From the IMG/VR virus record IMGVR_UViG_3300007352_000004: a stretch of 51,039 nucleotides of DNA, one strand, 5' to 3'. The number at the start of each line of letters is the position of its first letter. Positions within the stretch are counted from its first letter, which is position 1. The notes beneath the pieces were generated by a model, which did not search any database, was not told the origin of the DNA, and saw only the letters and a list, made by a program, of their open reading frames with translations. The DNA comes from a virus. Positions 1 through 51,039 of the stretch are shown here, piece by piece. The position numbers and the translations under genes were made by a program.

Positions 1-99
1 AACTTTCCGCGAGGCGTGACCATTCCCACAAACGAGAGCGGCGTCATGAGTGAAGAAATATCGGGCTGGGCCATTCCCAGCAACGCGCTACGCAGTGTT
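1..99. repeat. terminal 99-bp overlap identical to 50941..51039 (circular-closure signature)
   Basis: Direct comparison shows bases 1-99 equal bases 50941-51039. A minus-strand reading frame continues across the junction without a stop. Confidence 0.95.
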
Positions 100-236
100 T
101 CTTGCGCCCATCGCTGCTCATCTCCCAATCGCGCTGCCGAACCCCATGATCGACTAGCTCCTGACGTGGGGGGCGGCAGCCATTGATTGACCTGCTGCGC
201 CCATTGTTGGCCTACTGGCCAGCGGTACTCAGCCAT
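1..236 (-). CDS. N-terminal part of a hypothetical virion-module protein split by the window ends (continues in 50550..51039)
   Basis: The minus-strand frame upstream of the TTG at 83 (=51023) stays open to an ATG at 236..234. That ATG abuts the TAA (239..237) of the upstream gene. Joined CDS = 100..236 + 50550..51039 = 627 nt (208 aa), starting MAEYRWPVGQQWAQQVNQW. Confidence 0.65.
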   Translation of the reverse strand, partial: MAEYRWPVGQQWAQQVNQWLPPPTSGASRSWGSAARLGDEQRWAQETLRSALLGMAQPDISSLMTPLSFVGMVTPRGK

Positions 237-896
237 TTAGGCCCTCCGGGTGACCGGCGTGCGAATCGGCATCGGCGGCGGCATGTAGGGCGAGGTCATC
301 GCCTGCGACAGCAGGTTCGCCATTTCCTGCGACGGCGCGCCGAATTGCGCCGTATTGGCCACGTAGCGGCCAGCTTCCGATGGCGCTCCGTACTGGGCCG
401 CCAGCTTCACCATGTTGTGCCCGACCCCGCCGGTGCCGCCCCACTGCTGCATCTGCTTCAGGCGCGGGTCGTCCTTGCCCAGCGGGTTGTTGTTGTACAG
501 GTAGTCGGCCATGTACTGGGAGCCCGCCATCCAGGGCTGCCAGTTCTCGGCCACGCGATCCAGCACCGTGTTCGAAGTCGAGGGGAACAGCGGCATCGAC
601 GCGATGTCGTAGCGCGGACCCAGGTTGTAGAACTCCAGGCCCGGCACTTCCGCCGACATCTGGTCGCCCGCGCGCGGCAGGATCGGGGACGGCAGCCGCC
701 ACATGCCGGTGCCACCCTCGGGGGTGTCAAACATGCCGGAGAACAGCCACTCCCCAAAGCGCTCCTGACCCTGCGGAAATATAGGTGGTAGAGGATTGGG
801 ATTGATCTCATCTTGACCACCACCAGCCACGGCACCAGCGATGCCAGCACCGGCCGTAAGCAATGAGATAAGCGGGCCGATTCCGATTTGCGGCAT
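237..896 (-). CDS. hypothetical virion-module protein (Gly/Pro/Met-rich; possible internal or ejection protein)
   Basis: 219-aa ORF with an ATG at 896, packed 1 nt from the upstream gene stop. It lies in the late operon after the tail-like genes. No recognisable motif. Confidence 0.6.
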   Translation of the reverse strand: MPQIGIGPLISLLTAGAGIAGAVAGGGQDEINPNPLPPIFPQGQERFGEWLFSGMFDTPEGGTGMWRLPSPILPRAGDQMSAEVPGLEFYNLGPRYDIASMPLFPSTSNTVLDRVAENWQPWMAGSQYMADYLYNNNPLGKDDPRLKQMQQWGGTGGVGHNMVKLAAQYGAPSEAGRYVANTAQFGAPSQEMANLLSQAMTSPYMPPPMPIRTPVTRRA

Positions 897-897
897 G

Positions 898-1257
898 TTA
901 CTCCACCCTCCCCAGGAACGGGATCCAGTCCTGACGCCGCAGCCCCAACCGTTCCAGGTATCCGGCGTGTTCTTCCGACGCAGCGTGTGTCATATAAACC
1001 CCGCGTCCAATGTCTTTAAGTATACGATGAACTCTGTCGAACATCCTCTTGGCAATAAAGCCTTTTCGCATCGCTGGGTCGATCCATACAGGCTCGATCA
1101 GGACCCGCGTCTGGATGATCCAGAACCCCACGATTTTGCCCTTTTCCTCGGCCACCACGACGCGGCAGATGCCCGGCACGGGACGGGATTCCGGCTGGAG
1201 CCAGTCGATCGCGTCGAGGCGGCAGAATTCGCGCGGCGGTAGTTCTCGGACCATCAT
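898..1257 (-). CDS. GNAT-family N-acetyltransferase-like protein
   Basis: 119 aa. The segment KIVGFWIIQTRVLIEPVWIDPAMRKGFIAKRMFDRV...YLERLGL resembles the GNAT beta4-alpha3 acetyl-CoA-binding core and the C-terminal Y..GF-type end. Its start overlaps the upstream stop. Confidence 0.5.
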   Translation of the reverse strand: MMVRELPPREFCRLDAIDWLQPESRPVPGICRVVVAEEKGKIVGFWIIQTRVLIEPVWIDPAMRKGFIAKRMFDRVHRILKDIGRGVYMTHAASEEHAGYLERLGLRRQDWIPFLGRVE

Positions 1258-1787
1258 CCGTTGTAGCTCCAGAGAACCCAGGAAGTCAGGCTCCCCTTGA
1301 CGTAGAGGAAGATCGCCGAGGACAGCCCCGTCCGCAGGACTACATCGGCCCCGGTCAGGGTCAGGATGCGGTTCCCGGCCGTGGACCCGATATCGGCGTT
1401 TTTGATCGTCATCTCCTGGGCGGTCGTGTTCAGCAGGAACAGCAGATGCCGCGGGCGGGCGTTTTGGACCCAGGCCGTGGTCTGGAATCCGGTCACCGCA
1501 AATGCCCCCGTCGGGCCCGTGATGCTGATGACCGAGATGGCTTCCCCGTCGTCGCCGGAAATCACGATATCGTCGTTGTCGCCGTTGGCCAGCGTCTTGA
1601 TCTTGCCTTCCAGATCGCTGATGCGGCGAATTGTCAGCTCGGTTGTACCACCTGCTTTATTGAAGTCGCCGGAGACGAACGGGAAGCGCTCGTCCCGCAG
1701 GTACTTGCCCGCGGTCCAGTAATCGCGGCGCTCGTCTTCCAGGGCCCGGACGCGCTTTTCAAGGGCGGCTAATTGCTGGTCATTCAT
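1254..1787 (-). CDS. fibre-like structural protein (N-terminal coiled coil, beta-rich C-terminus)
   Basis: 177 aa. The N-terminus MNDQQLAALEKRVRALEDERR looks like a coiled coil, followed by a Thr/Gly/Ile-rich beta-like region. It overlaps the upstream gene by 1 nt. Confidence 0.55.
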   Translation of the reverse strand: MNDQQLAALEKRVRALEDERRDYWTAGKYLRDERFPFVSGDFNKAGGTTELTIRRISDLEGKIKTLANGDNDDIVISGDDGEAISVISITGPTGAFAVTGFQTTAWVQNARPRHLLFLLNTTAQEMTIKNADIGSTAGNRILTLTGADVVLRTGLSSAIFLYVKGSLTSWVLWSYNG

Positions 1788-3397
1788 TAGCTTTGCTTAT
1801 ACCCCGCCGCTTTCGAGACATTCGCGTAAGTGCATGGCAGCGACACTTGCGCGACCTGGACCCGCAACTCGGGCGGGAACTCCAGGTGAATCTGAAAGAA
1901 GTTGCCAGTCACCTTGAGGTCCACCCAGGTAGCCTGCCAGTCCTCGCTCCCTTCGGCCAGGGCGTAGAGGTCGACCGTCACCTCCGCGCTGGTTGGGCGC
2001 GACTGCTGGCGTGCCGTGACCTTGACGCTGGCGCTGGGGCGCTGGTCCGATTGCGTTGAGCCGTGGAGCCCGGCGAGCGCCCAGACCAGCAAGAGCCGCT
2101 GGCAGGTGTACTCGTCGCCCGGCGAGCCCACCACGAACACCCCCGAGCGCAGCGTCGCGGGCCGCTCGCGCGGCGCTCCGATGCCGGAGGCGTTGTAGGC
2201 CCAGCGGTATTGGGACCGCGACGATTCGTTGGGCAGCAGCGCCAGGTTCATGGTCGTCCCCATGCCAGCCGGGGTCGAGCGCTGGAACCCTTCCCAGGCT
2301 CCGATGAAATCGCTCGAATAGACGTGCCGCCCCCAGGTCCCGCTCTCGAAATCAAAGCTGTAGTGCGGGACGGCGGCGTTCTGGATCGGGATCAGGTGAT
2401 ACCGCAGCCTTGGGTCGGGCTCGGACACCTCCTGGTTGCCCCCGGCGAACAACGCGCCACCCGACGGCATCCCGTAGTCCATGCGGGTAGCGATGCCGCG
2501 AAACAGCACTCCCCTGGCCGCGTGGCGCAGGACTTCGCGGCGCACTTCCCGGCCGATGCGGTTGGGCTGGAAGCTCTTGTCCATGTGGTAGACGTCATCC
2601 TGGCCGACCCAGAACATGTTGTTGTTATAGTCGTCCAGGCTGGACGGATAGGGGCAGCCCGCGCCGGCCGCCCGCACCAGGTTCTCGAACCGGATGGGGG
2701 CCGTACCCGAGCCTGTCGCGTACCCCAGGGTGATGCCCGCCCCGCGGGGGATGACCACGATGTTTTCGATCGTCCGCAGGCCAGTGATCTCATCGGGGGT
2801 TTCGGTCAGGACAGTCTGGCCCGAGCCGGTCCCGGTCCAGTTGGTCTCATCGCCCGCGATCGACCACCCCACGGCGCGCCGGTAGAGATGCCCGCCCGCC
2901 GAGCCGCCGTGGGCGCCGATCGCGCGGCTGTACAGGCCGGTGACGTAGCGCCAGGGAGCGGTGGTCATGACCGTATAGTCGGTCGTGGTGGGGTCATGGC
3001 GCAGCACGCCGTTGAGGGCGTTGTTGCCGATCAGGAAGACGCCGTTGACGATGGCGATGTTGTGGGTCTCCACACTCGCCAGCCCCACGGTGCCGCCGCC
3101 TGATTGCGTCAGATTCGATCCGGTCGGCCCCTGGACGAAGGTATCGTTGCTCTTGATCCCCACCGAATAGGGATTGTCTTCGTTCCACCAGACGCCCTTG
3201 CCGAACGTGAACGTCGCCCCCGAAGGATCCGGCCAATAGGTATAGGTATCCTCGTGGAGCGGCGGGCGCATCCTCGCCACGCCGTCCTCGAAGACAAAGT
3301 TGAGGCCCTCGGCGGCCTGGTCGGGCCGCACACGGATGAGCGGGTCCTGGAGGTTCAGGCCCTTGGCGGGCACCCAGTCGATTTGACCGTCAGCCAT
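1787..3397 (-). CDS. large tail/nozzle-like structural protein (function inferred from position only)
   Basis: 536-aa ORF with ordinary protein-like composition. It sits where tail tubular protein B lies in a T7-like gene order. No motif recognised. Confidence 0.55.
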   Translation of the reverse strand: MADGQIDWVPAKGLNLQDPLIRVRPDQAAEGLNFVFEDGVARMRPPLHEDTYTYWPDPSGATFTFGKGVWWNEDNPYSVGIKSNDTFVQGPTGSNLTQSGGGTVGLASVETHNIAIVNGVFLIGNNALNGVLRHDPTTTDYTVMTTAPWRYVTGLYSRAIGAHGGSAGGHLYRRAVGWSIAGDETNWTGTGSGQTVLTETPDEITGLRTIENIVVIPRGAGITLGYATGSGTAPIRFENLVRAAGAGCPYPSSLDDYNNNMFWVGQDDVYHMDKSFQPNRIGREVRREVLRHAARGVLFRGIATRMDYGMPSGGALFAGGNQEVSEPDPRLRYHLIPIQNAAVPHYSFDFESGTWGRHVYSSDFIGAWEGFQRSTPAGMGTTMNLALLPNESSRSQYRWAYNASGIGAPRERPATLRSGVFVVGSPGDEYTCQRLLLVWALAGLHGSTQSDQRPSASVKVTARQQSRPTSAEVTVDLYALAEGSEDWQATWVDLKVTGNFFQIHLEFPPELRVQVAQVSLPCTYANVSKAAGYKQS

Positions 3398-3521
3398 TTG
3401 GTGTTATACTCGCTACCGGCACCGCCAAGCGCGCCCAGCGACAAATACCGCGCTGGTTGAGAGTTGGGCATCGCTGAAAGGTAGCCAGCGACCGAACGCA
3501 GCGAGAGCGGCGGTGCCACTT

Positions 3522-4268
3522 CTATCCATGGCTATACCTCGAATGGCGCGGGTTGATTGAATAATCCGCGTCCAGGTTCTCGCGAATCGTCTTGGTTTCC
3601 AGCAGATCGTTCCACAGCCGGGGGATGATCCCCAACTCGTAGGAGACCTGCTTCTTGGTCGAGCCCATGCGGGGCAGCGGCGACTTCATGACCAGCATCT
3701 GGGCCTTCTGCATCGATTCGAGCGAGTTGTCGTAGTGATACAGCTCGTAGAGGGCCTCGAACGTCAGCAGTCGTTCCCATTCAATCGGGATCACAATCTG
3801 ATGGCTGGCAAGCTCCGACAGGTCGTTGGGGTCGGTAATATCCGGCATCGACCAGTAACGGACCCGCAGGGTGTCGCTCGAACTCGAAGGGCGCGGATTC
3901 AGCTCCAGGATGTCGCCCGTGCGGCCGCGCGCGTAGCTGTAGGGCTTGGACGATACGGCGGTCGATTGGGCATCGTAGAGGCGACCGTCGCGCGGCACCA
4001 GCCGGTGATAGGTCCCCGACGCCGCGTTGTAGTACCGGATCGAGATGATCCCGGCCAGCGGCGGGTCGAGCGTCGCGATGCTGACCTCGGGGTCGTTGGC
4101 GGTGACGGCGATTTCGGTGGAAAGCCGCTGGAGTTCCGGGAACGGGACTTTGTTGCAGATCGAAAGATAGGCGTTGCGGACGGCGATCAGGCCGAAGTTG
4201 CGGTAGTCATCGGCGCGGGTAAGGATGTCCTTGACGCAGGTATCGCGGATTTCGCCCAAGGTGCTCAT
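3522..4268 (-). CDS. putative head-tail adaptor or tail tubular A-like protein (position-based)
   Basis: 248 aa. It has an ATGA overlap with the upstream zinc-ribbon gene and lies between the capsid and tail-like genes. Confidence 0.5.
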   Translation of the reverse strand: MSTLGEIRDTCVKDILTRADDYRNFGLIAVRNAYLSICNKVPFPELQRLSTEIAVTANDPEVSIATLDPPLAGIISIRYYNAASGTYHRLVPRDGRLYDAQSTAVSSKPYSYARGRTGDILELNPRPSSSSDTLRVRYWSMPDITDPNDLSELASHQIVIPIEWERLLTFEALYELYHYDNSLESMQKAQMLVMKSPLPRMGSTKKQVSYELGIIPRLWNDLLETKTIRENLDADYSINPRHSRYSHG

Positions 4269-4468
4269 TCATCACCGTCGATCTCCGAATAGCCGCAAGG
4301 CTTGCACTTGCGCTTGCGGGCGCTGATCGTCGTCAGGGGCTCGCCGCAAGTGGGACAGTGGCCCGGCTGGCGCGGGAAGCTGCTGGTGACGACCAGCGGA
4401 GTCGCTACTTCTTCCGCTTGGGCTTCTTCTTTTTGGCTACTTTCCCACCAGTTTGTTCGTGATCCCAT
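4265..4468 (-). CDS. small zinc-ribbon protein
   Basis: 67 aa with CPTCG...CKPCG (two CxxC pairs). A GGAG lies upstream of the ATG. Confidence 0.6.
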   Translation of the reverse strand: MGSRTNWWESSQKEEAQAEEVATPLVVTSSFPRQPGHCPTCGEPLTTISARKRKCKPCGYSEIDGDE

Positions 4469-4534
4469 CGTTTTGCGATCTCCGGGTGTTTGGCGTGCAT
4501 GAAACGGCGCTGCTTTGCTGATTTGTAGGGCACA

Positions 4535-4792
4535 TCACCCTCCCAACTCCTCCGGCCCCGGCGCGAACCAGGCCCAGTCCTGCGCGCGGGTGTCGGCCCC
4601 TTCGTGGTCCATGCCGTTGGACAGCGTTTCCTGGATGATCCGCTCGCGCTGGACTACGTCAAGATTGTCCGTGCAATGCGGCAGACAGACCAGCAGGCCG
4701 CGCTGCATTCGGAGTTCCGACATTCTGTAGTGAACGCCGCAGCGATCACATGTTTTCCACTGTTCGCCGGTGATGCCGTGAAGGCGTCTCAT
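4535..4792 (-). CDS. small Cys-rich hypothetical protein
   Basis: 85 aa with CDRCG...CLPHC. It is tightly spaced from the upstream gene (stop at 4795). Confidence 0.55.
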   Translation of the reverse strand: MRRLHGITGEQWKTCDRCGVHYRMSELRMQRGLLVCLPHCTDNLDVVQRERIIQETLSNGMDHEGADTRAQDWAWFAPGPEELGG

Positions 4793-4794
4793 GG

Positions 4795-5109
4795 TCAGTC
4801 AATATAAATGTCGATCGCGCCCTGTTCGAGCGCCTCCAGGTACAGACCCTTGAAAACGCCGTCGACCTCCAGGATGACCTCGTTGAAGTCGTGGCTGGTA
4901 TCGGCGGGCCAGACTCTTTTAAAGACGTCATGAAAGTCCGCGTCGCGGATGTGGGCGACCGACCCCGCCGTGATCTTCGAGTCGGTCTGGTTTCTCCAGA
5001 TAATCCTCTTAACGCCCACGTAGCCCTCCGGCCAGGTGTTTTGATACCCGATGATTCCGGGGGCGTCTCCCTCGTAGACGTGCCACACGTTGCCGCTGAA
5101 ATCCGCCAT
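4795..5109 (-). CDS. hypothetical structural-module protein
   Basis: 104 aa. A GGAGG Shine-Dalgarno precedes the ATG at 5109. Composition is protein-like. Confidence 0.6.
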   Translation of the reverse strand: MADFSGNVWHVYEGDAPGIIGYQNTWPEGYVGVKRIIWRNQTDSKITAGSVAHIRDADFHDVFKRVWPADTSHDFNEVILEVDGVFKGLYLEALEQGAIDIYID

Positions 5110-5168
5110 CCTGCCTCCGAAATACCTGGGGGCCGCCCGCTAAAACAGCCCCCAGGCTGACGTCAAAA

Positions 5169-6101
5169 CTAGGTGACGACCACAGGCTCCAAGATGCCCG
5201 AGGTATCCACGGTGTCGGTGCCGTAGTTCTCGAAGCAGCCCATCGAACCCGCGTCGATCGTGACGCCGCCCGCCACGGGGTCGACGTTCGGGGTCCAGAG
5301 ATAGTTGTTGGCGATGACGCCCGTGCAGGCCGAATCCAGATCGATCCCCAGCCCGGTGGCATGGATCTGATCGATGTAGTTGCGGCGGATGCTGCCGCGG
5401 GTCGCGACATTGCCGGTGAGGTTGTTGATCGGAGCCGCCGACCAGGTGCCCCAGAAGACGTTGTCTTCGATGGCCCACAGGTCCGGGGTTCCGGCGAGCC
5501 GGACGCCCGCCGCAGGGCCGGTCGTGCCGCCGCCGTCAAACACGTTTCCGATGACCCTGAGGCCATTGGCCGTGGTGGTCGCCCCGGTCAGGACCCCGAC
5601 ATCGGCCTGGCCGCCGGAATCGCCGCACACGATGAGATTGCCCTGAAGGGTGAAGTGCTGGCCCGCCACCGACACGATGGCGTCGATGCCGTCAAAGCCG
5701 GTGCCGTCGATGATGCAGCCATAGAGCACGCAGTTGGCGGCCGTCACCGAGATGGATGCCGTATCGACCGTCCCCAAGTTGATGGTTGGCCGGGCTGCCC
5801 CGTACCCCAGGCCCCAGACGATCACGCCTGCGACATCGAAAGTGATTCCGCCGGCGGCCGAGATGGTCTCGACATGGCCCGGCATCACCAGGATGACATC
5901 GGCGCGCCCCGCAGTGCAGCGCCCGATGGCGTAGTCGATCGACGCGAAGGGATTGTCGGGCGAGATGCCGTTGCCGGGCGCGTTCTGGCCCGTGGTGGAC
6001 TTCACCCAGAAAACCTGCCCGCCGGTGACCGGAATAGCCCCGGCCCCCACCTGCGGGATGCCGTAGCTGGAAACCCCATTGGGGAAATTCGTCAGACTCA
6101 T
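5169..6101 (-). CDS. right-handed parallel beta-helix repeat protein (pectate-lyase-fold-like; head fibre or depolymerase candidate)
   Basis: 310 aa with recurring PbH1-like turns: NCVLYGCIIDG, LQGNLIVCGD, RVIGNVFDGGG, IEDNVFWG, IRRNYIDQ, IANNYLW. A GAGGAGG SD precedes the ATG. Confidence 0.65.
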   Translation of the reverse strand: MSLTNFPNGVSSYGIPQVGAGAIPVTGGQVFWVKSTTGQNAPGNGISPDNPFASIDYAIGRCTAGRADVILVMPGHVETISAAGGITFDVAGVIVWGLGYGAARPTINLGTVDTASISVTAANCVLYGCIIDGTGFDGIDAIVSVAGQHFTLQGNLIVCGDSGGQADVGVLTGATTTANGLRVIGNVFDGGGTTGPAAGVRLAGTPDLWAIEDNVFWGTWSAAPINNLTGNVATRGSIRRNYIDQIHATGLGIDLDSACTGVIANNYLWTPNVDPVAGGVTIDAGSMGCFENYGTDTVDTSGILEPVVVT

Positions 6102-6125
6102 CAGATGCCTCCTCGTTGGGACATT

Positions 6126-6147
6126 CCCTGGCCGCGTACAGCCAGGG
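6126..6147 (-). terminator. stem-loop between the major capsid gene and the next gene (attenuator or RNA-stability hairpin candidate)
   Basis: CCCTGGC (6126-6132) and GCCAGGG (6141-6147) form a perfect 7-bp GC-rich stem with an 8-nt loop. No U-tract follows on the minus strand. Confidence 0.3.
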
Positions 6148-6275
6148 GTGCCTCGGGGACTGAGAACCCCGACTTACCCGGTTTTTCCCGCATACCTTAC
6201 GGGCGGCCTGCCATTCAGGTGCTACTTGCCCTTTTCAGAACGCTCGCTATCTTGCTCCCGCACCAGGACTTACTG

Positions 6276-7184
6276 CTACGGGGTGCTACCTGCCCATCCG
6301 CGCCAGTCCGTGGCCCCTGACGTGAACCTGGCGTGCAGCGAGTGCTTTGCGCTTTTCGTCTCGAAATCGTCGGTCGAGTCAATGACGGGGCGCTTGCGCC
6401 AGAAGAACTTGACGTAGTTGCACTCGCTCGACGACACGAACCACGCGGTTGTCGAGGTCAGCCAGTGCAGCACGTGGGGCTTCAGGCGCCCCTGGACGGT
6501 GTTGATGGCGTTGTTGCCGGTGTCGGGATCGAATTGGGACCCCAGGATCTTCTGCGCCAAAAATTGCAGATCCGGCGGGAACCACAGGTCGGTCGGGGTG
6601 CACCGCATCCGCATCCCGGTTTCCGACGGGATGTTCTCATAGAGCAGCAGTATGTTCTGCAAGGCCGTGACGCCAAGCGTCGCATCCGGGTTGAGCCGGT
6701 TGCCGTAAGTGGCGGTGGTGATCGCGCCTTTGGAGGGGTCCAGCAACGGGTGGGCGGTGTTGAACAGCGACACCCCGTCGGCGGTCAGCATGGTCGTGAA
6801 CCCCAGATTCAGTGGTTCAGCGCCTTTCTGCTCGACCCGCTGCCGCATGGCCTTAATGAGTTCCTGGGGGATCTGGCGGATCTTGCCGTACTGGTCGTCG
6901 TCGATCATCTCCTCGGTGACCTGGAAGGCCAGCGCGAAGGTGTCGTGGGTGTAGCGCTTCGACCCCCCTTGAATCGGGTCGTCGTAAGCGATCGGGGTGC
7001 CTTCCGGCTTGGCGCGCGCCAGCCCCAGCCCGCCCAGGATCTGGTCCTGTTCATAAGGCCGGTCCGAGGTCTGGACTTTGCAGAATTGCGAGTATTCCTC
7101 GGGGTGTTCCTTGAGCCATTCGAACATGACCTCGGACAGCCCGGGAGCCATCAATTGGGAAAAGTTTGCTCGTAGTGTCGCCAT
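6276..7184 (-). CDS. major capsid protein (HK97-fold-like)
   Basis: 302 aa with a strong GAGGAG SD. It lies downstream of the portal and scaffold-like genes. Length and composition are typical of HK97-type capsid proteins. The call rests on context plus general resemblance, not on a search. Confidence 0.75.
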   Translation of the reverse strand: MATLRANFSQLMAPGLSEVMFEWLKEHPEEYSQFCKVQTSDRPYEQDQILGGLGLARAKPEGTPIAYDDPIQGGSKRYTHDTFALAFQVTEEMIDDDQYGKIRQIPQELIKAMRQRVEQKGAEPLNLGFTTMLTADGVSLFNTAHPLLDPSKGAITTATYGNRLNPDATLGVTALQNILLLYENIPSETGMRMRCTPTDLWFPPDLQFLAQKILGSQFDPDTGNNAINTVQGRLKPHVLHWLTSTTAWFVSSSECNYVKFFWRKRPVIDSTDDFETKSAKHSLHARFTSGATDWRGWAGSTP

Positions 7185-7193
7185 GATCGCTCC

Positions 7194-7748
7194 TCAGGCA
7201 GCCAGCGCCGCCGACGCAAAGGTACACAGCACGAAGGCGCTGTTGTTGGGGTCGACTCCCCGAATGTGAACCGCGTGGCGCGGATCGGTCCCGGTCGTGA
7301 GCGAATCCACGCACCAGTAGCCGTTGGCCTGCAAATTCAGGTCGTAGCGGGTGGCCGGCTCGACCAGGGTCTGGGTGAAGGTCTGGCCATCAAGCAAGGC
7401 GATGCGCCAGAGGTGGTTGCGCGGCCGGATGACCGCGACTTTGCCGTCGACCATCGGCGATCCGACGGCGGTCGTGACGGCAGAGGTCTGATTCTGGGGC
7501 GTGCCGCCCTCGTTGCCTTGGGTGGCGGTATTGGCCGTAGTCAGGTTGTGGCCGCGCTCGGCCGAGATGCCGTAGATCAGCTCGGAGCCGCCAAAATCAT
7601 CGGACACCACCCGCGCGAAACCGTCGGAATCAATGAAGATCGGGACTCCGATCGCGAATGTCTCGGCGTCGTCCTCCGGGATCCTTTCGTGTTGTGGGAA
7701 TCCGTCGCCTTCGCGGTACCACAGCTGAATCGGTGCAGCTGCCGCCAT
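7194..7748 (-). CDS. hypothetical capsid-associated protein (decoration or auxiliary candidate)
   Basis: 184 aa. A perfect AGGAGG SD precedes the ATG at 7748. It lies immediately upstream of the capsid gene. Confidence 0.6.
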   Translation of the reverse strand: MAAAAPIQLWYREGDGFPQHERIPEDDAETFAIGVPIFIDSDGFARVVSDDFGGSELIYGISAERGHNLTTANTATQGNEGGTPQNQTSAVTTAVGSPMVDGKVAVIRPRNHLWRIALLDGQTFTQTLVEPATRYDLNLQANGYWCVDSLTTGTDPRHAVHIRGVDPNNSAFVLCTFASAALAA

Positions 7749-7761
7749 AGGGATTTACCTC

Positions 7762-8238
7762 CTAATCTCGTTGCTCCTGGCTGATCGTGATCGGGACGCC
7801 AGATTCCCGAGCAAATTGCTGTAAGGCCGGAGAAAATCCCGCCGGGGAGCTGCGGTCGTGCTCCAGGGCCTCGGCGGCCTCCAGAGTCTTGATGGCGTCG
7901 TAGATTTCGAGATCTACGTGCATCAGGATGCCGTCCCCATGGCGGTGCGTCATGTCCTGCATGTGCCACTTGGTCATGGCTTTCGAGTTGCCGCCCGCGG
8001 CTTTGCCGTGCGGGGTTTTGACGATTTGGTACCCCATGCCCTCAAAATGCGTGATTAGATCCGGGTGGCACCAGATGTAGACTTTGCCGGTGTCCTTGTC
8101 GGCGACATCGCGGCCGTGGTGGGCTCGCAGCCTCGCGCGGTCCTGTTGGACGCGGCGCAGCAGCGCGACCTTGGCGTCGCGCTCTTTGTCGGCGGCGTCG
8201 GCGGGGGCGATTTCTTCGAGGGTGAGCTTTTCAGGCAT
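7762..8238 (-). CDS. hypothetical head-module protein
   Basis: 158 aa. The ATG at 8238 abuts the stop of the scaffold-like gene. Confidence 0.6.
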   Translation of the reverse strand: MPEKLTLEEIAPADAADKERDAKVALLRRVQQDRARLRAHHGRDVADKDTGKVYIWCHPDLITHFEGMGYQIVKTPHGKAAGGNSKAMTKWHMQDMTHRHGDGILMHVDLEIYDAIKTLEAAEALEHDRSSPAGFSPALQQFARESGVPITISQEQRD

Positions 8239-9075
8239 CTATTTCTCCACCGGCCTTGGCCGCTGCACGTCGGAATCGAATGTCATCAGCGGCACTTCCA
8301 TGCCGTTGCGGACGACTCGGGCCTTGGCCCAGGCCGATTGCAGGATCTTGCGCCCGGTGCGGTCGGATTTCGAGCGCTGCTCGTCATAGAACTTCCGCCC
8401 GGCCTTGTAGCGGTCTTCCGAGATGCCGAAGATGTCGGCGGCGACCAGCTTCTCCTCGTCGTCGAGGGAATCTTTCGACGGCGCGGCGGGCTGACCGCGG
8501 AGCGAGGGGGCGGCGGGGCCGCCATTCTGCTTGGCTCTCCGCATGGCGTCGGTGATCTCCTGGGCGTGTTCGCCCTTGACGGCCTTGGCGGCGATCTTCC
8601 AGACTTCCGGATTGGTCTGATGGGGCTCGTAGCGCTGGCGGACGAAATCGGCGACCTCGGCCTCGTACATCTGGAACACCATGGGCTCGGCCCGCCGGGC
8701 CGATTCAATCGCCATTTCGCGGTCGCGGGGGAAATTCTGGGCGGCCTGCTGCTGGGCGAACTCGGCCAGCCGCCGCTGCATCGCGAAATCGTTCAGGGTG
8801 AGCAGCTTGGTGGGGTCCTGCCAGATTTGGTCGGTCAACTGCTGTTGCAAGGCCGCCTGATCCTGGGGCCTCGGGGCCTGCGGTTGCGCGACGGCCTGCT
8901 GGAGGGCCTGAAACCGTGCCGCCATGTCGCGCGCGGTCTGCTCGGCGGCGGCGACGCGGGTTTCCAGGGCCTTGTCGGGGGCCGGTTTGGGCTTCTCGGT
9001 GACTTCGGGGGCCGTTTCCTGGCCCTGTTCCGCGAAAAGTTCGGCTTGCTGGGTTTCTACCGGGTCATCTGCCAT
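8239..9075 (-). CDS. scaffolding-like protein
   Basis: Gln/Ala/Glu-rich, helical-looking protein between the portal and capsid genes. I prefer the ATG at 9075 (MADDPVETQQ) over the upstream TTG at 9156 used by the ORF track. Confidence 0.55.
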   Translation of the reverse strand: MADDPVETQQAELFAEQGQETAPEVTEKPKPAPDKALETRVAAAEQTARDMAARFQALQQAVAQPQAPRPQDQAALQQQLTDQIWQDPTKLLTLNDFAMQRRLAEFAQQQAAQNFPRDREMAIESARRAEPMVFQMYEAEVADFVRQRYEPHQTNPEVWKIAAKAVKGEHAQEITDAMRRAKQNGGPAAPSLRGQPAAPSKDSLDDEEKLVAADIFGISEDRYKAGRKFYDEQRSKSDRTGRKILQSAWAKARVVRNGMEVPLMTFDSDVQRPRPVEK

Positions 9076-9112
9076 GGTTTTCAAGGTGTTCGGGCGGGAC
9101 AGCGCCAAAAGG

Positions 9113-9150
9113 AAAGGGCCTAACCCGGCCGAAACCGGATCAGGCCCTTT
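9113..9150 (-). terminator. stem-loop followed by CCTTTT on the minus strand (attenuator or processing-site candidate)
   Basis: AAAGGGCC (9113-9120) and GGCCCTTT (9143-9150) are perfect inverted repeats. They enclose CCGG..CCGG. Confidence 0.35.
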
Positions 9151-9220
9151 GTACAAAGCCCTTTAGGCGCCGTCCAGACCCGCGGGAGCTAGTCGCGGGC
9201 TGCCCGAGCGCAGCGAAATG

Positions 9221-9559
9221 TCAAACTTCTACTTCCTCAGCGTCTTCTGGGGGTAAGTTAACACTTTCCTTTAAGGATTGCAAATAAGCCTCTCTGGATT
9301 CGCGGCAAAACTCGGGATTCAGCCCGAAAATCGTGTCGAGCGCCATCTGGAACCCTTGGGCGGCGCGGATTTGGGCCTCGGGAGCCTTGACGGACCTTAA
9401 ATTCCGTTGCGCGCGCGCGAAATCACTGGAACTGACCAGGAACCGGAGCAAGGCCGGCCATTCCCTGCATGAAACCAGGGCCGCCAATCGGTCCCATTCC
9501 TCCGCCGTTAGGGGCGGGTGGAGCCGGTTGCTGGGATTCTCGAAGGAGTCGTTCGACAT
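9221..9559 (-). CDS. hypothetical protein overlapping the portal 3' end
   Basis: 112 aa with helical, protein-like sequence and a GGAAGGA SD before the ATG at 9559. It overlaps the last 137 nt of the portal ORF in another frame. Confidence 0.5.
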   Translation of the reverse strand: MSNDSFENPSNRLHPPLTAEEWDRLAALVSCREWPALLRFLVSSSDFARAQRNLRSVKAPEAQIRAAQGFQMALDTIFGLNPEFCRESREAYLQSLKESVNLPPEDAEEVEV

Positions 9560-11309
9560 CGGGCAGTTTTCCTTCCAGGTGGAGCTGATCGAACTCTTTG
9601 GCGAGCGAAACGGCCATCTCGCGCTGCATTTTCAGGATCGCCGGGATCAATTTCTGCATCAGGGGGTTCTTCATGGTCTGCACCTGTTGGGCCAGCGCCA
9701 TGGTTTGCTGCGAGTACTGGCTCAGGATCGACGCCATCTGGAGCAGGTTGGCCCGACTGACCTCTTTGTTGGCCCCCGGGTCCGACGCCTTGATCTCAAA
9801 CGCCGAGCGGGCCATCCTGTCCGGGGTGGCGGAGGCGAAAAAGGCCCTGATTTTCTCCGCGATTCCGTCATCAAACATGGCGATCGTGGGGTCGTCAGGC
9901 CCCCAGACCCGTTGCATCCCGAAACACGACTTGGCGATGCGGCCCGCGACTTGGCGGACATCCCGGATATTGGTGTTCTGGCGGGTGTTTTGCTCGCTCA
10001 TGACGGCCATCGTGCCGCCGGTGCCGTAGATCCCGCGCTTGTTCGAGCCGCCTTGGGCGGCCCCCTGCATCGGCCCCGAGACTCCGACGAGGCGTTCATA
10101 CAGCCCGTAGGCGTTGACTTCCTCGGTGATGGTCTCGTTGATGGCGCGGCCGAACTGGACGACGTCGAAATCGTCCATCTCGTCCACTTCCCAGACTTTT
10201 CCGGGGTAGCTATGGGTCGACGGCCCCGGGGACCGGACCCCGGCCTTCTTTTTGAACTGCGGGCCGTTGGCGATCGAGTTGTTGTCGCGGCGCTCGTTAT
10301 GGATTTTCGAGACTTCTTCCTGGCCCTGAGCGAGCAGTTTCGCCATCGAGTCGCCCCAGAACAGGTCGTCATCGGGGAATGGCCGGTAATCAACGAACAA
10401 CTCGACCCCCGGAGGGGTGGGGTCGAAGTAGATGTCCATCAGGCGGCCGGTATCGGGCTGGAGGGTGGCGACGATGGGGTAAAGTCTTGAGGGGTCCGAG
10501 GTCAGAGGGTATTCCAGGTAACACTCTACGGCCTGAAATTCCCGGTAGTGGTAGTCGGCGACCCCGGCCTCTTGCTGCTGGCGGGCCTTTTTCATGTCGC
10601 GCGGCATCATCAGGGACGATTCGAGGTCTTGTTCCGACAGGCGCCAGGGATTCTCAGGGTCAAGCACCATTCGCTTGGCGTGCTCTTCGGTGTAGCGGAT
10701 GATATGGAACTTGATCTCGAACTGGTCGATGGCATTGGCGGTGATCGGGTAGCCGTAAAAATCCTCGAACGGGACAGACATTGGCATCGGGCCGGAATAA
10801 ATCGGCACGGGTTCCGACACCGGCTCGCCTTGCTCCCAGGAGGTGACGATTTCGCGTTCGCGCTCCAGCCACGGAATCTTGACGATGGCAGTGCCGTACT
10901 TGTTGCCGCGGAACATCATGTCGCGGCACAGCTCGTAGAAGCGCCATTCCCGTTTGGCCTTGCGGTCGAGGTAGCTTTCCCCAGCCTCGCGCTGGTCGTT
11001 GGGGAAGCCCTCGACCACGATCAGGGGGTTGGTGGCGAAAATGATGTTGAGCGTGCGGGCGACGAAGGTGTCGATAAAGATTCGGATCAGGGGCACGACG
11101 ATGTTGGAGGCGTTATAGAACGGGGTCGTGCGAACCTTTTCGACGGCCTCTGCCTTGTAAGCGGAGTTCCATTTAGCGTGACTTTTGCCAAGGTGCTCTT
11201 CGCGAGCCTCTTTCGCCCGCCGGAAGTGCTCGACCAGGTAGTCTTCAAGCTCGTCCCAGCGGGCGTCGCCGGGGGAAAGCGTTGGGCGGACTATCGTGGG
11301 GGCGGGCAT
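9423..11309 (-). CDS. portal protein (podovirus head-tail connector-like)
   Basis: 628 aa, a typical size, at the head of the structural operon and followed by scaffold- and capsid-like genes. The C-terminal tail is Gly/Pro-rich. Confidence 0.75.
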   Translation of the reverse strand: MPAPTIVRPTLSPGDARWDELEDYLVEHFRRAKEAREEHLGKSHAKWNSAYKAEAVEKVRTTPFYNASNIVVPLIRIFIDTFVARTLNIIFATNPLIVVEGFPNDQREAGESYLDRKAKREWRFYELCRDMMFRGNKYGTAIVKIPWLEREREIVTSWEQGEPVSEPVPIYSGPMPMSVPFEDFYGYPITANAIDQFEIKFHIIRYTEEHAKRMVLDPENPWRLSEQDLESSLMMPRDMKKARQQQEAGVADYHYREFQAVECYLEYPLTSDPSRLYPIVATLQPDTGRLMDIYFDPTPPGVELFVDYRPFPDDDLFWGDSMAKLLAQGQEEVSKIHNERRDNNSIANGPQFKKKAGVRSPGPSTHSYPGKVWEVDEMDDFDVVQFGRAINETITEEVNAYGLYERLVGVSGPMQGAAQGGSNKRGIYGTGGTMAVMSEQNTRQNTNIRDVRQVAGRIAKSCFGMQRVWGPDDPTIAMFDDGIAEKIRAFFASATPDRMARSAFEIKASDPGANKEVSRANLLQMASILSQYSQQTMALAQQVQTMKNPLMQKLIPAILKMQREMAVSLAKEFDQLHLEGKLPDVERLLRESQQPAPPAPNGGGMGPIGGPGFMQGMAGLAPVPGQFQ

Positions 11310-11477
11310 TTAGACTCCCTGCTCCCGTATCCTGCGCTGCTGGCGGCGGCACTTGCCGCTAGCGCAGTTACTACCAGGGAATTTACCGGGGCGTGCGAGC
11401 ACGGGTCCGCCGCAGAAAGGGCACTTATGAATTCCCTGCACATGGACCTGATTGCCCCAGAGGCTACGCACGCTCAT
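11310..11477 (-). CDS. small zinc-finger protein upstream of the portal gene (start uncertain)
   Basis: Contains CPFCGG...CASGKC. Its stop abuts the portal ATG. The ORF track extends it to an alternative start at 11627, but that N-terminal half looks non-protein-like. Confidence 0.4.
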   Translation of the reverse strand: MSVRSLWGNQVHVQGIHKCPFCGGPVLARPGKFPGSNCASGKCRRQQRRIREQGV

Positions 11478-11663
11478 ACCCCTGGCCGTTGCATCGCCGC
11501 CAATCGCTTTTTCGGAGCGTATAAGTTTCACGTGAAACCTCAACTTAGGGACCCCTGGAGCCGAATCCAAAGGACTTAGCCCCAGGGGAAGGCCCACAGC
11601 AAGGTATGCTGTCGGCAAGTGTAGCACAGGGGGCGGGGGTAGCTGAAGAAAAGGGTCCAGGGA

Positions 11664-11687
11664 TTGTATTCAAGTGGTAGAATACAA
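11664..11687. promoter_or_regulatory. 8-bp inverted repeat (TTGTATTC-N8-GAATACAA) overlapping a TAGAAT -10-like hexamer
   Basis: Perfect arms at 11664-11671 and 11680-11687 lie in the divergent intergenic region just upstream of the HNH gene ATG (11693). Confidence 0.4.
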
Positions 11688-11692
11688 AGGCA

Positions 11693-12097
11693 ATGAGGCG
11701 CGATCGCAGACGTAAAGGGCTGGATCGAAAGTTTGCCGAGAAGGCAGCGCGCCTACAAAGCCTCCGTGAACGTTATCAGTCCCAGGCATCCACCCGGCGG
11801 GCGCTGGAGGTCAAGGCCCCAGCGAAGCCCAGATTCCGGCCCCTGTATGGCGGGGAATACGGGAAGTACCTCCTGACACCCCATTGGCGCGATCGCCGGG
11901 CCGAAGCCATCGCGGCGGCAGGGTTCAAGTGCCAGGAGTGCGGAGGGGCCGTGTCGAAGCTCGAAGTGCACCACAAAACGTATGTCAGGCTCGGGCGAGA
12001 ACTACCGACAGACCTGGAGGTTTTATGTGCACCGTGTCACAAAAACCGCCACGGAATTCGCGTAACACCAAGAAGAATCAACAAGATTCATATGTAA
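11693..12097 (+). CDS. HNH endonuclease
   Basis: CQECGG...LEVHHKTY...LEVLCAPCHKNRH matches the HNH/His-Me finger pattern with flanking Cys pairs. Confidence 0.8.
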   Translation: MRRDRRRKGLDRKFAEKAARLQSLRERYQSQASTRRALEVKAPAKPRFRPLYGGEYGKYLLTPHWRDRRAEAIAAAGFKCQECGGAVSKLEVHHKTYVRLGRELPTDLEVLCAPCHKNRHGIRVTPRRINKIHM

Positions 12098-12104
12098 CTG
12101 AAAA

Positions 12105-12130
12105 CTGTTAATTACCGGTAACGTTAACAG
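12105..12130. promoter_or_regulatory. nested palindrome CTGTTAA-TTACCGGTAA-CG-TTAACAG (terminator hairpin and/or operator)
   Basis: The outer arms CTGTTAA/TTAACAG are reverse complements. The inner TTACCGGTAA and GTTAAC are perfect palindromes. The site is 8 nt after the HNH stop. Confidence 0.4.
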
Positions 12131-12281
12131 CCGTTGATTCTAAAGGGCCACTTGACAAGAACCGGGAAACTCTGTAAGCCTAAAGGCGTAATCACTGCGC
12201 CGATGGCCCCTTCCTATAGTCTGCCGATGGCTTCGCAGGCACCGCTGCTCTCGCCCGGCCTCATAACTCAGCCCACCGACT

Positions 12282-12310
12282 CCCCCCGCGAGTTCCCCAC
12301 CCCGCTCCCC
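12282..12310 (-). other. canonical G-quadruplex / i-motif-forming tract (G-rich on the minus strand)
   Basis: The plus strand reads C6-N7-C4-N1-C4-N3-C4. It lies inside the roughly 550-bp non-coding gap between the HNH gene and the terS-like operon. Confidence 0.5.
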
Positions 12311-12579
12311 TACGGACTCCTGCGCCGCTACCGGAAATTACGCCCGGCTCTACCCAGTGGATCGTGAAGTCCCCCAAAAATATGTGAGTTTGGTTGGAGG
12401 GGTAGCACGCGGGTACGAGCGAGTGCGATTTTCAGGCCGCGAAAGGGGACCCGGAGGGACCCGTCGGGACGCCACCCAGAAATCCGCGCTAACGCCTTGA
12501 TTCAGCGAGGGATGGGCGCGAAGTTGACATAATGGTACTTACACGACCCTGGCAATAGAATCAACAACATGCAGGCTAT

Positions 12580-12597
12580 CCCCAGCTAGCGCTGGGG
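12580..12597 (-). terminator. perfect 7-bp hairpin downstream of the leftward terS-like operon
   Basis: CCCCAGC-TAGC-GCTGGGG lies about 60 nt beyond the stop of 12656..13030. Only a weak T-rich tail follows. Confidence 0.3.
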
Positions 12598-12655
12598 GCA
12601 CACGTCGCGCAAGTCCTTTGTTTATGGTCAATCGTGCTACGGGCATGGCGAGCGC

Positions 12656-13030
12656 TCAGAGCAGGTAGGCCGGCAGGTTTTCAGGGGATGAGGCGCAGGG
12701 GCTAGCAACCTCCACAGCTAAACTCTGGCGTCGCTGTACGCTGACTTGATAGTCGCGCTCCACCTCATAGGCCCGTCCTGGGTAGTTCGGGCCGGAGCAG
12801 GCGGGGCAAGGCGCGGGCTGGTGGAAGGCAAGCCCTTCCCGGATATGCTTGGCTATCTCGGCCGCCATTGGCCCAGCGCCAGGCTTGGCCAGTTCGTCGA
12901 GTCTGTGGGCCGCCACTATTCGCATGACTTTCGCTTCATCCGCCGTCATCATCCGGGCGTATTCCGCCGATAGTGTGCGTTCGTGCTCACGCTGGTAGTC
13001 CGGGTTATCCGCTGTCATCATCCTTGCCAC
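12656..13030 (-). CDS. hypothetical protein
   Basis: 124 aa containing an internal ARMMTAD duplication and a CPAC motif. It overlaps the terS-like gene end by 26 nt. Confidence 0.5.
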   Translation of the reverse strand: MARMMTADNPDYQREHERTLSAEYARMMTADEAKVMRIVAAHRLDELAKPGAGPMAAEIAKHIREGLAFHQPAPCPACSGPNYPGRAYEVERDYQVSVQRRQSLAVEVASPCASSPENLPAYLL

Positions 13031-13457
13031 CTTCGATCTGGCGAATCTCAGCTTCGGCGCCTTGGGCCATGAGGATCTGGGCGTGGCCGATGTTGAGCAC
13101 TGGGCCTGAGCCGCGCACGGTCTTGTCCGCGTAGTGAGTGGAGCGGCGGTGCTTGAGGATATGGATCTGGGCGACTACGTTGCCGTGCGGGTCGCGGGGC
13201 GTGGGGAGCGTGGCGTTGTCGTAGTGGGCGGACTCGACGCGGTCGATCGCGCCCTCTTGGGCATGACGCCACATGCGTTCGAATCGCTGGCGGAAGCCGG
13301 GGTTATTATCCAGCAGGCTGTAGAGCTGCATGTAATTGAGCCCTGCCGCCTCGGCGCACTGAGTCTTGGTGAGTTTGGGGGACTCGGCCAGGGCCTCAAG
13401 AATACGCTCCTCGACCTCAAACCTCTCGTCTGGCGTCATCCTTAGCCCGCCTGGCAC
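13005..13457 (-). CDS. terminase small subunit-like HTH protein
   Basis: It has an N-terminal HTH (LTKTQCAEAAGLNYMQLYSLL) followed by NPGFRQRFERMW and a basic ILKHRR segment. This architecture is common in small terminases. A GGGAGG SD precedes the GTG at 13457. Confidence 0.5.
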   Translation of the reverse strand: MPGGLRMTPDERFEVEERILEALAESPKLTKTQCAEAAGLNYMQLYSLLDNNPGFRQRFERMWRHAQEGAIDRVESAHYDNATLPTPRDPHGNVVAQIHILKHRRSTHYADKTVRGSGPVLNIGHAQILMAQGAEAEIRQIEGGKDDDSG

Positions 13458-13543
13458 AATTCTCCCCCCTCCCCCAAAATCATAGCATTACACCCCAGCG
13501 CCAAACATTTTCACGATTTCTCGTCGTGGGGTGAAAATAGGTG

Positions 13544-13571
13544 TTGACATAGTGGCGGCACTATGCATAAT
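13544..13571 (+). promoter_or_regulatory. near-consensus sigma70-type promoter with an embedded operator-like inverted repeat
   Basis: TTGACA (13544-13549), a 16-nt spacer, then CATAAT (13566-13571). The spacer contains CATAGTG-GCGG-CACTATG (13548-13565). The first rightward gene starts at 13617. Confidence 0.55.
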
Positions 13572-13616
13572 TAGAGATGGGGCGATTCCCCAAAGCGAAA
13601 CTGGAGGAAAATAGCG

Positions 13617-13874
13617 ATGACTGCCAGTGAATTGAAATACCAAGTTGAATCATCGGGTCGTGAATCTCACTTTTTCACCCGGCGGACCATGAAATTCTTT
13701 GGTGACACGATGCGCAACTATGGCGTGCGCGGCCCTGTCACCGTCGAAAACACGCTGGGCGAGAAATTCGAGTGCTACGAGCTGTATAGGCGCAATCCCG
13801 TCAAGCACGGGCTGCGAGAGTCGGCTTACTTCGACGCTAAGACATTCGAGCGTGTTCACCCGAAACGCAGTTAG
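13617..13874 (+). CDS. hypothetical protein
   Basis: 85 aa with a GGAGGA SD 9 nt upstream. It is the first gene of the rightward operon. Confidence 0.65.
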   Translation: MTASELKYQVESSGRESHFFTRRTMKFFGDTMRNYGVRGPVTVENTLGEKFECYELYRRNPVKHGLRESAYFDAKTFERVHPKRS

Positions 13875-13887
13875 TCAGAGTACTTCG

Positions 13888-14061
13888 ATGAAAAAAGTCT
13901 CAGCTCTCACCGCCGCCGCTCGCCTCATGGCCAGCAAGCGCAAGCGCTCCGGGCCCTTGCCCACACCGCGATTCGCCTGCCTGGCCTGCGGGGCCAAACT
14001 CGGCGCGGCCCAGGTGAGGGTTCACAAGTGTACTAGAGGGAAAGACGATGCTGACAATTGA
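13888..14061 (+). CDS. small basic Cys-containing protein
   Basis: An in-frame ATG at 13888 (MKKVSALTAAARL...) lies inside ORF 13699..14061. The part of that ORF upstream overlaps the previous gene and looks non-coding. Confidence 0.45.
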   Translation: MKKVSALTAAARLMASKRKRSGPLPTPRFACLACGAKLGAAQVRVHKCTRGKDDADN

Positions 14062-14290
14062 ACGATTGACAAGTTTACAAGGCAACACGATGGCCGGTTT
14101 CTTCGTGCGCAATCGCGCTGGTAAGGCGATGGCGATTGGCGCGTTCGCTGGTCCGAATGGCTTTGTCATGCCCACGCGCAAGCGATACTGCCGCGATATC
14201 GACCTGTGCCGCGCCTTAGGCAAGCTAACGGGCCTGCCGGTCAAGTGGAATCTCCACTGGGATCGAAAGCGGAAGCGCTTCGTGTCCTAG
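14048..14290 (+). CDS. hypothetical protein
   Basis: 80 aa, overlapping the previous stop by 14 nt. Confidence 0.55.
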   Translation: MLTIERLTSLQGNTMAGFFVRNRAGKAMAIGAFAGPNGFVMPTRKRYCRDIDLCRALGKLTGLPVKWNLHWDRKRKRFVS

Positions 14291-14358
14291 CGCCCACTGA
14301 GAGCCCACGCCCCGCGCCTGGGCTCGATTGTGGCCACTAGCCACGGGAGGAAAGAGCG

Positions 14359-14532
14359 ATGAGATACCAAGGAGTTGAGTACGTTGTTCTCGGGTCGCGC
14401 CTTGTCGCCGAGTCGGGGAATACGATCTACACGGTGCGGCGCAAGTCAGGCAAGAGGCTGTACGCCCTATTTGCTGGGCGTAACGGCGTGCTGTTCGGCC
14501 TGGTAGCCTTGCGCTGTCCGCAGGCCGCCTAA
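14359..14532 (+). CDS. small hypothetical protein (57 aa, below the ORF-track cut-off)
   Basis: ATG at 14359 is preceded by GGGAGGAAAGAG. Hand translation gives MRYQGVEYVVLGSRLVAESGNTIYTVRRKSGKRLYALFAGRNGVLFGLVALRCPQAA. Confidence 0.5.
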   Translation: MRYQGVEYVVLGSRLVAESGNTIYTVRRKSGKRLYALFAGRNGVLFGLVALRCPQAA

Positions 14533-14601
14533 GCCTTCCCTGAGGCCCGGCGGGTTCGCTCGTCGGGCCGATTGGGCAGACTTGCCCTTGGAGGAAAAGC
14601 G

Positions 14602-14997
14602 ATGGAATACACCACAACAGCACGAACTGACCCCGCCGGCGGAGTCGCCTATTACGTCTACAGCATCACGCAGGACTGTATCGTGAGCGGCCCGCTCCCC
14701 AGAGAGGACGCACGCCGCCTGATGAAGGAACTTAACTTTGGGGCTTCCACGGCCCGGCTACGAGCCAAGGGCTTCGAGGCGATCAAAGCATTTTTCCGCG
14801 AGCATCGCGTCTCGCCGAAGCACCGCAAGAAGTACGACTTCCATGTCTCGGAAGGCGGCCTGGAGATCGTCGCGAAAGATGGCGAGCGTTGGCGCGTGGC
14901 CGAAAGCGAAGGCGAGTTTGTTTTCCTCGCCATGATGCCCAAGCGCGACACTGGCACGATGCTCGGCTATGGGGAGCCAAAGCAATGTCAAGACTAA
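14602..14997 (+). CDS. hypothetical protein, paralog 1 of a tandem pair
   Basis: ATG at 14602 follows GGAGGAAAAG. It shares the block GFEAIKAFFREHRVSPKHRKKYDFHVSEGGLEIVAKDGERWRVAESEGEF with the next gene. Confidence 0.6.
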   Translation: MEYTTTARTDPAGGVAYYVYSITQDCIVSGPLPREDARRLMKELNFGASTARLRAKGFEAIKAFFREHRVSPKHRKKYDFHVSEGGLEIVAKDGERWRVAESEGEFVFLAMMPKRDTGTMLGYGEPKQCQD

Positions 14998-15353
14998 CCA
15001 ACCCAACGGCGGGATTCGAGGCGTTGTCGGCATTTTTCTACGAGCACCGAGTCTCCCCGAACCACCAAAAGCTATACGACTACTACGTTAACGATCAAGA
15101 CAATCTGGAAATCCACAAGACAGACGGCTCAAAGTGGCGCGTGATCGAGTCCGAAGGCGAGTACAAATTCTATGCAATAGTGGCTTCGGATCAGCCGAGC
15201 AGGGAGAGGCTCCTGGGTGATCTTCACGAGTCCTTGCGAGCCGTCAAGCGCGGCGGGGATGCGCTCTATCATCTCCGGCTGCTGACCACAAAACTAGACG
15301 ACCTACTCGAAGAGGTGGGTAATCCAATGGGCTATCCGGGGGAGCCAAAGTAA
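14985..15353 (+). CDS. hypothetical protein, paralog 2 of a tandem pair
   Basis: An in-frame ATG at 14985 gives MSRLTNPTAGFEALSAFFYEHRVSPNHQKLYDYYVNDQDNLEIHKTDGSKWRVIESEGEY, clearly related to the preceding gene. Confidence 0.6.
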   Translation: MSRLTNPTAGFEALSAFFYEHRVSPNHQKLYDYYVNDQDNLEIHKTDGSKWRVIESEGEYKFYAIVASDQPSRERLLGDLHESLRAVKRGGDALYHLRLLTTKLDDLLEEVGNPMGYPGEPK

Positions 15354-15676
15354 TGAAACGCTTTTGGGTTCGCTGGACACAGCCCACCGAAGACGAGCGG
15401 CCAATCACATTCCCGCCGCACGAAGCCATCCTCGGATGGTGGCGGACGGGCTACACCTGCGATGCCGCGCTCGATCTACCGGTAGTGCCGATTCTATGCG
15501 CTCTGGTTGAGGCCGAAAACGCATTAGCCGCCAAGAAGGCCATCGAGCGGGAATGGCCCGAGGCGGATTTCACAAACGACAACCACTTTGCCCAAGAGAC
15601 TACGGATGCTTGGCGACCGCCCGCAGATCGCTTTCCGATACTCTCTTGGATGATTGACCGTCTCAGGCCGAAATGA
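15353..15676 (+). CDS. hypothetical protein
   Basis: 107 aa. The start overlaps the previous stop (TAATG). Confidence 0.6.
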   Translation: MKRFWVRWTQPTEDERPITFPPHEAILGWWRTGYTCDAALDLPVVPILCALVEAENALAAKKAIEREWPEADFTNDNHFAQETTDAWRPPADRFPILSWMIDRLRPK

Positions 15677-15822
15677 GCATCTTTTGCCGTCATCTTTTCC
15701 GCTGGGTGCGCAATATCTACGGCGACGAGATAAACGCAACCGGCGGTCGCTCGTGGTGGCAGTGCCGCAAGTGCGGCAAATGGAGCGTTGGCGCGTCGCT
15801 GGTCAAGGACTCCCCCGCCTAA
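15673..15822 (+). CDS. small zinc-ribbon prophage protein (49 aa)
   Basis: ATGA overlap with the previous gene. Translation MSIFCRHLFRWVRNIYGDEINATGGRSWWQCRKCGKW resembles a small conserved prophage protein family (DUF1660-like, from memory). Confidence 0.5.
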   Translation: MSIFCRHLFRWVRNIYGDEINATGGRSWWQCRKCGKWSVGASLVKDSPA

Positions 15823-15933
15823 CGGGGAACATCGCCCCCGCCTCCAGCGGGGGAGCGCTGCCCCGAGGGGCTCTGGGCCGCGTGCGTGAAGCGCGGCCAA
15901 CTAGTCAGAGTGATTGCGTGATATCCTGACCCC

Positions 15934-16146
15934 ATGACCGCCGAAGAGTTGAACGCCCAGGCCAACGGCCTCGACTACCAGGCCCAGGCCCGCCAAGGCG
16001 AGGCCCTGCAACTGCTGGCCCTGGTGCAGCAACTCCAGAACTTCGTGATCTTCACGGCGCTGGCGGCCCAACTGCCCCCCGAGGCCCGCGAAGTCGCCGC
16101 CTCCAAGCTCGACCGGCTGGCCATCATGCTGAGGAACCCGCAATGA
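15934..16146 (+). CDS. hypothetical protein
   Basis: 70 aa, helical and Gln/Ala/Leu-rich. Confidence 0.55.
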   Translation: MTAEELNAQANGLDYQAQARQGEALQLLALVQQLQNFVIFTALAAQLPPEAREVAASKLDRLAIMLRNPQ

Positions 16147-16343
16147 TTACCTACGAGGAACACGAACGCGCACACGCTGAACGCCATCTGGAGTTACCAC
16201 AGGCCTACCCGAGTGGCGTGTCGTGCCCAAAATGCGGAAAAGAACTGTTTGTATCACCGAAACTCTTGCTATTAAGCAATCCGCCCCGCCGCCAGGCTTA
16301 CTGCGCCCATTCCGATTGTAAGTGGATGGGCTCTCTCGCCTAA
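16143..16343 (+). CDS. small zinc-ribbon protein
   Basis: 66 aa with an ATGA overlap. Contains CPKCG...CAHSDC. Confidence 0.6.
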   Translation: MITYEEHERAHAERHLELPQAYPSGVSCPKCGKELFVSPKLLLLSNPPRRQAYCAHSDCKWMGSLA

Positions 16344-16374
16344 ACCCGTGCTACCATAGCGCCAAGGCCCATAC

Positions 16375-16395
16375 CCTTCAAGGTGTGCTTGAAGG
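16375..16395 (+). promoter_or_regulatory. hairpin sequestering the terL ribosome-binding site
   Basis: CCTTCAAG-GTGTG-CTTGAAGG is a perfect 8-bp stem. The 3' arm contains GAAGG and is followed by TTT and then the terL ATG at 16399. Confidence 0.4.
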
Positions 16396-16398
16396 TTT

Positions 16399-18096
16399 AT
16401 GGCCTTTCGCTCGATCACCGAAGTCGCCCGCCAGGGCGACGCCCAAGCCCTCATCCGCGACTGGCGCGTAAAGTCGCTGGTCTGGCCCTACTTCTTCATC
16501 AAATCCGTTCTCGGCAACCCCGACATCATCCCCCGCATCCACGGGGCCGACATCGACATGGTGCTCGGCAACCTGCGCGAAGGCGTCCGCAAACAGTTCA
16601 TCGAATGGCCGCGGCGTCATATGAAAACGTCGACGTTCACCTGCGGGCTGTCGATGTGGTTCATCCTGCCCTCGAACGACAACGATAAAGACTATGCGGT
16701 CAAACAGTTAGGCATCACCCCGGAGCGCTGGGACCAGATGGCCGCGCTGCGCAATCAGAACTACTGCCAACTCATCTGCTTTGAGACCATGGCGAACGCC
16801 CAGAAAAAGGTGGGGGAGATTCGCTGGCACTTCGAGTCGAACGAACTGTTCCGGTCGCTGTTCCCTGAAATCGCCTACACGGGCGCGGAATCGCCCTGGA
16901 ACAATGACGGCTTCCGCATCCGCCGCACCGGCATGGCCTCCAAGATCGCCGAGGGGACGTTCGACGCCGGGGGCGTGGGGGTCGCCGTCCAATCGCGCCA
17001 CTACGACCTGATCTGGCTGGATGACATCGTGGGCCAGGACGCGGCGCGCTCTGAAACCGAGATGGACAACACCCTGACCTGGGTAGGGCGGCTGACCGGC
17101 TGCGAGAAGCTCGGGGCGACCACGAAATGGTTCGGGGTGTCGAACCGCTGGGGCTTCAACGACCTGAATTCCGTGCTGCGCAGCGACCCCTCGTGGCATT
17201 TCTTCACCCGCCGGGCCTGGGACGTCGGCGAAGACGGCCTCAGGATCCCGAATTTCCCGGAGAAATACCCGCTCCCCGTTCTGGACGAAATCAAGCACCA
17301 CTTCATCTACGTCTCGCGCGAGGGCAGCGAGTCCGATTTCCTGGCCCAATGGCAGAACGATCCGCGGCCCGGCGGGGCCGCCATGATCGACCACGACCGC
17401 ATCCACCGCTATCAGGTCACCACGGGGGGCGAAATCTCCTGCTCGTGCGGCAAGACCTATCACCCGGCCAACCTCAACCGCTACCTGCTGTTTGACCCCT
17501 ATAACGCCAAGGGCAAGACGGCCTCGAAATCCCAGCCGGCCCTGGCCGTCGTCGGGCTCTCAACAGACAAACACGTCTTCCTGCTCGACATGTTCCAGAA
17601 ACGGGTCAAGCACAACGACCTGGTTGAGCGCATCTTCGGCCTGAACGACCGCTGGCAGGGAGTCGTCGCCATGGGGTACGAGGATGTCGGGGCGCAAAAC
17701 ATGTGGGAGACGCTGCTCCGGCGGGAAATGCGGTCGAGTGACTGGCGCGCGCGCCGGCACCGCGAAATCCGGCGCATCAAGGGCGTCGGGGTGTCGAACA
17801 AACCAATCGACATTCGCGTCCGGGAGTTCCTGGTGCCCTATCTGGACGCCCGGCCGGGGGTCGGGTGCTTCTCGGCCCGCGAGTCCCAGCAATTGTTCTG
17901 GGACATGCTCGAAACCTTTCCGCACCCGGTTCCGGGCCACGACTACGACTTGCTCTCAGCGCTCGCCATGGGGGCTCACCCGGACTTCCAATGGCAATTT
18001 CCGGTGTCTGACGAGGAACAGGAGCGCGATTCCAACGAAGAAGAGGAATACCTGCGGCATTTCAACATGCCCTATTCGGTGAACGCCTATGTTTAA
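16399..18096 (+). CDS. terL: terminase large subunit
   Basis: 565 aa. It has a Walker-A-like segment (PRRHMKTSTF), a Walker-B-like LIWLDDIVG, and a C-terminal nuclease-like half (ALAVVGLS...YEDVGAQ). Size and context fit. Confidence 0.8.
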   Translation: MAFRSITEVARQGDAQALIRDWRVKSLVWPYFFIKSVLGNPDIIPRIHGADIDMVLGNLREGVRKQFIEWPRRHMKTSTFTCGLSMWFILPSNDNDKDYAVKQLGITPERWDQMAALRNQNYCQLICFETMANAQKKVGEIRWHFESNELFRSLFPEIAYTGAESPWNNDGFRIRRTGMASKIAEGTFDAGGVGVAVQSRHYDLIWLDDIVGQDAARSETEMDNTLTWVGRLTGCEKLGATTKWFGVSNRWGFNDLNSVLRSDPSWHFFTRRAWDVGEDGLRIPNFPEKYPLPVLDEIKHHFIYVSREGSESDFLAQWQNDPRPGGAAMIDHDRIHRYQVTTGGEISCSCGKTYHPANLNRYLLFDPYNAKGKTASKSQPALAVVGLSTDKHVFLLDMFQKRVKHNDLVERIFGLNDRWQGVVAMGYEDVGAQNMWETLLRREMRSSDWRARRHREIRRIKGVGVSNKPIDIRVREFLVPYLDARPGVGCFSARESQQLFWDMLETFPHPVPGHDYDLLSALAMGAHPDFQWQFPVSDEEQERDSNEEEEYLRHFNMPYSVNAYV

Positions 18097-18448
18097 GCGA
18101 ATTTGCGTGATTTCCCTTGTTGTGTGGGGGCAATTGCTTTGGGGCCAGCTCAACCCGAGCCAATACTCGACCGCGGCCAACGTCCCGGTCACCAACTCGG
18201 TCGCCACCCCCATCACCTGCCCGCTCGATAGGGCTAACTTCATCCAGGTCTACATCGACCCCTCGACCACCGAACAGATTTTCACCGTCACCAACACCAA
18301 CGGCACGACCTTCAAGGTCCATTCCGGCGGCACGTATGACTTCGGCCCGATCCCGGATGAATTCTCGCTTGGCCAGACGGTGCTGTCGGTCACCACAGCC
18401 ACTGGCTCGGCCACTCTGGTTGTGATCGGCATGAGGGTCAGGCAATGA
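18089..18448 (+). CDS. small leader-bearing beta-rich protein
   Basis: 119 aa. The N-terminus MFKRICVISLVVWGQLLWGQ looks like a signal peptide. It overlaps the terL stop by 8 nt. Confidence 0.6.
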   Translation: MFKRICVISLVVWGQLLWGQLNPSQYSTAANVPVTNSVATPITCPLDRANFIQVYIDPSTTEQIFTVTNTNGTTFKVHSGGTYDFGPIPDEFSLGQTVLSVTTATGSATLVVIGMRVRQ

Positions 18449-19851
18449 CACGTCAAATCCTGTTTGCGCTGGGCCTGGGGGCGGCACTGTGCGTCGTGCT
18501 GCTCTACGGCCAGGGCGTCCGGCCGCCGTCGACGGGAGGGGGCGGCTCAGGCACCATCAGCGACGGCACCGTCACCGGCCAGACCGTTTACTGGGATGGG
18601 GACTCCTGGGAGCCTACCAGCGACCTGCTGCGTAGCACCACGAACCCAAACTACCGCTTTCTGGCGCAGGACGCGGCCCACACCCCCGTCATGGCCAAGG
18701 GCACCACGGCTCAGACGGCTCCGGTCTTTTCCGCCCGCAACGTCTCCAATCAAGACTTCTTCAAGGTCTTCGACACGGGCAAAATCTGTTGGGAAGGCGC
18801 CACGATCGACGGCACCAATATGACGTGTCTGGACATCGCGGGCGACCCGGCGGGGGCTATCAATCTCCTGCTCAGCGCCACGGCCAGCGGGACTCTGCTG
18901 TCGACCGGAGACGGGGCCCTGAATGACGACGACCTCTCGGATAACTCCCTCAACGATTTGGGGACCAAGACCGAAAACCTTCTCACGCAGCGCACCCTGG
19001 ATCTTTCGATCGCCACCGAAATCACCCTCGACACCAACGGGGACGCCACCCTGCCGTCGACAGGCGGGCACCGCAAATTCGATACCTTCGCGGACGCGGC
19101 TTCCGACACCTGGGATACGGTTGTCTGCACCGCGGGCACTTCCGGCACCGTCATGGCCGCCAATGACGCCCGCACCATTATCATCAGCGAAACCATTATT
19201 TCCAACTGGCCGCTCGATATCACGCTCGACGATGACGGCGACATCTTCAGCTGGGCCTGCCCCTCGGCCAACACGATGGTCCTGCTGTGGGTGGTCGATG
19301 AAGGCGGCCAGGGCGCGTTCAACTCTCTGCAAATCGGGGCCGCCGGCACTCCCACCAACGATACGTGGGTGACCGACGACGCTCTCCCCAGCGCCCCATC
19401 GAACGCCAACGAAATCACCCTGGCCGTCGATCGCACCAAGGGCACCTTGGCAGGCGTGCCAAACAGCGGCGATACCAAACACTGGTCCCCTTATTGGGAA
19501 GAGTGCTGGACGGTGTTTGACACCGCCGCCGACCTGACGACGGGCCTCGATGTTCCTTCCATCTGGCATTTCCAAAAGCACGCCGTCAAGGTCAATTACG
19601 TGTGGTGCGAGGTTGACGCCAACACCATAACGATCAATCTGCAACGGGACGATGGCACGGCGGCTAATCTTCTCTCGGCCGATCTGGTGTGCGACACGGG
19701 CGGCCAAACCAGTTGCGCCTCAGGCTGCGACGTCAACACCATCTCAACTTCTGAAGACGACTTCGCCATCGGGGAAGAACTCGACCTGGTAACCGTTTCC
19801 CTCGGGGCGGCCCGGAGGCTAAATCTATGTGTTTCGGGAAATTTACAATAA
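18445..19851 (+). CDS. leader-bearing Thr/Gly/Asp-rich protein (fibre- or adhesin-like)
   Basis: 468 aa. The N-terminus MTRQILFALGLGAALCVVLLYGQG looks like a signal peptide. ATGA coupling to the previous gene. Confidence 0.6.
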   Translation: MTRQILFALGLGAALCVVLLYGQGVRPPSTGGGGSGTISDGTVTGQTVYWDGDSWEPTSDLLRSTTNPNYRFLAQDAAHTPVMAKGTTAQTAPVFSARNVSNQDFFKVFDTGKICWEGATIDGTNMTCLDIAGDPAGAINLLLSATASGTLLSTGDGALNDDDLSDNSLNDLGTKTENLLTQRTLDLSIATEITLDTNGDATLPSTGGHRKFDTFADAASDTWDTVVCTAGTSGTVMAANDARTIIISETIISNWPLDITLDDDGDIFSWACPSANTMVLLWVVDEGGQGAFNSLQIGAAGTPTNDTWVTDDALPSAPSNANEITLAVDRTKGTLAGVPNSGDTKHWSPYWEECWTVFDTAADLTTGLDVPSIWHFQKHAVKVNYVWCEVDANTITINLQRDDGTAANLLSADLVCDTGGQTSCASGCDVNTISTSEDDFAIGEELDLVTVSLGAARRLNLCVSGNLQ

Positions 19852-20567
19852 TGACGGGGTTCTGGAAATATTCAGTGGCTTTATTCCTCCTAACCCAATC
19901 GCTGTGGGGCCAGGGGAAGTTCATCTACAACCCGGTTACGAGTACTTCTGTCACGGCAGGAGATTACAACAACACATCATCGGAGATGACTGCTACTTCC
20001 GCAGTCAGCGCGGATATTGCAGTTACCATCTTTGCTCATGTTATCCTCGACGATGTATCGGCGGGCACAGATGCGATAGCCGCTATATCTCAAGCGGACT
20101 CTAGTGGAGACTATGTACGACTAACAAGAGTAACAGCGCAGATTCGTTGCACGGTTAACGATGAAGTATTCGGCAGTGCGGCCGCCGTCCATGGAGATTC
20201 CCTTTCTGCTTCAGTCAAAGAAAAGGTTGGATGCATTTCCGTTTCCGCTGCTAGCCGCTTTGCTTGCGCGAACGGTACTTGCGTGGAGAACACCAGCAAC
20301 CTAGTCGGGCCTTTTGGCTTCAATCGGACAACTATCGGAGTTCTAACTCAAGCTGCCGAAGCATTTTTCTTTGATGGAAAGATTCGAGAGGTCTGTTATT
20401 GGGATACCGCTCTTAGCACTACCGACTACGCCAATTATGAATCCGGGGCGTCCTCATGTGAAGATCTCGGGGCCGACCACATCTACCGCGCGGCCAGTGG
20501 AACGGATTTGGGGGACGTGGGCGGAGTGGACCTAACCCCGACCGACGTGACGGAGGTTGCGTGGTAG
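19851..20567 (+). CDS. leader-bearing LamG / concanavalin-A-like lectin domain protein
   Basis: N-terminus MTGFWKYSVALFLLTQSLWGQG. The C-terminal FFFDGKIREVCYWDTALSTTDY matches the LamG hallmark (F-x-G-x-I-D/E-E-V-x-h-W...LS). The gene is visibly AT-richer than its flanks. An alternative ATG lies at 19827. Confidence 0.6.
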   Translation: MTGFWKYSVALFLLTQSLWGQGKFIYNPVTSTSVTAGDYNNTSSEMTATSAVSADIAVTIFAHVILDDVSAGTDAIAAISQADSSGDYVRLTRVTAQIRCTVNDEVFGSAAAVHGDSLSASVKEKVGCISVSAASRFACANGTCVENTSNLVGPFGFNRTTIGVLTQAAEAFFFDGKIREVCYWDTALSTTDYANYESGASSCEDLGADHIYRAASGTDLGDVGGVDLTPTDVTEVAW

Positions 20568-20828
20568 TCGACCAACCGCGATCAGCCAAACCATCGCGAG
20601 CGCGGACACGGCAAAGCACGCGCAGAGCACCAGCGCATTCTCGCAGGCGCTCCACAGGCGGGGCGGGGAATAACCGAACGAAGCGCGATCGGGATAGGCG
20701 TTCCAATACCGCTCATCCAGCAGCCGCTTGGACTCCTGGTCTATGGCGCTGTCGAGCGGATAGGGACCGAGGGACCACCAGCGAATGACGGCGAGCCAGT
20801 AACGGAGCATAGTGAGGCGATTATACAC
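20532..20828 (-). CDS. antisense-oriented Trp-rich protein with a C-terminal TM segment
   Basis: 98 aa (MLRYWLAVIRWW...LVLCACFAVSALAMVWLIAVG). A TATAAT hexamer lies just upstream of the internal ATG at 20810. It is the only leftward gene inside the rightward operon. Confidence 0.5.
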   Translation of the reverse strand: MYNRLTMLRYWLAVIRWWSLGPYPLDSAIDQESKRLLDERYWNAYPDRASFGYSPPRLWSACENALVLCACFAVSALAMVWLIAVGRLPRNLRHVGRG

Positions 20829-20848
20829 CCGGAATCAGGCGTGATTTG

Positions 20849-21229
20849 ATGCAAAAGCAGTGGCTTGCACTTTTGATTTGGACGGCGACGGCTTTTGCCC
20901 AGGACGCCCGCGTCACCCTGGCTCCGGCGGCCACCCCGCCGAGCGATGTCGTGCTGGAAATCTACGACGACCGGGCCAAACCGCCAGTGATTCAACTGCG
21001 GGCCAGCGGTGAAGTCCTGGTCCGCTCCGGCGTGACCCTGACCGAAGCCTCGCAAATCTTCTGGCGCGAGGCAGGCAAAACGTTCACGGCCCTTGCGCCA
21101 GCGCCCGCGCCCTGCCCGCCCGTGCCCGTGGTGGAGCCGGAGAAGCACAGGTGCGTGCCGAGTGAGTACCTGAAGGACGAAGCGCGGCTGTGCTCCTTGC
21201 GGACGCCAGAGGATGTAGGGAAGCCATGA
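20849..21229 (+). CDS. secreted/periplasmic-type small protein
   Basis: Classical leader MQKQWLALLIWTATAFA|QD with an AxA site. The C-terminal half is Pro/Ala-rich. Confidence 0.6.
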   Translation: MQKQWLALLIWTATAFAQDARVTLAPAATPPSDVVLEIYDDRAKPPVIQLRASGEVLVRSGVTLTEASQIFWREAGKTFTALAPAPAPCPPVPVVEPEKHRCVPSEYLKDEARLCSLRTPEDVGKP

Positions 21230-23628
21230 TGCGCCGCTTTCTTTCGCTACTGCTCGTCGAGATCCTGCTGGGCCTGCCCCTTGTGGGCCAAACGCGCCTC
21301 ACCGGAAGGCAGACCGTGGCGGGCCGGACGACCATTTCCCAAGTCGCCGACGCGGGCGCTCCCCCGGTGGGCGCTGGAACTATTGAAGTGCTGGTCATCT
21401 CGGAACTCGCCGGCACCTCGACGGACGAGCAGAAGAAAGACACCGCTCCGGCCATCTTCAAACGCATCAACAACGAAGTCTCCTCGGTTCTGAACAACCC
21501 TGCGGTCTATACGGATGTAGCAGTCGGCTCCAGCCACATCGCCAGGGTAGAGAATCTACCGGCCTTCTCCTATCCCTACGGGACCTGCACGGGGGCGGGC
21601 TGTATGCCCGCCTCTTTCCCATCCACCCCGACCTGTACCTTCGGGGCGACGGGCGGCGGGGTCGGGGAGTGCTCCACCGCTGCCAACATCTCCGTCAGCG
21701 ATGGCGTTATCACCCGAGTCGTCTTCAAGGCGGATGGGATCAGCAACTACCAGGGCAACGGAACGAACAGCGGCGCAACGATAGGAGGCCGTGATGAGGC
21801 TCCTATCGCGGTCACCAACGAGAGCTGTTCCGGGGCTGGCTCGCTTCAGGAGGCCTTTAACACCGCGCGCGATGGGGGAGGAGGCTGGATTTACTTGGAC
21901 CCGGACACGTTCGGCATTGGCGGCGATTGGGAGATCACCTGCACGTCCCTGCACACCAATGAGGGGCTCTGGATTTCCGGCTCCAACATCACGGTCGATC
22001 TAAGCTCCGTCAGGACCAGGATGATCCGGGACACGCAGCTTCGGATAGACCCTCGTATTGCGGGCACAAGCACCTGTGTCGACACGCATGAGAACGGGAT
22101 TGTGCGAAACGTCAATCTCTGGAGCACCAATACCGCTTTGGGGATGAATGTGATGCTGGTAACTCGGGGCTCAAGCGCTACCAGGTGTCCCGACATGCTG
22201 GAAGACCCACGGCACTGGATCATCACCCACAACACTCTCACGCGCCAGTATCCATCAGGGGATATCGAAGATACCCTGACTTTCGACAGCGCCTTGGCCG
22301 CAGCTGGAGGCGAGCCCCTTCGCAACTACACCTTTGCCAACAACCTGTTGAACCGTAACTCGTCCGGCACTGGCATCAACATGCAAGGGCAAGTTTTTAA
22401 TAACCAGTTTTTCCACAACGTTGTCACAAAGTTTGTGGGCCGTGTTCCAGAGGTTGTTACTGTCGGCACGGAAAGTGGCGGCACGCCCTCTCCCGAGTTT
22501 CAAACCGACTGGACCCAAAACGTAGTTGGGATGGGGATCAACACGGCCGGCTCGGCCTTTTACGCTCTTATCTTCAGAAACGCCTGGGCGCAGCTGCATG
22601 AGAATTGGTACGTCGGTCTGGATGAGCTGAACGGCGCGGCCTCCCGAAGGGCTTTGGATTCTCACTGTATTAACTTGAACACTGGATTAGATAGCGAATC
22701 CTTTAGCTCGTGCAACGCCTTCACAGCCAAAACCGGAGTCGCCGACGGCAACGTCTTCTCCAACGACATGATGTGGTCACGCTATAACGTGAATTTCCCC
22801 AAGGTCTACCTGGAGGACTGGAGCATCTCGGGAAGCGCCGGGGTGAGAACAGCGAATTTGGCTGCTATCACTCCCTACAACGCCAATAACTGGGAGAACG
22901 CCAAAGCCATCCTGCAAAGAGCAGGGAGCCGCCCCTTGACGGCGGAAGCCGTGGCCGATGTCGATGAACTGTGGGCAGAGGTTGTCGCTTCTCAACCCAT
23001 CACGACCGTCGACGACGACGCGGAAGTCGACTTCAGCCAGTGGAACACGCAAGGGCATCTGTCGATCTCCACCGATACTGCCGTCAGCGGCACCAAGTCG
23101 TTTAAGTCCTCGACCTCAGGCGGGGATGCGATTCTGGTTCAAGGCCAAACGGCTATCAACAATTTCTTTAATACCCGTATCCGCCGCACGGGCACCTGCC
23201 CTGCTTCCGACACCCCGATTGCGATCTTCAAGGACGCCTCCGACGCGGAAGTGTTCCGCCTGGAATTCAACGCGACCGATTGCCGCATCTATCTGGACCG
23301 CAGCGGCACGGAGACGCTGCTGGGCAGCGCCATGGCGATCGACACCTGGTACCACCTGAGGGCCATGTTTCGCCAGCGGTTCACTTCAGGGACCTGTGAT
23401 ACAACCTTCAGTGTTGTCGACGGGGATTGCAACAAGCTCGCGGCGGCCATGAGGGATGGCGGAACTGCCCGCGCCAATAAGCAGCTTCTCTATCAGAACT
23501 TTGGCGGGTCTGGTCCTGTCATCAAGTCCATCACGATTCCGCAGGCCCCGGCGAGTTTCACCTTTTACCTGGACGACGTAGGCGTCAGCCCGGTTCATTT
23601 TTGCGACCAGATGGGGTGCGCGGAATGA
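21226..23628 (+). CDS. leader-bearing beta-helix (polysaccharide lyase/hydrolase-like) protein with a C-terminal ConA/LamG-like domain
   Basis: MMRRFLSLLLVEILLGLPLVGQ leader, with ATGA coupling. PbH1-like turns are present (LWISGSNITVD, IVRNVNLWSTN, IITHNTLTR, FANNLLNRN, NNQFFHNVV). The C-terminal WYHLRAMF...FYLDDVGVS is typical of LamG/CBM-like folds. Confidence 0.6.
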   Translation: MMRRFLSLLLVEILLGLPLVGQTRLTGRQTVAGRTTISQVADAGAPPVGAGTIEVLVISELAGTSTDEQKKDTAPAIFKRINNEVSSVLNNPAVYTDVAVGSSHIARVENLPAFSYPYGTCTGAGCMPASFPSTPTCTFGATGGGVGECSTAANISVSDGVITRVVFKADGISNYQGNGTNSGATIGGRDEAPIAVTNESCSGAGSLQEAFNTARDGGGGWIYLDPDTFGIGGDWEITCTSLHTNEGLWISGSNITVDLSSVRTRMIRDTQLRIDPRIAGTSTCVDTHENGIVRNVNLWSTNTALGMNVMLVTRGSSATRCPDMLEDPRHWIITHNTLTRQYPSGDIEDTLTFDSALAAAGGEPLRNYTFANNLLNRNSSGTGINMQGQVFNNQFFHNVVTKFVGRVPEVVTVGTESGGTPSPEFQTDWTQNVVGMGINTAGSAFYALIFRNAWAQLHENWYVGLDELNGAASRRALDSHCINLNTGLDSESFSSCNAFTAKTGVADGNVFSNDMMWSRYNVNFPKVYLEDWSISGSAGVRTANLAAITPYNANNWENAKAILQRAGSRPLTAEAVADVDELWAEVVASQPITTVDDDAEVDFSQWNTQGHLSISTDTAVSGTKSFKSSTSGGDAILVQGQTAINNFFNTRIRRTGTCPASDTPIAIFKDASDAEVFRLEFNATDCRIYLDRSGTETLLGSAMAIDTWYHLRAMFRQRFTSGTCDTTFSVVDGDCNKLAAAMRDGGTARANKQLLYQNFGGSGPVIKSITIPQAPASFTFYLDDVGVSPVHFCDQMGCAE

Positions 23629-24806
23629 GACTGCTTCTATTGCTCATCCCCATGCTGCTATGGCCCCAGACTCGCATCACCGGGTCACGGACTATTAGTG
23701 GTAGCCATCTCCTCACTATCGCGCCAGAAGACCTCGCTGCTCCACCGGCGGGCGTTACCATCGAGCAACTTACCAGCAGCGCGGAACTGCCGACCGCCTG
23801 CGCCATTGCTTATTACGATACGCCCGCTTGGTCGGCCTCGCGCAGCCAGTTGGTGGTCGGTTGCGGCGAAGGTATAGGGTCGCCGCCCTTCAGCTCCTTT
23901 GACTGGAAGGCCTGGACCATGAATCTGGACGGGACCGGGGCCACGCAACTATCGACCAAGCGCATCAATGATCCGTGGGGCTGGACGCCCGACGGGGATA
24001 AGATTTACTTCCGGTCAGCCGGAATGGCCATCATGGACCCCGATACCGGGCTATGGGAAGTCAAGATCGCCGATGTCGTCTCAGGCAATCTTTGTAAGGT
24101 CGGCGCGAATCTGTTCGCTATCTATGAAGTCCCGGCCGTTGATAACACCATAGGGGTTTGGCGATCAACCGACGGCGGGGACACTTTTTCGGTCTACGCC
24201 AGCTACGAGATGGACGATCCCTACCCGACTTACTCCTTCCATCGGCTGAGAAGTAGTTGCGTTGATCTTGACGCCGATGGCGACCCGGACCTGTTCTATT
24301 ACAAAAAGAGTTGCGGGAACGGTTGCGGCTCCTTCACCTTCAACGCCAATACAGGAGTGAGCACGCAGTTTACTTTTAGCGGCGACACCGTTCCAGAGTT
24401 GAATCACCCCGATGTCTTCCCGAGCGCCGCGACCGTATATGGTGGGTGGCTGGTAGCAGGGGGCGGGAGCCCTGGCATTGGGTATATCTATCCCTTCAAC
24501 CTGCAAACGGGAGTCGCGGGAACGGCCTTGAATCTCGGCCAGTGGTCCAACTGGACCTATCGCAGCGGCTCGACAGGCGTCGCTACCGGCCAGCTCGCGA
24601 TGAGCAAGTCCACCATCCCTCGGGATATCGGGCTGTACACGATCGCCACCAACACCCTGGAATTCAGCTACAAATGGACAAACCCGGTGGGCTGTACCTA
24701 CTGGTGCGAAATCGCGCCGCAGATGGTTTCAACCAACGTCTTTATCATGCGCGCCCCGGATTCCGATGGGATGACTCAAATCTGGAAGGTGACCTATAGC
24801 CCATGA
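23625..24806 (+). CDS. leader-bearing beta-propeller protein with Asp-box (BNR) and PD40-like motifs
   Basis: MRLLLLLIPMLLWPQ leader, with ATGA coupling. STDGGDTF fits the Asp-box S-x-D-x-G-x-T-W/F. WTPDGDKIYFRS resembles PD40/TolB-type repeats. Confidence 0.55.
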   Translation: MRLLLLLIPMLLWPQTRITGSRTISGSHLLTIAPEDLAAPPAGVTIEQLTSSAELPTACAIAYYDTPAWSASRSQLVVGCGEGIGSPPFSSFDWKAWTMNLDGTGATQLSTKRINDPWGWTPDGDKIYFRSAGMAIMDPDTGLWEVKIADVVSGNLCKVGANLFAIYEVPAVDNTIGVWRSTDGGDTFSVYASYEMDDPYPTYSFHRLRSSCVDLDADGDPDLFYYKKSCGNGCGSFTFNANTGVSTQFTFSGDTVPELNHPDVFPSAATVYGGWLVAGGGSPGIGYIYPFNLQTGVAGTALNLGQWSNWTYRSGSTGVATGQLAMSKSTIPRDIGLYTIATNTLEFSYKWTNPVGCTYWCEIAPQMVSTNVFIMRAPDSDGMTQIWKVTYSP

Positions 24807-25297
24807 CCATCGACCGCAAACGCATGGACATCCTTTGTGAGATCGGCGGGCGTGCCCTGAATCTACCGCCCGACATTGATCCGGTGCGGTTCCTCAAGGC
24901 CCTTGCGACGGTCGAAACAAGCTACGGCCAGAACTGCGTGCCGCGTTACGAGAAGTCCTACGATTGGGGCGGCAAGAATGCCGATACGAACCTGCTCAGC
25001 CAGTACGGCGATTGGGCCGCGTGCAGCTACGGGCCTTTTCAGGTGATGTTTCCCAACTGTGCCCGAATGCTCCCCGGCATTGATCCGGTCGCCATGCAGC
25101 TAGCGCCGGAATCGGGGCTGCTTTGCGCGGTCCACTTCATCAACCTGGAAATCATCGGACGCCAGAAGGCCACGACGCTGGAAGCCATCGCGGACGCTTA
25201 CAACAGTGGGAACTGGCACGACAGTTTTGTGCCGACCCAATATGTCGGCAAGCTCGTTGGGGCCTACGGGAATTTCGAGAACACGATTCTGACTTAA
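24803..25297 (+). CDS. lysozyme-like / lytic transglycosylase endolysin candidate
   Basis: The motifs VETSYG (catalytic Glu-Ser), GPFQVM and AYNSG match the three SLT-domain motifs (ES, GLMQ, AYNAG). ATGA coupling to the upstream gene. Confidence 0.6.
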   Translation: MTIDRKRMDILCEIGGRALNLPPDIDPVRFLKALATVETSYGQNCVPRYEKSYDWGGKNADTNLLSQYGDWAACSYGPFQVMFPNCARMLPGIDPVAMQLAPESGLLCAVHFINLEIIGRQKATTLEAIADAYNSGNWHDSFVPTQYVGKLVGAYGNFENTILT

Positions 25298-25307
25298 CGG
25301 AGTAATT

Positions 25308-25856
25308 ATGGCAACACCGCATTACGCAAACGTTCCCGAGACTTGGAAGGCCGGGCCTCCGCACTTCGGCATGTACCGCCAAGCCCCCGCTGAATTCGGC
25401 GGGGAGTGGTGGTTCATCAGCCCCTTCAACCAGAAGCCGTGGCTGACGCTCGTGCCGAAAAAGCTCCCGCCCGGCTTTCTGGAAACCTTCGGCCCGGAGC
25501 CGCCGAAAGCGGCCTCGCACTGGCAGGAGTGGCACGACAACCTGAGGGACTTCAAGCAGGCTGGCGTGCCGCCCGGCGTGGACCCGGCCAAGATCGAACA
25601 GGCCACGCAGTCAATGGTCGCCTGGGGTATGGGCAAGCCCGCCTTCTATGAAGGCCGCTACGGCTGGGCCGCGCGATTCCCCGAGCAGATGTTCTGGGAC
25701 TTTGATGCGCCGGGCGTGTCATGGCTGGGGAACCCGGACTGGAAGATTGCGGAGTGGCAGTCACGCATGATCGCAGAGGGTGTCATGCCGGAGAAGATTC
25801 ACCCTTACGTGCCGCACCACATTCTACCCAAAGAGAAACAGGAAAACCCTACGTAG
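25308..25856 (+). CDS. Trp-rich hypothetical protein
   Basis: 182 aa with a GGAG SD. Confidence 0.6.
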   Translation: MATPHYANVPETWKAGPPHFGMYRQAPAEFGGEWWFISPFNQKPWLTLVPKKLPPGFLETFGPEPPKAASHWQEWHDNLRDFKQAGVPPGVDPAKIEQATQSMVAWGMGKPAFYEGRYGWAARFPEQMFWDFDAPGVSWLGNPDWKIAEWQSRMIAEGVMPEKIHPYVPHHILPKEKQENPT

Positions 25857-25881
25857 CCCCGGAGAAGCGGGGCGTACTTTT
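25856..25881 (+). terminator. intrinsic-terminator-like hairpin
   Basis: GCCCCG-GAGAAG-CGGGGC is followed by GTACTTTT, starting in the stop codon of 25308..25856. Confidence 0.4.
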
Positions 25882-25891
25882 GAAGGTGAGC

Positions 25892-26170
25892 ATGAACCCA
25901 ATCAAAGCAATCGCATCCCTGCCCGGCAAGGCCGTCCGGTCAGTCGCGCGCAAGGTCTGGGCGGGCTCGGCCGGCGCTGGCTTCGGCGTCCCGGTGGCCA
26001 AAGTCGCGCTGTGGTTTCTCACGGACCCCAAGTACGGCAACGTGCAGTTCCCGCCCGACATCGCCGAGAACGTCGCGCTCCTGATCGAAATGGGCGTGAC
26101 GGCCCTGGTGGCGCTGGTGGCGGGCTATGCCACGACGGAGAGGGAACTGGATGAGACCCCAGGCACCTGA
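25892..26170 (+). CDS. two-TM holin-like membrane protein
   Basis: An in-frame ATG at 25892 gives MNPIKAIASLPGK... Hydrophobic segments are GAGFGVPVAKVALWFL and VALLIEMGVTALVALVAGYA, and the C-terminus is charged. Confidence 0.45.
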   Translation: MNPIKAIASLPGKAVRSVARKVWAGSAGAGFGVPVAKVALWFLTDPKYGNVQFPPDIAENVALLIEMGVTALVALVAGYATTERELDETPGT

Positions 26171-26283
26171 CCCCGAGCGAAAGGCCCCCGACCGGGAAAT
26201 GCCCGACCGTGAATTACAGCCGCGTGGCAGGCCAGGCTCTTGGGGCTTTATCCGTAATGCGACAGGGCCGATGACGCTGGAGC

Positions 26284-26706
26284 GTGAGTCCGATGAACCA
26301 ACCACCTAGCCCCGGCGACATCATCCGCCACGTCCCGCGCCCGCGCCCCTCGCTCGGCAGGCTGCGGGTGGAGTCGGTCAGGGGCGATTCGGTGCTGGCG
26401 CGGAGCCTGGATGTGGGCGCTGAGGGCGCGATGTTCGAGTTGCCCCTGGAGGAAGTGGAAGGGGATAAGGCGGTCGCTGAGCAGCTTGCCCGCATCAAGG
26501 AAAACTGCGCGAGCGCCGGGTGGGATTCCTACGGCGCTGCGCCCGTCAGCGACGCCGCCCTAGCCGCAGTTCCCCGCATCCTGGAGGTCATCGGACAAAC
26601 GCCATGGATCGTGCCTTGCAACGATGGCGGCGTGCAGTTTGAGTGGCACAGCGGCGATATCGACATCGAGATTGCGTTCGGTCCCGACGGCAGGCAGTGT
26701 GAATGA
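26284..26706 (+). CDS. hypothetical protein
   Basis: 140 aa with protein-like composition. Confidence 0.55.
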   Translation: MSPMNQPPSPGDIIRHVPRPRPSLGRLRVESVRGDSVLARSLDVGAEGAMFELPLEEVEGDKAVAEQLARIKENCASAGWDSYGAAPVSDAALAAVPRILEVIGQTPWIVPCNDGGVQFEWHSGDIDIEIAFGPDGRQCE

Positions 26707-26873
26707 CCACCCGTGAGATCATCGCCGCCATCATCGCCTTGGCGTCAACCTGCATGGCGGGCTACACCGAGTTGAAGTGCTCCGATACCGTGCGGCAGGC
26801 GGTTCAGGAACAGCGCGAGGCGGATTTTCGCAACTTGGAGGTGATCGTGGACATTGCCCAAGGGAGAAGGTGA
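26703..26873 (+). CDS. small N-terminally hydrophobic protein (56 aa)
   Basis: ATGA overlap. Hand translation gives MTTREIIAAIIALASTCMAGYTELKCSD... A Cys follows the hydrophobic stretch, but this is not a canonical lipobox. Confidence 0.45.
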   Translation: MTTREIIAAIIALASTCMAGYTELKCSDTVRQAVQEQREADFRNLEVIVDIAQGRR

Positions 26874-26930
26874 AAAGGAAACGCCCCCAGCGCTTTCACG
26901 ATGAGGGCGAATCCCGGAGACTGATGAAAA

Positions 26931-27557
26931 ATGTTGCTTGGGGGATTCTACCACACGGGTGAGCGGATCATGATGAGAATCTTTTGGGCTGTCGCCATCC
27001 TGGCCATCGGGTTCATACTCGCCGGTGTTCTCTCTGGTTTGCTCCAGGCCCAGATGGTCTCGCTCAACCAGGAGCAAATCCGTATCACCGCCTGGCCCAT
27101 CGAATCCGACCTCAAGGACCTTCACCAATACCACGCCATCATCCAGTCGCCGTCCATGGTGCACATCTCGGGCAACATCCTGCTGGCCGAACTCGCGGAG
27201 TTGTCGCCGGTGCCCACGACCAAGCTGATCTGGACCGGGGAGCGCAACAACCGCCGCAGCCTGCGGGCGAAGGTGGACCGCGTTGACAAGTTCGCCGTCC
27301 CCGGCATCGCGGCCGCGCTCACGGCTTTCTCGGAAGGCATCAACGGCTATTGGAAGGCCGGGATCGCCGCGCTCGGATTCGCGTACCCTTACATCAAGGA
27401 TTGGTTCAACCTCGCGGCACCCCCGCCCTGGGTTCCGCCGGCGGACTTGGCCCCCATTGCGCCCATCCCTTTGGATCAGCAGGGAACGGCAGGGGTGTCG
27501 CTGTATTCGTACAAAGACATCGGCTCCGTAACACGGGTCATCGAGGTGCGAAGGTGA
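26931..27557 (+). CDS. N-terminally anchored membrane protein
   Basis: 208 aa with TM segment IFWAVAILAIGFILAGVLSGLL. A GGAGA SD is present. An alternative ATG lies at 26970. Confidence 0.55.
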   Translation: MLLGGFYHTGERIMMRIFWAVAILAIGFILAGVLSGLLQAQMVSLNQEQIRITAWPIESDLKDLHQYHAIIQSPSMVHISGNILLAELAELSPVPTTKLIWTGERNNRRSLRAKVDRVDKFAVPGIAAALTAFSEGINGYWKAGIAALGFAYPYIKDWFNLAAPPPWVPPADLAPIAPIPLDQQGTAGVSLYSYKDIGSVTRVIEVRR

Positions 27558-28027
27558 TTAACGCTCTTGCTTGGGCCATGACGCCCATCCTGATGCCGCT
27601 CCTGACGGGTATCTGGCCCGTCTGGATCCGCCGCCTGCCCCATACAGCCCTTGTCTGGGCGCTGCTGGGCGTTCCGCTGGTGCTGTGGAGCCAGGAAGGG
27701 CGGGGAGCCTGGGCGCAGCAGATCGAACGCCGCGTGGAGTCGCTGGAAGACTGGCGCGACGCCAACCGCGACCTGATGGCCGTGCAGGCCAGCATCAACG
27801 CCCAAAACTCGCAGTCGATCGCCAAACTCGCTGCCATTGCCGAAGACCACGAGAAGCGCCTACTGATCGTTGTCAATACCGGCGAGACGATGGTTCGGGT
27901 GGGGGGTTGGGCCATCTTCGCCGTGCCGGTGCTGGCCGCGCTGCTAAACGCCATTTTCAACTACTTCATGTTCCGGCGGCAGGAAAGGCGCAACGGGAAC
28001 GGCGGCGGGAAGATCCACGCGCCTTAG
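27554..28027 (+). CDS. membrane protein (N-terminal TMs, coiled coil, C-terminal TM)
   Basis: The GTG at 27554 overlaps the upstream TGA, and an alternative ATG lies at 27578. Features are WPVWIRRL...LVWALLGVPLVLW, then a coiled-coil-like QQIERRVESLEDWRD..., then GGWAIFAVPVLAALLNAIF. Confidence 0.5.
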   Translation: MINALAWAMTPILMPLLTGIWPVWIRRLPHTALVWALLGVPLVLWSQEGRGAWAQQIERRVESLEDWRDANRDLMAVQASINAQNSQSIAKLAAIAEDHEKRLLIVVNTGETMVRVGGWAIFAVPVLAALLNAIFNYFMFRRQERRNGNGGGKIHAP

Positions 28028-28137
28028 CGCACCAGCCCCGACACCTTGACCCCGCAGAACTCCAGCACGATCGCCAGGATCGCGAGCCCCAGGATAATCC
28101 ACAGGTAACTGCGCAGGATTTGGCGCACGGTGGCCAT
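28024..28137 (-). CDS. 37-aa single-TM peptide (below the ORF-track cut-off)
   Basis: Hand translation gives MATVRQILRSYLWIILGLAILAIVLEFCGVKVSGLVR. It is the last gene of the leftward immunity-side operon. Its stop overlaps the convergent gene stop. Confidence 0.4.
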   Translation of the reverse strand: MATVRQILRSYLWIILGLAILAIVLEFCGVKVSGLVR

Positions 28138-28141
28138 TTCC

Positions 28142-28336
28142 TCACCTCTTTTCTATCGGGTGCTCCAAATACCAGCGCCAGCAGAACAAGCCGATAACGG
28201 CGACCGTGGGCCACTGGGACCACCAGGGCAGTTCGCCGAAAGCGTCCACGATGCCCTCGAAGGCCCCTATGGCCAGCATGACCAACCCCAGCCCGCCTGG
28301 GACCATGATGGCCACTATGGCAAGGCCCAACGCCAA
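28142..28336 (-). CDS. small two-TM membrane protein
   Basis: 64 aa (LGLAIVAIMVPGGLGLVMLAIGAF...WPTVAVIGLFCWRWYL). The start is a TTG, so it is uncertain. Confidence 0.45.
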   Translation of the reverse strand: MALGLAIVAIMVPGGLGLVMLAIGAFEGIVDAFGELPWWSQWPTVAVIGLFCWRWYLEHPIEKR

Positions 28337-28379
28337 TTTCCCGAGACCGCGCCAGTAGTTCGGTATCGTCGGAGCCTCC

Positions 28380-28646
28380 CTAACCCAGCGGCAGCCCGTT
28401 CAGCACGAGCCTGCGAAGGACGTGCGTATCGTTGTGGAGTTCTTCGATTCGAGCCTGGTGGGCTCCGGGCTCGATATTCGCGCCTTTGTCGAGGCGCATA
28501 AACACGGTCTTGGCGACCTGGCGCATTTCATTCTGGAGCGCTTCCATTTGATTGCGGAGACTTTGTAGGTAAGCCAGTTCGTCCTGGCGGATTTCAGGTT
28601 GTGGCATAACGCGCAAGCCAGCCCGCACGTGGTGCTTGAGTTGCAT
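28380..28646 (-). CDS. coiled-coil hypothetical protein
   Basis: I prefer the internal ATG at 28646 (MQLKHHVRAG...). A heptad-like segment LAYLQSLRNQMEALQNEMRQV is present. Confidence 0.5.
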   Translation of the reverse strand: MQLKHHVRAGLRVMPQPEIRQDELAYLQSLRNQMEALQNEMRQVAKTVFMRLDKGANIEPGAHQARIEELHNDTHVLRRLVLNGLPLG

Positions 28647-28812
28647 TCGATACCGCCTTTCTTGGGGGGCGACGAAAGGGAGGGGAGGGTGTTTCGCCGC
28701 GCGAGCGAATTGTACACCCATTCTGCCACGGGAAATAGATTCTTTGCGGAACATTTACAGTGATTTTGCGGCGTTCGCTTTTCCGAACTGTGATGCGCGG
28801 GATTGCTAGGTT

Positions 28813-29124
28813 TCATGCTGATTTTTTGCCGCCTCTACCTCCCCCTGGTTGACTTTGTTCGTTTTGCAGAACGGTGTCCGCTGCCTCGCCATGGGGATCC
28901 CTAATTCCGAGCTGGACTTTAGCGGTTTTTTCCAGTGATTTAATAGCCGCGTCATCTCTTGGCATGCCAATTGTCAACCAGAACCGTAATCCGCGTGTCG
29001 CTTCTTCTTGGTATGTGAGCTTCCGTTCTGTGCAGTAACCCTTGAATTTAAGACCCAGCTGGGTCTCCACGCGAAAGTACTCGTCATAGGTCGCAGCATC
29101 CGGGGCCTTCTTCTTTTTGGGCAT
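28813..29124 (-). CDS. ribbon-helix-helix-like protein (repressor candidate)
   Basis: Starts at the ATG at 29124 (MPKKKKAPD). FRVETQLGLKFKGYCTERKLTYQEEATRGLRFWL fits a beta-strand plus two-helix RHH layout. It is divergent from a second RHH gene. The region is AT-richer. Confidence 0.45.
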   Translation of the reverse strand: MPKKKKAPDAATYDEYFRVETQLGLKFKGYCTERKLTYQEEATRGLRFWLTIGMPRDDAAIKSLEKTAKVQLGIRDPHGEAADTVLQNEQSQPGGGRGGKKSA

Positions 29125-29225
29125 AGTTAACCTGTCAAAAAAATCCCTTGACAATCGTGGGCGAACGGGCGTAGTGTATTTGTTAACAGGTTACGTCAAC
29201 AGATTCACCACGCAACTAGGTAACT
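29125..29225. promoter_or_regulatory. divergent control region with GTTAAC-containing inverted repeats flanking a TTGACA promoter
   Basis: TAACCTGT (29128-29135) and ACAGGTTA (29186-29193) are reverse complements. GTTAAC occurs at 29126 and 29182, and TTGACA at 29148-29153. GGTTACGTCAACAG (29189-29202) matches 12117-12130 at 12 of 14 positions. Confidence 0.5.
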
Positions 29226-29411
29226 ATGCCACAAGAAGAATCAGCCGATCAAATGGCAGTCATCAAGCTGCCCGCCGACCTCCATCAGCAGGTCAAGATT
29301 CAAGCCATACTTCACCGGCGCGAGATGCAGGATATCTCCGCTGAGGCGATTCGTGAATGGCTGAAGCGTCATGCCGTTGCTGTTGAGTCCAGTCTGGCTG
29401 GAGGCAAGTAA
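29226..29411 (+). CDS. ribbon-helix-helix (Arc/CopG/MetJ-type) DNA-binding protein
   Basis: 61 aa. AVIKLPADLHQQVKIQAILHRREMQDISAEAIREWLKRH is a textbook RHH pattern. Confidence 0.6.
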   Translation: MPQEESADQMAVIKLPADLHQQVKIQAILHRREMQDISAEAIREWLKRHAVAVESSLAGGK

Positions 29412-29961
29412 GGTGGCAACGGCGGAGTTGCGGCAATCTTCGGACGCTTCCCCGGCCTTCCGTACGGAGCGCGGGGCCAGCCGAACCCTCCCCGTAGGTT
29501 CGTCCCCCGTTCTCCGCAAGGGTATGGCGTCTTCCCCCTCGCCGTACCCAACCCAAGCTGCGAGTACGGTTCACGGCATCGAGTCGTACTCGCAGCCCCA
29601 ACCGCAGACGCTTTTCCCTGTTTCCCAAGAGGACTTTCGGCTGCAAGTCGTTGCCGTCATGGGGCTTGACCTGGATGATTGCGGCGAGCGCGGATTATCG
29701 CGTGCACAGGTTGCCGACGCCATGGATGTGAAGCTCCCAACGCTTGATTCGTGGCTCGCCCAGACGCGCACCGATCGCAACATCCCCGTGGCCCAGGGGC
29801 CTGACTGGGTTCGGGCGACGGGTTCGCGGCGGCTGTTGGAATGGTTCGCGGCCCAGGTTGGCCTGCGCCTTGTCGAGCCCCACGTCGCTGAGATCGGCGA
29901 GGCCTACATCGCCGTCCAGCAGGCCAAGGCTCGGTTGCGGGATTTGACGGAGGTTGCGTGA
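29371..29961 (+). CDS. HTH protein upstream of the integrase (excisionase or regulator candidate; start uncertain)
   Basis: The C-terminal half contains LSRAQVADAMDVKLPTLDSWL (HTH-like). The N-terminal third is Ser/Pro-rich. In-frame alternative starts are a GTG at 29413 and an ATG at 29524. The stop overlaps the integrase start. Confidence 0.5.
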   Translation: MPLLLSPVWLEASKVATAELRQSSDASPAFRTERGASRTLPVGSSPVLRKGMASSPSPYPTQAASTVHGIESYSQPQPQTLFPVSQEDFRLQVVAVMGLDLDDCGERGLSRAQVADAMDVKLPTLDSWLAQTRTDRNIPVAQGPDWVRATGSRRLLEWFAAQVGLRLVEPHVAEIGEAYIAVQQAKARLRDLTEVA

Positions 29962-31202
29962 CGGCGCGGAACGCAAGTCATAGACTGGTGGGACTTCTCT
30001 CTCAAGGAGGTCTCACCGAAGACATGCGACGCAAATTCCGTCAGCTCGGCCATCTCTTAATCGAGAACGGCAAGTGGAAGGTCCGTTTCCGCAAGTGGGT
30101 CGTCGCGGACGGCCGCGCCAAACGCATCCAGGCCAAGGAAACCATCGGCGAGGCGACAGGCCCCCGCGCCATCACCCGCCAAGACGCGGTGATCCTCGCT
30201 TGGCACCTGTATCTGAAGTACCAGAATCACGACGCCGAAGTGGTCTGCACTGTCGGCGAGTTCTACGTCAAGGTGTTCTGCCCCGAGCACTGCCGCAACC
30301 TCAAGCCCGGCAGTCGCGCGGACTACCAGACGCGCTGGCGGATCTGGGTGGAGCCTGTCCTGGGCCAGATCCTGTTGACGCAGGTCAAGCGCGAAGACGT
30401 CCAGCGCATCATCGGCAGCGTCCTCGCGGCGGGTCGCAGCGTGCAAACTGCCGCCCACGTCCGCAAGCTGATCCAGGCGCTATTCACGGCGGCGAAGAAG
30501 AAGGGCTGGTACGTCAACGAAAACCCCGCGGCCGCGATCGACCTGCCCGAGATGGAGCGCCGCCCCGCCATGGCCTACACCCACGAGCAGGCACGGCGAA
30601 TCCTGGAGGCGCTGGCGTCGCCTGTCCGCGAGGCCGTGCTGCTCTCGCTGACCACGGGCCTGGGGCCGGCGGAGTTCCGCGGCCTGCGGCTGGACTGCCT
30701 GAACCTGACGCCCGAGCCGCAAATCACGGGCGGCGAGGCGCTGCCGCCGTTCTCGCTCGCGGTGCGGCGGAACTTCTACCTGGGCGAGTACGGCAGCCCC
30801 AAGACGAAACAGCGCCGCCGTATCGTGCCCCTGCTGCCGGCGGTGGCCGACGCCCTGCGGGGACTGCTGCGGCGCGAGCGGTTCGCGGCGTCTGATGACC
30901 CGGTGTTCTGCGGCGCGACCGGCAGGCCCATCGACACCCACAACGTGAGCAACCGCGTGTTTGGCCCGCTGGCGAAGGCCCTGGGGTTCCCGGTGACCTG
31001 GTACGCCCTGCGGCATACGCACGCGACGTGGTGCGACCTGGCCGACATGCCGCTGACCGACCGCATGATTACGATGGGGCACGCGCGGGCCGCGATGACG
31101 CTCAACTATACGCACGTCGACGTGGAGCGGCGGCGCGAGTCGCTGCTGCTGGCGGCGGGAAGCCTGACGGAGAGGGTGGATTCGAAAGGAGCGGTGAATT
31201 GA
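29958..31202 (+). CDS. int: tyrosine recombinase / phage integrase
   Basis: 414 aa with the catalytic signature elements: TTGLGPAEFRGLRL (Arg I), WYALRHTHATW (H-x-x-R) and MGHARAAMTLNYTH (His...Tyr). Confidence 0.85.
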   Translation: MTARNASHRLVGLLSQGGLTEDMRRKFRQLGHLLIENGKWKVRFRKWVVADGRAKRIQAKETIGEATGPRAITRQDAVILAWHLYLKYQNHDAEVVCTVGEFYVKVFCPEHCRNLKPGSRADYQTRWRIWVEPVLGQILLTQVKREDVQRIIGSVLAAGRSVQTAAHVRKLIQALFTAAKKKGWYVNENPAAAIDLPEMERRPAMAYTHEQARRILEALASPVREAVLLSLTTGLGPAEFRGLRLDCLNLTPEPQITGGEALPPFSLAVRRNFYLGEYGSPKTKQRRRIVPLLPAVADALRGLLRRERFAASDDPVFCGATGRPIDTHNVSNRVFGPLAKALGFPVTWYALRHTHATWCDLADMPLTDRMITMGHARAAMTLNYTHVDVERRRESLLLAAGSLTERVDSKGAVN

Positions 31203-31642
31203 AACCATTTCACATCAGCGACGTGCTCTCGGCAACGACCAGTAGGCTCGTATCGTCCCGCCACATGGACGGGCTCTACGAGATCCTCAACTTCCTCACG
31301 AACGACGCTGTGTTTACGCACCAGATACCGCGCATCATGGGGGAATGCAGGCCCTGGCTTTGGAGTCAGTTCCCGCAACTGATGAAGGACTCGCCACGCA
31401 TGAACGAGCTACTGACGGACCTGGACGTGGCGCGCGAGCCGGTTGTCGGCGACAAGGAAAAACTCGCTGTCGTCATCGCCGCTTGGGTTGAGCGGGTGCG
31501 TCAGGAGTTTGGGCTACCGGAGCAGATCCCGGTGTACGAGCTTGGTGCCGACATGCACACGCACATCGACCCGCTCGAAGAGGCAAAGGCCATGGTTGGC
31601 GAGGAGCGCGTTATTCCTGTCACACCTAAAGGAGACCTGTGA
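31199..31642 (+). CDS. hypothetical conserved phage-type protein
   Basis: The frame is open from a TTG at 31199 that overlaps the integrase stop (LKPFHISDVLSATTSRLVSSRHMDGLYEILNFLTNDAVFTHQIPR). An alternative ATG lies at 31265. Confidence 0.5.
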   Translation: MKPFHISDVLSATTSRLVSSRHMDGLYEILNFLTNDAVFTHQIPRIMGECRPWLWSQFPQLMKDSPRMNELLTDLDVAREPVVGDKEKLAVVIAAWVERVRQEFGLPEQIPVYELGADMHTHIDPLEEAKAMVGEERVIPVTPKGDL

Positions 31643-31674
31643 GTCACGGCGGGGGTATAGGCTTTCCCAATCTT

Positions 31675-31692
31675 TGTTCCCAACGTGCTCCC
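31675..31692 (+). repeat. arm-type-site-like direct repeat pair 1 (TGTTCCC-AACG-TGCTCCC)
   Basis: It is part of a 21-mer (31673-31693) that recurs at 32172-32192 with 20 of 21 identity. Confidence 0.6.
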
Positions 31693-31839
31693 ATTCTACC
31701 CGCTGTCGAGGGCGGCGACGAGCCCCTGGCCCCGCTCAACCTCGGAGCCCTGAAGGACGTGCGTGGTGAGCCCGCCGGATCCGCCGCCCGCGCCAGCACC
31801 GGCGCCTGCGGACGATGAGGACGAAGGAGACCAAGACGA

Positions 31840-32139
31840 ATGAGAGCGAGCCTGGCCTTTTCCTACGATCCCGACAAAGACGAACTGACGATCGAGGGCG
31901 TGCGTTATTCCGGCGAGTTGTTTCGCCAGTACGGGATTGGCCCGTCCCCCGCCGATAGATGGCATCGAATTGTCGAGCGCCGCGAGGACGGCCAGCTCGT
32001 CATTGAGCAGTGTATCGACGTGACCAGGCTACCCCTACCGATAGCGAGGCAAGATGACCAGACGAAACCTGTTCGCATCCATCTGCGGCCTGCTCGCCGC
32101 GCCGTTCGTAAAGGCGAAACCAGCGCCGATGTCGATTAG
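31840..32139 (+). CDS. hypothetical protein
   Basis: 99 aa. The N-terminal half (MRASLAFSYDPDKDELTIEGVRYSGELFRQYG) is protein-like. Confidence 0.5.
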   Translation: MRASLAFSYDPDKDELTIEGVRYSGELFRQYGIGPSPADRWHRIVERREDGQLVIEQCIDVTRLPLPIARQDDQTKPVRIHLRPARRAVRKGETSADVD

Positions 32140-32173
32140 AACCGCGGCAAGAGGGCATCATGGGCTGTGAGTT

Positions 32174-32191
32174 TGTTCCCAACGTGTTCCC
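32174..32191 (+). repeat. arm-type-site-like direct repeat pair 2 (TGTTCCC-AACG-TGTTCCC)
   Basis: Two heptamers 11 bp apart, 66 bp upstream of the tRNA fragment. Confidence 0.6.
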
Positions 32192-32257
32192 ACGGGATAT
32201 AGTGGGCTGGTAATTCGATGAAACAATTAGGGATAACGAGCAAAACCAATTTAGCCT

Positions 32258-32307
32258 CTGGCCTTTTAAGCCGTGGGTCGCGGGTTCGAGTCCCGCCCGC
32301 CTCACCA
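32258..32307 (+). other. 3' portion of a tRNA-Lys(UUU) gene (anticodon arm to CCA): candidate attP core
   Basis: Anticodon loop CTTTTAA (anticodon TTT at 32265-32267), variable loop GGGTC, T-arm GCGGG-TTCGAGT-CCCGC, then acceptor 3' strand CCGCCTC-A-CCA. No matching 5' acceptor strand (GAGGCGG) or D-arm lies upstream, so this is a fragment and not a gene. Confidence 0.7.
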
Positions 32308-32388
32308 TTTAACCCCGTAGAATCAACGCCCGTCCCCAACGGGCCACCCCACCTGAACCCCGGCTTTGCGGCGAACACGCGGCGAAGC

Positions 32389-32406
32389 TGTTCCCTAATT
32401 GTTCCC
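32389..32406 (+). repeat. arm-type-site-like direct repeat pair 3 (TGTTCCC-TAAT-TGTTCCC)
   Basis: Two perfect heptamers 11 bp apart, 81 bp downstream of the tRNA fragment. Confidence 0.6.
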
Positions 32407-32429
32407 AGGCTATTCGCGGAGGTTGCCCG

Positions 32430-32801
32430 ATGACCTTTCACGAATCCAAACCCATCATCCGCAAGGCGCTCAGCGAGGCGTCGGACGCGAAGCTCGTGGA
32501 GTTGCTGGACGATGCGCGAGCGGGGAAGGTGCCGTTCGGCAGATGTGAGACCTGTATATGTGGCCACCTTATCGGCCCCGACTGGGACGCTGATGATCTA
32601 CCAACCGAGCATCCACGTTGGATTTTGTCGTCGGCTTATGCGGAGTTGAGCCACCTGCCCAATGGCCACTGGTTGCCAATACGCGACGACGATGCCCGCC
32701 GTCAGCGCGTCCTGGTCCCGATGATCCTGGCGGAAATTCGGCGCAGAGGCAGGGTGGCCGTGGCCGTGGAGCCCGCGTGCGTGGAGGCGATGGTCCGATG
32801 A
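32430..32801 (+). CDS. hypothetical protein
   Basis: 123 aa. It is the first gene of the long, tightly coupled early operon. Confidence 0.6.
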   Translation: MTFHESKPIIRKALSEASDAKLVELLDDARAGKVPFGRCETCICGHLIGPDWDADDLPTEHPRWILSSAYAELSHLPNGHWLPIRDDDARRQRVLVPMILAEIRRRGRVAVAVEPACVEAMVR

Positions 32802-33043
32802 CCAACCTAATCGAAATGCCCATCCGCCTCGCCCCGGTGCGCCACGAGCACGAGTGCGGCACTTGCGGCCTGGAGTGGATTTGCCGCGACGCTGATTGCA
32901 AGGTCGCCTCCGATATCAGTATTTGCCCGGCCTGCCTCTACGAACTCGGCTCCGTCGAGGTCCCCCTGGACCGCGAAGTGGGCGGGCTCCTGGCGGTCGC
33001 GGTGGTGCTCGGCGGGCTGGCGGCGGTATGGGGGTTGGGATGA
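32798..33043 (+). CDS. zinc-ribbon protein with a C-terminal TM segment
   Basis: ATGA overlap. Translation is MTNLIEMPIRLAPVRHEHECGTCG...CPACLYE...LLAVAVVLGGLAAVWGLG. Confidence 0.55.
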   Translation: MTNLIEMPIRLAPVRHEHECGTCGLEWICRDADCKVASDISICPACLYELGSVEVPLDREVGGLLAVAVVLGGLAAVWGLG

Positions 33044-33723
33044 AGCCCTACTACGAGCGAGACGGGATCACGATTTACCACGGAGACTGCCGGGAGATTC
33101 TGCCGCAGTTATCGGCCGAGGCGCTCATCACGGATCCGGTGTGGCCAAACTGCGAGCACGTCTTTCCTGGGATCAACGCTTCTGGTTTACTGGGCGCGGC
33201 TTTGCGATCGGCCAATGTGCGGCGTGCCGTAATTCAGCTCGGGTGCAACTCTGACCCGCGCTTTCTCGCCTGCGTCCCCGAGCGATTCCCTTACCTGCGG
33301 ACCTGCTATCTCGAATACGCCGTTGTTGGGTACCTAGGCCGGATCATGCGCGATGCGGAAGTGGCATTCGTTTTCGGGGACGCGCCAGATTCCAAGCCAG
33401 GAGCGAGGGTGATGCCGGGCCATACCATCGCGACCAAATGTAACGGCGATAAGCAGTGGAGCAACAAAGCCAGAACGCCGGAAATCGTCGCTGGATCTGT
33501 GGCACGGATGATCCATCCAACGCGGCGCTTACTCCAGCACGTTCGATGGTTAGTGAAGTGGTTCGCTGGCGCATCCGTAATCGATCCCTTTCTTGGCAGT
33601 GGCACCACAACGCTCGCGTGCAAAGACGAAGGCGTCCCCTGTATTGGCATCGAGATCGAGGAGCGTTACTGCGAGATCGCCGCCAAGCGCCTCGCCCAGG
33701 GGGTGTTGGAATTATGCCCTTAA
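33040..33723 (+). CDS. DNA N6-adenine/N4-cytosine methyltransferase (beta-class motif order)
   Basis: IYHGDCREILPQL...LITDPVW is the catalytic motif IV, with DPVW in place of DPPY. It is followed by VIDPFLGSGTTTLAC (AdoMet motif I) and IGIEIEERYCEIAAKRL. ATGA overlap with the upstream gene. Confidence 0.8.
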   Translation: MKPYYERDGITIYHGDCREILPQLSAEALITDPVWPNCEHVFPGINASGLLGAALRSANVRRAVIQLGCNSDPRFLACVPERFPYLRTCYLEYAVVGYLGRIMRDAEVAFVFGDAPDSKPGARVMPGHTIATKCNGDKQWSNKARTPEIVAGSVARMIHPTRRLLQHVRWLVKWFAGASVIDPFLGSGTTTLACKDEGVPCIGIEIEERYCEIAAKRLAQGVLELCP

Positions 33724-34007
33724 CCGCCCCAACCTCACTCCGCGACGCCTGGTTCCTGCGAGGCCGCGCCATCTACATGCTCTGGCGTGCCGGCCGCGAG
33801 ATGCGCGAGGACCAGAAGCAGTTCATCAAGGAACGCTGGCGCGACCCGTTCGAGGTCCGCATGGAGCCGTACTGCACCATGGTGCGCCCCAACGGGCAGC
33901 CGTGCCGGGCCCTGGCGATGACGGTGAATTACGCGGTCAACGGCGGGCTCGTGTACGCGGTGCGGGTTTGCGCGAATGGGCATCGGTGGTGGGAGGTTCC
34001 AAGGTGA
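33714..34007 (+). CDS. hypothetical protein
   Basis: An in-frame ATG at 33714 overlaps the methylase end by 10 nt. 97 aa. Confidence 0.5.
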   Translation: MPLTAPTSLRDAWFLRGRAIYMLWRAGREMREDQKQFIKERWRDPFEVRMEPYCTMVRPNGQPCRALAMTVNYAVNGGLVYAVRVCANGHRWWEVPR

Positions 34008-34306
34008 GGATCGTCGGCTGGATCTCAACCGTTCTGTTTACGTTCGTTGTCATCGTGGCATTGCGAGGGTGGGTCCTCACAAAGCTGTGGGGCTGGTTCG
34101 TGGTGACGACCTTCGGGCTCGCTCAAATCTCAATTCCGCAAGCTATCGGGCTGTCGCTGCTCGTGATCTTTTTTCAGCGCGAACAAAAGACGGAAAAGAC
34201 CGGCGCGGATTGGTTCAAGAGTGAGTTCGCTGGCGTTTGCTGGCGAGGTATCGCCGGGCCGCTCGCGTGTCTTGGGTTCGGGTGGATCTATTCGCTGTTC
34301 CTGTGA
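34004..34306 (+). CDS. multi-TM membrane protein
   Basis: The GTG at 34004 overlaps the upstream TGA. Translation is VRIVGWISTVLFTFVVIVALRGWVLTKLWGWFVVTTFGLAQ... Confidence 0.5.
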   Translation: MRIVGWISTVLFTFVVIVALRGWVLTKLWGWFVVTTFGLAQISIPQAIGLSLLVIFFQREQKTEKTGADWFKSEFAGVCWRGIAGPLACLGFGWIYSLFL

Positions 34307-34316
34307 GGACGCTCAG

Positions 34317-34508
34317 ATGAAAAGCACAGAGACTATCGAGAATTGCACGGTGGAGTTTCAGCGCGAGCGCGGCGTCCTATACGTCCACGCCCCCGGCGGG
34401 TACACCGTAGTTCGAATTCAGGGCCTTGGCGACAGGGAAGCGTTGTTTGGCCCGGATAAACTCCCGGCGCTTATTGATGTCGATGCCGGTCGAAGGGCGA
34501 GGACTTAA
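34317..34508 (+). CDS. small hypothetical protein
   Basis: An in-frame ATG at 34317 gives MKSTETIENCTVEFQRERGVLYVHAPGGYTVVRIQG... Confidence 0.5.
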   Translation: MKSTETIENCTVEFQRERGVLYVHAPGGYTVVRIQGLGDREALFGPDKLPALIDVDAGRRART

Positions 34509-34658
34509 ATGGACGGACTCTTGATCGTACTCGGGATGCTGGGCTGCTACGCGCTGGGGCGTCGCCACGGGCGCGAGTCGTTCGTGACCGAGACCCGGCG
34601 GGCGCTGGCGCGGCGCATGGGGCTGACGGCGGCGCGGAGTGATGGGGGACTTAGATGA
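34509..34658 (+). CDS. 49-aa N-terminal-TM peptide
   Basis: The ATG directly follows the upstream TAA. Translation is MDGLLIVLGMLGCYALGRRHGRE... The stop overlaps the next ATG (ATGA). Confidence 0.45.
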   Translation: MDGLLIVLGMLGCYALGRRHGRESFVTETRRALARRMGLTAARSDGGLR

Positions 34659-34927
34659 ACGAACACCAAGAATGTCTCGACTACCTGAAGGCCGCGAGCC
34701 CGGAGTTGCGGGAGGCGCTGGTGCATATCGCTGAGGGGCTCAGTGATGCCTTGATAGATCCTGCCGCCCCCAGCAGCCCAGCTATCACCGGCGATCACAT
34801 CGCGTGTAAGGCTGTGCTCTATCTCTGCGAGAACCCGCGCCAAGCCCTGCTCGCCATCCTCAACGGCTCCGCCCCCAAGAAGCGCGGCCGGCCGCGGGGC
34901 AGCAAGGCCAAGGAAGGTGCGAAGTGA
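34655..34927 (+). CDS. hypothetical protein with an AT-hook-like C-terminus
   Basis: 90 aa ending KKRGRPRGSKAKEGAK. Confidence 0.55.
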   Translation: MNEHQECLDYLKAASPELREALVHIAEGLSDALIDPAAPSSPAITGDHIACKAVLYLCENPRQALLAILNGSAPKKRGRPRGSKAKEGAK

Positions 34928-35079
34928 CCCTCCACGACCCCAACGATGTCAGCCTGGACCCCGTGTTACTCCAGGAGTGCGCCTATGCGCGGCTGCGGAC
35001 CACGGCGGCGGCGCTACTCTGTGGCGCGTTTGCGTTCGGGGTGGTGGTGGGGTTTGCGATCGGCTGGGTGGCGCGATGA
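34924..35079 (+). CDS. 51-aa C-terminal-TM peptide
   Basis: The GTG at 34924 overlaps the upstream TGA. The sequence ends LLCGAFAFGVVVGFAIGWVAR, and the stop overlaps the next ATG. Confidence 0.4.
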   Translation: MTLHDPNDVSLDPVLLQECAYARLRTTAAALLCGAFAFGVVVGFAIGWVAR

Positions 35080-35276
35080 GCTTTCGTGACGACATCGAGA
35101 GTTGGGCGGATCTCAATGGGACCACGGGCCGCTGTCCATCGTGTGGCGGTCAGATATGGATCGAATCCGGCTGCCGCCCTGAATGCCACCACTGTGGCCA
35201 TGGCAGGGATGAGCCACAGGGCTGCATTTATTGCGGTGCCGGGCCGGATGAAGAGTGCGAGTGCGAAGAGCAATGA
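35076..35276 (+). CDS. Cys-rich zinc-binding small protein
   Basis: MSFRDDIESWADLNGTTGRCPSCGG...CHHCGH...CIYCG...CECEEQ. Confidence 0.55.
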   Translation: MSFRDDIESWADLNGTTGRCPSCGGQIWIESGCRPECHHCGHGRDEPQGCIYCGAGPDEECECEEQ

Positions 35277-35458
35277 CCACCCTGGAGCTACGGCTGTACG
35301 AGGAGTTGAAGGAACTGCGGCGGCGCTTCCATATGTGTGCCGAAGAGGGCGGCTCCGACATGCGATACGTCCGGCTAGCCACGAAAGACGCCGACGCCCT
35401 CATCCGCGAGTGCGAGGCGCAACTGAAACGCGAGGCGGAGGAGATGCGCGGTGAGTGA
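35273..35458 (+). CDS. small helical hypothetical protein
   Basis: ATGA overlap. Translation is MTTLELRLYEELKELRRRFHMC... Confidence 0.5.
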   Translation: MTTLELRLYEELKELRRRFHMCAEEGGSDMRYVRLATKDADALIRECEAQLKREAEEMRGE

Positions 35459-35672
35459 GACACCAGCGATTGACCAAAGGATCATCGACCAACTGGAAAA
35501 GGTTCGCCAGGACGGACGCTGCAACATGCTGGACTCCAGATGCGTCCAGGCCGTGGCGAACAAGTTGAATCTCTATGCTCTGGTTGTCTGGATTGAAGAT
35601 AACCGGAAAAAGCCGGGACTTTACATGCAGGCCCTTGAAGAAATGGGGCAGCAACGGAGCGTTACGCCATGA
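35451..35672 (+). CDS. hypothetical phage protein (DUF5049-like, from memory)
   Basis: 73 aa. IIDQLEKVRQDGRCNMLDSRCVQAVANKLNLYALVVWIEDN resembles a small conserved phage family. Confidence 0.5.
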   Translation: MSETPAIDQRIIDQLEKVRQDGRCNMLDSRCVQAVANKLNLYALVVWIEDNRKKPGLYMQALEEMGQQRSVTP

Positions 35673-35911
35673 CCCTAGTACGCCGCATGGTCTTGGAAGC
35701 CGAGAAGCAGGCCGCGAACCTGCTGCACAATATCATCCTCGTCGGCGATGCGCTGGACCGCAACGACCACGCGGCGCTGATGCGGCGCATGGCCATGACG
35801 GAGGTCGCGATGCGGCACTGCGCCCACGAATGGGGAATGGCCGCTGAGGAGATCGGGCGCATGGACCTTTCGCCGGTGCTGGCAAAGAGTGTAGAGGCTG
35901 CAAAGAAATGA
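35669..35911 (+). CDS. hypothetical protein
   Basis: 80 aa, ATGA overlap. Confidence 0.55.
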   Translation: MTLVRRMVLEAEKQAANLLHNIILVGDALDRNDHAALMRRMAMTEVAMRHCAHEWGMAAEEIGRMDLSPVLAKSVEAAKK

Positions 35912-36105
35912 GCGGATTCGTTCAGTTGATCGGCGCAGAGTCCGTGGAGCGGGCAGGACACAACATGCAACATGCGGCTGAGGCTGTCAGGCAGGCGGCT
36001 AGCCAGATTGACGATTCCCTCTTGCGGCATCAGCGCTTTCTAGATGATTGGCTCGCCCGGCTGGAAGATGCGCTGACGCGCAGCGCGGAGACGAAGAACC
36101 CATGA
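35908..36105 (+). CDS. hypothetical protein
   Basis: 65 aa, ATGA overlap. Confidence 0.55.
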   Translation: MSGFVQLIGAESVERAGHNMQHAAEAVRQAASQIDDSLLRHQRFLDDWLARLEDALTRSAETKNP

Positions 36106-36209
36106 CCGCCATCCCCGTCGCCACTCACAGCCACGACCGCCTCGTGCGTGGGGGCGCGTGGGCGCTGGCAGTGGTTCGTGCTTTTGTCGGTGAATTGAGG
36201 GAAATATGA
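36102..36209 (+). CDS. 35-aa peptide
   Basis: ATGA overlaps at both ends. Translation is MTAIPVATHSHDRLVRGGAWALAVVRAFVGELREI. Confidence 0.35.
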   Translation: MTAIPVATHSHDRLVRGGAWALAVVRAFVGELREI

Positions 36210-36487
36210 AGCCTATTTGCATACCGTGCCAGCGATTCTTTCGCCCGGTCAAATCCGGGTTCTATTTCCTAGAGGGATTCCCACAAGGCGCGGCCCGCCC
36301 CGGCAAAAGCGATGCCGACCGATGGAAGCCATACAAATTATGGGCTGGTGACAAATGGCGCTGCGAAGGATGCGGTGCGGAAATCATCAGCGGCACTGGC
36401 ACGCGCCCCATCAGCGAGCATTTCGAGTCGGAGTTCGCGACCCTCGTGGAAAGCTGCGGAGCGGAATATCAGGTCAACGACTGTTAG
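36206..36487 (+). CDS. zinc-ribbon protein
   Basis: 93 aa with CIPCQ...CEGCG. Confidence 0.55.
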   Translation: MKPICIPCQRFFRPVKSGFYFLEGFPQGAARPGKSDADRWKPYKLWAGDKWRCEGCGAEIISGTGTRPISEHFESEFATLVESCGAEYQVNDC

Positions 36488-37144
36488 GTGATTATGATGA
36501 CCCAACCCTTAGGCAACGGTTTCGCACAAAGCGCCGCGCATGAATGGGAAGAGATGCACAAGCCCCGCCCCTGCGACCGCTGCGCCAAGGTCAAGCCCTG
36601 CGAGGACTTCGCTACGCCGCGTATCTGCGACAAGTGCATCACGGATCATGTCGAGGATCAGGCGCGGGAGTTGCGGAATTACCGAGCGAAGTTGAGGAAC
36701 ATCGGCCAGTGGGCCAGGAAGGCACTGGCGGTAGTAGGTTCGGAGCGCGTGGACCTAGAGCGGATTTTACGCGAGGCGTTTCCTCAAACTGAGGCTTCTG
36801 CCGAAATCGATGAACGGTTTGAAGAGGCGGTGATGGACAGGATTGAGTACAGGCGATCACTAGGCTTGCCAAATTACTACTTAGATGAAAAAATTCCGTG
36901 CCCCCGTTGCGGGGTGGAGCGTGGTCGAGAGCAACCTGACGGCTGTCGAGATCCAGAGTGTCCGACGGACATGCCATGGCCTACAGCGCAATCGCCCTAT
37001 CGCGAAGGCTGCCCGACATGCGAGGAGATCAGGACCAAGTACAAAGGCTTTGGCCCGCGCCACGACGGGTCGCCGCATTGCGAGTCGGGGAGTATCGCCA
37101 GCGGCGGGCAGAACGCGCATTGTAGTTGTGATTTTTGCTTTTGA
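36488..37144 (+). CDS. multi-Cys-cluster hypothetical protein
   Basis: 218 aa with CDRC...CDKC, CPRCG...C..PEC, CPTC and HCSCDFC clusters. Confidence 0.6.
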   Translation: MIMMTQPLGNGFAQSAAHEWEEMHKPRPCDRCAKVKPCEDFATPRICDKCITDHVEDQARELRNYRAKLRNIGQWARKALAVVGSERVDLERILREAFPQTEASAEIDERFEEAVMDRIEYRRSLGLPNYYLDEKIPCPRCGVERGREQPDGCRDPECPTDMPWPTAQSPYREGCPTCEEIRTKYKGFGPRHDGSPHCESGSIASGGQNAHCSCDFCF

Positions 37145-37150
37145 GGAGTT

Positions 37151-38605
37151 ATGGGACTTTTACATCAATTAGGCAGTGGTCAGGGATATCTCAAGGCCGG
37201 GTTCCTTGGCTTCAACAAATCCGGCAAGAGTTTCACAGCGGCGGTGATTGCTGTCGGACTCTGGAAGCATCTCGGCAAGAAGGGCCGCATCGTCCTGTTC
37301 GACACCGAGGGCGGCTCGGAATACCTCGTGCCGATGATTGAGAAGGAAACCGGGTCGAAGCCCCTCGGGGTTCGCTCGCGCTCATTCGCGGACCTGATGG
37401 CCGTCACGAGCGAACTCCAACCGGACGACATCTTTCTGGTGGACTCCATCACGCACCCGTGGCGCGAACTCTGCGACGCGCACTTGGCCAAGGTCAACGA
37501 GGGCCGGCAGAAAAAACGGCTGCCGCCGCGCTCCAAGCTGGAGTTTCAAGACTGGGGGCCTATCAAGCTGACCTGGGCACAATGGACCGACTGGTACCTA
37601 AACTCAAAGGTCCACATCATCATTTGCGGACGCGCCGGGTTCGAGTACGAAATGGAAGACAACGCCGAGACGGGCAAGAAGGAACTGCAAAAGGTCGGCG
37701 TAAAGATGAAGACCGAGAGCGAGTTTGGTTTCGAGCCTTCGCTACTGGTTGAAATGGAGCGCGTCCAGGTATTCGAGGGCGAGAAGCATGTCATCAAGCG
37801 CCGCGCGACGGTCCTTGGTGATCGCTTCCAGGTTTTGGATGGGAAATCCTTCGACAACCCGACGTTCAAAACGTTCCTTCCCCACATTCAACTCCTGACG
37901 CCCGGTGCCCACGCCCCGATCGACACAGGCCTCAAGTCCGATACCGGCGTGGATGAATCAGGCGACGAACACTGGCAGCGAGAGCGCCGCGAGCGGGAGA
38001 TCCTTTCCGAGGAGGTCAAGGGACTATTCCAGCAATACATCCCAGGACAAACGGCAGCCGATAAGAAAACCCGCACCGAAATGATGGAGAAGTACTTCGG
38101 AACGCGCTCCTGGACCAAGGTGGAGAACCTTCAATCGGGCGAATTGCGGGACGGCCTACGCGGCCTGCGGCGGCACTTCGAAGGGAACCCGGACGACAAG
38201 TTCGATATGCTGGCGCGGTTCCAGGAAGTCAAGAAACAACTGCGCGCCGCCACTGGGTCGGATGATGCCTACTACGCCATCCTGGGCTCGCACGGCTACG
38301 AGAAGTCGAACCAGATCGCGGACCCAGATCAGCGCCAGCAAATCCTGAGCGATATGCGAGCGCGTGCGGCCACGCAATCTTCCCCGGCCGCCTCATCAGC
38401 CAAGCCGGAGAGCGGTGGACCGGGTGCTCCGGGGGGAACGCCCGGCCTCACCGTGGGGGATTTCAGCGCGGCCGAGCTGGCCGGCGTGCGGCTCGTGGCG
38501 GAACGGCTCAAGTACTCGACCGTCGAGGAGTACCTGGCGCTGTTCGCAAAGGATCAGCGGGAGGAGATTCTCGCGGCGGCGGAGCGATGGGCGGAGGCTC
38601 AATGA
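37151..38605 (+). CDS. AAA/RecA-like ATPase (Sak4-type recombination/replication ATPase candidate) with a long C-terminal extension
   Basis: Walker A is GFNKSGKS and Walker-B-like is IFLVDSITHPW. The 484 aa includes an acidic, Ser/Pro-rich linker and a helical tail. A GGAG SD is present. Confidence 0.6.
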   Translation: MGLLHQLGSGQGYLKAGFLGFNKSGKSFTAAVIAVGLWKHLGKKGRIVLFDTEGGSEYLVPMIEKETGSKPLGVRSRSFADLMAVTSELQPDDIFLVDSITHPWRELCDAHLAKVNEGRQKKRLPPRSKLEFQDWGPIKLTWAQWTDWYLNSKVHIIICGRAGFEYEMEDNAETGKKELQKVGVKMKTESEFGFEPSLLVEMERVQVFEGEKHVIKRRATVLGDRFQVLDGKSFDNPTFKTFLPHIQLLTPGAHAPIDTGLKSDTGVDESGDEHWQRERREREILSEEVKGLFQQYIPGQTAADKKTRTEMMEKYFGTRSWTKVENLQSGELRDGLRGLRRHFEGNPDDKFDMLARFQEVKKQLRAATGSDDAYYAILGSHGYEKSNQIADPDQRQQILSDMRARAATQSSPAASSAKPESGGPGAPGGTPGLTVGDFSAAELAGVRLVAERLKYSTVEEYLALFAKDQREEILAAAERWAEAQ

Positions 38606-39060
38606 CCCTGGACGCCCTCAGTCTTCGCAAGCGAGCCGACGCCGCCCTGGCGCTCGTGGCCGAAGTCACGGGCGTGCCGGTGGAGCGATTCGCCAAGCGC
38701 GCGCGCCGCGAGGATCTGCTGGCCGCGCGACGGTTTGCCATGTGGATCCTGAAGGTCGTTCTCAAGATGAGCTACCCGCAGATCGCCGAAACGTGCAACA
38801 TGCGGGACCACGCCTCCGCGCTGCTGTCGGTCCAGCTCGTGAGCCGGTCCCTGCAAGATGACGCCGAGTTGCGCGAGTTCTGCATCCAGGTGGCGCGGCA
38901 ACTGGATCCGGGGTTCCGGCTGAGCGATGAGGACCTCGCGGCCATGACGGCGAATCGCCCGCGCAAGGGAACGCCGTGGGACGTGCCCCGGCCCTTGCGG
39001 AACGGGGCATGGCACGAAGGCGCGGAGTTGCGGCCCAGGGATGCGGTGCGGAAACGATGA
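38602..39060 (+). CDS. DnaA domain IV (Bac_DnaA_C)-like DNA-binding protein
   Basis: RREDLLAARRFAMWILKVVLKMSYPQIAETCNMRDHASALLSVQ parallels the DnaA C-terminal pattern R...aRqiamYL...s...IG..fg.rDHsTV. ATGA overlap with the ATPase gene. Confidence 0.6.
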   Translation: MTLDALSLRKRADAALALVAEVTGVPVERFAKRARREDLLAARRFAMWILKVVLKMSYPQIAETCNMRDHASALLSVQLVSRSLQDDAELREFCIQVARQLDPGFRLSDEDLAAMTANRPRKGTPWDVPRPLRNGAWHEGAELRPRDAVRKR

Positions 39061-39524
39061 CAAAGATGACCTCTACCCCTAAAGTCAAAAAGACCGTGAC
39101 GTTCACCGACAAGACCCGCGCCCTCTACAACGCGATGAAGTCCAGGGGGCCGGTGAGCTTCACGCTGGCGGATTTCCGGTCGTGGCTGGCGGCGCGGGCC
39201 ACCCCCGGACCATTCACCGACCGGCTGACTGGCCTGTGGAAGTGCGAGTACTCCCGCGAGTTCATCGCCATCGAGCAGGTTTCCGTGGACCACAAGCTCC
39301 CGCTCTCTATGGGCGGCACGGGGACTCTCGACAATCTGGCGGTGTGTACGGAGCGAATGAACCGGATCAAGGGCGCTATCCCCTTCGATCAGTTCCTGGA
39401 CCTCAAGGACACCGTGGACCGGGATTGGCCGCGTGAGGCCGCCACGGAGTTCTGGAAGCGGCTGGCGATGCGCCCGACGTGGCGAAGGAAGAAACGGATC
39501 GGAAGATTCGGAGTGGGGATTTGA
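39057..39524 (+). CDS. HNH endonuclease (second copy class)
   Basis: VSVDHKLPLSMGGTGTLDNLAVCTERMNRIKG is an H-N-N type HNH core. ATGA overlap. Confidence 0.7.
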   Translation: MTKMTSTPKVKKTVTFTDKTRALYNAMKSRGPVSFTLADFRSWLAARATPGPFTDRLTGLWKCEYSREFIAIEQVSVDHKLPLSMGGTGTLDNLAVCTERMNRIKGAIPFDQFLDLKDTVDRDWPREAATEFWKRLAMRPTWRRKKRIGRFGVGI

Positions 39525-39528
39525 AAGA

Positions 39529-39563
39529 GGGGCCCGGCAATGCACCGGACCCCGTGTCTTTTT
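39529..39563 (+). terminator. rho-independent terminator
   Basis: GGGGCCCGG-CAATGCA-CCGGACCCC (8 of 9 bp paired) is followed by GTGTCTTTTT, 5 nt after the HNH stop. Confidence 0.6.
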
Positions 39564-39590
39564 AGAGTAACCCTGTCTTTTTATGGTAAC
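39555..39590 (+). repeat. two 17-nt direct repeats (TGTCTTTTTAGAGTAAC / TGTCTTTTTATGGTAAC), iteron-like
   Basis: 15 of 17 identity with a 19-bp period. They lie at the start of a non-coding stretch of about 460 bp. Confidence 0.5.
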
Positions 39591-40023
39591 ACCTTGGAAA
39601 GTCGGAGCGCAGGGATTCACAAGGTTAATTTCGCTCCAAGCGTCCGAAGCGCCGCTTTGTTTCGCTTCCCCCTCTGCCCATACGAGCCTTGCTCAGCGGG
39701 GAGAGTCGGCGCAGCCGCAAGGCTGGCATCGTCTGACGGCGATGGGTGATTTTCACTATACCGGGCCGGGTTGTCTGAGTTGCTGGCAACAGCAGCGTCA
39801 GGGCCTCAGCCGGGCTGATGTTTAGCTCCGTCAGGCTCCCAGGTTAGGGTCCTATCCCCTTGCCTGGTTCGTGGTGCCGGACCCACACGGAAACTCGGGC
39901 AACCGAGTGGAAACCCGTCCGGTTCTGCGGGAAATTTATTTCCCTTTGGCTCTCTTCCCTCTGCGGGAAGGTCTGGCGGCTCATCAAACAGGCATGGTTC
40001 ACATAAGCAAGGTGATAGACAGC

Positions 40024-40461
40024 ATGGAATTAAATTTCGGCGAACCAGTTCCAGAAACAAAGACCCCCAGGAAGCGAACGCTGCCCCCCGACATCCAGTT
40101 GCGGTTCAACGAATGGTGGGCGCTGTGGCCCAAGAAAGTGGATAAGGACGATGCCGAGCGGGCCTTTGCCAAGATCATCGGGCGCGACCAGAAGAGTTTC
40201 CAGAGATTGATGCGGACCACGTCCTACTGGAACTACTTCCAATACACGCGCATGATGGCCGACAAGCGCGAGCGCGACTTTGTTCCCTACCCGGCGACGT
40301 TCTTGAATAAGGGCCGCTGGAAAGAGCCGCCGCCAGAGTTTCACGACTGGGCTGAGCGCGCGCAGCAAAACGGCGTGGCGGGCCTAAAGGCTATCGCCGA
40401 GGGGCCGCACGAGGATGTTCGGGCCGAGGCGCGGAAGGCCCTGGAGGATTTGGCGAAATGA
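40024..40461 (+). CDS. hypothetical protein (replication-module-associated type)
   Basis: An in-frame ATG at 40024 gives MELNFGEP... The FNEWWALWPKKVDKDDAERAFAKI motif is common in small phage/plasmid proteins near replication genes (from memory). An alternative ATG lies at 39994. Confidence 0.5.
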   Translation: MELNFGEPVPETKTPRKRTLPPDIQLRFNEWWALWPKKVDKDDAERAFAKIIGRDQKSFQRLMRTTSYWNYFQYTRMMADKRERDFVPYPATFLNKGRWKEPPPEFHDWAERAQQNGVAGLKAIAEGPHEDVRAEARKALEDLAK

Positions 40462-40688
40462 GCGACAAAGGCCGTAAACCCTGGCGCGTTGGCCGCAAAG
40501 TGGGGCGCACGATCTACGACGCCGATGACAACCTGATCGGCATGATGGACACGCGGGAGTTGGCGGCGGAAGTGGTGCGATGTGTAAACGTCTCTTTGGT
40601 GTCAGAGGAACTAGAGAGGGTCACTGAGGAACGGGACGAGTTGCGAGCTACTATTCACGCTTTTATTGAAAGCGGGAGAATGCAATGA
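40458..40688 (+). CDS. hypothetical protein
   Basis: 76 aa, ATGA overlap. Confidence 0.55.
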   Translation: MSDKGRKPWRVGRKVGRTIYDADDNLIGMMDTRELAAEVVRCVNVSLVSEELERVTEERDELRATIHAFIESGRMQ

Positions 40689-41038
40689 CCGACGAACTGC
40701 AAAAGATCGCGGACCAGATCAAGGCGGCGGGGGAGAAGGAAGAGGCGGAGAGCGACTTAGAGCAGACTCGCGTACAGGCTGCTGGCGTCTTAACGGCAAT
40801 CGAAGGCCACAAGCCGGACCCTCCGGTTGTCAGGGGTGATTACGGCTGGTCTCCCGCTTACGAGGTAGCCATGGCGTATCGAGTCCAACTCGAAGCCGCC
40901 CGCGCGGCCCTGCTGGTGTTCGCGGAACGGGGGAATTGGACGGATTCTCCTGCGACTCCAGGTTCTAGCCTGAATGCGGGTTGGTACGGTGCAGCCACGC
41001 CCTGGAAGATCGCGCAGAAGGCGCTGGAGGGGAAGTGA
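40685..41038 (+). CDS. hypothetical protein
   Basis: 117 aa, ATGA overlap. Confidence 0.55.
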   Translation: MTDELQKIADQIKAAGEKEEAESDLEQTRVQAAGVLTAIEGHKPDPPVVRGDYGWSPAYEVAMAYRVQLEAARAALLVFAERGNWTDSPATPGSSLNAGWYGAATPWKIAQKALEGK

Positions 41039-41262
41039 CCATCGGCTCCCAGATCCGCGCCCTGCTCCGCGAAGGCCCCTCCACGTCGGCTGAAATCACG
41101 GCGACGCTCGGGATGCCGCGCCGTGGCACGATTCGCGGCCATCTGTCGTCGCTCAAGAAGCATGGCCATGTGCGGATCGAGGGTTGGATTCGCCCGCCCA
41201 AGCACAAGCCGCAGGCGATCTGGGCGCTGACGCCGAGGGGAGAGGCGAGGGCTAGGAAGTAA
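41035..41262 (+). CDS. winged-helix DNA-binding protein, paralog A
   Basis: The GTG at 41035 overlaps the upstream TGA. Translation is IGSQIRALLREGPSTSAEITATLGMPRRGTIRGHLSSLKKHGHVRIEGW...IWALTPRG. Confidence 0.55.
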   Translation: MTIGSQIRALLREGPSTSAEITATLGMPRRGTIRGHLSSLKKHGHVRIEGWIRPPKHKPQAIWALTPRGEARARK

Positions 41263-41510
41263 TGACCAGATCCCAGGAGATCGCCATGTCGGAACTTGAG
41301 CATAGGCTGTATCACATCCTCGTGCCGCTGCTGGAAACCCATCTTGATATGGACCCGTGCCCGGCGATCAAGTTGGCCAATGAGATTGCAGCGGCAGCAG
41401 TCAGGGATATGCGGGCCAGCGCCGACCGTGCGGACGTGGAAGCAACAAAGGAACGCATCAGGGAAATAAAAGAGGCCCTACGTCGGTTGTGGATGCGAAA
41501 GGAGCGGTGA
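41262..41510 (+). CDS. hypothetical helical protein
   Basis: 82 aa, TAATG overlap. Confidence 0.55.
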   Translation: MTRSQEIAMSELEHRLYHILVPLLETHLDMDPCPAIKLANEIAAAAVRDMRASADRADVEATKERIREIKEALRRLWMRKER

Positions 41511-41809
41511 AGTTGACCCGCTCCCAGGCGATCCGCCAGATCCTGGACATCGCGCCGTCGACCTGCAACGAAGTCTCGGCGCTGCTGGGTCTGACGTGGC
41601 GCTCCACCCGGCGCGGCCTGGACGTGCTGCTGGCCCACGGCCATGTGGAGGTCGCGGGCGTGATCGACGCGCAAGGGATGCCGCGCCTGTACCGGCTCAC
41701 CCCGAGGGGCCGGGCGGTCCTGAAGGCGCGCGAGAAAGAGCACCGCATGGTGGGCTGGTTCGGGGGCCTGACGCTAAGGCCGCAGGATGTCCTGAGGAGG
41801 AGAGGGTAG
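41507..41809 (+). CDS. winged-helix DNA-binding protein, paralog B
   Basis: The GTG at 41507 overlaps the upstream TGA. LTRSQAIRQILDIAPSTCNEVSALLGLTWRSTRRGLDVLLAHGHVEVAG...LYRLTPRG parallels paralog A. Confidence 0.55.
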   Translation: MKLTRSQAIRQILDIAPSTCNEVSALLGLTWRSTRRGLDVLLAHGHVEVAGVIDAQGMPRLYRLTPRGRAVLKAREKEHRMVGWFGGLTLRPQDVLRRRG

Positions 41810-41814
41810 AAACT

Positions 41815-41967
41815 ATGCCGTGGTCAATCGGAGCAGCAGTCGTCTCGTTGCTGGTGGCTATCTTTGGCGACAGGTTAGCCCCTGGGGGCGACGCCCCACT
41901 GGTCGCGATTTGGTGGATGCTGGGCGCTATTCTATTTTGCCTTTGGAGTAAGACTGAGAATGACTGA
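41815..41967 (+). CDS. 50-aa two-TM peptide
   Basis: MPWSIGAAVVSLLVAIFGD...LVAIWWMLGAILFCLW. Confidence 0.45.
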   Translation: MPWSIGAAVVSLLVAIFGDRLAPGGDAPLVAIWWMLGAILFCLWSKTEND

Positions 41968-42373
41968 CGAACTACGCAAACTCATTCCGCTGCCGCATCT
42001 GGCGCGGTTCAAACAACTATGGGAGGGCATCGAAGTCGACCAAGTGCTCGGCGACCGCGTGCTGGTCCAGGAGGTCGAGCCGTTCACCGACATGGACAAA
42101 TCGACCATCGTGATCCCCGACGAGGTCCGCAAGCGCAATACCCCGGATGCCTGCACCGGGATCGTGCATCAGGTGGGGGACCAATACACGCGCGAGATGG
42201 GGCCCGGCGCTATGGTCCTTTTCGACCAGTTCGCGGGCTCGAAGTTCACCATCGGGAAGGTCAAGTTCCGCGTGCTCGACACGTCCGAGATTGTCTGCAC
42301 TTTGCGGGCCGTGGAAGGCAAGACGATGGGGCAACTCGTGGGGCCCGTGAAGGATGAGGTGCGGCTATGGTGA
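41960..42373 (+). CDS. GroES/Cpn10-like co-chaperonin
   Basis: LGDRVLVQEVEP...STIVIPDEV...TGIVHQVGD...GAMVLFDQFAGSKF...FRVLDTSEIVCTL follows the Cpn10 pattern (l.DRVlV...GI.iP...G.V.avG...Gd.Vlf..y.G......l....dIl). Confidence 0.6.
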   Translation: MTDELRKLIPLPHLARFKQLWEGIEVDQVLGDRVLVQEVEPFTDMDKSTIVIPDEVRKRNTPDACTGIVHQVGDQYTREMGPGAMVLFDQFAGSKFTIGKVKFRVLDTSEIVCTLRAVEGKTMGQLVGPVKDEVRLW

Positions 42374-42621
42374 TGCGACCAAGGAAAAAGCACCGGAAGA
42401 ATAACCCACCTGAGCCAGCGACGACGCAACACGCCTCGCACTGCTCATTCTGTCAAAAGGACCCTTCTCAATGTGGTGTTCTTGCGGTAGTGCCTAATAG
42501 TTCAGCCGCCATTTGCCACGAATGTTGCTTGATATCACTAGATTTGATTATGCGCTATGGCGTAATTGCTCACGAGCAGCCCTGGAAAGATCGCGCGCAA
42601 GGCGCTGGAGGGGAAGGGTAA
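42367..42621 (+). CDS. ClpX-type C4 zinc-finger-only protein, copy 1
   Basis: HCSFCQKDPSQCGVLAVVPNSSAAICHECCLISLDLI matches the ClpX N-terminal zinc-binding domain pattern CSFCGK...ICdECv..C. No ATPase domain follows. The segment is AT-richer. Confidence 0.6.
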   Translation: MVMRPRKKHRKNNPPEPATTQHASHCSFCQKDPSQCGVLAVVPNSSAAICHECCLISLDLIMRYGVIAHEQPWKDRAQGAGGEG

Positions 42622-42797
42622 TGGATTTTCCCGGCAAAATCATCGGTTCCTTGCTGCTGTCCGGCGTGGTGACGGCGGGACTGGCATTCTTTATCGGCAT
42701 CTGCGGTAGCGACAAGGCTTCCAAGACATTGTTCTTGTTGGCGATGATTATGACCCTGGCGTCGGCTGTGGTCCTATTAGTGGATGCATGGCTCTAG
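42621..42797 (+). CDS. 58-aa two-TM membrane protein
   Basis: MDFPGKIIGSLLLSGVVTAGLAFFIGICGSDK...LFLLAMIMTLASAVVLLVDAWL. Its last codons lie inside the 113-bp repeat. Confidence 0.5.
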   Translation: MDFPGKIIGSLLLSGVVTAGLAFFIGICGSDKASKTLFLLAMIMTLASAVVLLVDAWL

Positions 42798-42901
42798 CCC
42801 GATACTGCACCTTTGACTTTGGCGTACTTTCCCGGCTTCGCGCCCTTGGTGGCGACGCCGCCCTTGACGGCCGTGATGGAGTTCGCGGCGGCGTACTTAC
42901 C
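42789..42901. repeat. 113-bp direct repeat, copy 1 (partner at 43790..43902)
   Basis: The copies are identical except at three positions (42803, 42809, 42812). The offset is exactly 1001 bp. Confidence 0.95.
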
Positions 42902-42943
42902 TCTACATGCCGAGTGCGCATCCAGACCACGTTCACCTACGAG

Positions 42944-43159
42944 ATGGATTGGCATGGCCGCCCTGACGATCCCGATGAGGATGGCCAATCACTCGGCGAA
43001 CGCATTGAATTCTGGGCCAACGAGAGTTCGTCGTGCGCCGACAATCTTGTGGATGCGCTCGTGCTCTACGTGCGCCAATTGGACGCGGCTGGTGGGTGTA
43101 TGTGCGCCCTCGCTGATACGAAATTCATCGAGACCGTGGGACCCGTGAAGGAGGAATAA
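42944..43159 (+). CDS. hypothetical acidic protein
   Basis: An in-frame ATG at 42944 gives MDWHGRPDDPDEDGQSLGERIEFWANESSSCADNLVDALVLY... The upstream part of ORF 42788..43159 lies in the repeat. Confidence 0.5.
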   Translation: MDWHGRPDDPDEDGQSLGERIEFWANESSSCADNLVDALVLYVRQLDAAGGCMCALADTKFIETVGPVKEE

Positions 43160-43162
43160 GCC

Positions 43163-43384
43163 ATGGCCACACTCGAAACAGTGCCGCAACCAACCGACGA
43201 GCGGTGTTCGTTCTGCGAGATACTTCCCAGGGACGTACTTATTAGGTCGCCAGACAAATCGGCCTATATTTGCGCCGAGTGCGTTGTGGCGTGCGTTGGG
43301 TTGGTTATCGGTGACCTGCGGCTTAAAGCGGATCGCGAGAAATGGGCCGGTCGTGCCGCAATGATTCGAGACATGTACCCCTAG
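43163..43384 (+). CDS. ClpX-type C4 zinc-finger-only protein, copy 2
   Basis: RCSFCEILPRDVLIRSPDKSAYICAECVVACVGLVI is a very close match to the ClpX ZBD pattern. 73 aa with no ATPase domain. Confidence 0.65.
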   Translation: MATLETVPQPTDERCSFCEILPRDVLIRSPDKSAYICAECVVACVGLVIGDLRLKADREKWAGRAAMIRDMYP

Positions 43385-43411
43385 CCCGAAGATGCACCGG
43401 GCCTGTCAAAG

Positions 43412-43798
43412 ATGAAGGATAATCACACCATGAAAGTCATACCGCTTGAACCGGGGCTGCGCGACAGCCTCGGCGTGATGGAAGAGAAGCGCAAGGCGCT
43501 GAAGGCGGAAGCAGATGCCAAGTTCAAAGAATGGCAGGCGCTCACCGAGCAGTTGGACGCCGCGGCCAAGATGCGCCGCGAACTGTTGAATGGTGCGGCG
43601 GGCGTGAAGGATTCCGGCGAATCCGTTGAACTCAGCGATGACGGCGCGTACATCGTTGTGCGGGAGCACGTCGTTGGCCTCTACGACCACCAACAATCGT
43701 TGGCACCCCTGTACGGCCAGCAGCAAGCGGCATTGGGGAACATGCAAGGTGGGCTACTGGGGTCTGCGCTGGGAGCGCTCAGGCCGCCCTGGCTCTAG
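43412..43798 (+). CDS. hypothetical coiled-coil protein
   Basis: 128 aa. It is the last gene of the rightward early operon, and its stop lies in repeat copy 2. Confidence 0.55.
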   Translation: MKDNHTMKVIPLEPGLRDSLGVMEEKRKALKAEADAKFKEWQALTEQLDAAAKMRRELLNGAAGVKDSGESVELSDDGAYIVVREHVVGLYDHQQSLAPLYGQQQAALGNMQGGLLGSALGALRPPWL

Positions 43799-43902
43799 CC
43801 CGAAACTGCGCCCTTGACTTTGGCGTACTTTCCCGGCTTCGCGCCCTTGGTGGCGACGCCGCCCTTGACGGCCGTGATGGAGTTCGCGGCGGCGTACTTA
43901 CC
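43790..43902. repeat. 113-bp direct repeat, copy 2
   Basis: See copy 1. This copy encodes the C-terminal 35 codons of the minus-strand gene 43795..43983. Confidence 0.95.
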
Positions 43903-43983
43903 CATCGGCGGAATCACGGCATTGTGGATCTTGCCCGAGCCGACTTGCCCGTTGCCGCGTGTCTGTTTGTGTGCTCTGCCCAT
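43795..43983 (-). CDS. small Lys/Gly/Ala-rich basic protein (last gene of the late operon)
   Basis: 62 aa with an AGGAG SD 8-12 nt before the ATG at 43983. The C-terminus is GKYAAANSITAVKGGVATKGAKPGKYAKVKGAVSG. Confidence 0.55.
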   Translation of the reverse strand: MGRAHKQTRGNGQVGSGKIHNAVIPPMGKYAAANSITAVKGGVATKGAKPGKYAKVKGAVSG

Positions 43984-44086
43984 TGGTGGTCTCCTGTTCT
44001 GGTGAGTTTTTGAATAGCCAATCCCAATCCGGCCCGCTCTGCCGGTTGAGATCCGCAGGCGACGGGTGGATGCCTTGATCGTTCAT
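43898..44086 (-). CDS. possible small ORF coupled to the 964-aa gene (overlaps 43795..43983 in another frame)
   Basis: ATGA overlap with the upstream stop. The N-terminal part MNDQGIHPSPADLNRQSGPDWDWLFKNSPEQ is protein-like, and the rest is low-complexity. Confidence 0.25.
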   Translation of the reverse strand: MNDQGIHPSPADLNRQSGPDWDWLFKNSPEQETTNGQSTQTDTRQRASRLGQDPQCRDSADG

Positions 44087-46977
44087 CGAAAGTCCTGGAA
44101 TCCGGCTTGGCCCATCATCTCTTTCAGTTTAGCAATGCGTTGCCGGGGATCGGGGATCCTGAGCGCCTTGTTGATCTGGCCCCGCTTGGCCGTGATGGCC
44201 CGCGACAGCAGCGCGTGACGGCCATAGCGATCCGCCTTCTGGTACTCCTCGCTGGCGATCACGCCCTGCATGGCGATATGGATCTGCGAACCCGTCAGGG
44301 CCTCGCGGGCGCGAAACTCATAGTCGCTCTCCCAGGGGTTCTTGCGCGGGTCCCCCAGGCCGACGCGGTTTTGGACCAGCTCGCGGGTCACCGGGTCGGT
44401 GTCTTCGATGGCGGGCGCTCCGATGCCGGGGTTGATGAACGCCTGCGGGGTGTTACGCTGAATCCGCCCGAAGTTGTCGCGCCTGGGCGGCAGGGCGGTA
44501 CGCACTCCGGGGATCCGCTCCATCGCGGACGCCATCGGCCCCTGGGCGCGGGTCTCGCGCCGGGAGGGGTCGAGCAGGCGTCCCACGTCGGCCACGGCTG
44601 TCGGGACGAAGCTGCCGATCATGCGCTGCCCCATCTTCTCGAAGGATTTGCCTGACCGCGCGGCTTCGGTGATATCCTCCATGCCGGTCAGCATGGGTTG
44701 TTCCTTGACGCTGCGCAGCCCTGACGACAGCGCGGCCGCGCCCAACTCGAACGGCTTTTTGGGGTTGGTGAATTCCTCGTACATGTGGGCCCCAGAGACC
44801 ATCAGGTTGCCGCCAGGCGACAGCGCTCCGACCTGGTGCCAGCGCCCGCCGATCTTGATCGCCCCAGGGAGCCGGTTGGCGGCTTCCATGGTGCCCCGGT
44901 CGGAGGGCAACTCCGGCGACATACCGGTCATGTGGCCCGATTCGGCGAGCTTCCAGCCCGCGTACATCAGGGCCGGGCCAACCATGCCGCGCCCAATCAT
45001 CTCCGAGATGCGCTTCTGCTGCGCGGGCGTGAATGTCTTGGTGACGGCTTTGGTCGCGGCGGCGCGCACCAGCCCTACCGGTGCCCCCACGGCATACTCC
45101 ATCACGCGGCTGACGATGGCTGAGGGGGTGCTGGTGAACGGCAGAACCATGTCGAACAAGCCCTGCCCCCAGCGCCCGGTCGCACGCCAGGCTTTCTGGG
45201 CAGCGTCGGGCAATTGCGAGGGCGGCACGGCCAAGGCGTTGCGGAAACCCTTGAGGCCCTGCCCCAGCATAGTCTTGTTGGCGAACACCGCGAATTCGGA
45301 ATGAGCGGCGGCGTTGGCCAACATCTCTTCACTGGGGGCCTTGGCCAGTTGCGCGGCCCGCTTACCGATTGCCGCCGCCCCGAGCTTTCCGGCCCGCTTC
45401 TCGTTGATGGCGAGCACGCGGGCTTGGTCTTCGAGCGAACGCCGCAAGGCATAAGCACGAAACGGCGCGTCCATCGCGCCCTGGGCGCGCCTGACCTTGT
45501 TGACGTAGGTGTTGAGCCACTCGTGCTTGGTCATCAACTCGCGGGGGAAATCGAATTTCTCGAGTTGCTGGGCCTTCGCGCCGTGCTTCCAGATCTGTTT
45601 AGCTTCCGGGAACCCCTTGGCCCCCATATCCCAGAGCGACCGTCCCACGGCCCGCAAGTCAGGCCCAGCGACGGTACGCCGGCCAGTGAACCCGCTGAGC
45701 ACGATATCGGCCATGGATGCCGGTATTTTGGCAAACTCTTCCAGCGCCATCACCGTAGTGTTGCCACCGAGGTTGCGCCCGGCGTTTTTCAGTCCCGTCA
45801 GCAGCCCGGCTTGGCGAATCGCCGAGACGATCTCCGGAGCACTCGGCCTGGCGATCCTGAGCATCGACTTGTTGAGGTCTTCGAGCATCGCCATGTATTT
45901 GGCGGTGTCGCCGGAATCCCGTGCGGCGCGGGCCTCGGCGAGGGTGCGGGCCAGATCGGTGTACTGGTCGCTGTCGATGTGGCGGCCCGGCGCGAGGCGC
46001 TTGGCGCGGTTGATCCAGTAAGCGTCGTCGAGCGAACGCTTGGCCATCATCTGGTGCATCTGCAAAAAGCGCCCGTGAGACGAGCCGGTCTTGGCGATCC
46101 AGTCCAGGTATCCGGTGGCGTCCTTTTCGAGCGCCGCGATCGTGTTCTGAATGGCGTATTTCTCGGCGTCGGGGATGGCGGTGTCGAGCTTCTTGGACAG
46201 GTTCAGGATCGTGCCATTGAGTTCGCTGATGCGATTCATGGCCTCGCTGAACACGGCCTGGTGCTTAAGGGGGTCCGATTGCAGTCCTTTGACGGCACGC
46301 TGGACCACGCCCTCCGGCAACTGATCGGCGGCGGCCCGGATCATCTCGTGGGTGACGGGCTCCTGAGGCAGCAGCGGGGTCGTCTCGGACCACTTCGCCA
46401 GGAAATCGTCCCAATGGGTTTTCTCGGCGTCGGAGAGAAAGTCGAGTTTGCCGCGGATGTCGGCCCGCCGCAGCAGGCGCTCGGTGAGTTTGCCCGGCTT
46501 GCCCTTGCCAAGGAACGGCTTTGCTGCCTTCGCCATGCCAACCATTGGCATGACGCCCAGAAAGTCAGAGATGTCCGGCTGGTAGAGCGATTGCGCGAAC
46601 TCCTGCCCCATCTCCTCGGCTTTTCCCAAAGGACGTGGCGGGTGCGGCTTTGTCGGCGGCTGTTGGCCACGCAACCATTCCGCCATGGCGTTTGGTGGGT
46701 TGCGCGCCGTAAGGTTGGGCAACTGCGGTGGGCGCTCAGCGATTGGTGCTGGCGCGGGGTATTTTTCCTGAATCTGCGCCGGGATGTAACGCTCGCGATA
46801 CTTGGGTTGCGCCATGCCCAAGTACGGTCCCGTTTCTCGGGGTTCTTGGGGTGGTGGTAATTTCGGGCGCAAGTCCACGCTTGGGGCGGGCTCCCCGACT
46901 ATTGGCCCTAGCAACCGCGCAATCAAGTCGCGGATGTATGGCTCCAGCGGGTTCGGCTTCTGGGGGATGACGGCCAT
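44083..46977 (-). CDS. very large virion protein (internal core / DNA-ejection protein candidate)
   Basis: 964 aa with a Pro-rich N-terminus and a long helical body. It is the last large gene of the late operon, in the position of T7 gp15/gp16-type proteins. No enzymatic motif recognised. Confidence 0.55.
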   Translation of the reverse strand: MAVIPQKPNPLEPYIRDLIARLLGPIVGEPAPSVDLRPKLPPPQEPRETGPYLGMAQPKYRERYIPAQIQEKYPAPAPIAERPPQLPNLTARNPPNAMAEWLRGQQPPTKPHPPRPLGKAEEMGQEFAQSLYQPDISDFLGVMPMVGMAKAAKPFLGKGKPGKLTERLLRRADIRGKLDFLSDAEKTHWDDFLAKWSETTPLLPQEPVTHEMIRAAADQLPEGVVQRAVKGLQSDPLKHQAVFSEAMNRISELNGTILNLSKKLDTAIPDAEKYAIQNTIAALEKDATGYLDWIAKTGSSHGRFLQMHQMMAKRSLDDAYWINRAKRLAPGRHIDSDQYTDLARTLAEARAARDSGDTAKYMAMLEDLNKSMLRIARPSAPEIVSAIRQAGLLTGLKNAGRNLGGNTTVMALEEFAKIPASMADIVLSGFTGRRTVAGPDLRAVGRSLWDMGAKGFPEAKQIWKHGAKAQQLEKFDFPRELMTKHEWLNTYVNKVRRAQGAMDAPFRAYALRRSLEDQARVLAINEKRAGKLGAAAIGKRAAQLAKAPSEEMLANAAAHSEFAVFANKTMLGQGLKGFRNALAVPPSQLPDAAQKAWRATGRWGQGLFDMVLPFTSTPSAIVSRVMEYAVGAPVGLVRAAATKAVTKTFTPAQQKRISEMIGRGMVGPALMYAGWKLAESGHMTGMSPELPSDRGTMEAANRLPGAIKIGGRWHQVGALSPGGNLMVSGAHMYEEFTNPKKPFELGAAALSSGLRSVKEQPMLTGMEDITEAARSGKSFEKMGQRMIGSFVPTAVADVGRLLDPSRRETRAQGPMASAMERIPGVRTALPPRRDNFGRIQRNTPQAFINPGIGAPAIEDTDPVTRELVQNRVGLGDPRKNPWESDYEFRAREALTGSQIHIAMQGVIASEEYQKADRYGRHALLSRAITAKRGQINKALRIPDPRQRIAKLKEMMGQAGFQDFR

Positions 46978-48377
46978 TATTCGTTGATGTTATCCGAACT
47001 CCCCATGGTGTTGACGTTGACTTCCACCTTGGGACCTTCCAGCGCCTTGATGGCCTTCTCCAACGGAATCAGGTTCGCCCGGATCTTCGTCGACCCCTTG
47101 GCGATCTTGTTCAGGGCGTCGATAGCCCGCTTGGGGTCGCCCTGCATTTCCGACAGGATCGAACTGGCGGTGTAGCTGACCCAATCCTTATCCTGCTTGC
47201 GCCCCTCTTCGGTCTCGGCCCTGCCCTCGGCCCGGATTTGTCGGCCCTCACTGCGGGCGGCGCGGGCTTCCGCCGATTCCGCCCGGTCTTCAGCCGCTTT
47301 CTCAACCGACGGCCCCATCTTGTCGATCAGGGCGTCGAGCGCTCCGTAATTCTCGGTCACGTCATAGAGGGCCGCAAACTCCAACTGCTGCGTCGCCGCG
47401 CCGGGGAAGCGCGCGCGCCAGTAGTCGATGCGCTTCTTTTTCTCTTGCGCTGTTTCTTTTTCCGAGTCATCGGGCAGCCGCAGATCGACATCGGTGTCGC
47501 CTGCCAGGATGGCGTCGACCGCCGTTAGGGCCTCTTCAGCCGGGATGCCTTTCAGGATGAACGGCGTCGCGAGCTTGACGCGCTCCTTGGGGTCGAGCGC
47601 CACCTTCATGGGAAACAGCCGATCCCGAGCCTCCTGCTCGGTAATTTTGAACATGCGGGCGGCGCGGAAAATCTGGTGCTCCGGGAGGTCTCCGATGTCG
47701 CCGTTGTCCTGCATCTTTTGCAGCATCGAAATCTTGGCGACGTCTTCATTCCACTCCGGCGAACCGACCGGCTTGGTCATCACGCCCGCCATGGCCCGGT
47801 CGCGCATCTGCTCCATCTGGAGCTTCTGCTGTGCGCCGCCCTGCATCTGCTGCAAGGCTTGCATGATTGGAGCGTCCATCGGGACATCCGGGGTCGGGGG
47901 CGGCACCAGCGTGTTCTGAATCCAGCGGCCCATGCGTTGCAGGGGATTGCCCTGGGGTTGCTGGCCCATCGGGGGAGCGCCCATCCCAGGTTGTCCAGGG
48001 GGCGGCATCGCGCCGGGCTGGCCTTGCGGCTGTTGGGGCTGCCGGGGGCTGTCGTAGTCAAAGTTCAATCCCGCCTTGCGGGCGTCGCGGGCGGCCTTCT
48101 GCATGTCGATCGGGAGCCCCAGTTGGGCCATCTGGACGGCTTCCAGGAATCGCTGCTTGGCAGCCTGCTTCTCCTCATCGCGCACGCCCTTAAAGTTGTC
48201 GACGAATTGGTTGATGCCCTCGACAACCTGATTCGCCACTGGCGTCTGGTACGGCATCGCGCCCTGGGGCGGAGGCATCCCGCCGCCGTGGTAGAACCCG
48301 CGTGCGCCGAGGCCGCGCTGCGGCTGCGCGCCGGTGTAGCCTGGGATTTGCATTGGAGCTGGCAGGAACCCACCCAT
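46977..48377 (-). CDS. Gln/Pro/Met-rich virion protein (internal or ejection protein candidate)
   Basis: 466 aa with an AGGAGG SD. The N-terminal third is low-complexity (PQQPQGQPGAMPPPGQPGMGAPPMGQQPQG). Confidence 0.55.
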   Translation of the reverse strand: MGGFLPAPMQIPGYTGAQPQRGLGARGFYHGGGMPPPQGAMPYQTPVANQVVEGINQFVDNFKGVRDEEKQAAKQRFLEAVQMAQLGLPIDMQKAARDARKAGLNFDYDSPRQPQQPQGQPGAMPPPGQPGMGAPPMGQQPQGNPLQRMGRWIQNTLVPPPTPDVPMDAPIMQALQQMQGGAQQKLQMEQMRDRAMAGVMTKPVGSPEWNEDVAKISMLQKMQDNGDIGDLPEHQIFRAARMFKITEQEARDRLFPMKVALDPKERVKLATPFILKGIPAEEALTAVDAILAGDTDVDLRLPDDSEKETAQEKKKRIDYWRARFPGAATQQLEFAALYDVTENYGALDALIDKMGPSVEKAAEDRAESAEARAARSEGRQIRAEGRAETEEGRKQDKDWVSYTASSILSEMQGDPKRAIDALNKIAKGSTKIRANLIPLEKAIKALEGPKVEVNVNTMGSSDNINE

Positions 48378-48386
48378 AAAGACCTC

Positions 48387-50543
48387 CTAGAAAACCCCTT
48401 GCAGCAGCGTCGGCACCAGAGAGGCGGCGCTTAGGCCACCACCGCCACGGTTGAACAGCCCGCCCAGCCCGCCCAGGATTCCGCCCAACCCGCCCAGTAG
48501 CGATGGCAGCATTGGCGGCTGATATTGCGGGAAGGCCGTTGGCGGGTAGCCCGTGGCCGCCGAATATTGGTACGGCAGCAAGGGGTTGTACTCCGGCTGC
48601 GTCCTGAGCCACTCGTTGTAGAGCCGCTGCAACTGGTCCTGCTGAATCGAGTACTGCGATTGCCCGATCCCCAGCCCCGTCGCCAGGTTTTGCATCCAGG
48701 TCTGGTCCAGGCCCTGGGCCGTGTCGAGATTGACGCCGAGCAACTGCAATTGCCGCGCGACTTCCGCCATGGCCGCCTGATTCTCGGTGCCATAGAGAGA
48801 CTGCGCCCCCTGCATGGCGTTCTGGAGAAGCTGCTGCGCCGCGTTCGTGCTCGCCCCGAACATTTGGCTCGTTAGCCCGGCACGCTGGTTCATCTGGTTC
48901 ATCAGCGATTCGAAGTTCTGGGCGCTCAACTGCTGCCCGGCCCCGAACCCCTGGCCGGAAAGCTGGCCCGCGGCCTGTAATTCCCGCTGGCGCGCGGCTT
49001 CCTGGGCCGCCAGGGTCATTTGCCCCAACAGGGCGTTCTGGTCCTTGCCCGCCTGCGTCCAGTAGTCGGTGGCGGCGTCGCCAAAGACGGAGGAGAAGCG
49101 ATTCCCCGAGACGTTGAACCCCTCGGTCAAGTCGGCGAAGTTGCGCTCCAGTTGCCGCTGCTGGGCGTCGACCATGGCCTGCCAGGCCGGAGTCGCGTTG
49201 GTGGCGTACCCGGCGTTCTCGGCGATGCCCCGCAGGTACCCCATGTCGGCCCCGGTGTCGGCCAGGAATTGGTCCGGGGAGCCAGCCCCGCCGCCCGCCG
49301 TTCCGCCGCTGGGGTACTGAATGTTGATTTCCGGGAAAGGATTGCCGCCCCCTGGCCCGCCCGCGCCTCCACCCGTCCCTGTTCCCGTCCCGGTCCCCGT
49401 GCCGCCTCCTGGGGGCAGCGGCGGGCCGCCAGTTCCGCCCGGCGGCGGCTGCGTCGTCGGGGGCGGGAACGGATTTGGGTTGAAAGTGCCCCCGCCGGTC
49501 CCGCCGGTCGACCCGGGGAACGGCTGCCAGCCTGGCTGTCCGAACCCAGGAAAGGGGTTGTACTGCGAGGTCGAACCCGCCGGCGCGGTGGTCGACGGCC
49601 CGAATGGTCCCTGGGGAAACTGGTAGCCCGCATATGGCCCCGAGGGCGTCTGCTGGTTGTACCAATCGAGCGCTCCTTGGGTGACGCGGCTCTGGCTTGG
49701 ATCGCCAGCGGCGACCTGCCCCATCGAATACTGGCCCCCCAGGACGTGCTCGGGGCCGTAGCCGTAGCGCTGAATGAAGTGCGGAGGCAGAATCTCGCTC
49801 AAGGGGCCGTAGGGGGCCTGGCCGTGCGGCAACTGATAGGTCTGGAGCCGTTCGGGCAGCAGGGTGTCGCTTGCCCCAAACGACTTGCCCGCCATGCCGG
49901 GGAAGATACGCTCCATCCCGGCCGCGCCCTGGAACTCGCGTCCAGCCGGGACGTTGTAGATGTCGCCCAGCGGGCCTTCCATCCGGGGGCCTTGGCCCGC
50001 GAACCAGCTCAGGAAATCGTTCACCGCGGTGGCGTTCGGGTGCGGCTGCGTGATTGAGGCCGGAACATCGCCACGCGCGGTCGCCGTCGCGGCCGTGCGG
50101 GAGCGGGCCGGTATCGGGGTCTGGACCGTCGCGGCTGGCCCGGCCTGCTGGATCCCGGCATTCGACATCGGGTCGAGCACCCCGGCGCGGCTGTAGAGTT
50201 CCGGCACCAAAGTTTTCATGGCCCCTGGGGCGTCTTTCCCGGCGGCCTGCTGGACCGCCTTCTGGACCGACGCGGGGGTGTAGACCGAGCCGACGCCCTG
50301 GGTGGGAGTCGCGCCACCCTTGGAGGCGGTGGCGTATTGGGTGCCGGTGATGTTGGTGAAGGTCCCGCCAAGCTGTGGCGCCCCCAGGGCTTTGGCGACC
50401 GAGGCGGTCAGGACTGGCTTGCCATCGGGGCCGCGGTGAAACGACGGCATCCTCCCGCGCTCTTCGTAGTATGCCCGCAGCGCCGATTCCGAGATATGGC
50501 CTTCGGCCACCAGGGGGTTTTGGGCGAAGTTTGGTTCAGCCAT
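48387..50543 (-). CDS. Gly/Pro/Gln-rich low-complexity virion protein (internal or ejection protein candidate)
   Basis: 718 aa. It has a central PPPTTQPPPGGTGGPPLPPGGGTGTGTGTGTGGGAGGPGGG tract, Gln-rich coiled-coil-like regions, and a C-terminal LLGGLGGILGGLGGLF. Confidence 0.55.
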   Translation of the reverse strand: MAEPNFAQNPLVAEGHISESALRAYYEERGRMPSFHRGPDGKPVLTASVAKALGAPQLGGTFTNITGTQYATASKGGATPTQGVGSVYTPASVQKAVQQAAGKDAPGAMKTLVPELYSRAGVLDPMSNAGIQQAGPAATVQTPIPARSRTAATATARGDVPASITQPHPNATAVNDFLSWFAGQGPRMEGPLGDIYNVPAGREFQGAAGMERIFPGMAGKSFGASDTLLPERLQTYQLPHGQAPYGPLSEILPPHFIQRYGYGPEHVLGGQYSMGQVAAGDPSQSRVTQGALDWYNQQTPSGPYAGYQFPQGPFGPSTTAPAGSTSQYNPFPGFGQPGWQPFPGSTGGTGGGTFNPNPFPPPTTQPPPGGTGGPPLPPGGGTGTGTGTGTGGGAGGPGGGNPFPEINIQYPSGGTAGGGAGSPDQFLADTGADMGYLRGIAENAGYATNATPAWQAMVDAQQRQLERNFADLTEGFNVSGNRFSSVFGDAATDYWTQAGKDQNALLGQMTLAAQEAARQRELQAAGQLSGQGFGAGQQLSAQNFESLMNQMNQRAGLTSQMFGASTNAAQQLLQNAMQGAQSLYGTENQAAMAEVARQLQLLGVNLDTAQGLDQTWMQNLATGLGIGQSQYSIQQDQLQRLYNEWLRTQPEYNPLLPYQYSAATGYPPTAFPQYQPPMLPSLLGGLGGILGGLGGLFNRGGGGLSAASLVPTLLQGVF
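49371..49400 (-). repeat. five tandem 6-nt units encoding (Thr-Gly)5
   Basis: The plus strand reads ACCCGT CCCTGT TCCCGT CCCGGT CCCCGT, inside the 718-aa gene. Confidence 0.8.
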
Positions 50544-50549
50544 TGGATT

Positions 50550-51039
50550 TTATTTCCCCACTGCAATATCAGCGAATGGGATCTTGTCGAACATCAACTT
50601 AGTCGCCTCGTCTTCTCTCAAAAGCGGCACGAGTCGCATGATGTCGAATCCCTTGCGCTTGATTTCCTCGATAGGGATATAGCCAGAGCGCAGTATCCTG
50701 GAAGGATCAGAAGGGCTTCGTATATCAACGAAAACGCTATCAAGCCCCCTCCCTAGGGCATCGTCATAAAGACGCTCCAGGGCCTTCGCTGTAGTTTTCC
50801 TGGAGCTTGCGCCAGCCATAAGGTCAATTCCGCCATGTGTCAGCCTAATCGCCCCTCTAGCCTGCGCCTCGCTCAGGTCCTGGCCAAGGCCAAGCCGCTG
50901 GCTTAATTGGTGATGATTTTCATCAATTGCAGACTCCACGAACTTTCCGCGAGGCGTGACCATTCCCACAAACGAGAGCGGCGTCATGAGTGAAGAAATA
51001 TCGGGCTGGGCCATTCCCAGCAACGCGCTACGCAGTGTT
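50550..51039 (-). CDS. C-terminal part of the junction-spanning hypothetical virion-module protein (see 1..236)
   Basis: The ORF track starts it at a TTG (51023). The frame is open to the window end and continues into 100..236 once the sequence is circularised. Confidence 0.65.
   Translation of the reverse strand, partial: TLRSALLGMAQPDISSLMTPLSFVGMVTPRGKFVESAIDENHHQLSQRLGLGQDLSEAQARGAIRLTHGGIDLMAGASSRKTTAKALERLYDDALGRGLDSVFVDIRSPSDPSRILRSGYIPIEEIKRKGFDIMRLVPLLREDEATKLMFDKIPFADIAVGK
50941..51039. repeat. terminal 99-bp overlap identical to 1..99
   Basis: Direct comparison. Confidence 0.95.

Follow-up and report, generated by a model that had tools for sequence, protein, structure and literature searches.

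Six consecutive genes of the window (the whole 51,039-nucleotide stretch of phage DNA analysed here), which we call O1-O6 (positions 18089-24806), very probably encode genuine Sec-exported proteins, as judged from their sequences. Four independent signals make a well-supported case for export, namely a tripartite leader, Gln at position +1 of the predicted cleavage site in about 70% of the leaders of the phage family, a variable leader in front of a conserved mature domain in O1, and Cys enrichment with even parity. Tailed-phage virions are, to our knowledge, assembled in the cytoplasm, and their receptor-binding proteins (RBPs) would not be expected to have cleavable export signals. In the uncultured phages studied here, an entire family places Sec leaders on its most variable late genes, whose products are lectin-, depolymerase- or tail-fibre-like, and the sequences of these leaders appear adapted to a host-specific rule of cleavage.

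Leader Anatomy of the Six Cassette Genes

An earlier note on this DNA had described six leader-bearing ORFs that lie between terL and the endolysin, and this was borne out: the coordinates and the leader anatomy agree, and the ORFs have a strong GC3 (0.70-0.80, with O3 at 0.52). Each N-terminus is composed of a basic n-region, a hydrophobic core of 11-18 residues and a junction of a small residue and Gln. With the predicted cut marked by a slash, the N-termini read MFKR-ICVISLVVWG/Q (O1), MTR-QILFALGLGAALCVVLLYG/QG (O2), MTGFWK-YSVALFLLTQSLWG/QG (O3), MQK-QWLALLIWTATAFA/QD (O4), MMRR-FLSLLLVEILLGLPLVG/QT (O5) and MR-LLLLLIPMLLWP/QT (O6). The Sec/SPase-I criteria used were a basic n-region, an uncharged hydrophobic core of 7-15 (up to about 20) residues and small residues at -3 and -1. 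In a heuristic reading of the sequence, K or R precedes the 11-18-residue core in all six leaders and Gln occupies +1 in 6/6, while in five the -1 position is G or A and the -3 position is L, V or A; the exception, O6, has Pro at -1, which counts against export. By the positive-inside rule, the end with the basic residues stays inside, and because these residues precede the hydrophobic core the bulk of O1-O6 is predicted to lie outside.

Other export routes were dismissed on sequence (Tat, lipoprotein, pilin-like and T9SS signals). In none of the six leaders does the core end in a lipobox (L-[AS]-[GA]-C), and none contains the twin-arginine consensus S/T-R-R-x-F-L-K, RR occurring only in O5 (MMRRFLS), where the consensus spacing is lacking, and a single K or R in the other five; all six ORFs gave no Pfam or NCBIfam match to the T9SS C-terminal sorting domain (Por_Secre_tail/TIGR04183). 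Outside the cassette, comparably hydrophobic N-termini are found in only 2-3 ORFs of the window, which are lysis-region or membrane genes. The program-made ORF list allows longer GTG/TTG starts at 21190 for O5 and 23601 for O6; the ATG starts within the ATGA overlaps are more plausible, and the core lies near the N-terminus with either start codon.

Probable Export Signals across the Phage Family

We compared the window with nine related phage genomes (10 in all) using a crude hydrophobic-leader test. This synteny comparison with related phages, which the earlier note had proposed, found leaders in 38/42 same-position cassette genes as against 23/169 other genes (Fisher p=2e-21, 10 genomes); the cassette count was 35/38 before the last two genomes were added. 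The motif [AGSTP]Q stands right at the core end in 22/32 family leaders (about 70%) compared with a background of 11% (p=2.6e-14). According to the Q-rule, Gln occupies +1 in about 71% of Bacteroidetes SPase-I substrates (Bochtler et al., 2018; PMC5837995), and the value for the family agrees with it. A true Q-rule phage would have a host from a clade that follows this rule and possesses a periplasmic glutaminyl cyclase. The Gln +1 signature may provide a sequence-only hint to the host clade of uncultured phages.

In the alignment of the O1 family, the mature domain of 95 aa is conserved, but the leaders in front of it vary both in length and in sequence. Cys makes up 2.13% of mature cassette proteins versus 0.83% of other phage proteins, a 2.6-fold enrichment (p=1e-7), and the Cys number is even in 30/35 mature cassette proteins (p=1.1e-5), whereas the controls are split into 13 even and 13 odd. 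Even counts suggest disulfides in the cassette proteins, and a Cys-parity test of this kind could be a cheap way of recognizing exported phage proteins. One relative, L005, has a lipobox (LSG/C) in one cassette gene (15261-15581). The claim that Sec-type leaders sit on translationally coupled late genes is thus well supported by leader shape, Gln +1, the variability of O1-family leaders and the Cys pattern.

A Translationally Coupled Unit from terL to the Lysis Genes

The first gene of the unit is terL (16399-18096, plus strand), whose identity as the large terminase subunit, named previously from the letters alone, is confirmed by a phrog_38 match (E=4.6e-32); it has 103 homologs, many of them on 45-52 kb contigs. 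Overlaps of 1-8 nt occur at 5/6 junctions: terL and O1 overlap by 8 nt (ATGTTTAA), the O1/O2, O4/O5 and O5/O6 junctions are ATGA, and O2/O3 is TAATG. O6 overlaps the gene that follows it (24803-25297), again by ATGA. The earlier description of the junctions as mostly ATGA/TAATG overlaps holds but missed O3/O4, where a spacing of 281 nt, the sole gap of the cassette, contains a minus-strand ORF (20532-20828) encoding 98 aa with a C-terminal hydrophobic stretch (GC3 0.74) and no family match. A leader-bearing reverse-strand ORF also lies at the cassette end of the relative L001.

The gene at 24803-25297 (plus strand, 164 aa) is leaderless. It had been called lysozyme-like, and it gave no Pfam, PHROG, NCBIfam or PDB match; what stands of the claim is its position, at which relatives have a Hydrolase_2 endolysin. 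The last gene of the unit (25308-25856, plus strand) encodes a conserved 182-aa protein with 38% identity to the product of the L005 gene after the endolysin. At 25856-25873 on the plus strand, a terminator-like GC hairpin of 6 G-C pairs (GCCCCGGAGAAGCGGGGC) with a T run (GTACTTTTGA) behind it probably ends the terL-to-lysis transcription unit. No plus-strand promoter-like site was seen inside the cassette. An integrase gene is located further downstream, at 29958-31202 of the window.

Individual Cassette Proteins

All six genes are on the plus strand. O1 (18089-18448, 119 aa) has a leader of residues 1-14 (18089-18130), or of residues 1-19 (18089-18145) via a second WGQ site, and its mature part is a beta-sandwich of about 95 aa. 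It is the only conserved member of the cassette, with homologs of 37-56% identity directly after terL in L001, L002, L003, L005, L022 and L023. The AF2 model (pLDDT 79) has a helix at residues 4-19 and an eight-stranded sandwich, for which the matches retrieved by Foldseek from PDB and BFVD were all generic jelly-roll or cupin folds (TM 0.45-0.57), so that no function can be deduced from the fold. O1-based scans of IMG/VR and JGI metagenomes yielded no additional contig, and a PDB search with the O1 family (phmmer/profile) gave no match.

O2 (18445-19851, 468 aa) has a leader of residues 1-22 (18445-18510) ending in LYG/QG, then a GGGGSG linker and a mature part with 10 Cys. No family, PDB or phage-database match was found for it, including by tblastn against 50,697 phage records; the same-position genes of relatives begin like O2, with a leader, QG[IV] and a Gly-rich stretch. 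O3 (19851-20567, 238 aa) has a leader of residues 1-20 (19851-19910) ending in LWG/QG and 6 Cys. The LamG domain claimed for O3 is weakly supported: the match to Laminin_G_3 (PF13385; E=7.9e-4) is nearly full length, covering profile positions 6-148 of 151, but its 20 bits fall under the cut-off of 27.6, and the comparison with the LamG proteins of relatives by hhalign was not significant. O3 may adopt a LamG/ConA-like lectin fold. O4 (20849-21229, 126 aa) combines a leader of residues 1-17 (20849-20899) and a textbook AFA/QD site with 3 Cys, and has no Pfam or NCBIfam match.

O5 (21226-23628, 800 aa, 16 Cys) has a leader of residues 1-21 (21226-21288) ending in LVG/QT. It is an orphan, finding only itself among 5.8 billion clusters and four weak partial matches, to residues 38-244, among 1.84 billion representative proteins; its AF2 single-sequence model (pLDDT 34) is unusable. 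The PbH1-type beta-helix and the second ConA-like C-terminus previously proposed for this protein were not confirmed, as neither family was matched in Pfam up to E<=10 or in NCBIfam, and O5 had no match in PDB or, by tblastn, in the 50,697 phage records. A motif shared with the weak homologs P0106 and P0107 ('VTN..SG.GSL..A') is a by-eye beta-helix lead without Pfam confirmation. O6 (23625-24806, 393 aa, 8 Cys) has a leader of residues 1-14 (23625-23666) ending in LWP/QT, with the non-canonical Pro at -1. The earlier note had read an Asp-box and PD40 repeats in it; a single Asp-box-like motif (STDGGDTF, residue 181) is present and occurs in 0.5% of O6 shuffles, while the PD40 match is a single stretch and not significant (E=0.056). 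O6 has no PDB match and no phage match by tblastn against the same 50,697 records. O5 and O6 have in common a 38-aa module after the leader (44% identity, E=0.001), and none of O1-O6 matched a PHROG, tail families included. Beyond the weak matches of O3 and O6 given above, searches of all six proteins in Pfam (up to E<=10) and NCBIfam gave nothing.

Hypervariable Cassette Content in an Uncultured Podophage Family

The phage is a member of an uncultured high-GC family of SU10-like podophages of about 50 kb. It has no cultured relative: its capsid, portal and terL proteins share just 21-34% identity with their counterparts in cultured phages, whose hosts are unrelated. Scanning 185,579 species genomes with a terL profile retrieved no prophage and only a spurious archaeal match, and looking up the window's proteins by exact sequence gave no record. 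The cassette was found in every relative examined, always in the late/structural operon, either after terL or, in L014 and L020, after the capsid gene. It is a coupled run of 2-6 genes that ends before lysis or portal genes, and its content is hypervariable: between the window and L022, terL is 85% identical and the O2 proteins share only leader-GQGVR. Cassettes also contain small non-fibre proteins and reverse-strand ORFs.

This hypervariable module of the family is proposed to hold glycan-binding or -degrading and tail-fibre-like domains. Relatives' cassettes contain Malectin (5e-9), LamG and a pectate-lyase-like domain (3e-8), the L020 leader protein having Pect-lyase_RHGA_epim. The second-position genes of L003 and L001 match PHROG tail fiber (1.2e-5) and tail protein (3.5e-8) families, the families involved being phrog_33904 and phrog_4900, and similarity to the C-terminus of a Rhodococcus phage tail-fibre was also seen among relatives' proteins. 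Collagen-like repeats and Gly-rich hinges are also present in relatives' proteins, which reach 1463 aa. For the window, the earlier label of a glycan-binding/degrading cassette is partly supported by the sub-threshold LamG match of O3 and these domains of relatives; the domain calls in O5 and O6 were not confirmed. No conserved virion-docking domain was seen in the mature N-termini, close relatives included. The structural block has its own conserved beta-helix-like protein of 310 aa, leaderless and located after the capsid gene, whose family gave no match in a PDB search (phmmer/profile).

Exported Factors or Virion Components

Apparent export signals are common to the whole phage family, and the cassette proteins therefore appear to fold outside the cytoplasm. 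Our best, still tentative, explanation is that they are exported, cleaved glycan-targeting factors that are not built into the virion. O1-O6 would be made late from one translationally coupled unit that begins with terL, includes the cassette and ends with the lysis genes. SPase I would cleave the leaders after translocation at the small-residue/Gln junction, and the exposed N-terminal Gln would probably be cyclized to pyroglutamate, as in Q-rule hosts. The Cys-rich mature parts may then fold with disulfides in the periplasm and, as soluble or envelope-associated proteins, act on host surface glycans or EPS around lysis, where they could destroy or mask receptors or clear matrix, allowing progeny to get away instead of being trapped on debris. 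Such factors would make up a large class of phage enzymes for 'exit' or surface remodelling that has not been described before, and stable glycan binders with disulfide bonds could be obtained from it. The missing docking domain, the leaderless 310-aa protein already in the structural block, and the small non-fibre proteins and reverse-strand ORFs of the cassettes count for a role outside the virion. Against it, the cassette is present in every family member, includes large proteins with tail-fibre-like matches and in relatives looks like a receptor-binding module and not like an accessory that could be dispensed with. No other part of the complete genome shows the hypervariability needed to determine host range, and enzymes freed by lysis do not strictly need a leader.

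These objections lead to a less probable alternative, in which the cassette proteins are themselves RBPs (fibres, spikes or depolymerases) that are Sec-exported, cleaved and oxidatively folded in the periplasm and dock onto particles assembled in the cytoplasm after holin breach or lysis, with the conserved O1 as a possible adaptor. It would account for the constant late/structural location, the RBP-like hypervariability, the tail fiber, tail protein and Rhodococcus phage similarities, the hinges and collagen-like repeats, the L020 lyase domain and the module common to O5 and O6; fibres and spikes of P22 and T4 are, moreover, able to join particles in vitro. Our literature searches for signal-peptide-bearing or Sec-exported tail fibres found no precedent, however, and mature N-termini lack a conserved docking domain even between close relatives. 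O2-O6 of the window match no tail family, the structural block already has its leaderless beta-helix-like protein, and cassettes include small proteins and, in L005, a lipoprotein. We consider unlikely its full form, in which Gln-cut, pyroglutamate-capped and disulfide-folded RBPs would join podovirus particles after holin opening, perhaps through the O1 jelly-roll. Were the proteins virion components, assembly would have to take place in two compartments, a novelty among Caudoviricetes.

It is improbable that the cassette consists of morons for lysogenic conversion or superinfection exclusion, that is, of exported prophage products that would change or conceal the surface of the host. Late operons that include exported moron proteins are an established phenomenon, with lambda Lom and Bor and T5 Llp as examples, and the integrase, the foreign-looking GC3 of O3 (0.52) and the reverse-strand ORF within the cassette fit this reading. 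Yet the overlaps at 5/6 junctions start within terL, with no promoter-like site on the plus strand of the cassette, so that cassette expression should follow the late operon; this coupling makes the lysogenic-conversion scenario of the earlier note unlikely. Relatives with lytic-looking replication modules (DNA polymerase A, QueC) carry the same cassette, and six large genes are many for exclusion.

That the hydrophobic N-termini stay uncleaved and serve as anchor or adaptor helices in ordinary fibres assembled in the cytoplasm, as had also been suggested, is more doubtful still. Relatives' proteins are homologous to tail fibres, the O2 core has 18 residues and approaches transmembrane length, O6 lacks a canonical -1 residue, and SignalP-type false positives on phage structural proteins are documented (PMC10367356). 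A docking helix should be conserved in sequence, however, whereas the leaders vary even in the O1 family, in front of a conserved mature domain. The presence of Gln at +1 in some 70% of leaders and the even Cys parity would be left without explanation, and the basic n-region predicts an N-in, C-out topology. Finally, chance or a gene-calling artefact, for which only some ambiguity in alternative start codons speaks, is refuted by the family-wide statistics (Fisher p=2e-21, binomial p=3e-14 over ten genomes) and the strong in-frame GC3.

Comparison with Known Systems

The closest precedent appears to be the Q-rule signal-peptide genes of unknown function in the Porphyromonas gingivalis 'Nixviridae' prophages (Matrishin et al., 2023; PMC10367356). 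In both cases phage genes have predicted Sec/SPase-I leaders exposing an N-terminal Gln, which points to adaptation to the export and pyroglutamate system of the host. The P. gingivalis genes differ in being five scattered genes of siphophage-like prophages of Bacteroidota (PMC10367356), whereas the cassette is a coupled run of 2-6 genes at a fixed place in a high-GC podophage family. The cassette is, in addition, hypervariable and tail-fibre/lectin-like, with a Cys parity that favours export.

Lambda Lom and Bor, T5 Llp and Cor are likewise signal-peptide proteins encoded amid morphogenesis genes and act on the host envelope. Each of them comes from one small gene, in many cases under a separate promoter and active early or in lysogeny, whereas the cassette is multi-gene, coupled and late, encodes very large proteins and occurs in all family members. 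With the hypervariable tail-fibre and tailspike-depolymerase modules of podophages (T7 gp17, P22 gp9, multi-spike phages) the cassette has in common a location next to lysis or terminase genes, extreme variability between close relatives and, in family members, lectin and beta-helix-type domains and collagen-like or Gly-rich hinges. Canonical RBPs, as far as we know, have no signal peptides, contain a conserved N-terminal virion-docking domain and are Cys-poor; in the cassette, nothing at the N-terminus is conserved except the leader, and the proteins are rich in Cys, with even counts. Signal-peptide/SAR endolysins and o-spanin lipoproteins, like the cassette proteins, are late proteins that use host Sec before lysis. 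Such Sec-dependent proteins have a defined part in lysis, as peptidoglycan hydrolases or as spanins, whereas the cassette has no hydrolase or spanin signature and is adjoined by a leaderless endolysin candidate.

Predicted signal peptides on the cassette proteins

The six ORFs of the cassette, O1-O6 (18089-24806, plus strand), each begin with a leader, i.e., a basic n-region, a hydrophobic core and a small-residue/Gln junction. We assessed these leaders using four independent sequence tests: shape, Gln at +1, variation within the O1 family, and cysteine. In shape, K or R is followed by an uncharged core of 11-18 residues, and in five of the six leaders -1 is G or A and -3 is L, V or A, the exception being O6 with Pro at -1. 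Gln occupies +1 in all six. Among the family leaders, [AGSTP]Q lies directly at the core end in 22 of 32, compared with an 11% background in equal-length windows drawn from the mature parts (p=2.6e-14). Such a Q-rule is established for SPase-I substrates of Bacteroidetes, where ~71% carry Gln at +1 and this Gln is cyclised to pyroglutamate; its frequency is also high in Ignavibacterium (PMC5837995, PMC10653852). An uncleaved helix would give no reason for the Gln that follows. Alignment A2 of the O1 family shows a conserved mature domain of ~95 aa behind leaders that differ from member to member in both length and sequence. Disulfide-bonded extracytoplasmic proteins show even, high Cys counts. 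Cys makes up 2.13% of the mature cassette proteins but 0.83% of other phage proteins (p=1e-7). Of 35 complete leader-bearing proteins, 30 have an even number of Cys (p=1.1e-5); the non-cassette proteins of the window divide into 13 with an even number, 13 with an odd number and 11 with none. One cassette gene of a relative carries a lipobox. As the four tests agree and the proteins show no Tat, pilin-type or T9SS signal, the leaders very probably mark true Sec/SPI substrates.

Judging by its Q signature, the phage may have a host in Bacteroidota or in a clade with the same rule; we treat this as a lead and not an assignment because the published Q-rule surveys covered few phyla. N-terminal transmembrane or signal-like segments are also seen in the lysis-region ORFs (25892-28027); in one of them, the 195-aa ORF at 26970-27557, the core ends LLQA|Q, suggesting that other exported proteins of this phage obey the same Gln rule.

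Cassette layout and recurrence in related phages

The N-termini read as written in the earlier note, and frame-specific GC3 supports all six as real ORFs (0.70-0.80, with O3 lower). The GC3 of O3 (19851-20567) is 0.52, against 0.7-0.87 across the remaining genome, suggesting that the cassette acquired this gene recently. The claim of overlapping junctions holds along most of the run: terL and O1 (18089..18448) share 8 nt, and the later junctions are ATGA at O1/O2 (O2, 18445..19851), TAATG at O2/O3, and ATGA at O4/O5 (20849..21229 and 21226..23628), O5/O6 (O6, 23625..24806) and O6/next gene. Only between O3 and O4 is the run interrupted, by a gap of 281 nt holding a minus-strand ORF of 98 aa (20532-20828; GC3 0.74) with a hydrophobic C-terminal stretch and no family match; this ORF may be an independently expressed moron. 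In the related locus L001, a reverse-strand leader-bearing ORF (17276-17857) lies at the end of the cassette. Two genes downstream of O6 precede a strong hairpin and T run (25856-25873), the predicted close of the unit begun at terL. The analysis shows a cassette whose expression, as read from this arrangement, is late and coupled to terL and the lysis genes.

Homologs of terL numbered 103, many on 45-52 kb contigs, and we compared the neighbourhoods of nine of them together with 17 IMG/VR loci. This synteny comparison, proposed in the earlier note, finds the leader-bearing run after terL again in the closer relatives (L001, L002, L003, L005, L022-L026), where terL is followed by two to six ORFs, nearly all with leaders, and then by endolysin or holin-like genes; the order in L024-L026 is terS-terL-cassette-(lysis)-portal-capsid. 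In the distant relatives L014 and L020, terL abuts the portal gene and large leader-bearing proteins are placed after the capsid gene. One crude hydrophobicity criterion, applied across the window and nine related genomes, was passed by 38 of 42 cassette genes compared with 23 of 169 others (Fisher p=2e-21), the 23 being mostly lysis-module membrane proteins. Inside the window, similarly hydrophobic N-termini outside the cassette are limited to a few lysis-region membrane ORFs. The predicted leader trait is family-wide.

Mature domains

Conservation between cassettes is limited to O1 (37-56% identity), and BLASTP of O2-O6 against the relatives' cassettes found nothing; for the window's cassette, searches of PHROGs, NCBIfam, PDB and a phage database were empty. 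The O1 model comprises the leader helix and an 8-strand sandwich (pLDDT 79), with generic jelly-roll folds as its only structural neighbours. In Pfam only O3 and O6 gave any match. The LamG domain claimed for O3 corresponds to a near-full-length but sub-threshold Laminin_G_3 match; of the Asp-box and the PD40-like repeats claimed for O6, a single Asp-box-like motif is present, which arises in 0.5% of shuffles, and the PD40 stretch is non-significant. The beta-helix and ConA-like C-terminus claimed for O5 found no such match. Searches of 5.8 billion clusters and 1.84 billion representatives leave O5 an orphan, barring weak matches to residues 38-244. This region (~38-244; 21226-21960) holds a small Cys-rich domain without a Pfam name, YGTC..GC..SFPSTP.C, common to a few large metagenomic proteins (P0105-P0107), as is a 'VTN..SG.GSL..A' stretch; at least one of these proteins, P0107, has its own leader ending SAA|Q. 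A module of 38 aa immediately behind the leader is common to O5 and O6, at 44% identity (E=0.001).

The relatives' cassettes encode Malectin (5e-9), LamG and Pect-lyase_RHGA_epim (3e-8) domains, with weak chondroitinase-B and FN3-like matches. Their second-position genes have a common 'leader-QG[IV]-Gly-rich' start, in some with collagen-like repeats, and match the PHROG families 'tail fiber' (1.2e-5) and 'tail protein' (3.5e-8) as well as a Rhodococcus phage tail-fibre C-terminus. Taken as a whole, the cassette is a hypervariable module oriented towards glycans and in part resembling tail fibres.

Free factors or virion parts

The analysis shows leaders apparently adapted to a host with Gln at +1, a putative disulfide signature and hypervariability. 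The proteins would be exported, cleaved of their leaders and then folded in the periplasm, and once folded may act on surface glycans. We tentatively favour the reading that they are free factors outside the virion, which around the time of lysis would destroy receptors, mask them or clear matrix, because Sec export takes proteins out of the assembly compartment, no docking domain is conserved even where two phages have terL at 85% identity, the cassettes hold small proteins and reverse-strand ORFs as well as a lipoprotein, and a conserved beta-helix-like protein of 310 aa that lacks a leader is already present in the structural block. The universality of the cassette in the family, its size and variability, and the tail-fibre homologies speak instead for receptor-binding proteins that join particles once the holin breaches the inner membrane, the main rival, which we consider somewhat unlikely. 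Lysogenic-conversion morons, raised in the earlier note, are hard to reconcile with the coupling to terL and are improbable. The uncleaved hydrophobic anchor raised there is more improbable still, leaving the Gln at +1, Cys parity and leader divergence unexplained.

The closest described case is that of P. gingivalis phage genes of unknown function with Q-rule signal peptides (PMC10367356); exported morons and Sec-dependent lysis proteins resemble it less closely, and our literature searches found no report of signal-peptide-bearing tail fibres. New here are the fixed, coupled late cassette of several genes that an entire phage family has in common, the presence in it of tail-fibre and lectin content, and Cys parity as evidence pointing to export.

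Genome context

An exact 99-bp direct repeat at both ends of the window (1-99 and 50941-51039) identifies it as a circularly assembled, complete phage genome of ~50.94 kb. No close cultured phage was found among 50,697 phage records, terL, portal and capsid reaching only 21-34% identity. The first plus-strand gene is terL (phrog_38, 4.6e-32); the same strand encodes a tyrosine integrase (29958-31202), a DnaA C-terminal HTH protein (38587-39060), an HNH protein (38976-39524) and a GroES/Cpn10 homolog (41960-42373, 4e-11). Genes for GTP cyclohydrolase I, PTPS and QueC are present in relatives (L002 617-2897; L024 2269-2949; L025 918-1607); they form the set for 7-deazaguanine DNA modification, and none of them was seen in the window.

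Structural genes of podovirus type form a block on the minus strand, with an SU10-like portal (9423-11309; PF23899, 5e-11), a capsid gene (6276-7184; PF25209, 1e-16) and a virion/head-closure-like protein of 536 aa. Two further genes are read as an adaptor (3522-4268) and a nozzle (1787-3397). Across the circular junction lie three consecutive large minus-strand proteins of 964, 466 and 718 aa (44083-50543), Cys-free and rich in G/A/Q/P, one weakly matching an internal virion protein (phrog_6651); these are probably ejection proteins. Directly after the capsid gene, the 310-aa protein (5169-6101, minus strand) is kept in all relatives (28-37% identity, alignment A3). Pfam, NCBIfam and PDB sequence searches gave no match, and its sequence reads as a right-handed beta-helix (NPFASIDYAIGR...DVILVMPGH...), making it a candidate virion spike or decoration.

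Follow-up and report, generated by a model that had tools for sequence, protein, structure and literature searches.

A temperate phage locus with two diverged ClpX-type zinc-binding domain genes inserted beside a GroES-like gene: candidate decoys for adaptor-dependent ClpXP proteolysis

How long phage replication proteins, transposases, cleaved repressor fragments, sigma factors and antitoxins persist is controlled by the ClpXP protease. In ClpX, one pocket is the docking site for the adaptors SspB and RssB, for trigger factor and for lambda O and other substrates. Some phage inhibitors act on other host AAA+ proteases, with T4 PinA and T7 Gp4.5 acting on Lon and lambda CIII acting on FtsH. 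All three are small and made early, and each disables a single host protease and thereby protects proteins of the phage or the host. The literature searched held no ClpX-directed phage inhibitor and nothing relevant on phage-encoded orphan ClpX-type zinc-binding domains (ZBDs). The F16/I46 pocket of ClpX is common to TF, adaptors and lambda O (PMC7804408). The isolated ClpX ZBD dimerises and, supplied in trans, inhibits RssB-dependent degradation of sigmaS by ClpXP, an effect that required a 10-30-fold molar excess of the free domain in vitro (PMC7226468). Short, ATPase-free proteins with one or several ZBDs are known as "ClpX C4-type zinc finger protein" (the PGAP name), phrog_12435 ("protease") and phrog_6797, and the phage members are located in the early or accessory parts of temperate genomes.

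Here we describe a phage locus with two such genes. The window that we analysed, IMGVR_UViG_3300007352_000004 (51,039 nt), is a complete, circular phage genome in which integrase, CII-like activator and replication genes are present, in agreement with the temperate lifestyle proposed in an earlier note on this DNA. A GroES-like gene lies at the distal end of the rightward early/replication operon, the replication initiator gene (39871..40461) is located 1.5 kb upstream, and the two ZBD genes are situated among wHTH regulators of this operon. The features of the locus are listed by window coordinates and strand.

41815..41967, + strand: TM50, a small predicted two-TM protein upstream of the GroES-like gene (from sequence and translation)
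41960..42373, + strand: GroES/Cpn10-family co-chaperonin, 137 aa (Pfam Cpn10, phrog_3188, L029 homologue)
42337..42357, + strand: left junction copy 1, the 21-nt 3' end of the GroES-like gene, ...VGPVKDE (repeat D7, blastn, three-way alignment)
42358..43794, no strand: inserted segment of about 1.44 kb with two tandem accessory cassettes, absent from L029
42367..42621, + strand: ZBD1, orphan ClpX-type C4 zinc-binding domain (84 aa); its N-terminal tail is basic and Pro-rich
42621..42797, + strand: TM58, a small predicted two-TM protein with no significant family match
42789..42901, - strand: 113-nt repeat copy 1, the last 35 codons and stop of ORF62 as a truncated duplicate; right-junction remnant of cassette 1
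42914..43159, + strand: ORFx, an uncertain 81-aa ORF (gene call; no homologues)
43135..43155, + strand: left junction copy 2, 21 nt left over from the GroES 3' end, directly upstream of ZBD2 (repeat and alignment)
43163..43384, + strand: ZBD2, orphan ClpX-type C4 zinc-binding domain (73 aa), after which a long helix is predicted (residues 38-71)
43412..43798, + strand: ORF128, a 128-aa protein without assigned function, last gene of the rightward operon (coding-like codon usage)
43795..43983, - strand: ORF62, a 62-aa protein rich in Lys, Gly and Ala, intact and conserved, and encoded convergently to the early operon (L029 homologue)

L029, the single relative on which our insertion comparison is based, is 3.3 kb long. 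Searches through the portal protein in IMG/VR and through a 964-aa protein in metagenome contigs yielded no relatives, and exact DNA probes for ZBD2 and for the conserved ORF62 core had zero matches in metagenome, viral and genome collections. Alignment of the GroES-like sequence against genome and viral collections also gave zero matches. Comparison with 50,697 deposited phages, using tblastn for the GroES-like protein, ZBD1 and ZBD2 and blastn for the region, gave no match. A word-indexed protein search for close homologues returned ZBD2 itself alone and nothing for ZBD1. ZBD2 has a second recorded contig.

The three ORFs named in the earlier note, together with the motifs it reported, were all present, and its reading of the two small proteins as ClpX-ZBD homologues that lack an AAA+ module was borne out. 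In Pfam, zf-C4_ClpX matched ZBD1 with 25.3 bits (E 1.4e-5, profile positions 2-36 of 39) and ZBD2 with 22.5 bits (E 1e-4, positions 2-35 of 39), both just under the gathering score of 27 bits, and we file the two as diverged ZBD homologues outside the membership that the curated threshold defines. The sole NCBIfam matches were the N-termini of two ClpX models, TIGR00382 and NF003745, in which just about positions 3-50 of 414-418 were matched. Among PDB sequences the best matches were the ClpX ZBD entries 1ovx and 2ds5-8, to which each of the four Cys aligns. ZBD2 aligns without gaps to residues 15-56 of E. coli ClpX and has ligands C15, C18, C37 and C40, with a spacer of 18 residues as in E. 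coli ClpX. The ligands of ZBD1 are C26, C29, C50 and C53, with a spacer of 20. In both proteins the ligands are placed in register with those of ClpX (C14/C17/C36/C39). AF2 models of the two proteins (pLDDT 86.6 and 80.5) superimposed on 2ds5/2ds6 with an rmsd of about 1.6-2.1 A over 40 columns. ClpX or its ZBD made up the top two Foldseek matches for ZBD2 and the top five for ZBD1 (probability 0.87-1.0), with RING and treble-clef fingers ranking below. A structural search of BFVD gave weak matches to uncharacterised zinc fingers only.

Like the ClpX ZBD (PF06689; 1OVX, 2DS5-2DS8), ZBD1 and ZBD2 have two CxxC motifs around an 18-20-residue spacer, the same beta-hairpin-plus-helix fold in the models, and a conserved Phe16 and hydrophobic residue at position 46, the equivalents being F and L in both proteins. 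This Phe16/Ile46-pocket and Cys-spacer pattern was found in 67/68 and 54/68 of the orphan ZBD domains. In contrast to ClpX, the two are free proteins of 73-84 aa that end 31-33 residues past the fourth Cys, with no linker or AAA+ module and without the canonical KLIAGP motif. Each carries its own C-terminal helical extension, and ZBD1 also has a 2-residue loop insertion and extra Cys residues. We conclude from these comparisons that they are not ClpX and are best described as strongly diverged copies of its N-terminal ZBD that keep the zinc ligands, the fold and the hydrophobic pocket. The two are paralogous, sharing 35% of residues over 54 aa (E 3e-7), and the retention of all key residues despite this low identity points to selection.

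Selection bears on the possibility that the two ORFs are decaying remnants, either captured 5' fragments of clpX or recombination debris, from which no functional protein is made. GC is 0.522 in ZBD1 and 0.563 in ZBD2 (0.537 in TM58) compared to 0.617 for the genome, and GC3 is 0.51 and 0.62 compared to 0.80. In favor of remnants, both genes have atypical codon usage and negative coding log-odds, and a codon-usage gene caller selected neither. They also have no close homologues and lie in a region rich in recombination scars, including the truncated ORF62 copy and the chimeric ORFx. However, both ORFs are intact with good translation signals. The start of ZBD1 overlaps the stop of the GroES-like gene (ATGGTGA) and has an SD-like GAGGTG upstream, which indicates that ZBD1 is translationally coupled to that gene; ZBD2 is preceded by a strong SD, AAGGAGGA, that lies within left junction copy 2. 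JGI called ZBD2 as a gene. The four Cys, the Phe and the hydrophobic helix positions are all kept at 35% mutual identity, AF2 folds both proteins confidently, and their divergence from any ClpX is far too great for recent gene fragments. We consider it very improbable that they are remnants.

How far the two proteins have diverged was examined with unbiased profiles, in which ZBD1 and ZBD2 scored 16-27 bits, compared to 46-90 bits among viral orphan ZBDs and true ClpX N-domains. Because these scores, like those in Pfam, are low, the binding surfaces may have drifted to other partners. The two could therefore be small zinc-stabilised interaction or dimerisation modules with partners unrelated to ClpXP, such as transcription factors, RNA polymerase or sigma factors, or other phage proteins, in which case the resemblance to ClpX would reflect shared ancestry only. 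Cyanobacteria have the domain joined to sigma-70 family factors (PMC11119718), and other proteins carry 2-6 tandem ZBDs but lack an AAA+ module, so the ZBD is a portable module. The great distance from ClpX N-domains (16-24 bits), the C-terminal helical extensions that continue past the region aligned with the ZBD crystal structures, and the location among wHTH regulators are also consistent with unrelated partners. Yet the best-kept residues are the zinc ligands and those of the adaptor/substrate pocket (the F16 and I46 equivalents), and no other zinc-finger family gave a better match. We regard unrelated partners as unlikely. A separate suggestion, that the ZBDs form a distinct "standalone" clade, was rejected, as in the unbiased profiles ZBD1 and ZBD2 were as distant from viral orphan ZBDs as from ClpX N-domains.

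Comparison with L029 showed that the ZBD genes occupy a variable accessory slot between the GroES-like gene and the convergent late-operon gene ORF62. Positions 2360-2771 of L029 correspond to 41961-42357 of the window, where blastn homology ends, and 2778-2966 correspond to 43795-43983, with nothing between them in L029. The slot is empty there: the GroES-like gene directly abuts the convergent 62-aa homologue of ORF62, and the ZBD genes are absent. ORF62 and this homologue (L029 2778-2966) are 89% identical in amino acids, with 15 synonymous and 7 non-synonymous codon differences, and the GC3 of ORF62 is 0.81. TM50 is also missing from L029, where the wHTH gene directly abuts the GroES-like gene. 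In the window the slot contains two cassettes, one with ZBD1 and TM58 and the other with ORFx, ZBD2 and ORF128, each flanked on the left by a remnant of the GroES 3' end and on the right by a remnant of the ORF62 3' end. The inserted segment is absent from the relative between conserved flanks and deviates in composition (GC 0.578 compared to 0.617 for the genome). No sigma-70-like promoter or intrinsic terminator was found in 41500-44300. The inserted genes appear to be transcribed as part of the early operon, and the label "moron" applies to them loosely. A PADLOC search for defence systems had zero matches for any cassette protein.

The TM58 start overlaps the ZBD1 stop (TAATG), and the last two codons (WL) and stop of TM58 fall within copy 1 of the 113-nt repeat, just as the last two codons (WL) and stop of ORF128 fall within copy 2. 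ORF62 and the operon end share a CTAG stop, and the 3' 113 nt of ORF62 are repeat copy 2 (43790-43902). The two copies (42789-42901 and 43790-43902) are 97% identical at a spacing of 1001, and their three differences are all synonymous in the minus frame; L029 has the copy 2 letter at two of these sites, and the remaining site gives no information. The earlier note had placed the ZBD genes in the two halves of a 1-kb duplicated junction. The 113-nt repeat is real, but the kilobase between is not duplicated: a simple 1-kb tandem duplication was rejected because the "halves" share 21-23-nt matches only, and two junction remnants instead flank tandem cassettes. A role of the repeat as a regulatory RNA, terminator or promoter was also rejected, as it is the 3' coding end of ORF62; it folds no better than shuffled sequence and has no consensus sites and no Rfam match. 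Only the last 9-12 codons of ORFx (ETVGPVKEE and stop) come from a GroES-like 3' end, and a family search for ORFx had no matches. ORFx as a diverged GroES was rejected since, without its last 12 residues, 216-255 of 500 shuffles scored at least as high in local alignment. We infer that the two cassettes would be former alternative alleles of one slot that related phages brought together through unequal or illegitimate recombination, a model that rests on the single 3.3-kb relative. Searches of metagenome, viral and genome collections found no phage with one cassette only.

The upstream gene at 41960..42373 is a real Cpn10 homologue, as the earlier note had it. Its Pfam Cpn10 score is 43.1 bits (gathering score 21.1; E 4e-11; profile 4-92 of 93), the protein was assigned to phrog_3188 (co-chaperonin GroES), and it aligns over its full length with T. 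thermophilus GroES (4v4o/1wnr). Its mobile loop, KSTIVIPDEVRKR, pairs with KGGIVLPDTAKEK of T. thermophilus GroES and includes a hydrophobic tripeptide of the GroEL-binding type; the motif is also kept in P0158 of L029, which is 75% identical and the sole relative found. Its best NCBIfam score, 39.6 bits, is far below the GroES equivalog/subfamily cut-offs (96-215 bits), and we classify it as a diverged phage member of the Cpn10 family and not an orthologue of cellular GroES. Like other phage co-chaperonins (T4 gp31; viral GroES survey PMC5649160) it is a phage-encoded Cpn10 member with an IVIP mobile-loop motif. Its sequence is canonical GroES-like rather than gp31-like, it sits in the early operon of a temperate phage, and, unlike gp31 and the surveyed viral GroES proteins, it has a 28-aa N-terminal extension. 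This extension is conserved in L029 (21 identical, 5 synonymous and 1 non-synonymous codons). The GroES-like gene has typical codon usage (GC3 0.82) and is a core gene with a counterpart in L029, and its product most likely would work separately with host GroEL in folding phage proteins.

These results speak against the earlier proposal that the GroES-like and ZBD genes form one compact chaperone/protease-targeting cluster, a coordinated proteostasis-hijack module whose proteins act on the same clients. Translational coupling of ZBD1 to the GroES-like gene could be taken to favor such a module, as could the GroES-type 3' end before both ZBD genes, which places a ZBD gene downstream of a GroES-like gene twice in this lineage. 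However, L029 has the GroES-like gene and ORF62 without a ZBD, and no GroES-like gene lies within about 4 kb of the orphan ZBD in any of 17 other phage loci (16 from IMG/VR plus L028). Codon usage separates the core GroES-like gene from the acquired ZBD genes, and recombination at a common slot accounts for the junction remnants. We therefore attribute the adjacency to insertion into the slot; the two kinds of gene are adjacent but not linked in evolution. A joint module has, in our judgment, little chance of being correct.

What might the inserted ZBDs do? The earlier note raised the idea of a decoy or competitor, for which there is an in vitro precedent. Because the isolated ZBD inhibits adaptor-mediated degradation by ClpXP in vitro, the best hypothesis, by analogy, is that ZBD1 and ZBD2 are probably decoys that interfere with adaptor-dependent ClpXP proteolysis. 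Expressed early together with the replication genes, the free proteins would dimerise and could either soak up adaptors or N-domain-dependent substrates or heterodimerise with the ZBD of host ClpX itself. Either mode would selectively dampen adaptor- or N-domain-dependent proteolysis while leaving the motor unblocked. Stabilised phage proteins might include the replication initiator and lysis-lysogeny regulators, and stabilised host proteins might include useful ones such as antitoxins; two diverged paralogues would serve different partners. This proposed mode is that of the isolated ClpX ZBD and of the anti-adaptors IraD, IraM and IraP of the RssB-ClpXP pathway, in which the docking interface is occupied and the motor is spared. 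Those comparators are a laboratory fragment of a host protein and unrelated host proteins, whereas here we have a putative phage-encoded mimic predicted from genes. PinA, Gp4.5 and CIII differ in acting on other proteases through unrelated folds that do not mimic a domain of the target. We give the whole explanation, with insertion into the slot, N-domain decoys and a separately acting GroES-like protein, somewhat less than an even chance.

The opposite effect on ClpXP is also conceivable. The ZBDs could promote degradation as phage-encoded adaptors against, for example, defence factors, with a heterodimer between a phage ZBD and the ClpX N-domain tethering cargo bound via the extensions. The ZBD is a dimerisation domain (PMC7226468), both proteins extend beyond it (the basic, Pro-rich tail of ZBD1 and the 34-residue helix of ZBD2), and a Trp 20-23 residues past the last Cys recurs in several orphan ZBDs. 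On the other hand, ZBDs are already paired within the ClpX hexamer, so exchange with a free ZBD monomer is not known to take place. The extensions are short, unconserved between ZBD1 and ZBD2 and of low confidence in ZBD1, and the literature searched contains no precedent for such an adaptor. We regard the adaptor role as quite improbable and retain the decoy as our working hypothesis.

If the decoy hypothesis is true, copying the docking domain of ClpX would give phages a simple means, at the level of one domain, to rewire ClpXP control, and the proteins would be the ClpX counterpart of PinA and Gp4.5 (Lon) and CIII (FtsH), with effects on replication-protein stability, lysis-lysogeny decisions and antitoxin turnover. 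If the proteins have no effect on ClpXP, what remains of the finding is a mosaic region with two diverged zinc fingers. The locus offers two diverged, easily synthesised proteins for ClpXP degradation assays with and without adaptors. It is also an example of cassette stacking at a convergent-operon junction with readable recombination scars.

Metagenomes of phages and bacteria contain many orphan ZBD proteins. A profile search gave 453 matches at E<=1e-3, and the best 150 of the 453 were almost all short proteins. In IMG/VR, 16 of 27 matches were proteins of 62-184 aa with one ZBD, and these 16 loci were sampled. The early operon of L028, a 49-kb phage contig, includes an orphan ZBD, and an S24 repressor is also present. 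RusA, integrase, repressors, Ant, helicase and terminase are recurrent neighbors of the orphan ZBD genes. The copies in the window are far more diverged than those of IMG/VR (16-27 compared to 46-90 bits), and among the orphan ZBD loci seen here only the window carries two. Orphan ZBD proteins are widespread and are annotated generically only. They might represent unrecognised phage mimics of the ClpX N-domain that selectively switch off ClpXP proteolysis dependent on adaptors or the N-domain, leave the motor untouched and evolve rapidly as hot-spot alleles, two of which with different specificities would be stacked here; we consider this wider reading doubtful, if possible. At least one virome study took the ZBD as a sign of cellular contamination.

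The first and last 99 nt of the window, a JGI metagenome contig, are identical (nt 1-99 and 50941-51039), so that it is a circular assembly and a complete genome of approximately 50.9 kb, or carries a terminal repeat. It encodes a tyrosine integrase (30024..31202; phrog_1, E 3e-55; Pfam Phage_integrase), a CII-like activator, replication-initiator and primosomal homologues (one at 39871..40461), a large terminase, an SU10-type portal, a major capsid protein and a head protease. Together, the integrase, activator, replication and structural genes identify a complete temperate phage genome. Two genes for ClpX-type C4 zinc-binding domain (ZBD) proteins lie at the distal end of its rightward early/replication operon, just ahead of the leftward structural operon. 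The features of this region are:

41960..42373, a GroES-like co-chaperonin of 137 aa (Pfam Cpn10, PHROG)
42367..42621, ZBD1, 84 aa, with a sub-threshold zf-C4_ClpX match
42621..42797, plus strand, TM58, a small predicted two-transmembrane protein
42914..43159, plus strand, ORFx, an uncertain ORF of 81 aa
43163..43384, ZBD2, 73 aa, with a sub-threshold zf-C4_ClpX match
43412..43798, plus strand, ORF128
43795..43983, minus strand, ORF62, with a homologue (89% identical) at 2778-2966 of L029, a short contig from the only known relative

Both ZBD1 and ZBD2 covered nearly the entire 39-position Pfam zf-C4_ClpX profile, with scores just under the gathering score of 27 (25.3 bits, E 1.4e-5 for ZBD1; 22.5 bits, E 1e-4 for ZBD2). 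Because of these low scores, the assignment was checked in four further ways. The sole NCBIfam matches were to the first ~50 positions of two ClpX equivalog models. The top PDB sequence matches were ClpX ZBD structures (1ovx, 2ds5-2ds8) with all four cysteines in register, and ZBD2 aligned without gaps to residues 15-56 of E. coli ClpX. AlphaFold2 gave confident models of both proteins (pLDDT 80.5 for ZBD1 and 86.6 for ZBD2). In Foldseek searches of the PDB, the top five matches of ZBD1 (probability 0.97-1.00) and the top two of ZBD2 (2ds5 at 1.6 Å over 40 columns) were ClpX or its ZBD, with generic RING and treble-clef fingers ranked below. The two proteins are paralogues, 35% identical across 54 residues (E 3e-7). 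Neither contains AAA+ sequence, each ending 31-33 residues past the fourth cysteine. The earlier note had recognized the two ORFs by their C4 signatures; its coordinates and motifs were exact and its assignment to ClpX, as opposed to generic zinc fingers, was right, subject to the sub-threshold Pfam scores.

To gauge how common such proteins are, a ZBD1+ZBD2 profile was run exhaustively with HMMER against 1.84 billion representative proteins, returning 453 matches at E<=1e-3. The best 150 of these were almost all short (59-300 aa), and two to four tandem ZBDs were common among them, with six in P0040. No ATPase was present in any of the 32 sequences inspected. Orphan ZBDs carry public names such as "ClpX C4-type zinc finger protein" or "ATP-dependent protease Clp ATPase subunit", and PHROGs contains small orphan-ZBD families that both ZBD1 and ZBD2 matched weakly. 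Our literature search found no paper studying them; one virome study discarded a contig for carrying a ClpX zinc-finger domain (10.1101/608950). For an unbiased comparison, profiles of viral orphan ZBDs and of true ClpX N-domains were built without ZBD1 and ZBD2. The viral orphan profile scored 19.7 bits for ZBD1 and 27.4 bits for ZBD2, and the ClpX profile 24.2 and 16.0 bits, compared with 46-90 bits when the two groups were scored against each other. These scores indicate that ZBD1 and ZBD2 are unusually diverged and rule out their placement in a separate standalone clade. They are a new diverged pair within a known but unstudied class. The locus itself has less value than the broader, overlooked group of phage orphan ZBDs to which it points. 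Several metagenomic members (P0002, P0003, P0005, P0008 and P0040) carry two to six tandem ClpX-type ZBDs and no ATPase, some with a long TPR-like N-terminal region (e.g. P0040, 654 aa). Such covalently linked arrays, of which we found no description, might mimic the ZBD dimers of the ClpX hexamer.

In ClpX, trigger factor and the adaptors SspB and RssB bind a ZBD pocket formed by Phe16 and Ile46, and the lambda O binding site overlaps it (PMC7804408). ZBD1 and ZBD2 both have Phe at the first position and Leu at the second, and their cysteine pairs are separated by 20 and 18 residues, respectively. Among 68 ZBD domains from 53 short non-ClpX proteins, the Phe was present in 67, position 46 was I, L, V or M in 54, and the spacer was always 18-20 residues. 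Two features outside the canonical domain recur in orphan ZBDs. A Trp 20-23 residues past the fourth cysteine (W73 in ZBD1, W63 in ZBD2, and also in P0012, P0092 and P0133, which are unrelated to them) is located on a helix reaching past the domain and could be a partner-binding motif. Residues 1-25 of ZBD1 (42367..42440) form a basic, proline-rich tail, RPRKKHRKNNPPEPA, resembling those of two orphan ZBDs unrelated to it, P0051 (KTKKPPEPADPP) and P0058 (RRRPSKPAPP).

The isolated ZBD of ClpX dimerises by itself and, supplied in trans at 5-20 uM against 0.6 uM ClpXP, inhibits RssB-mediated degradation of sigmaS. Substrates that need no adaptor are still degraded by ClpX from which the ZBD has been removed (PMC7226468). 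ZBD1 and ZBD2 look expressed, conserve the zinc ligands, fold and docking pocket, and are accessory cargo of a temperate phage early operon. We tentatively propose, at a little short of even confidence, that they act as N-domain mimics. They would titrate adaptors or N-domain-dependent substrates, or pair with ClpX's own ZBD, and so selectively lower the adaptor- and N-domain-dependent branch of ClpXP proteolysis. Plausible beneficiaries would be lysis-lysogeny regulators, host antitoxins and, by analogy with lambda O, the phage replication initiator, whose gene sits 1.5 kb upstream of the ZBD genes. The two proteins might instead be interaction modules unrelated to ClpXP, which we consider rather unlikely, or might deliver substrates as pro-degradation adaptors, which seems improbable. 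That they are non-functional remnants is very doubtful. Decoy action by N-domain mimicry is a reasonable hypothesis that can be put to the test, but it is unproven.

The GroES-like gene, which the earlier note had correctly called from sequence, matched Pfam Cpn10 at 43.1 bits (curated cut-off 21.1; E 4e-11; profile positions 4-92 of 93), and its PHROG match was co-chaperonin GroES. The protein aligned with full-length Thermus thermophilus GroES and retains the GroEL-binding mobile loop (KSTIVIPDEVRKR compared with KGGIVLPDTAKEK). Its best NCBIfam GroES score, 39.6 bits, was far under the equivalog cut-offs, which marks it as a diverged phage representative of the Cpn10 family. The only relative among 5.8 billion clustered proteins was P0158 (75% identical), encoded on the 3.3-kb Logan contig L029. 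Codon usage is genome-typical (GC3 0.82, positive coding log-odds), and the gene is under purifying selection. In a 28-residue N-terminal extension (41960..42043), 21 codons are identical to those of L029, 5 differ synonymously and 1 non-synonymously, whereas the corresponding counts in the far more variable C-terminal half are 25, 13 and 22. Neither the Cpn10 profile nor the aligned GroES structures include this extension, the matches starting at residue 27-30.

The same note had joined the GroES-like and ZBD genes into a chaperone/protease cluster. ZBD1 is translationally coupled to the GroES-like gene (ATGGTGA overlap, GAGGTG Shine-Dalgarno), and a strong Shine-Dalgarno, AAGGAGGA, precedes ZBD2; the two are therefore probably made along with the early proteins, although this co-expression stems from position. 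A joint module is nevertheless highly improbable, since the GroES-like gene of L029 occurs without any ZBD and orphan ZBDs elsewhere occur without GroES. ZBD-like sequence was found at 27 IMG/VR loci, 11 with full-length clpX and 16 with single-ZBD proteins of 62-184 aa; none of the 16 had a GroES-like ORF or second ZBD within ~4 kb. Another orphan ZBD, P0017, is likewise not accompanied by GroES; its gene belongs to the early operon of a 49-kb phage contig that encodes an S24-type repressor. Genes that recur beside orphan ZBD genes in phages encode RusA-like resolvases, integrases, repressors, anti-repressors, helicases, methyltransferases and terminases, a setting that corresponds to the accessory early region of temperate phages. 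The eleven clpX contigs (L002-L009, L012, L014, L015) are low in GC (0.35-0.45) and encode ClpX of 413-425 aa, representing either host DNA in prophage calls or phage-encoded ClpX.

Comparison with L029 indicates how the genes came together. Its order is a winged-helix gene, the GroES-like gene, a convergent 62-aa gene corresponding to ORF62, and the C-terminus of a 964-aa protein (71% identical to that of the window). The stops of the GroES-like and 62-aa genes overlap, with no gene between. DNA homology with the window runs to 42357, breaks, and resumes at 43795. Segment 42358..43794 (~1.44 kb), containing ZBD1, TM58, copy 1 of a 113-nt repeat, ORFx, ZBD2 and ORF128, has therefore been inserted into a slot left empty in L029. 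The low GC of ZBD1 and ZBD2 (0.52 and 0.56 overall, against 0.617 for the genome; GC3 0.51 and 0.62), compared with the genome-typical GroES-like gene, agrees with this. Thus, the proposed GroES/ZBD module came about by chance, when genes were inserted at a variable slot.

The 113-nt repeat (42789-42901 and 43790-43902, 97% identical) corresponds to the last 35 codons, stop and a few more bases of ORF62. Copy 2 is part of the intact gene, homologous to L029 over its entire length; copy 1 is truncated. ORF62, a conserved Lys/Gly/Ala-rich protein at the very end of the structural operon, matched no PHROG or PADLOC family. Its codons show that it is a real gene (15 synonymous and 7 non-synonymous differences from L029; GC3 0.81). 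All three differences between copies are synonymous in its frame, and L029 agrees with copy 2 at two, the third being uninformative. TM58 and ORF128 both terminate inside the repeat with an identical WL*, their stops sharing CTAG with that of ORF62. The 21-nt 3' end of the GroES-like gene (…VGPVKDE), which matches that of L029, is found again where ORFx ends (…VGPVKEE*), directly ahead of ZBD2; no more than the final 9-12 residues of ORFx come from GroES, the remainder scoring no better than shuffled sequence. Each ZBD gene therefore lies in a cassette with a remnant of the GroES 3' end on the left and of the ORF62 3' end on the right. On the simplest reading, ZBD1-TM58 and ZBD2-ORF128 would have occupied the slot as alternatives in related phages before unequal or illegitimate recombination stacked them. 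This reading replaces the 1-kb duplicated junction proposed before, as the two halves have no common DNA outside the scars. A regulatory role for the 113-nt repeat was rejected: it showed no advantage in folding over shuffled sequence, no consensus for a promoter or terminator, and no Rfam match.

Other short repeats occur nearby. A 38-nt repeat (41000-41035 and 42580-42616; 92% identical, E 3e-10) forms the 3' ends of ORF 40685..41038 (…PWKIAQKALEGK*) and of ZBD1 in frames offset by one base, includes a GGAGG Shine-Dalgarno for the next gene at both sites, and is probably another mosaic boundary sequence. The start MTDEL[R/Q]K[L/I], common to that ORF and the GroES-like protein, may be a further one. 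Upstream of the GroES-like gene are two paralogous winged-helix proteins (41035..41262 and 41507..41809; 42% over 72 aa, E 3e-11). L029 has one (2079-2366), directly abutting its GroES-like gene, so that this early-operon region also varies by duplication or insertion.

Elsewhere in the genome, an HNH endonuclease gene (11693..12097, plus strand) adjoins ~550 nt (12100-12655) that lack convincing ORFs and gave no Rfam match. Both are flanked by the portal gene on one side and, on the other, by a 144-aa ORF (13005..13439), a possible small-terminase gene. A layout of HNH gene, ORF-poor stretch and small terminase is typical of HNH-assisted cos packaging.
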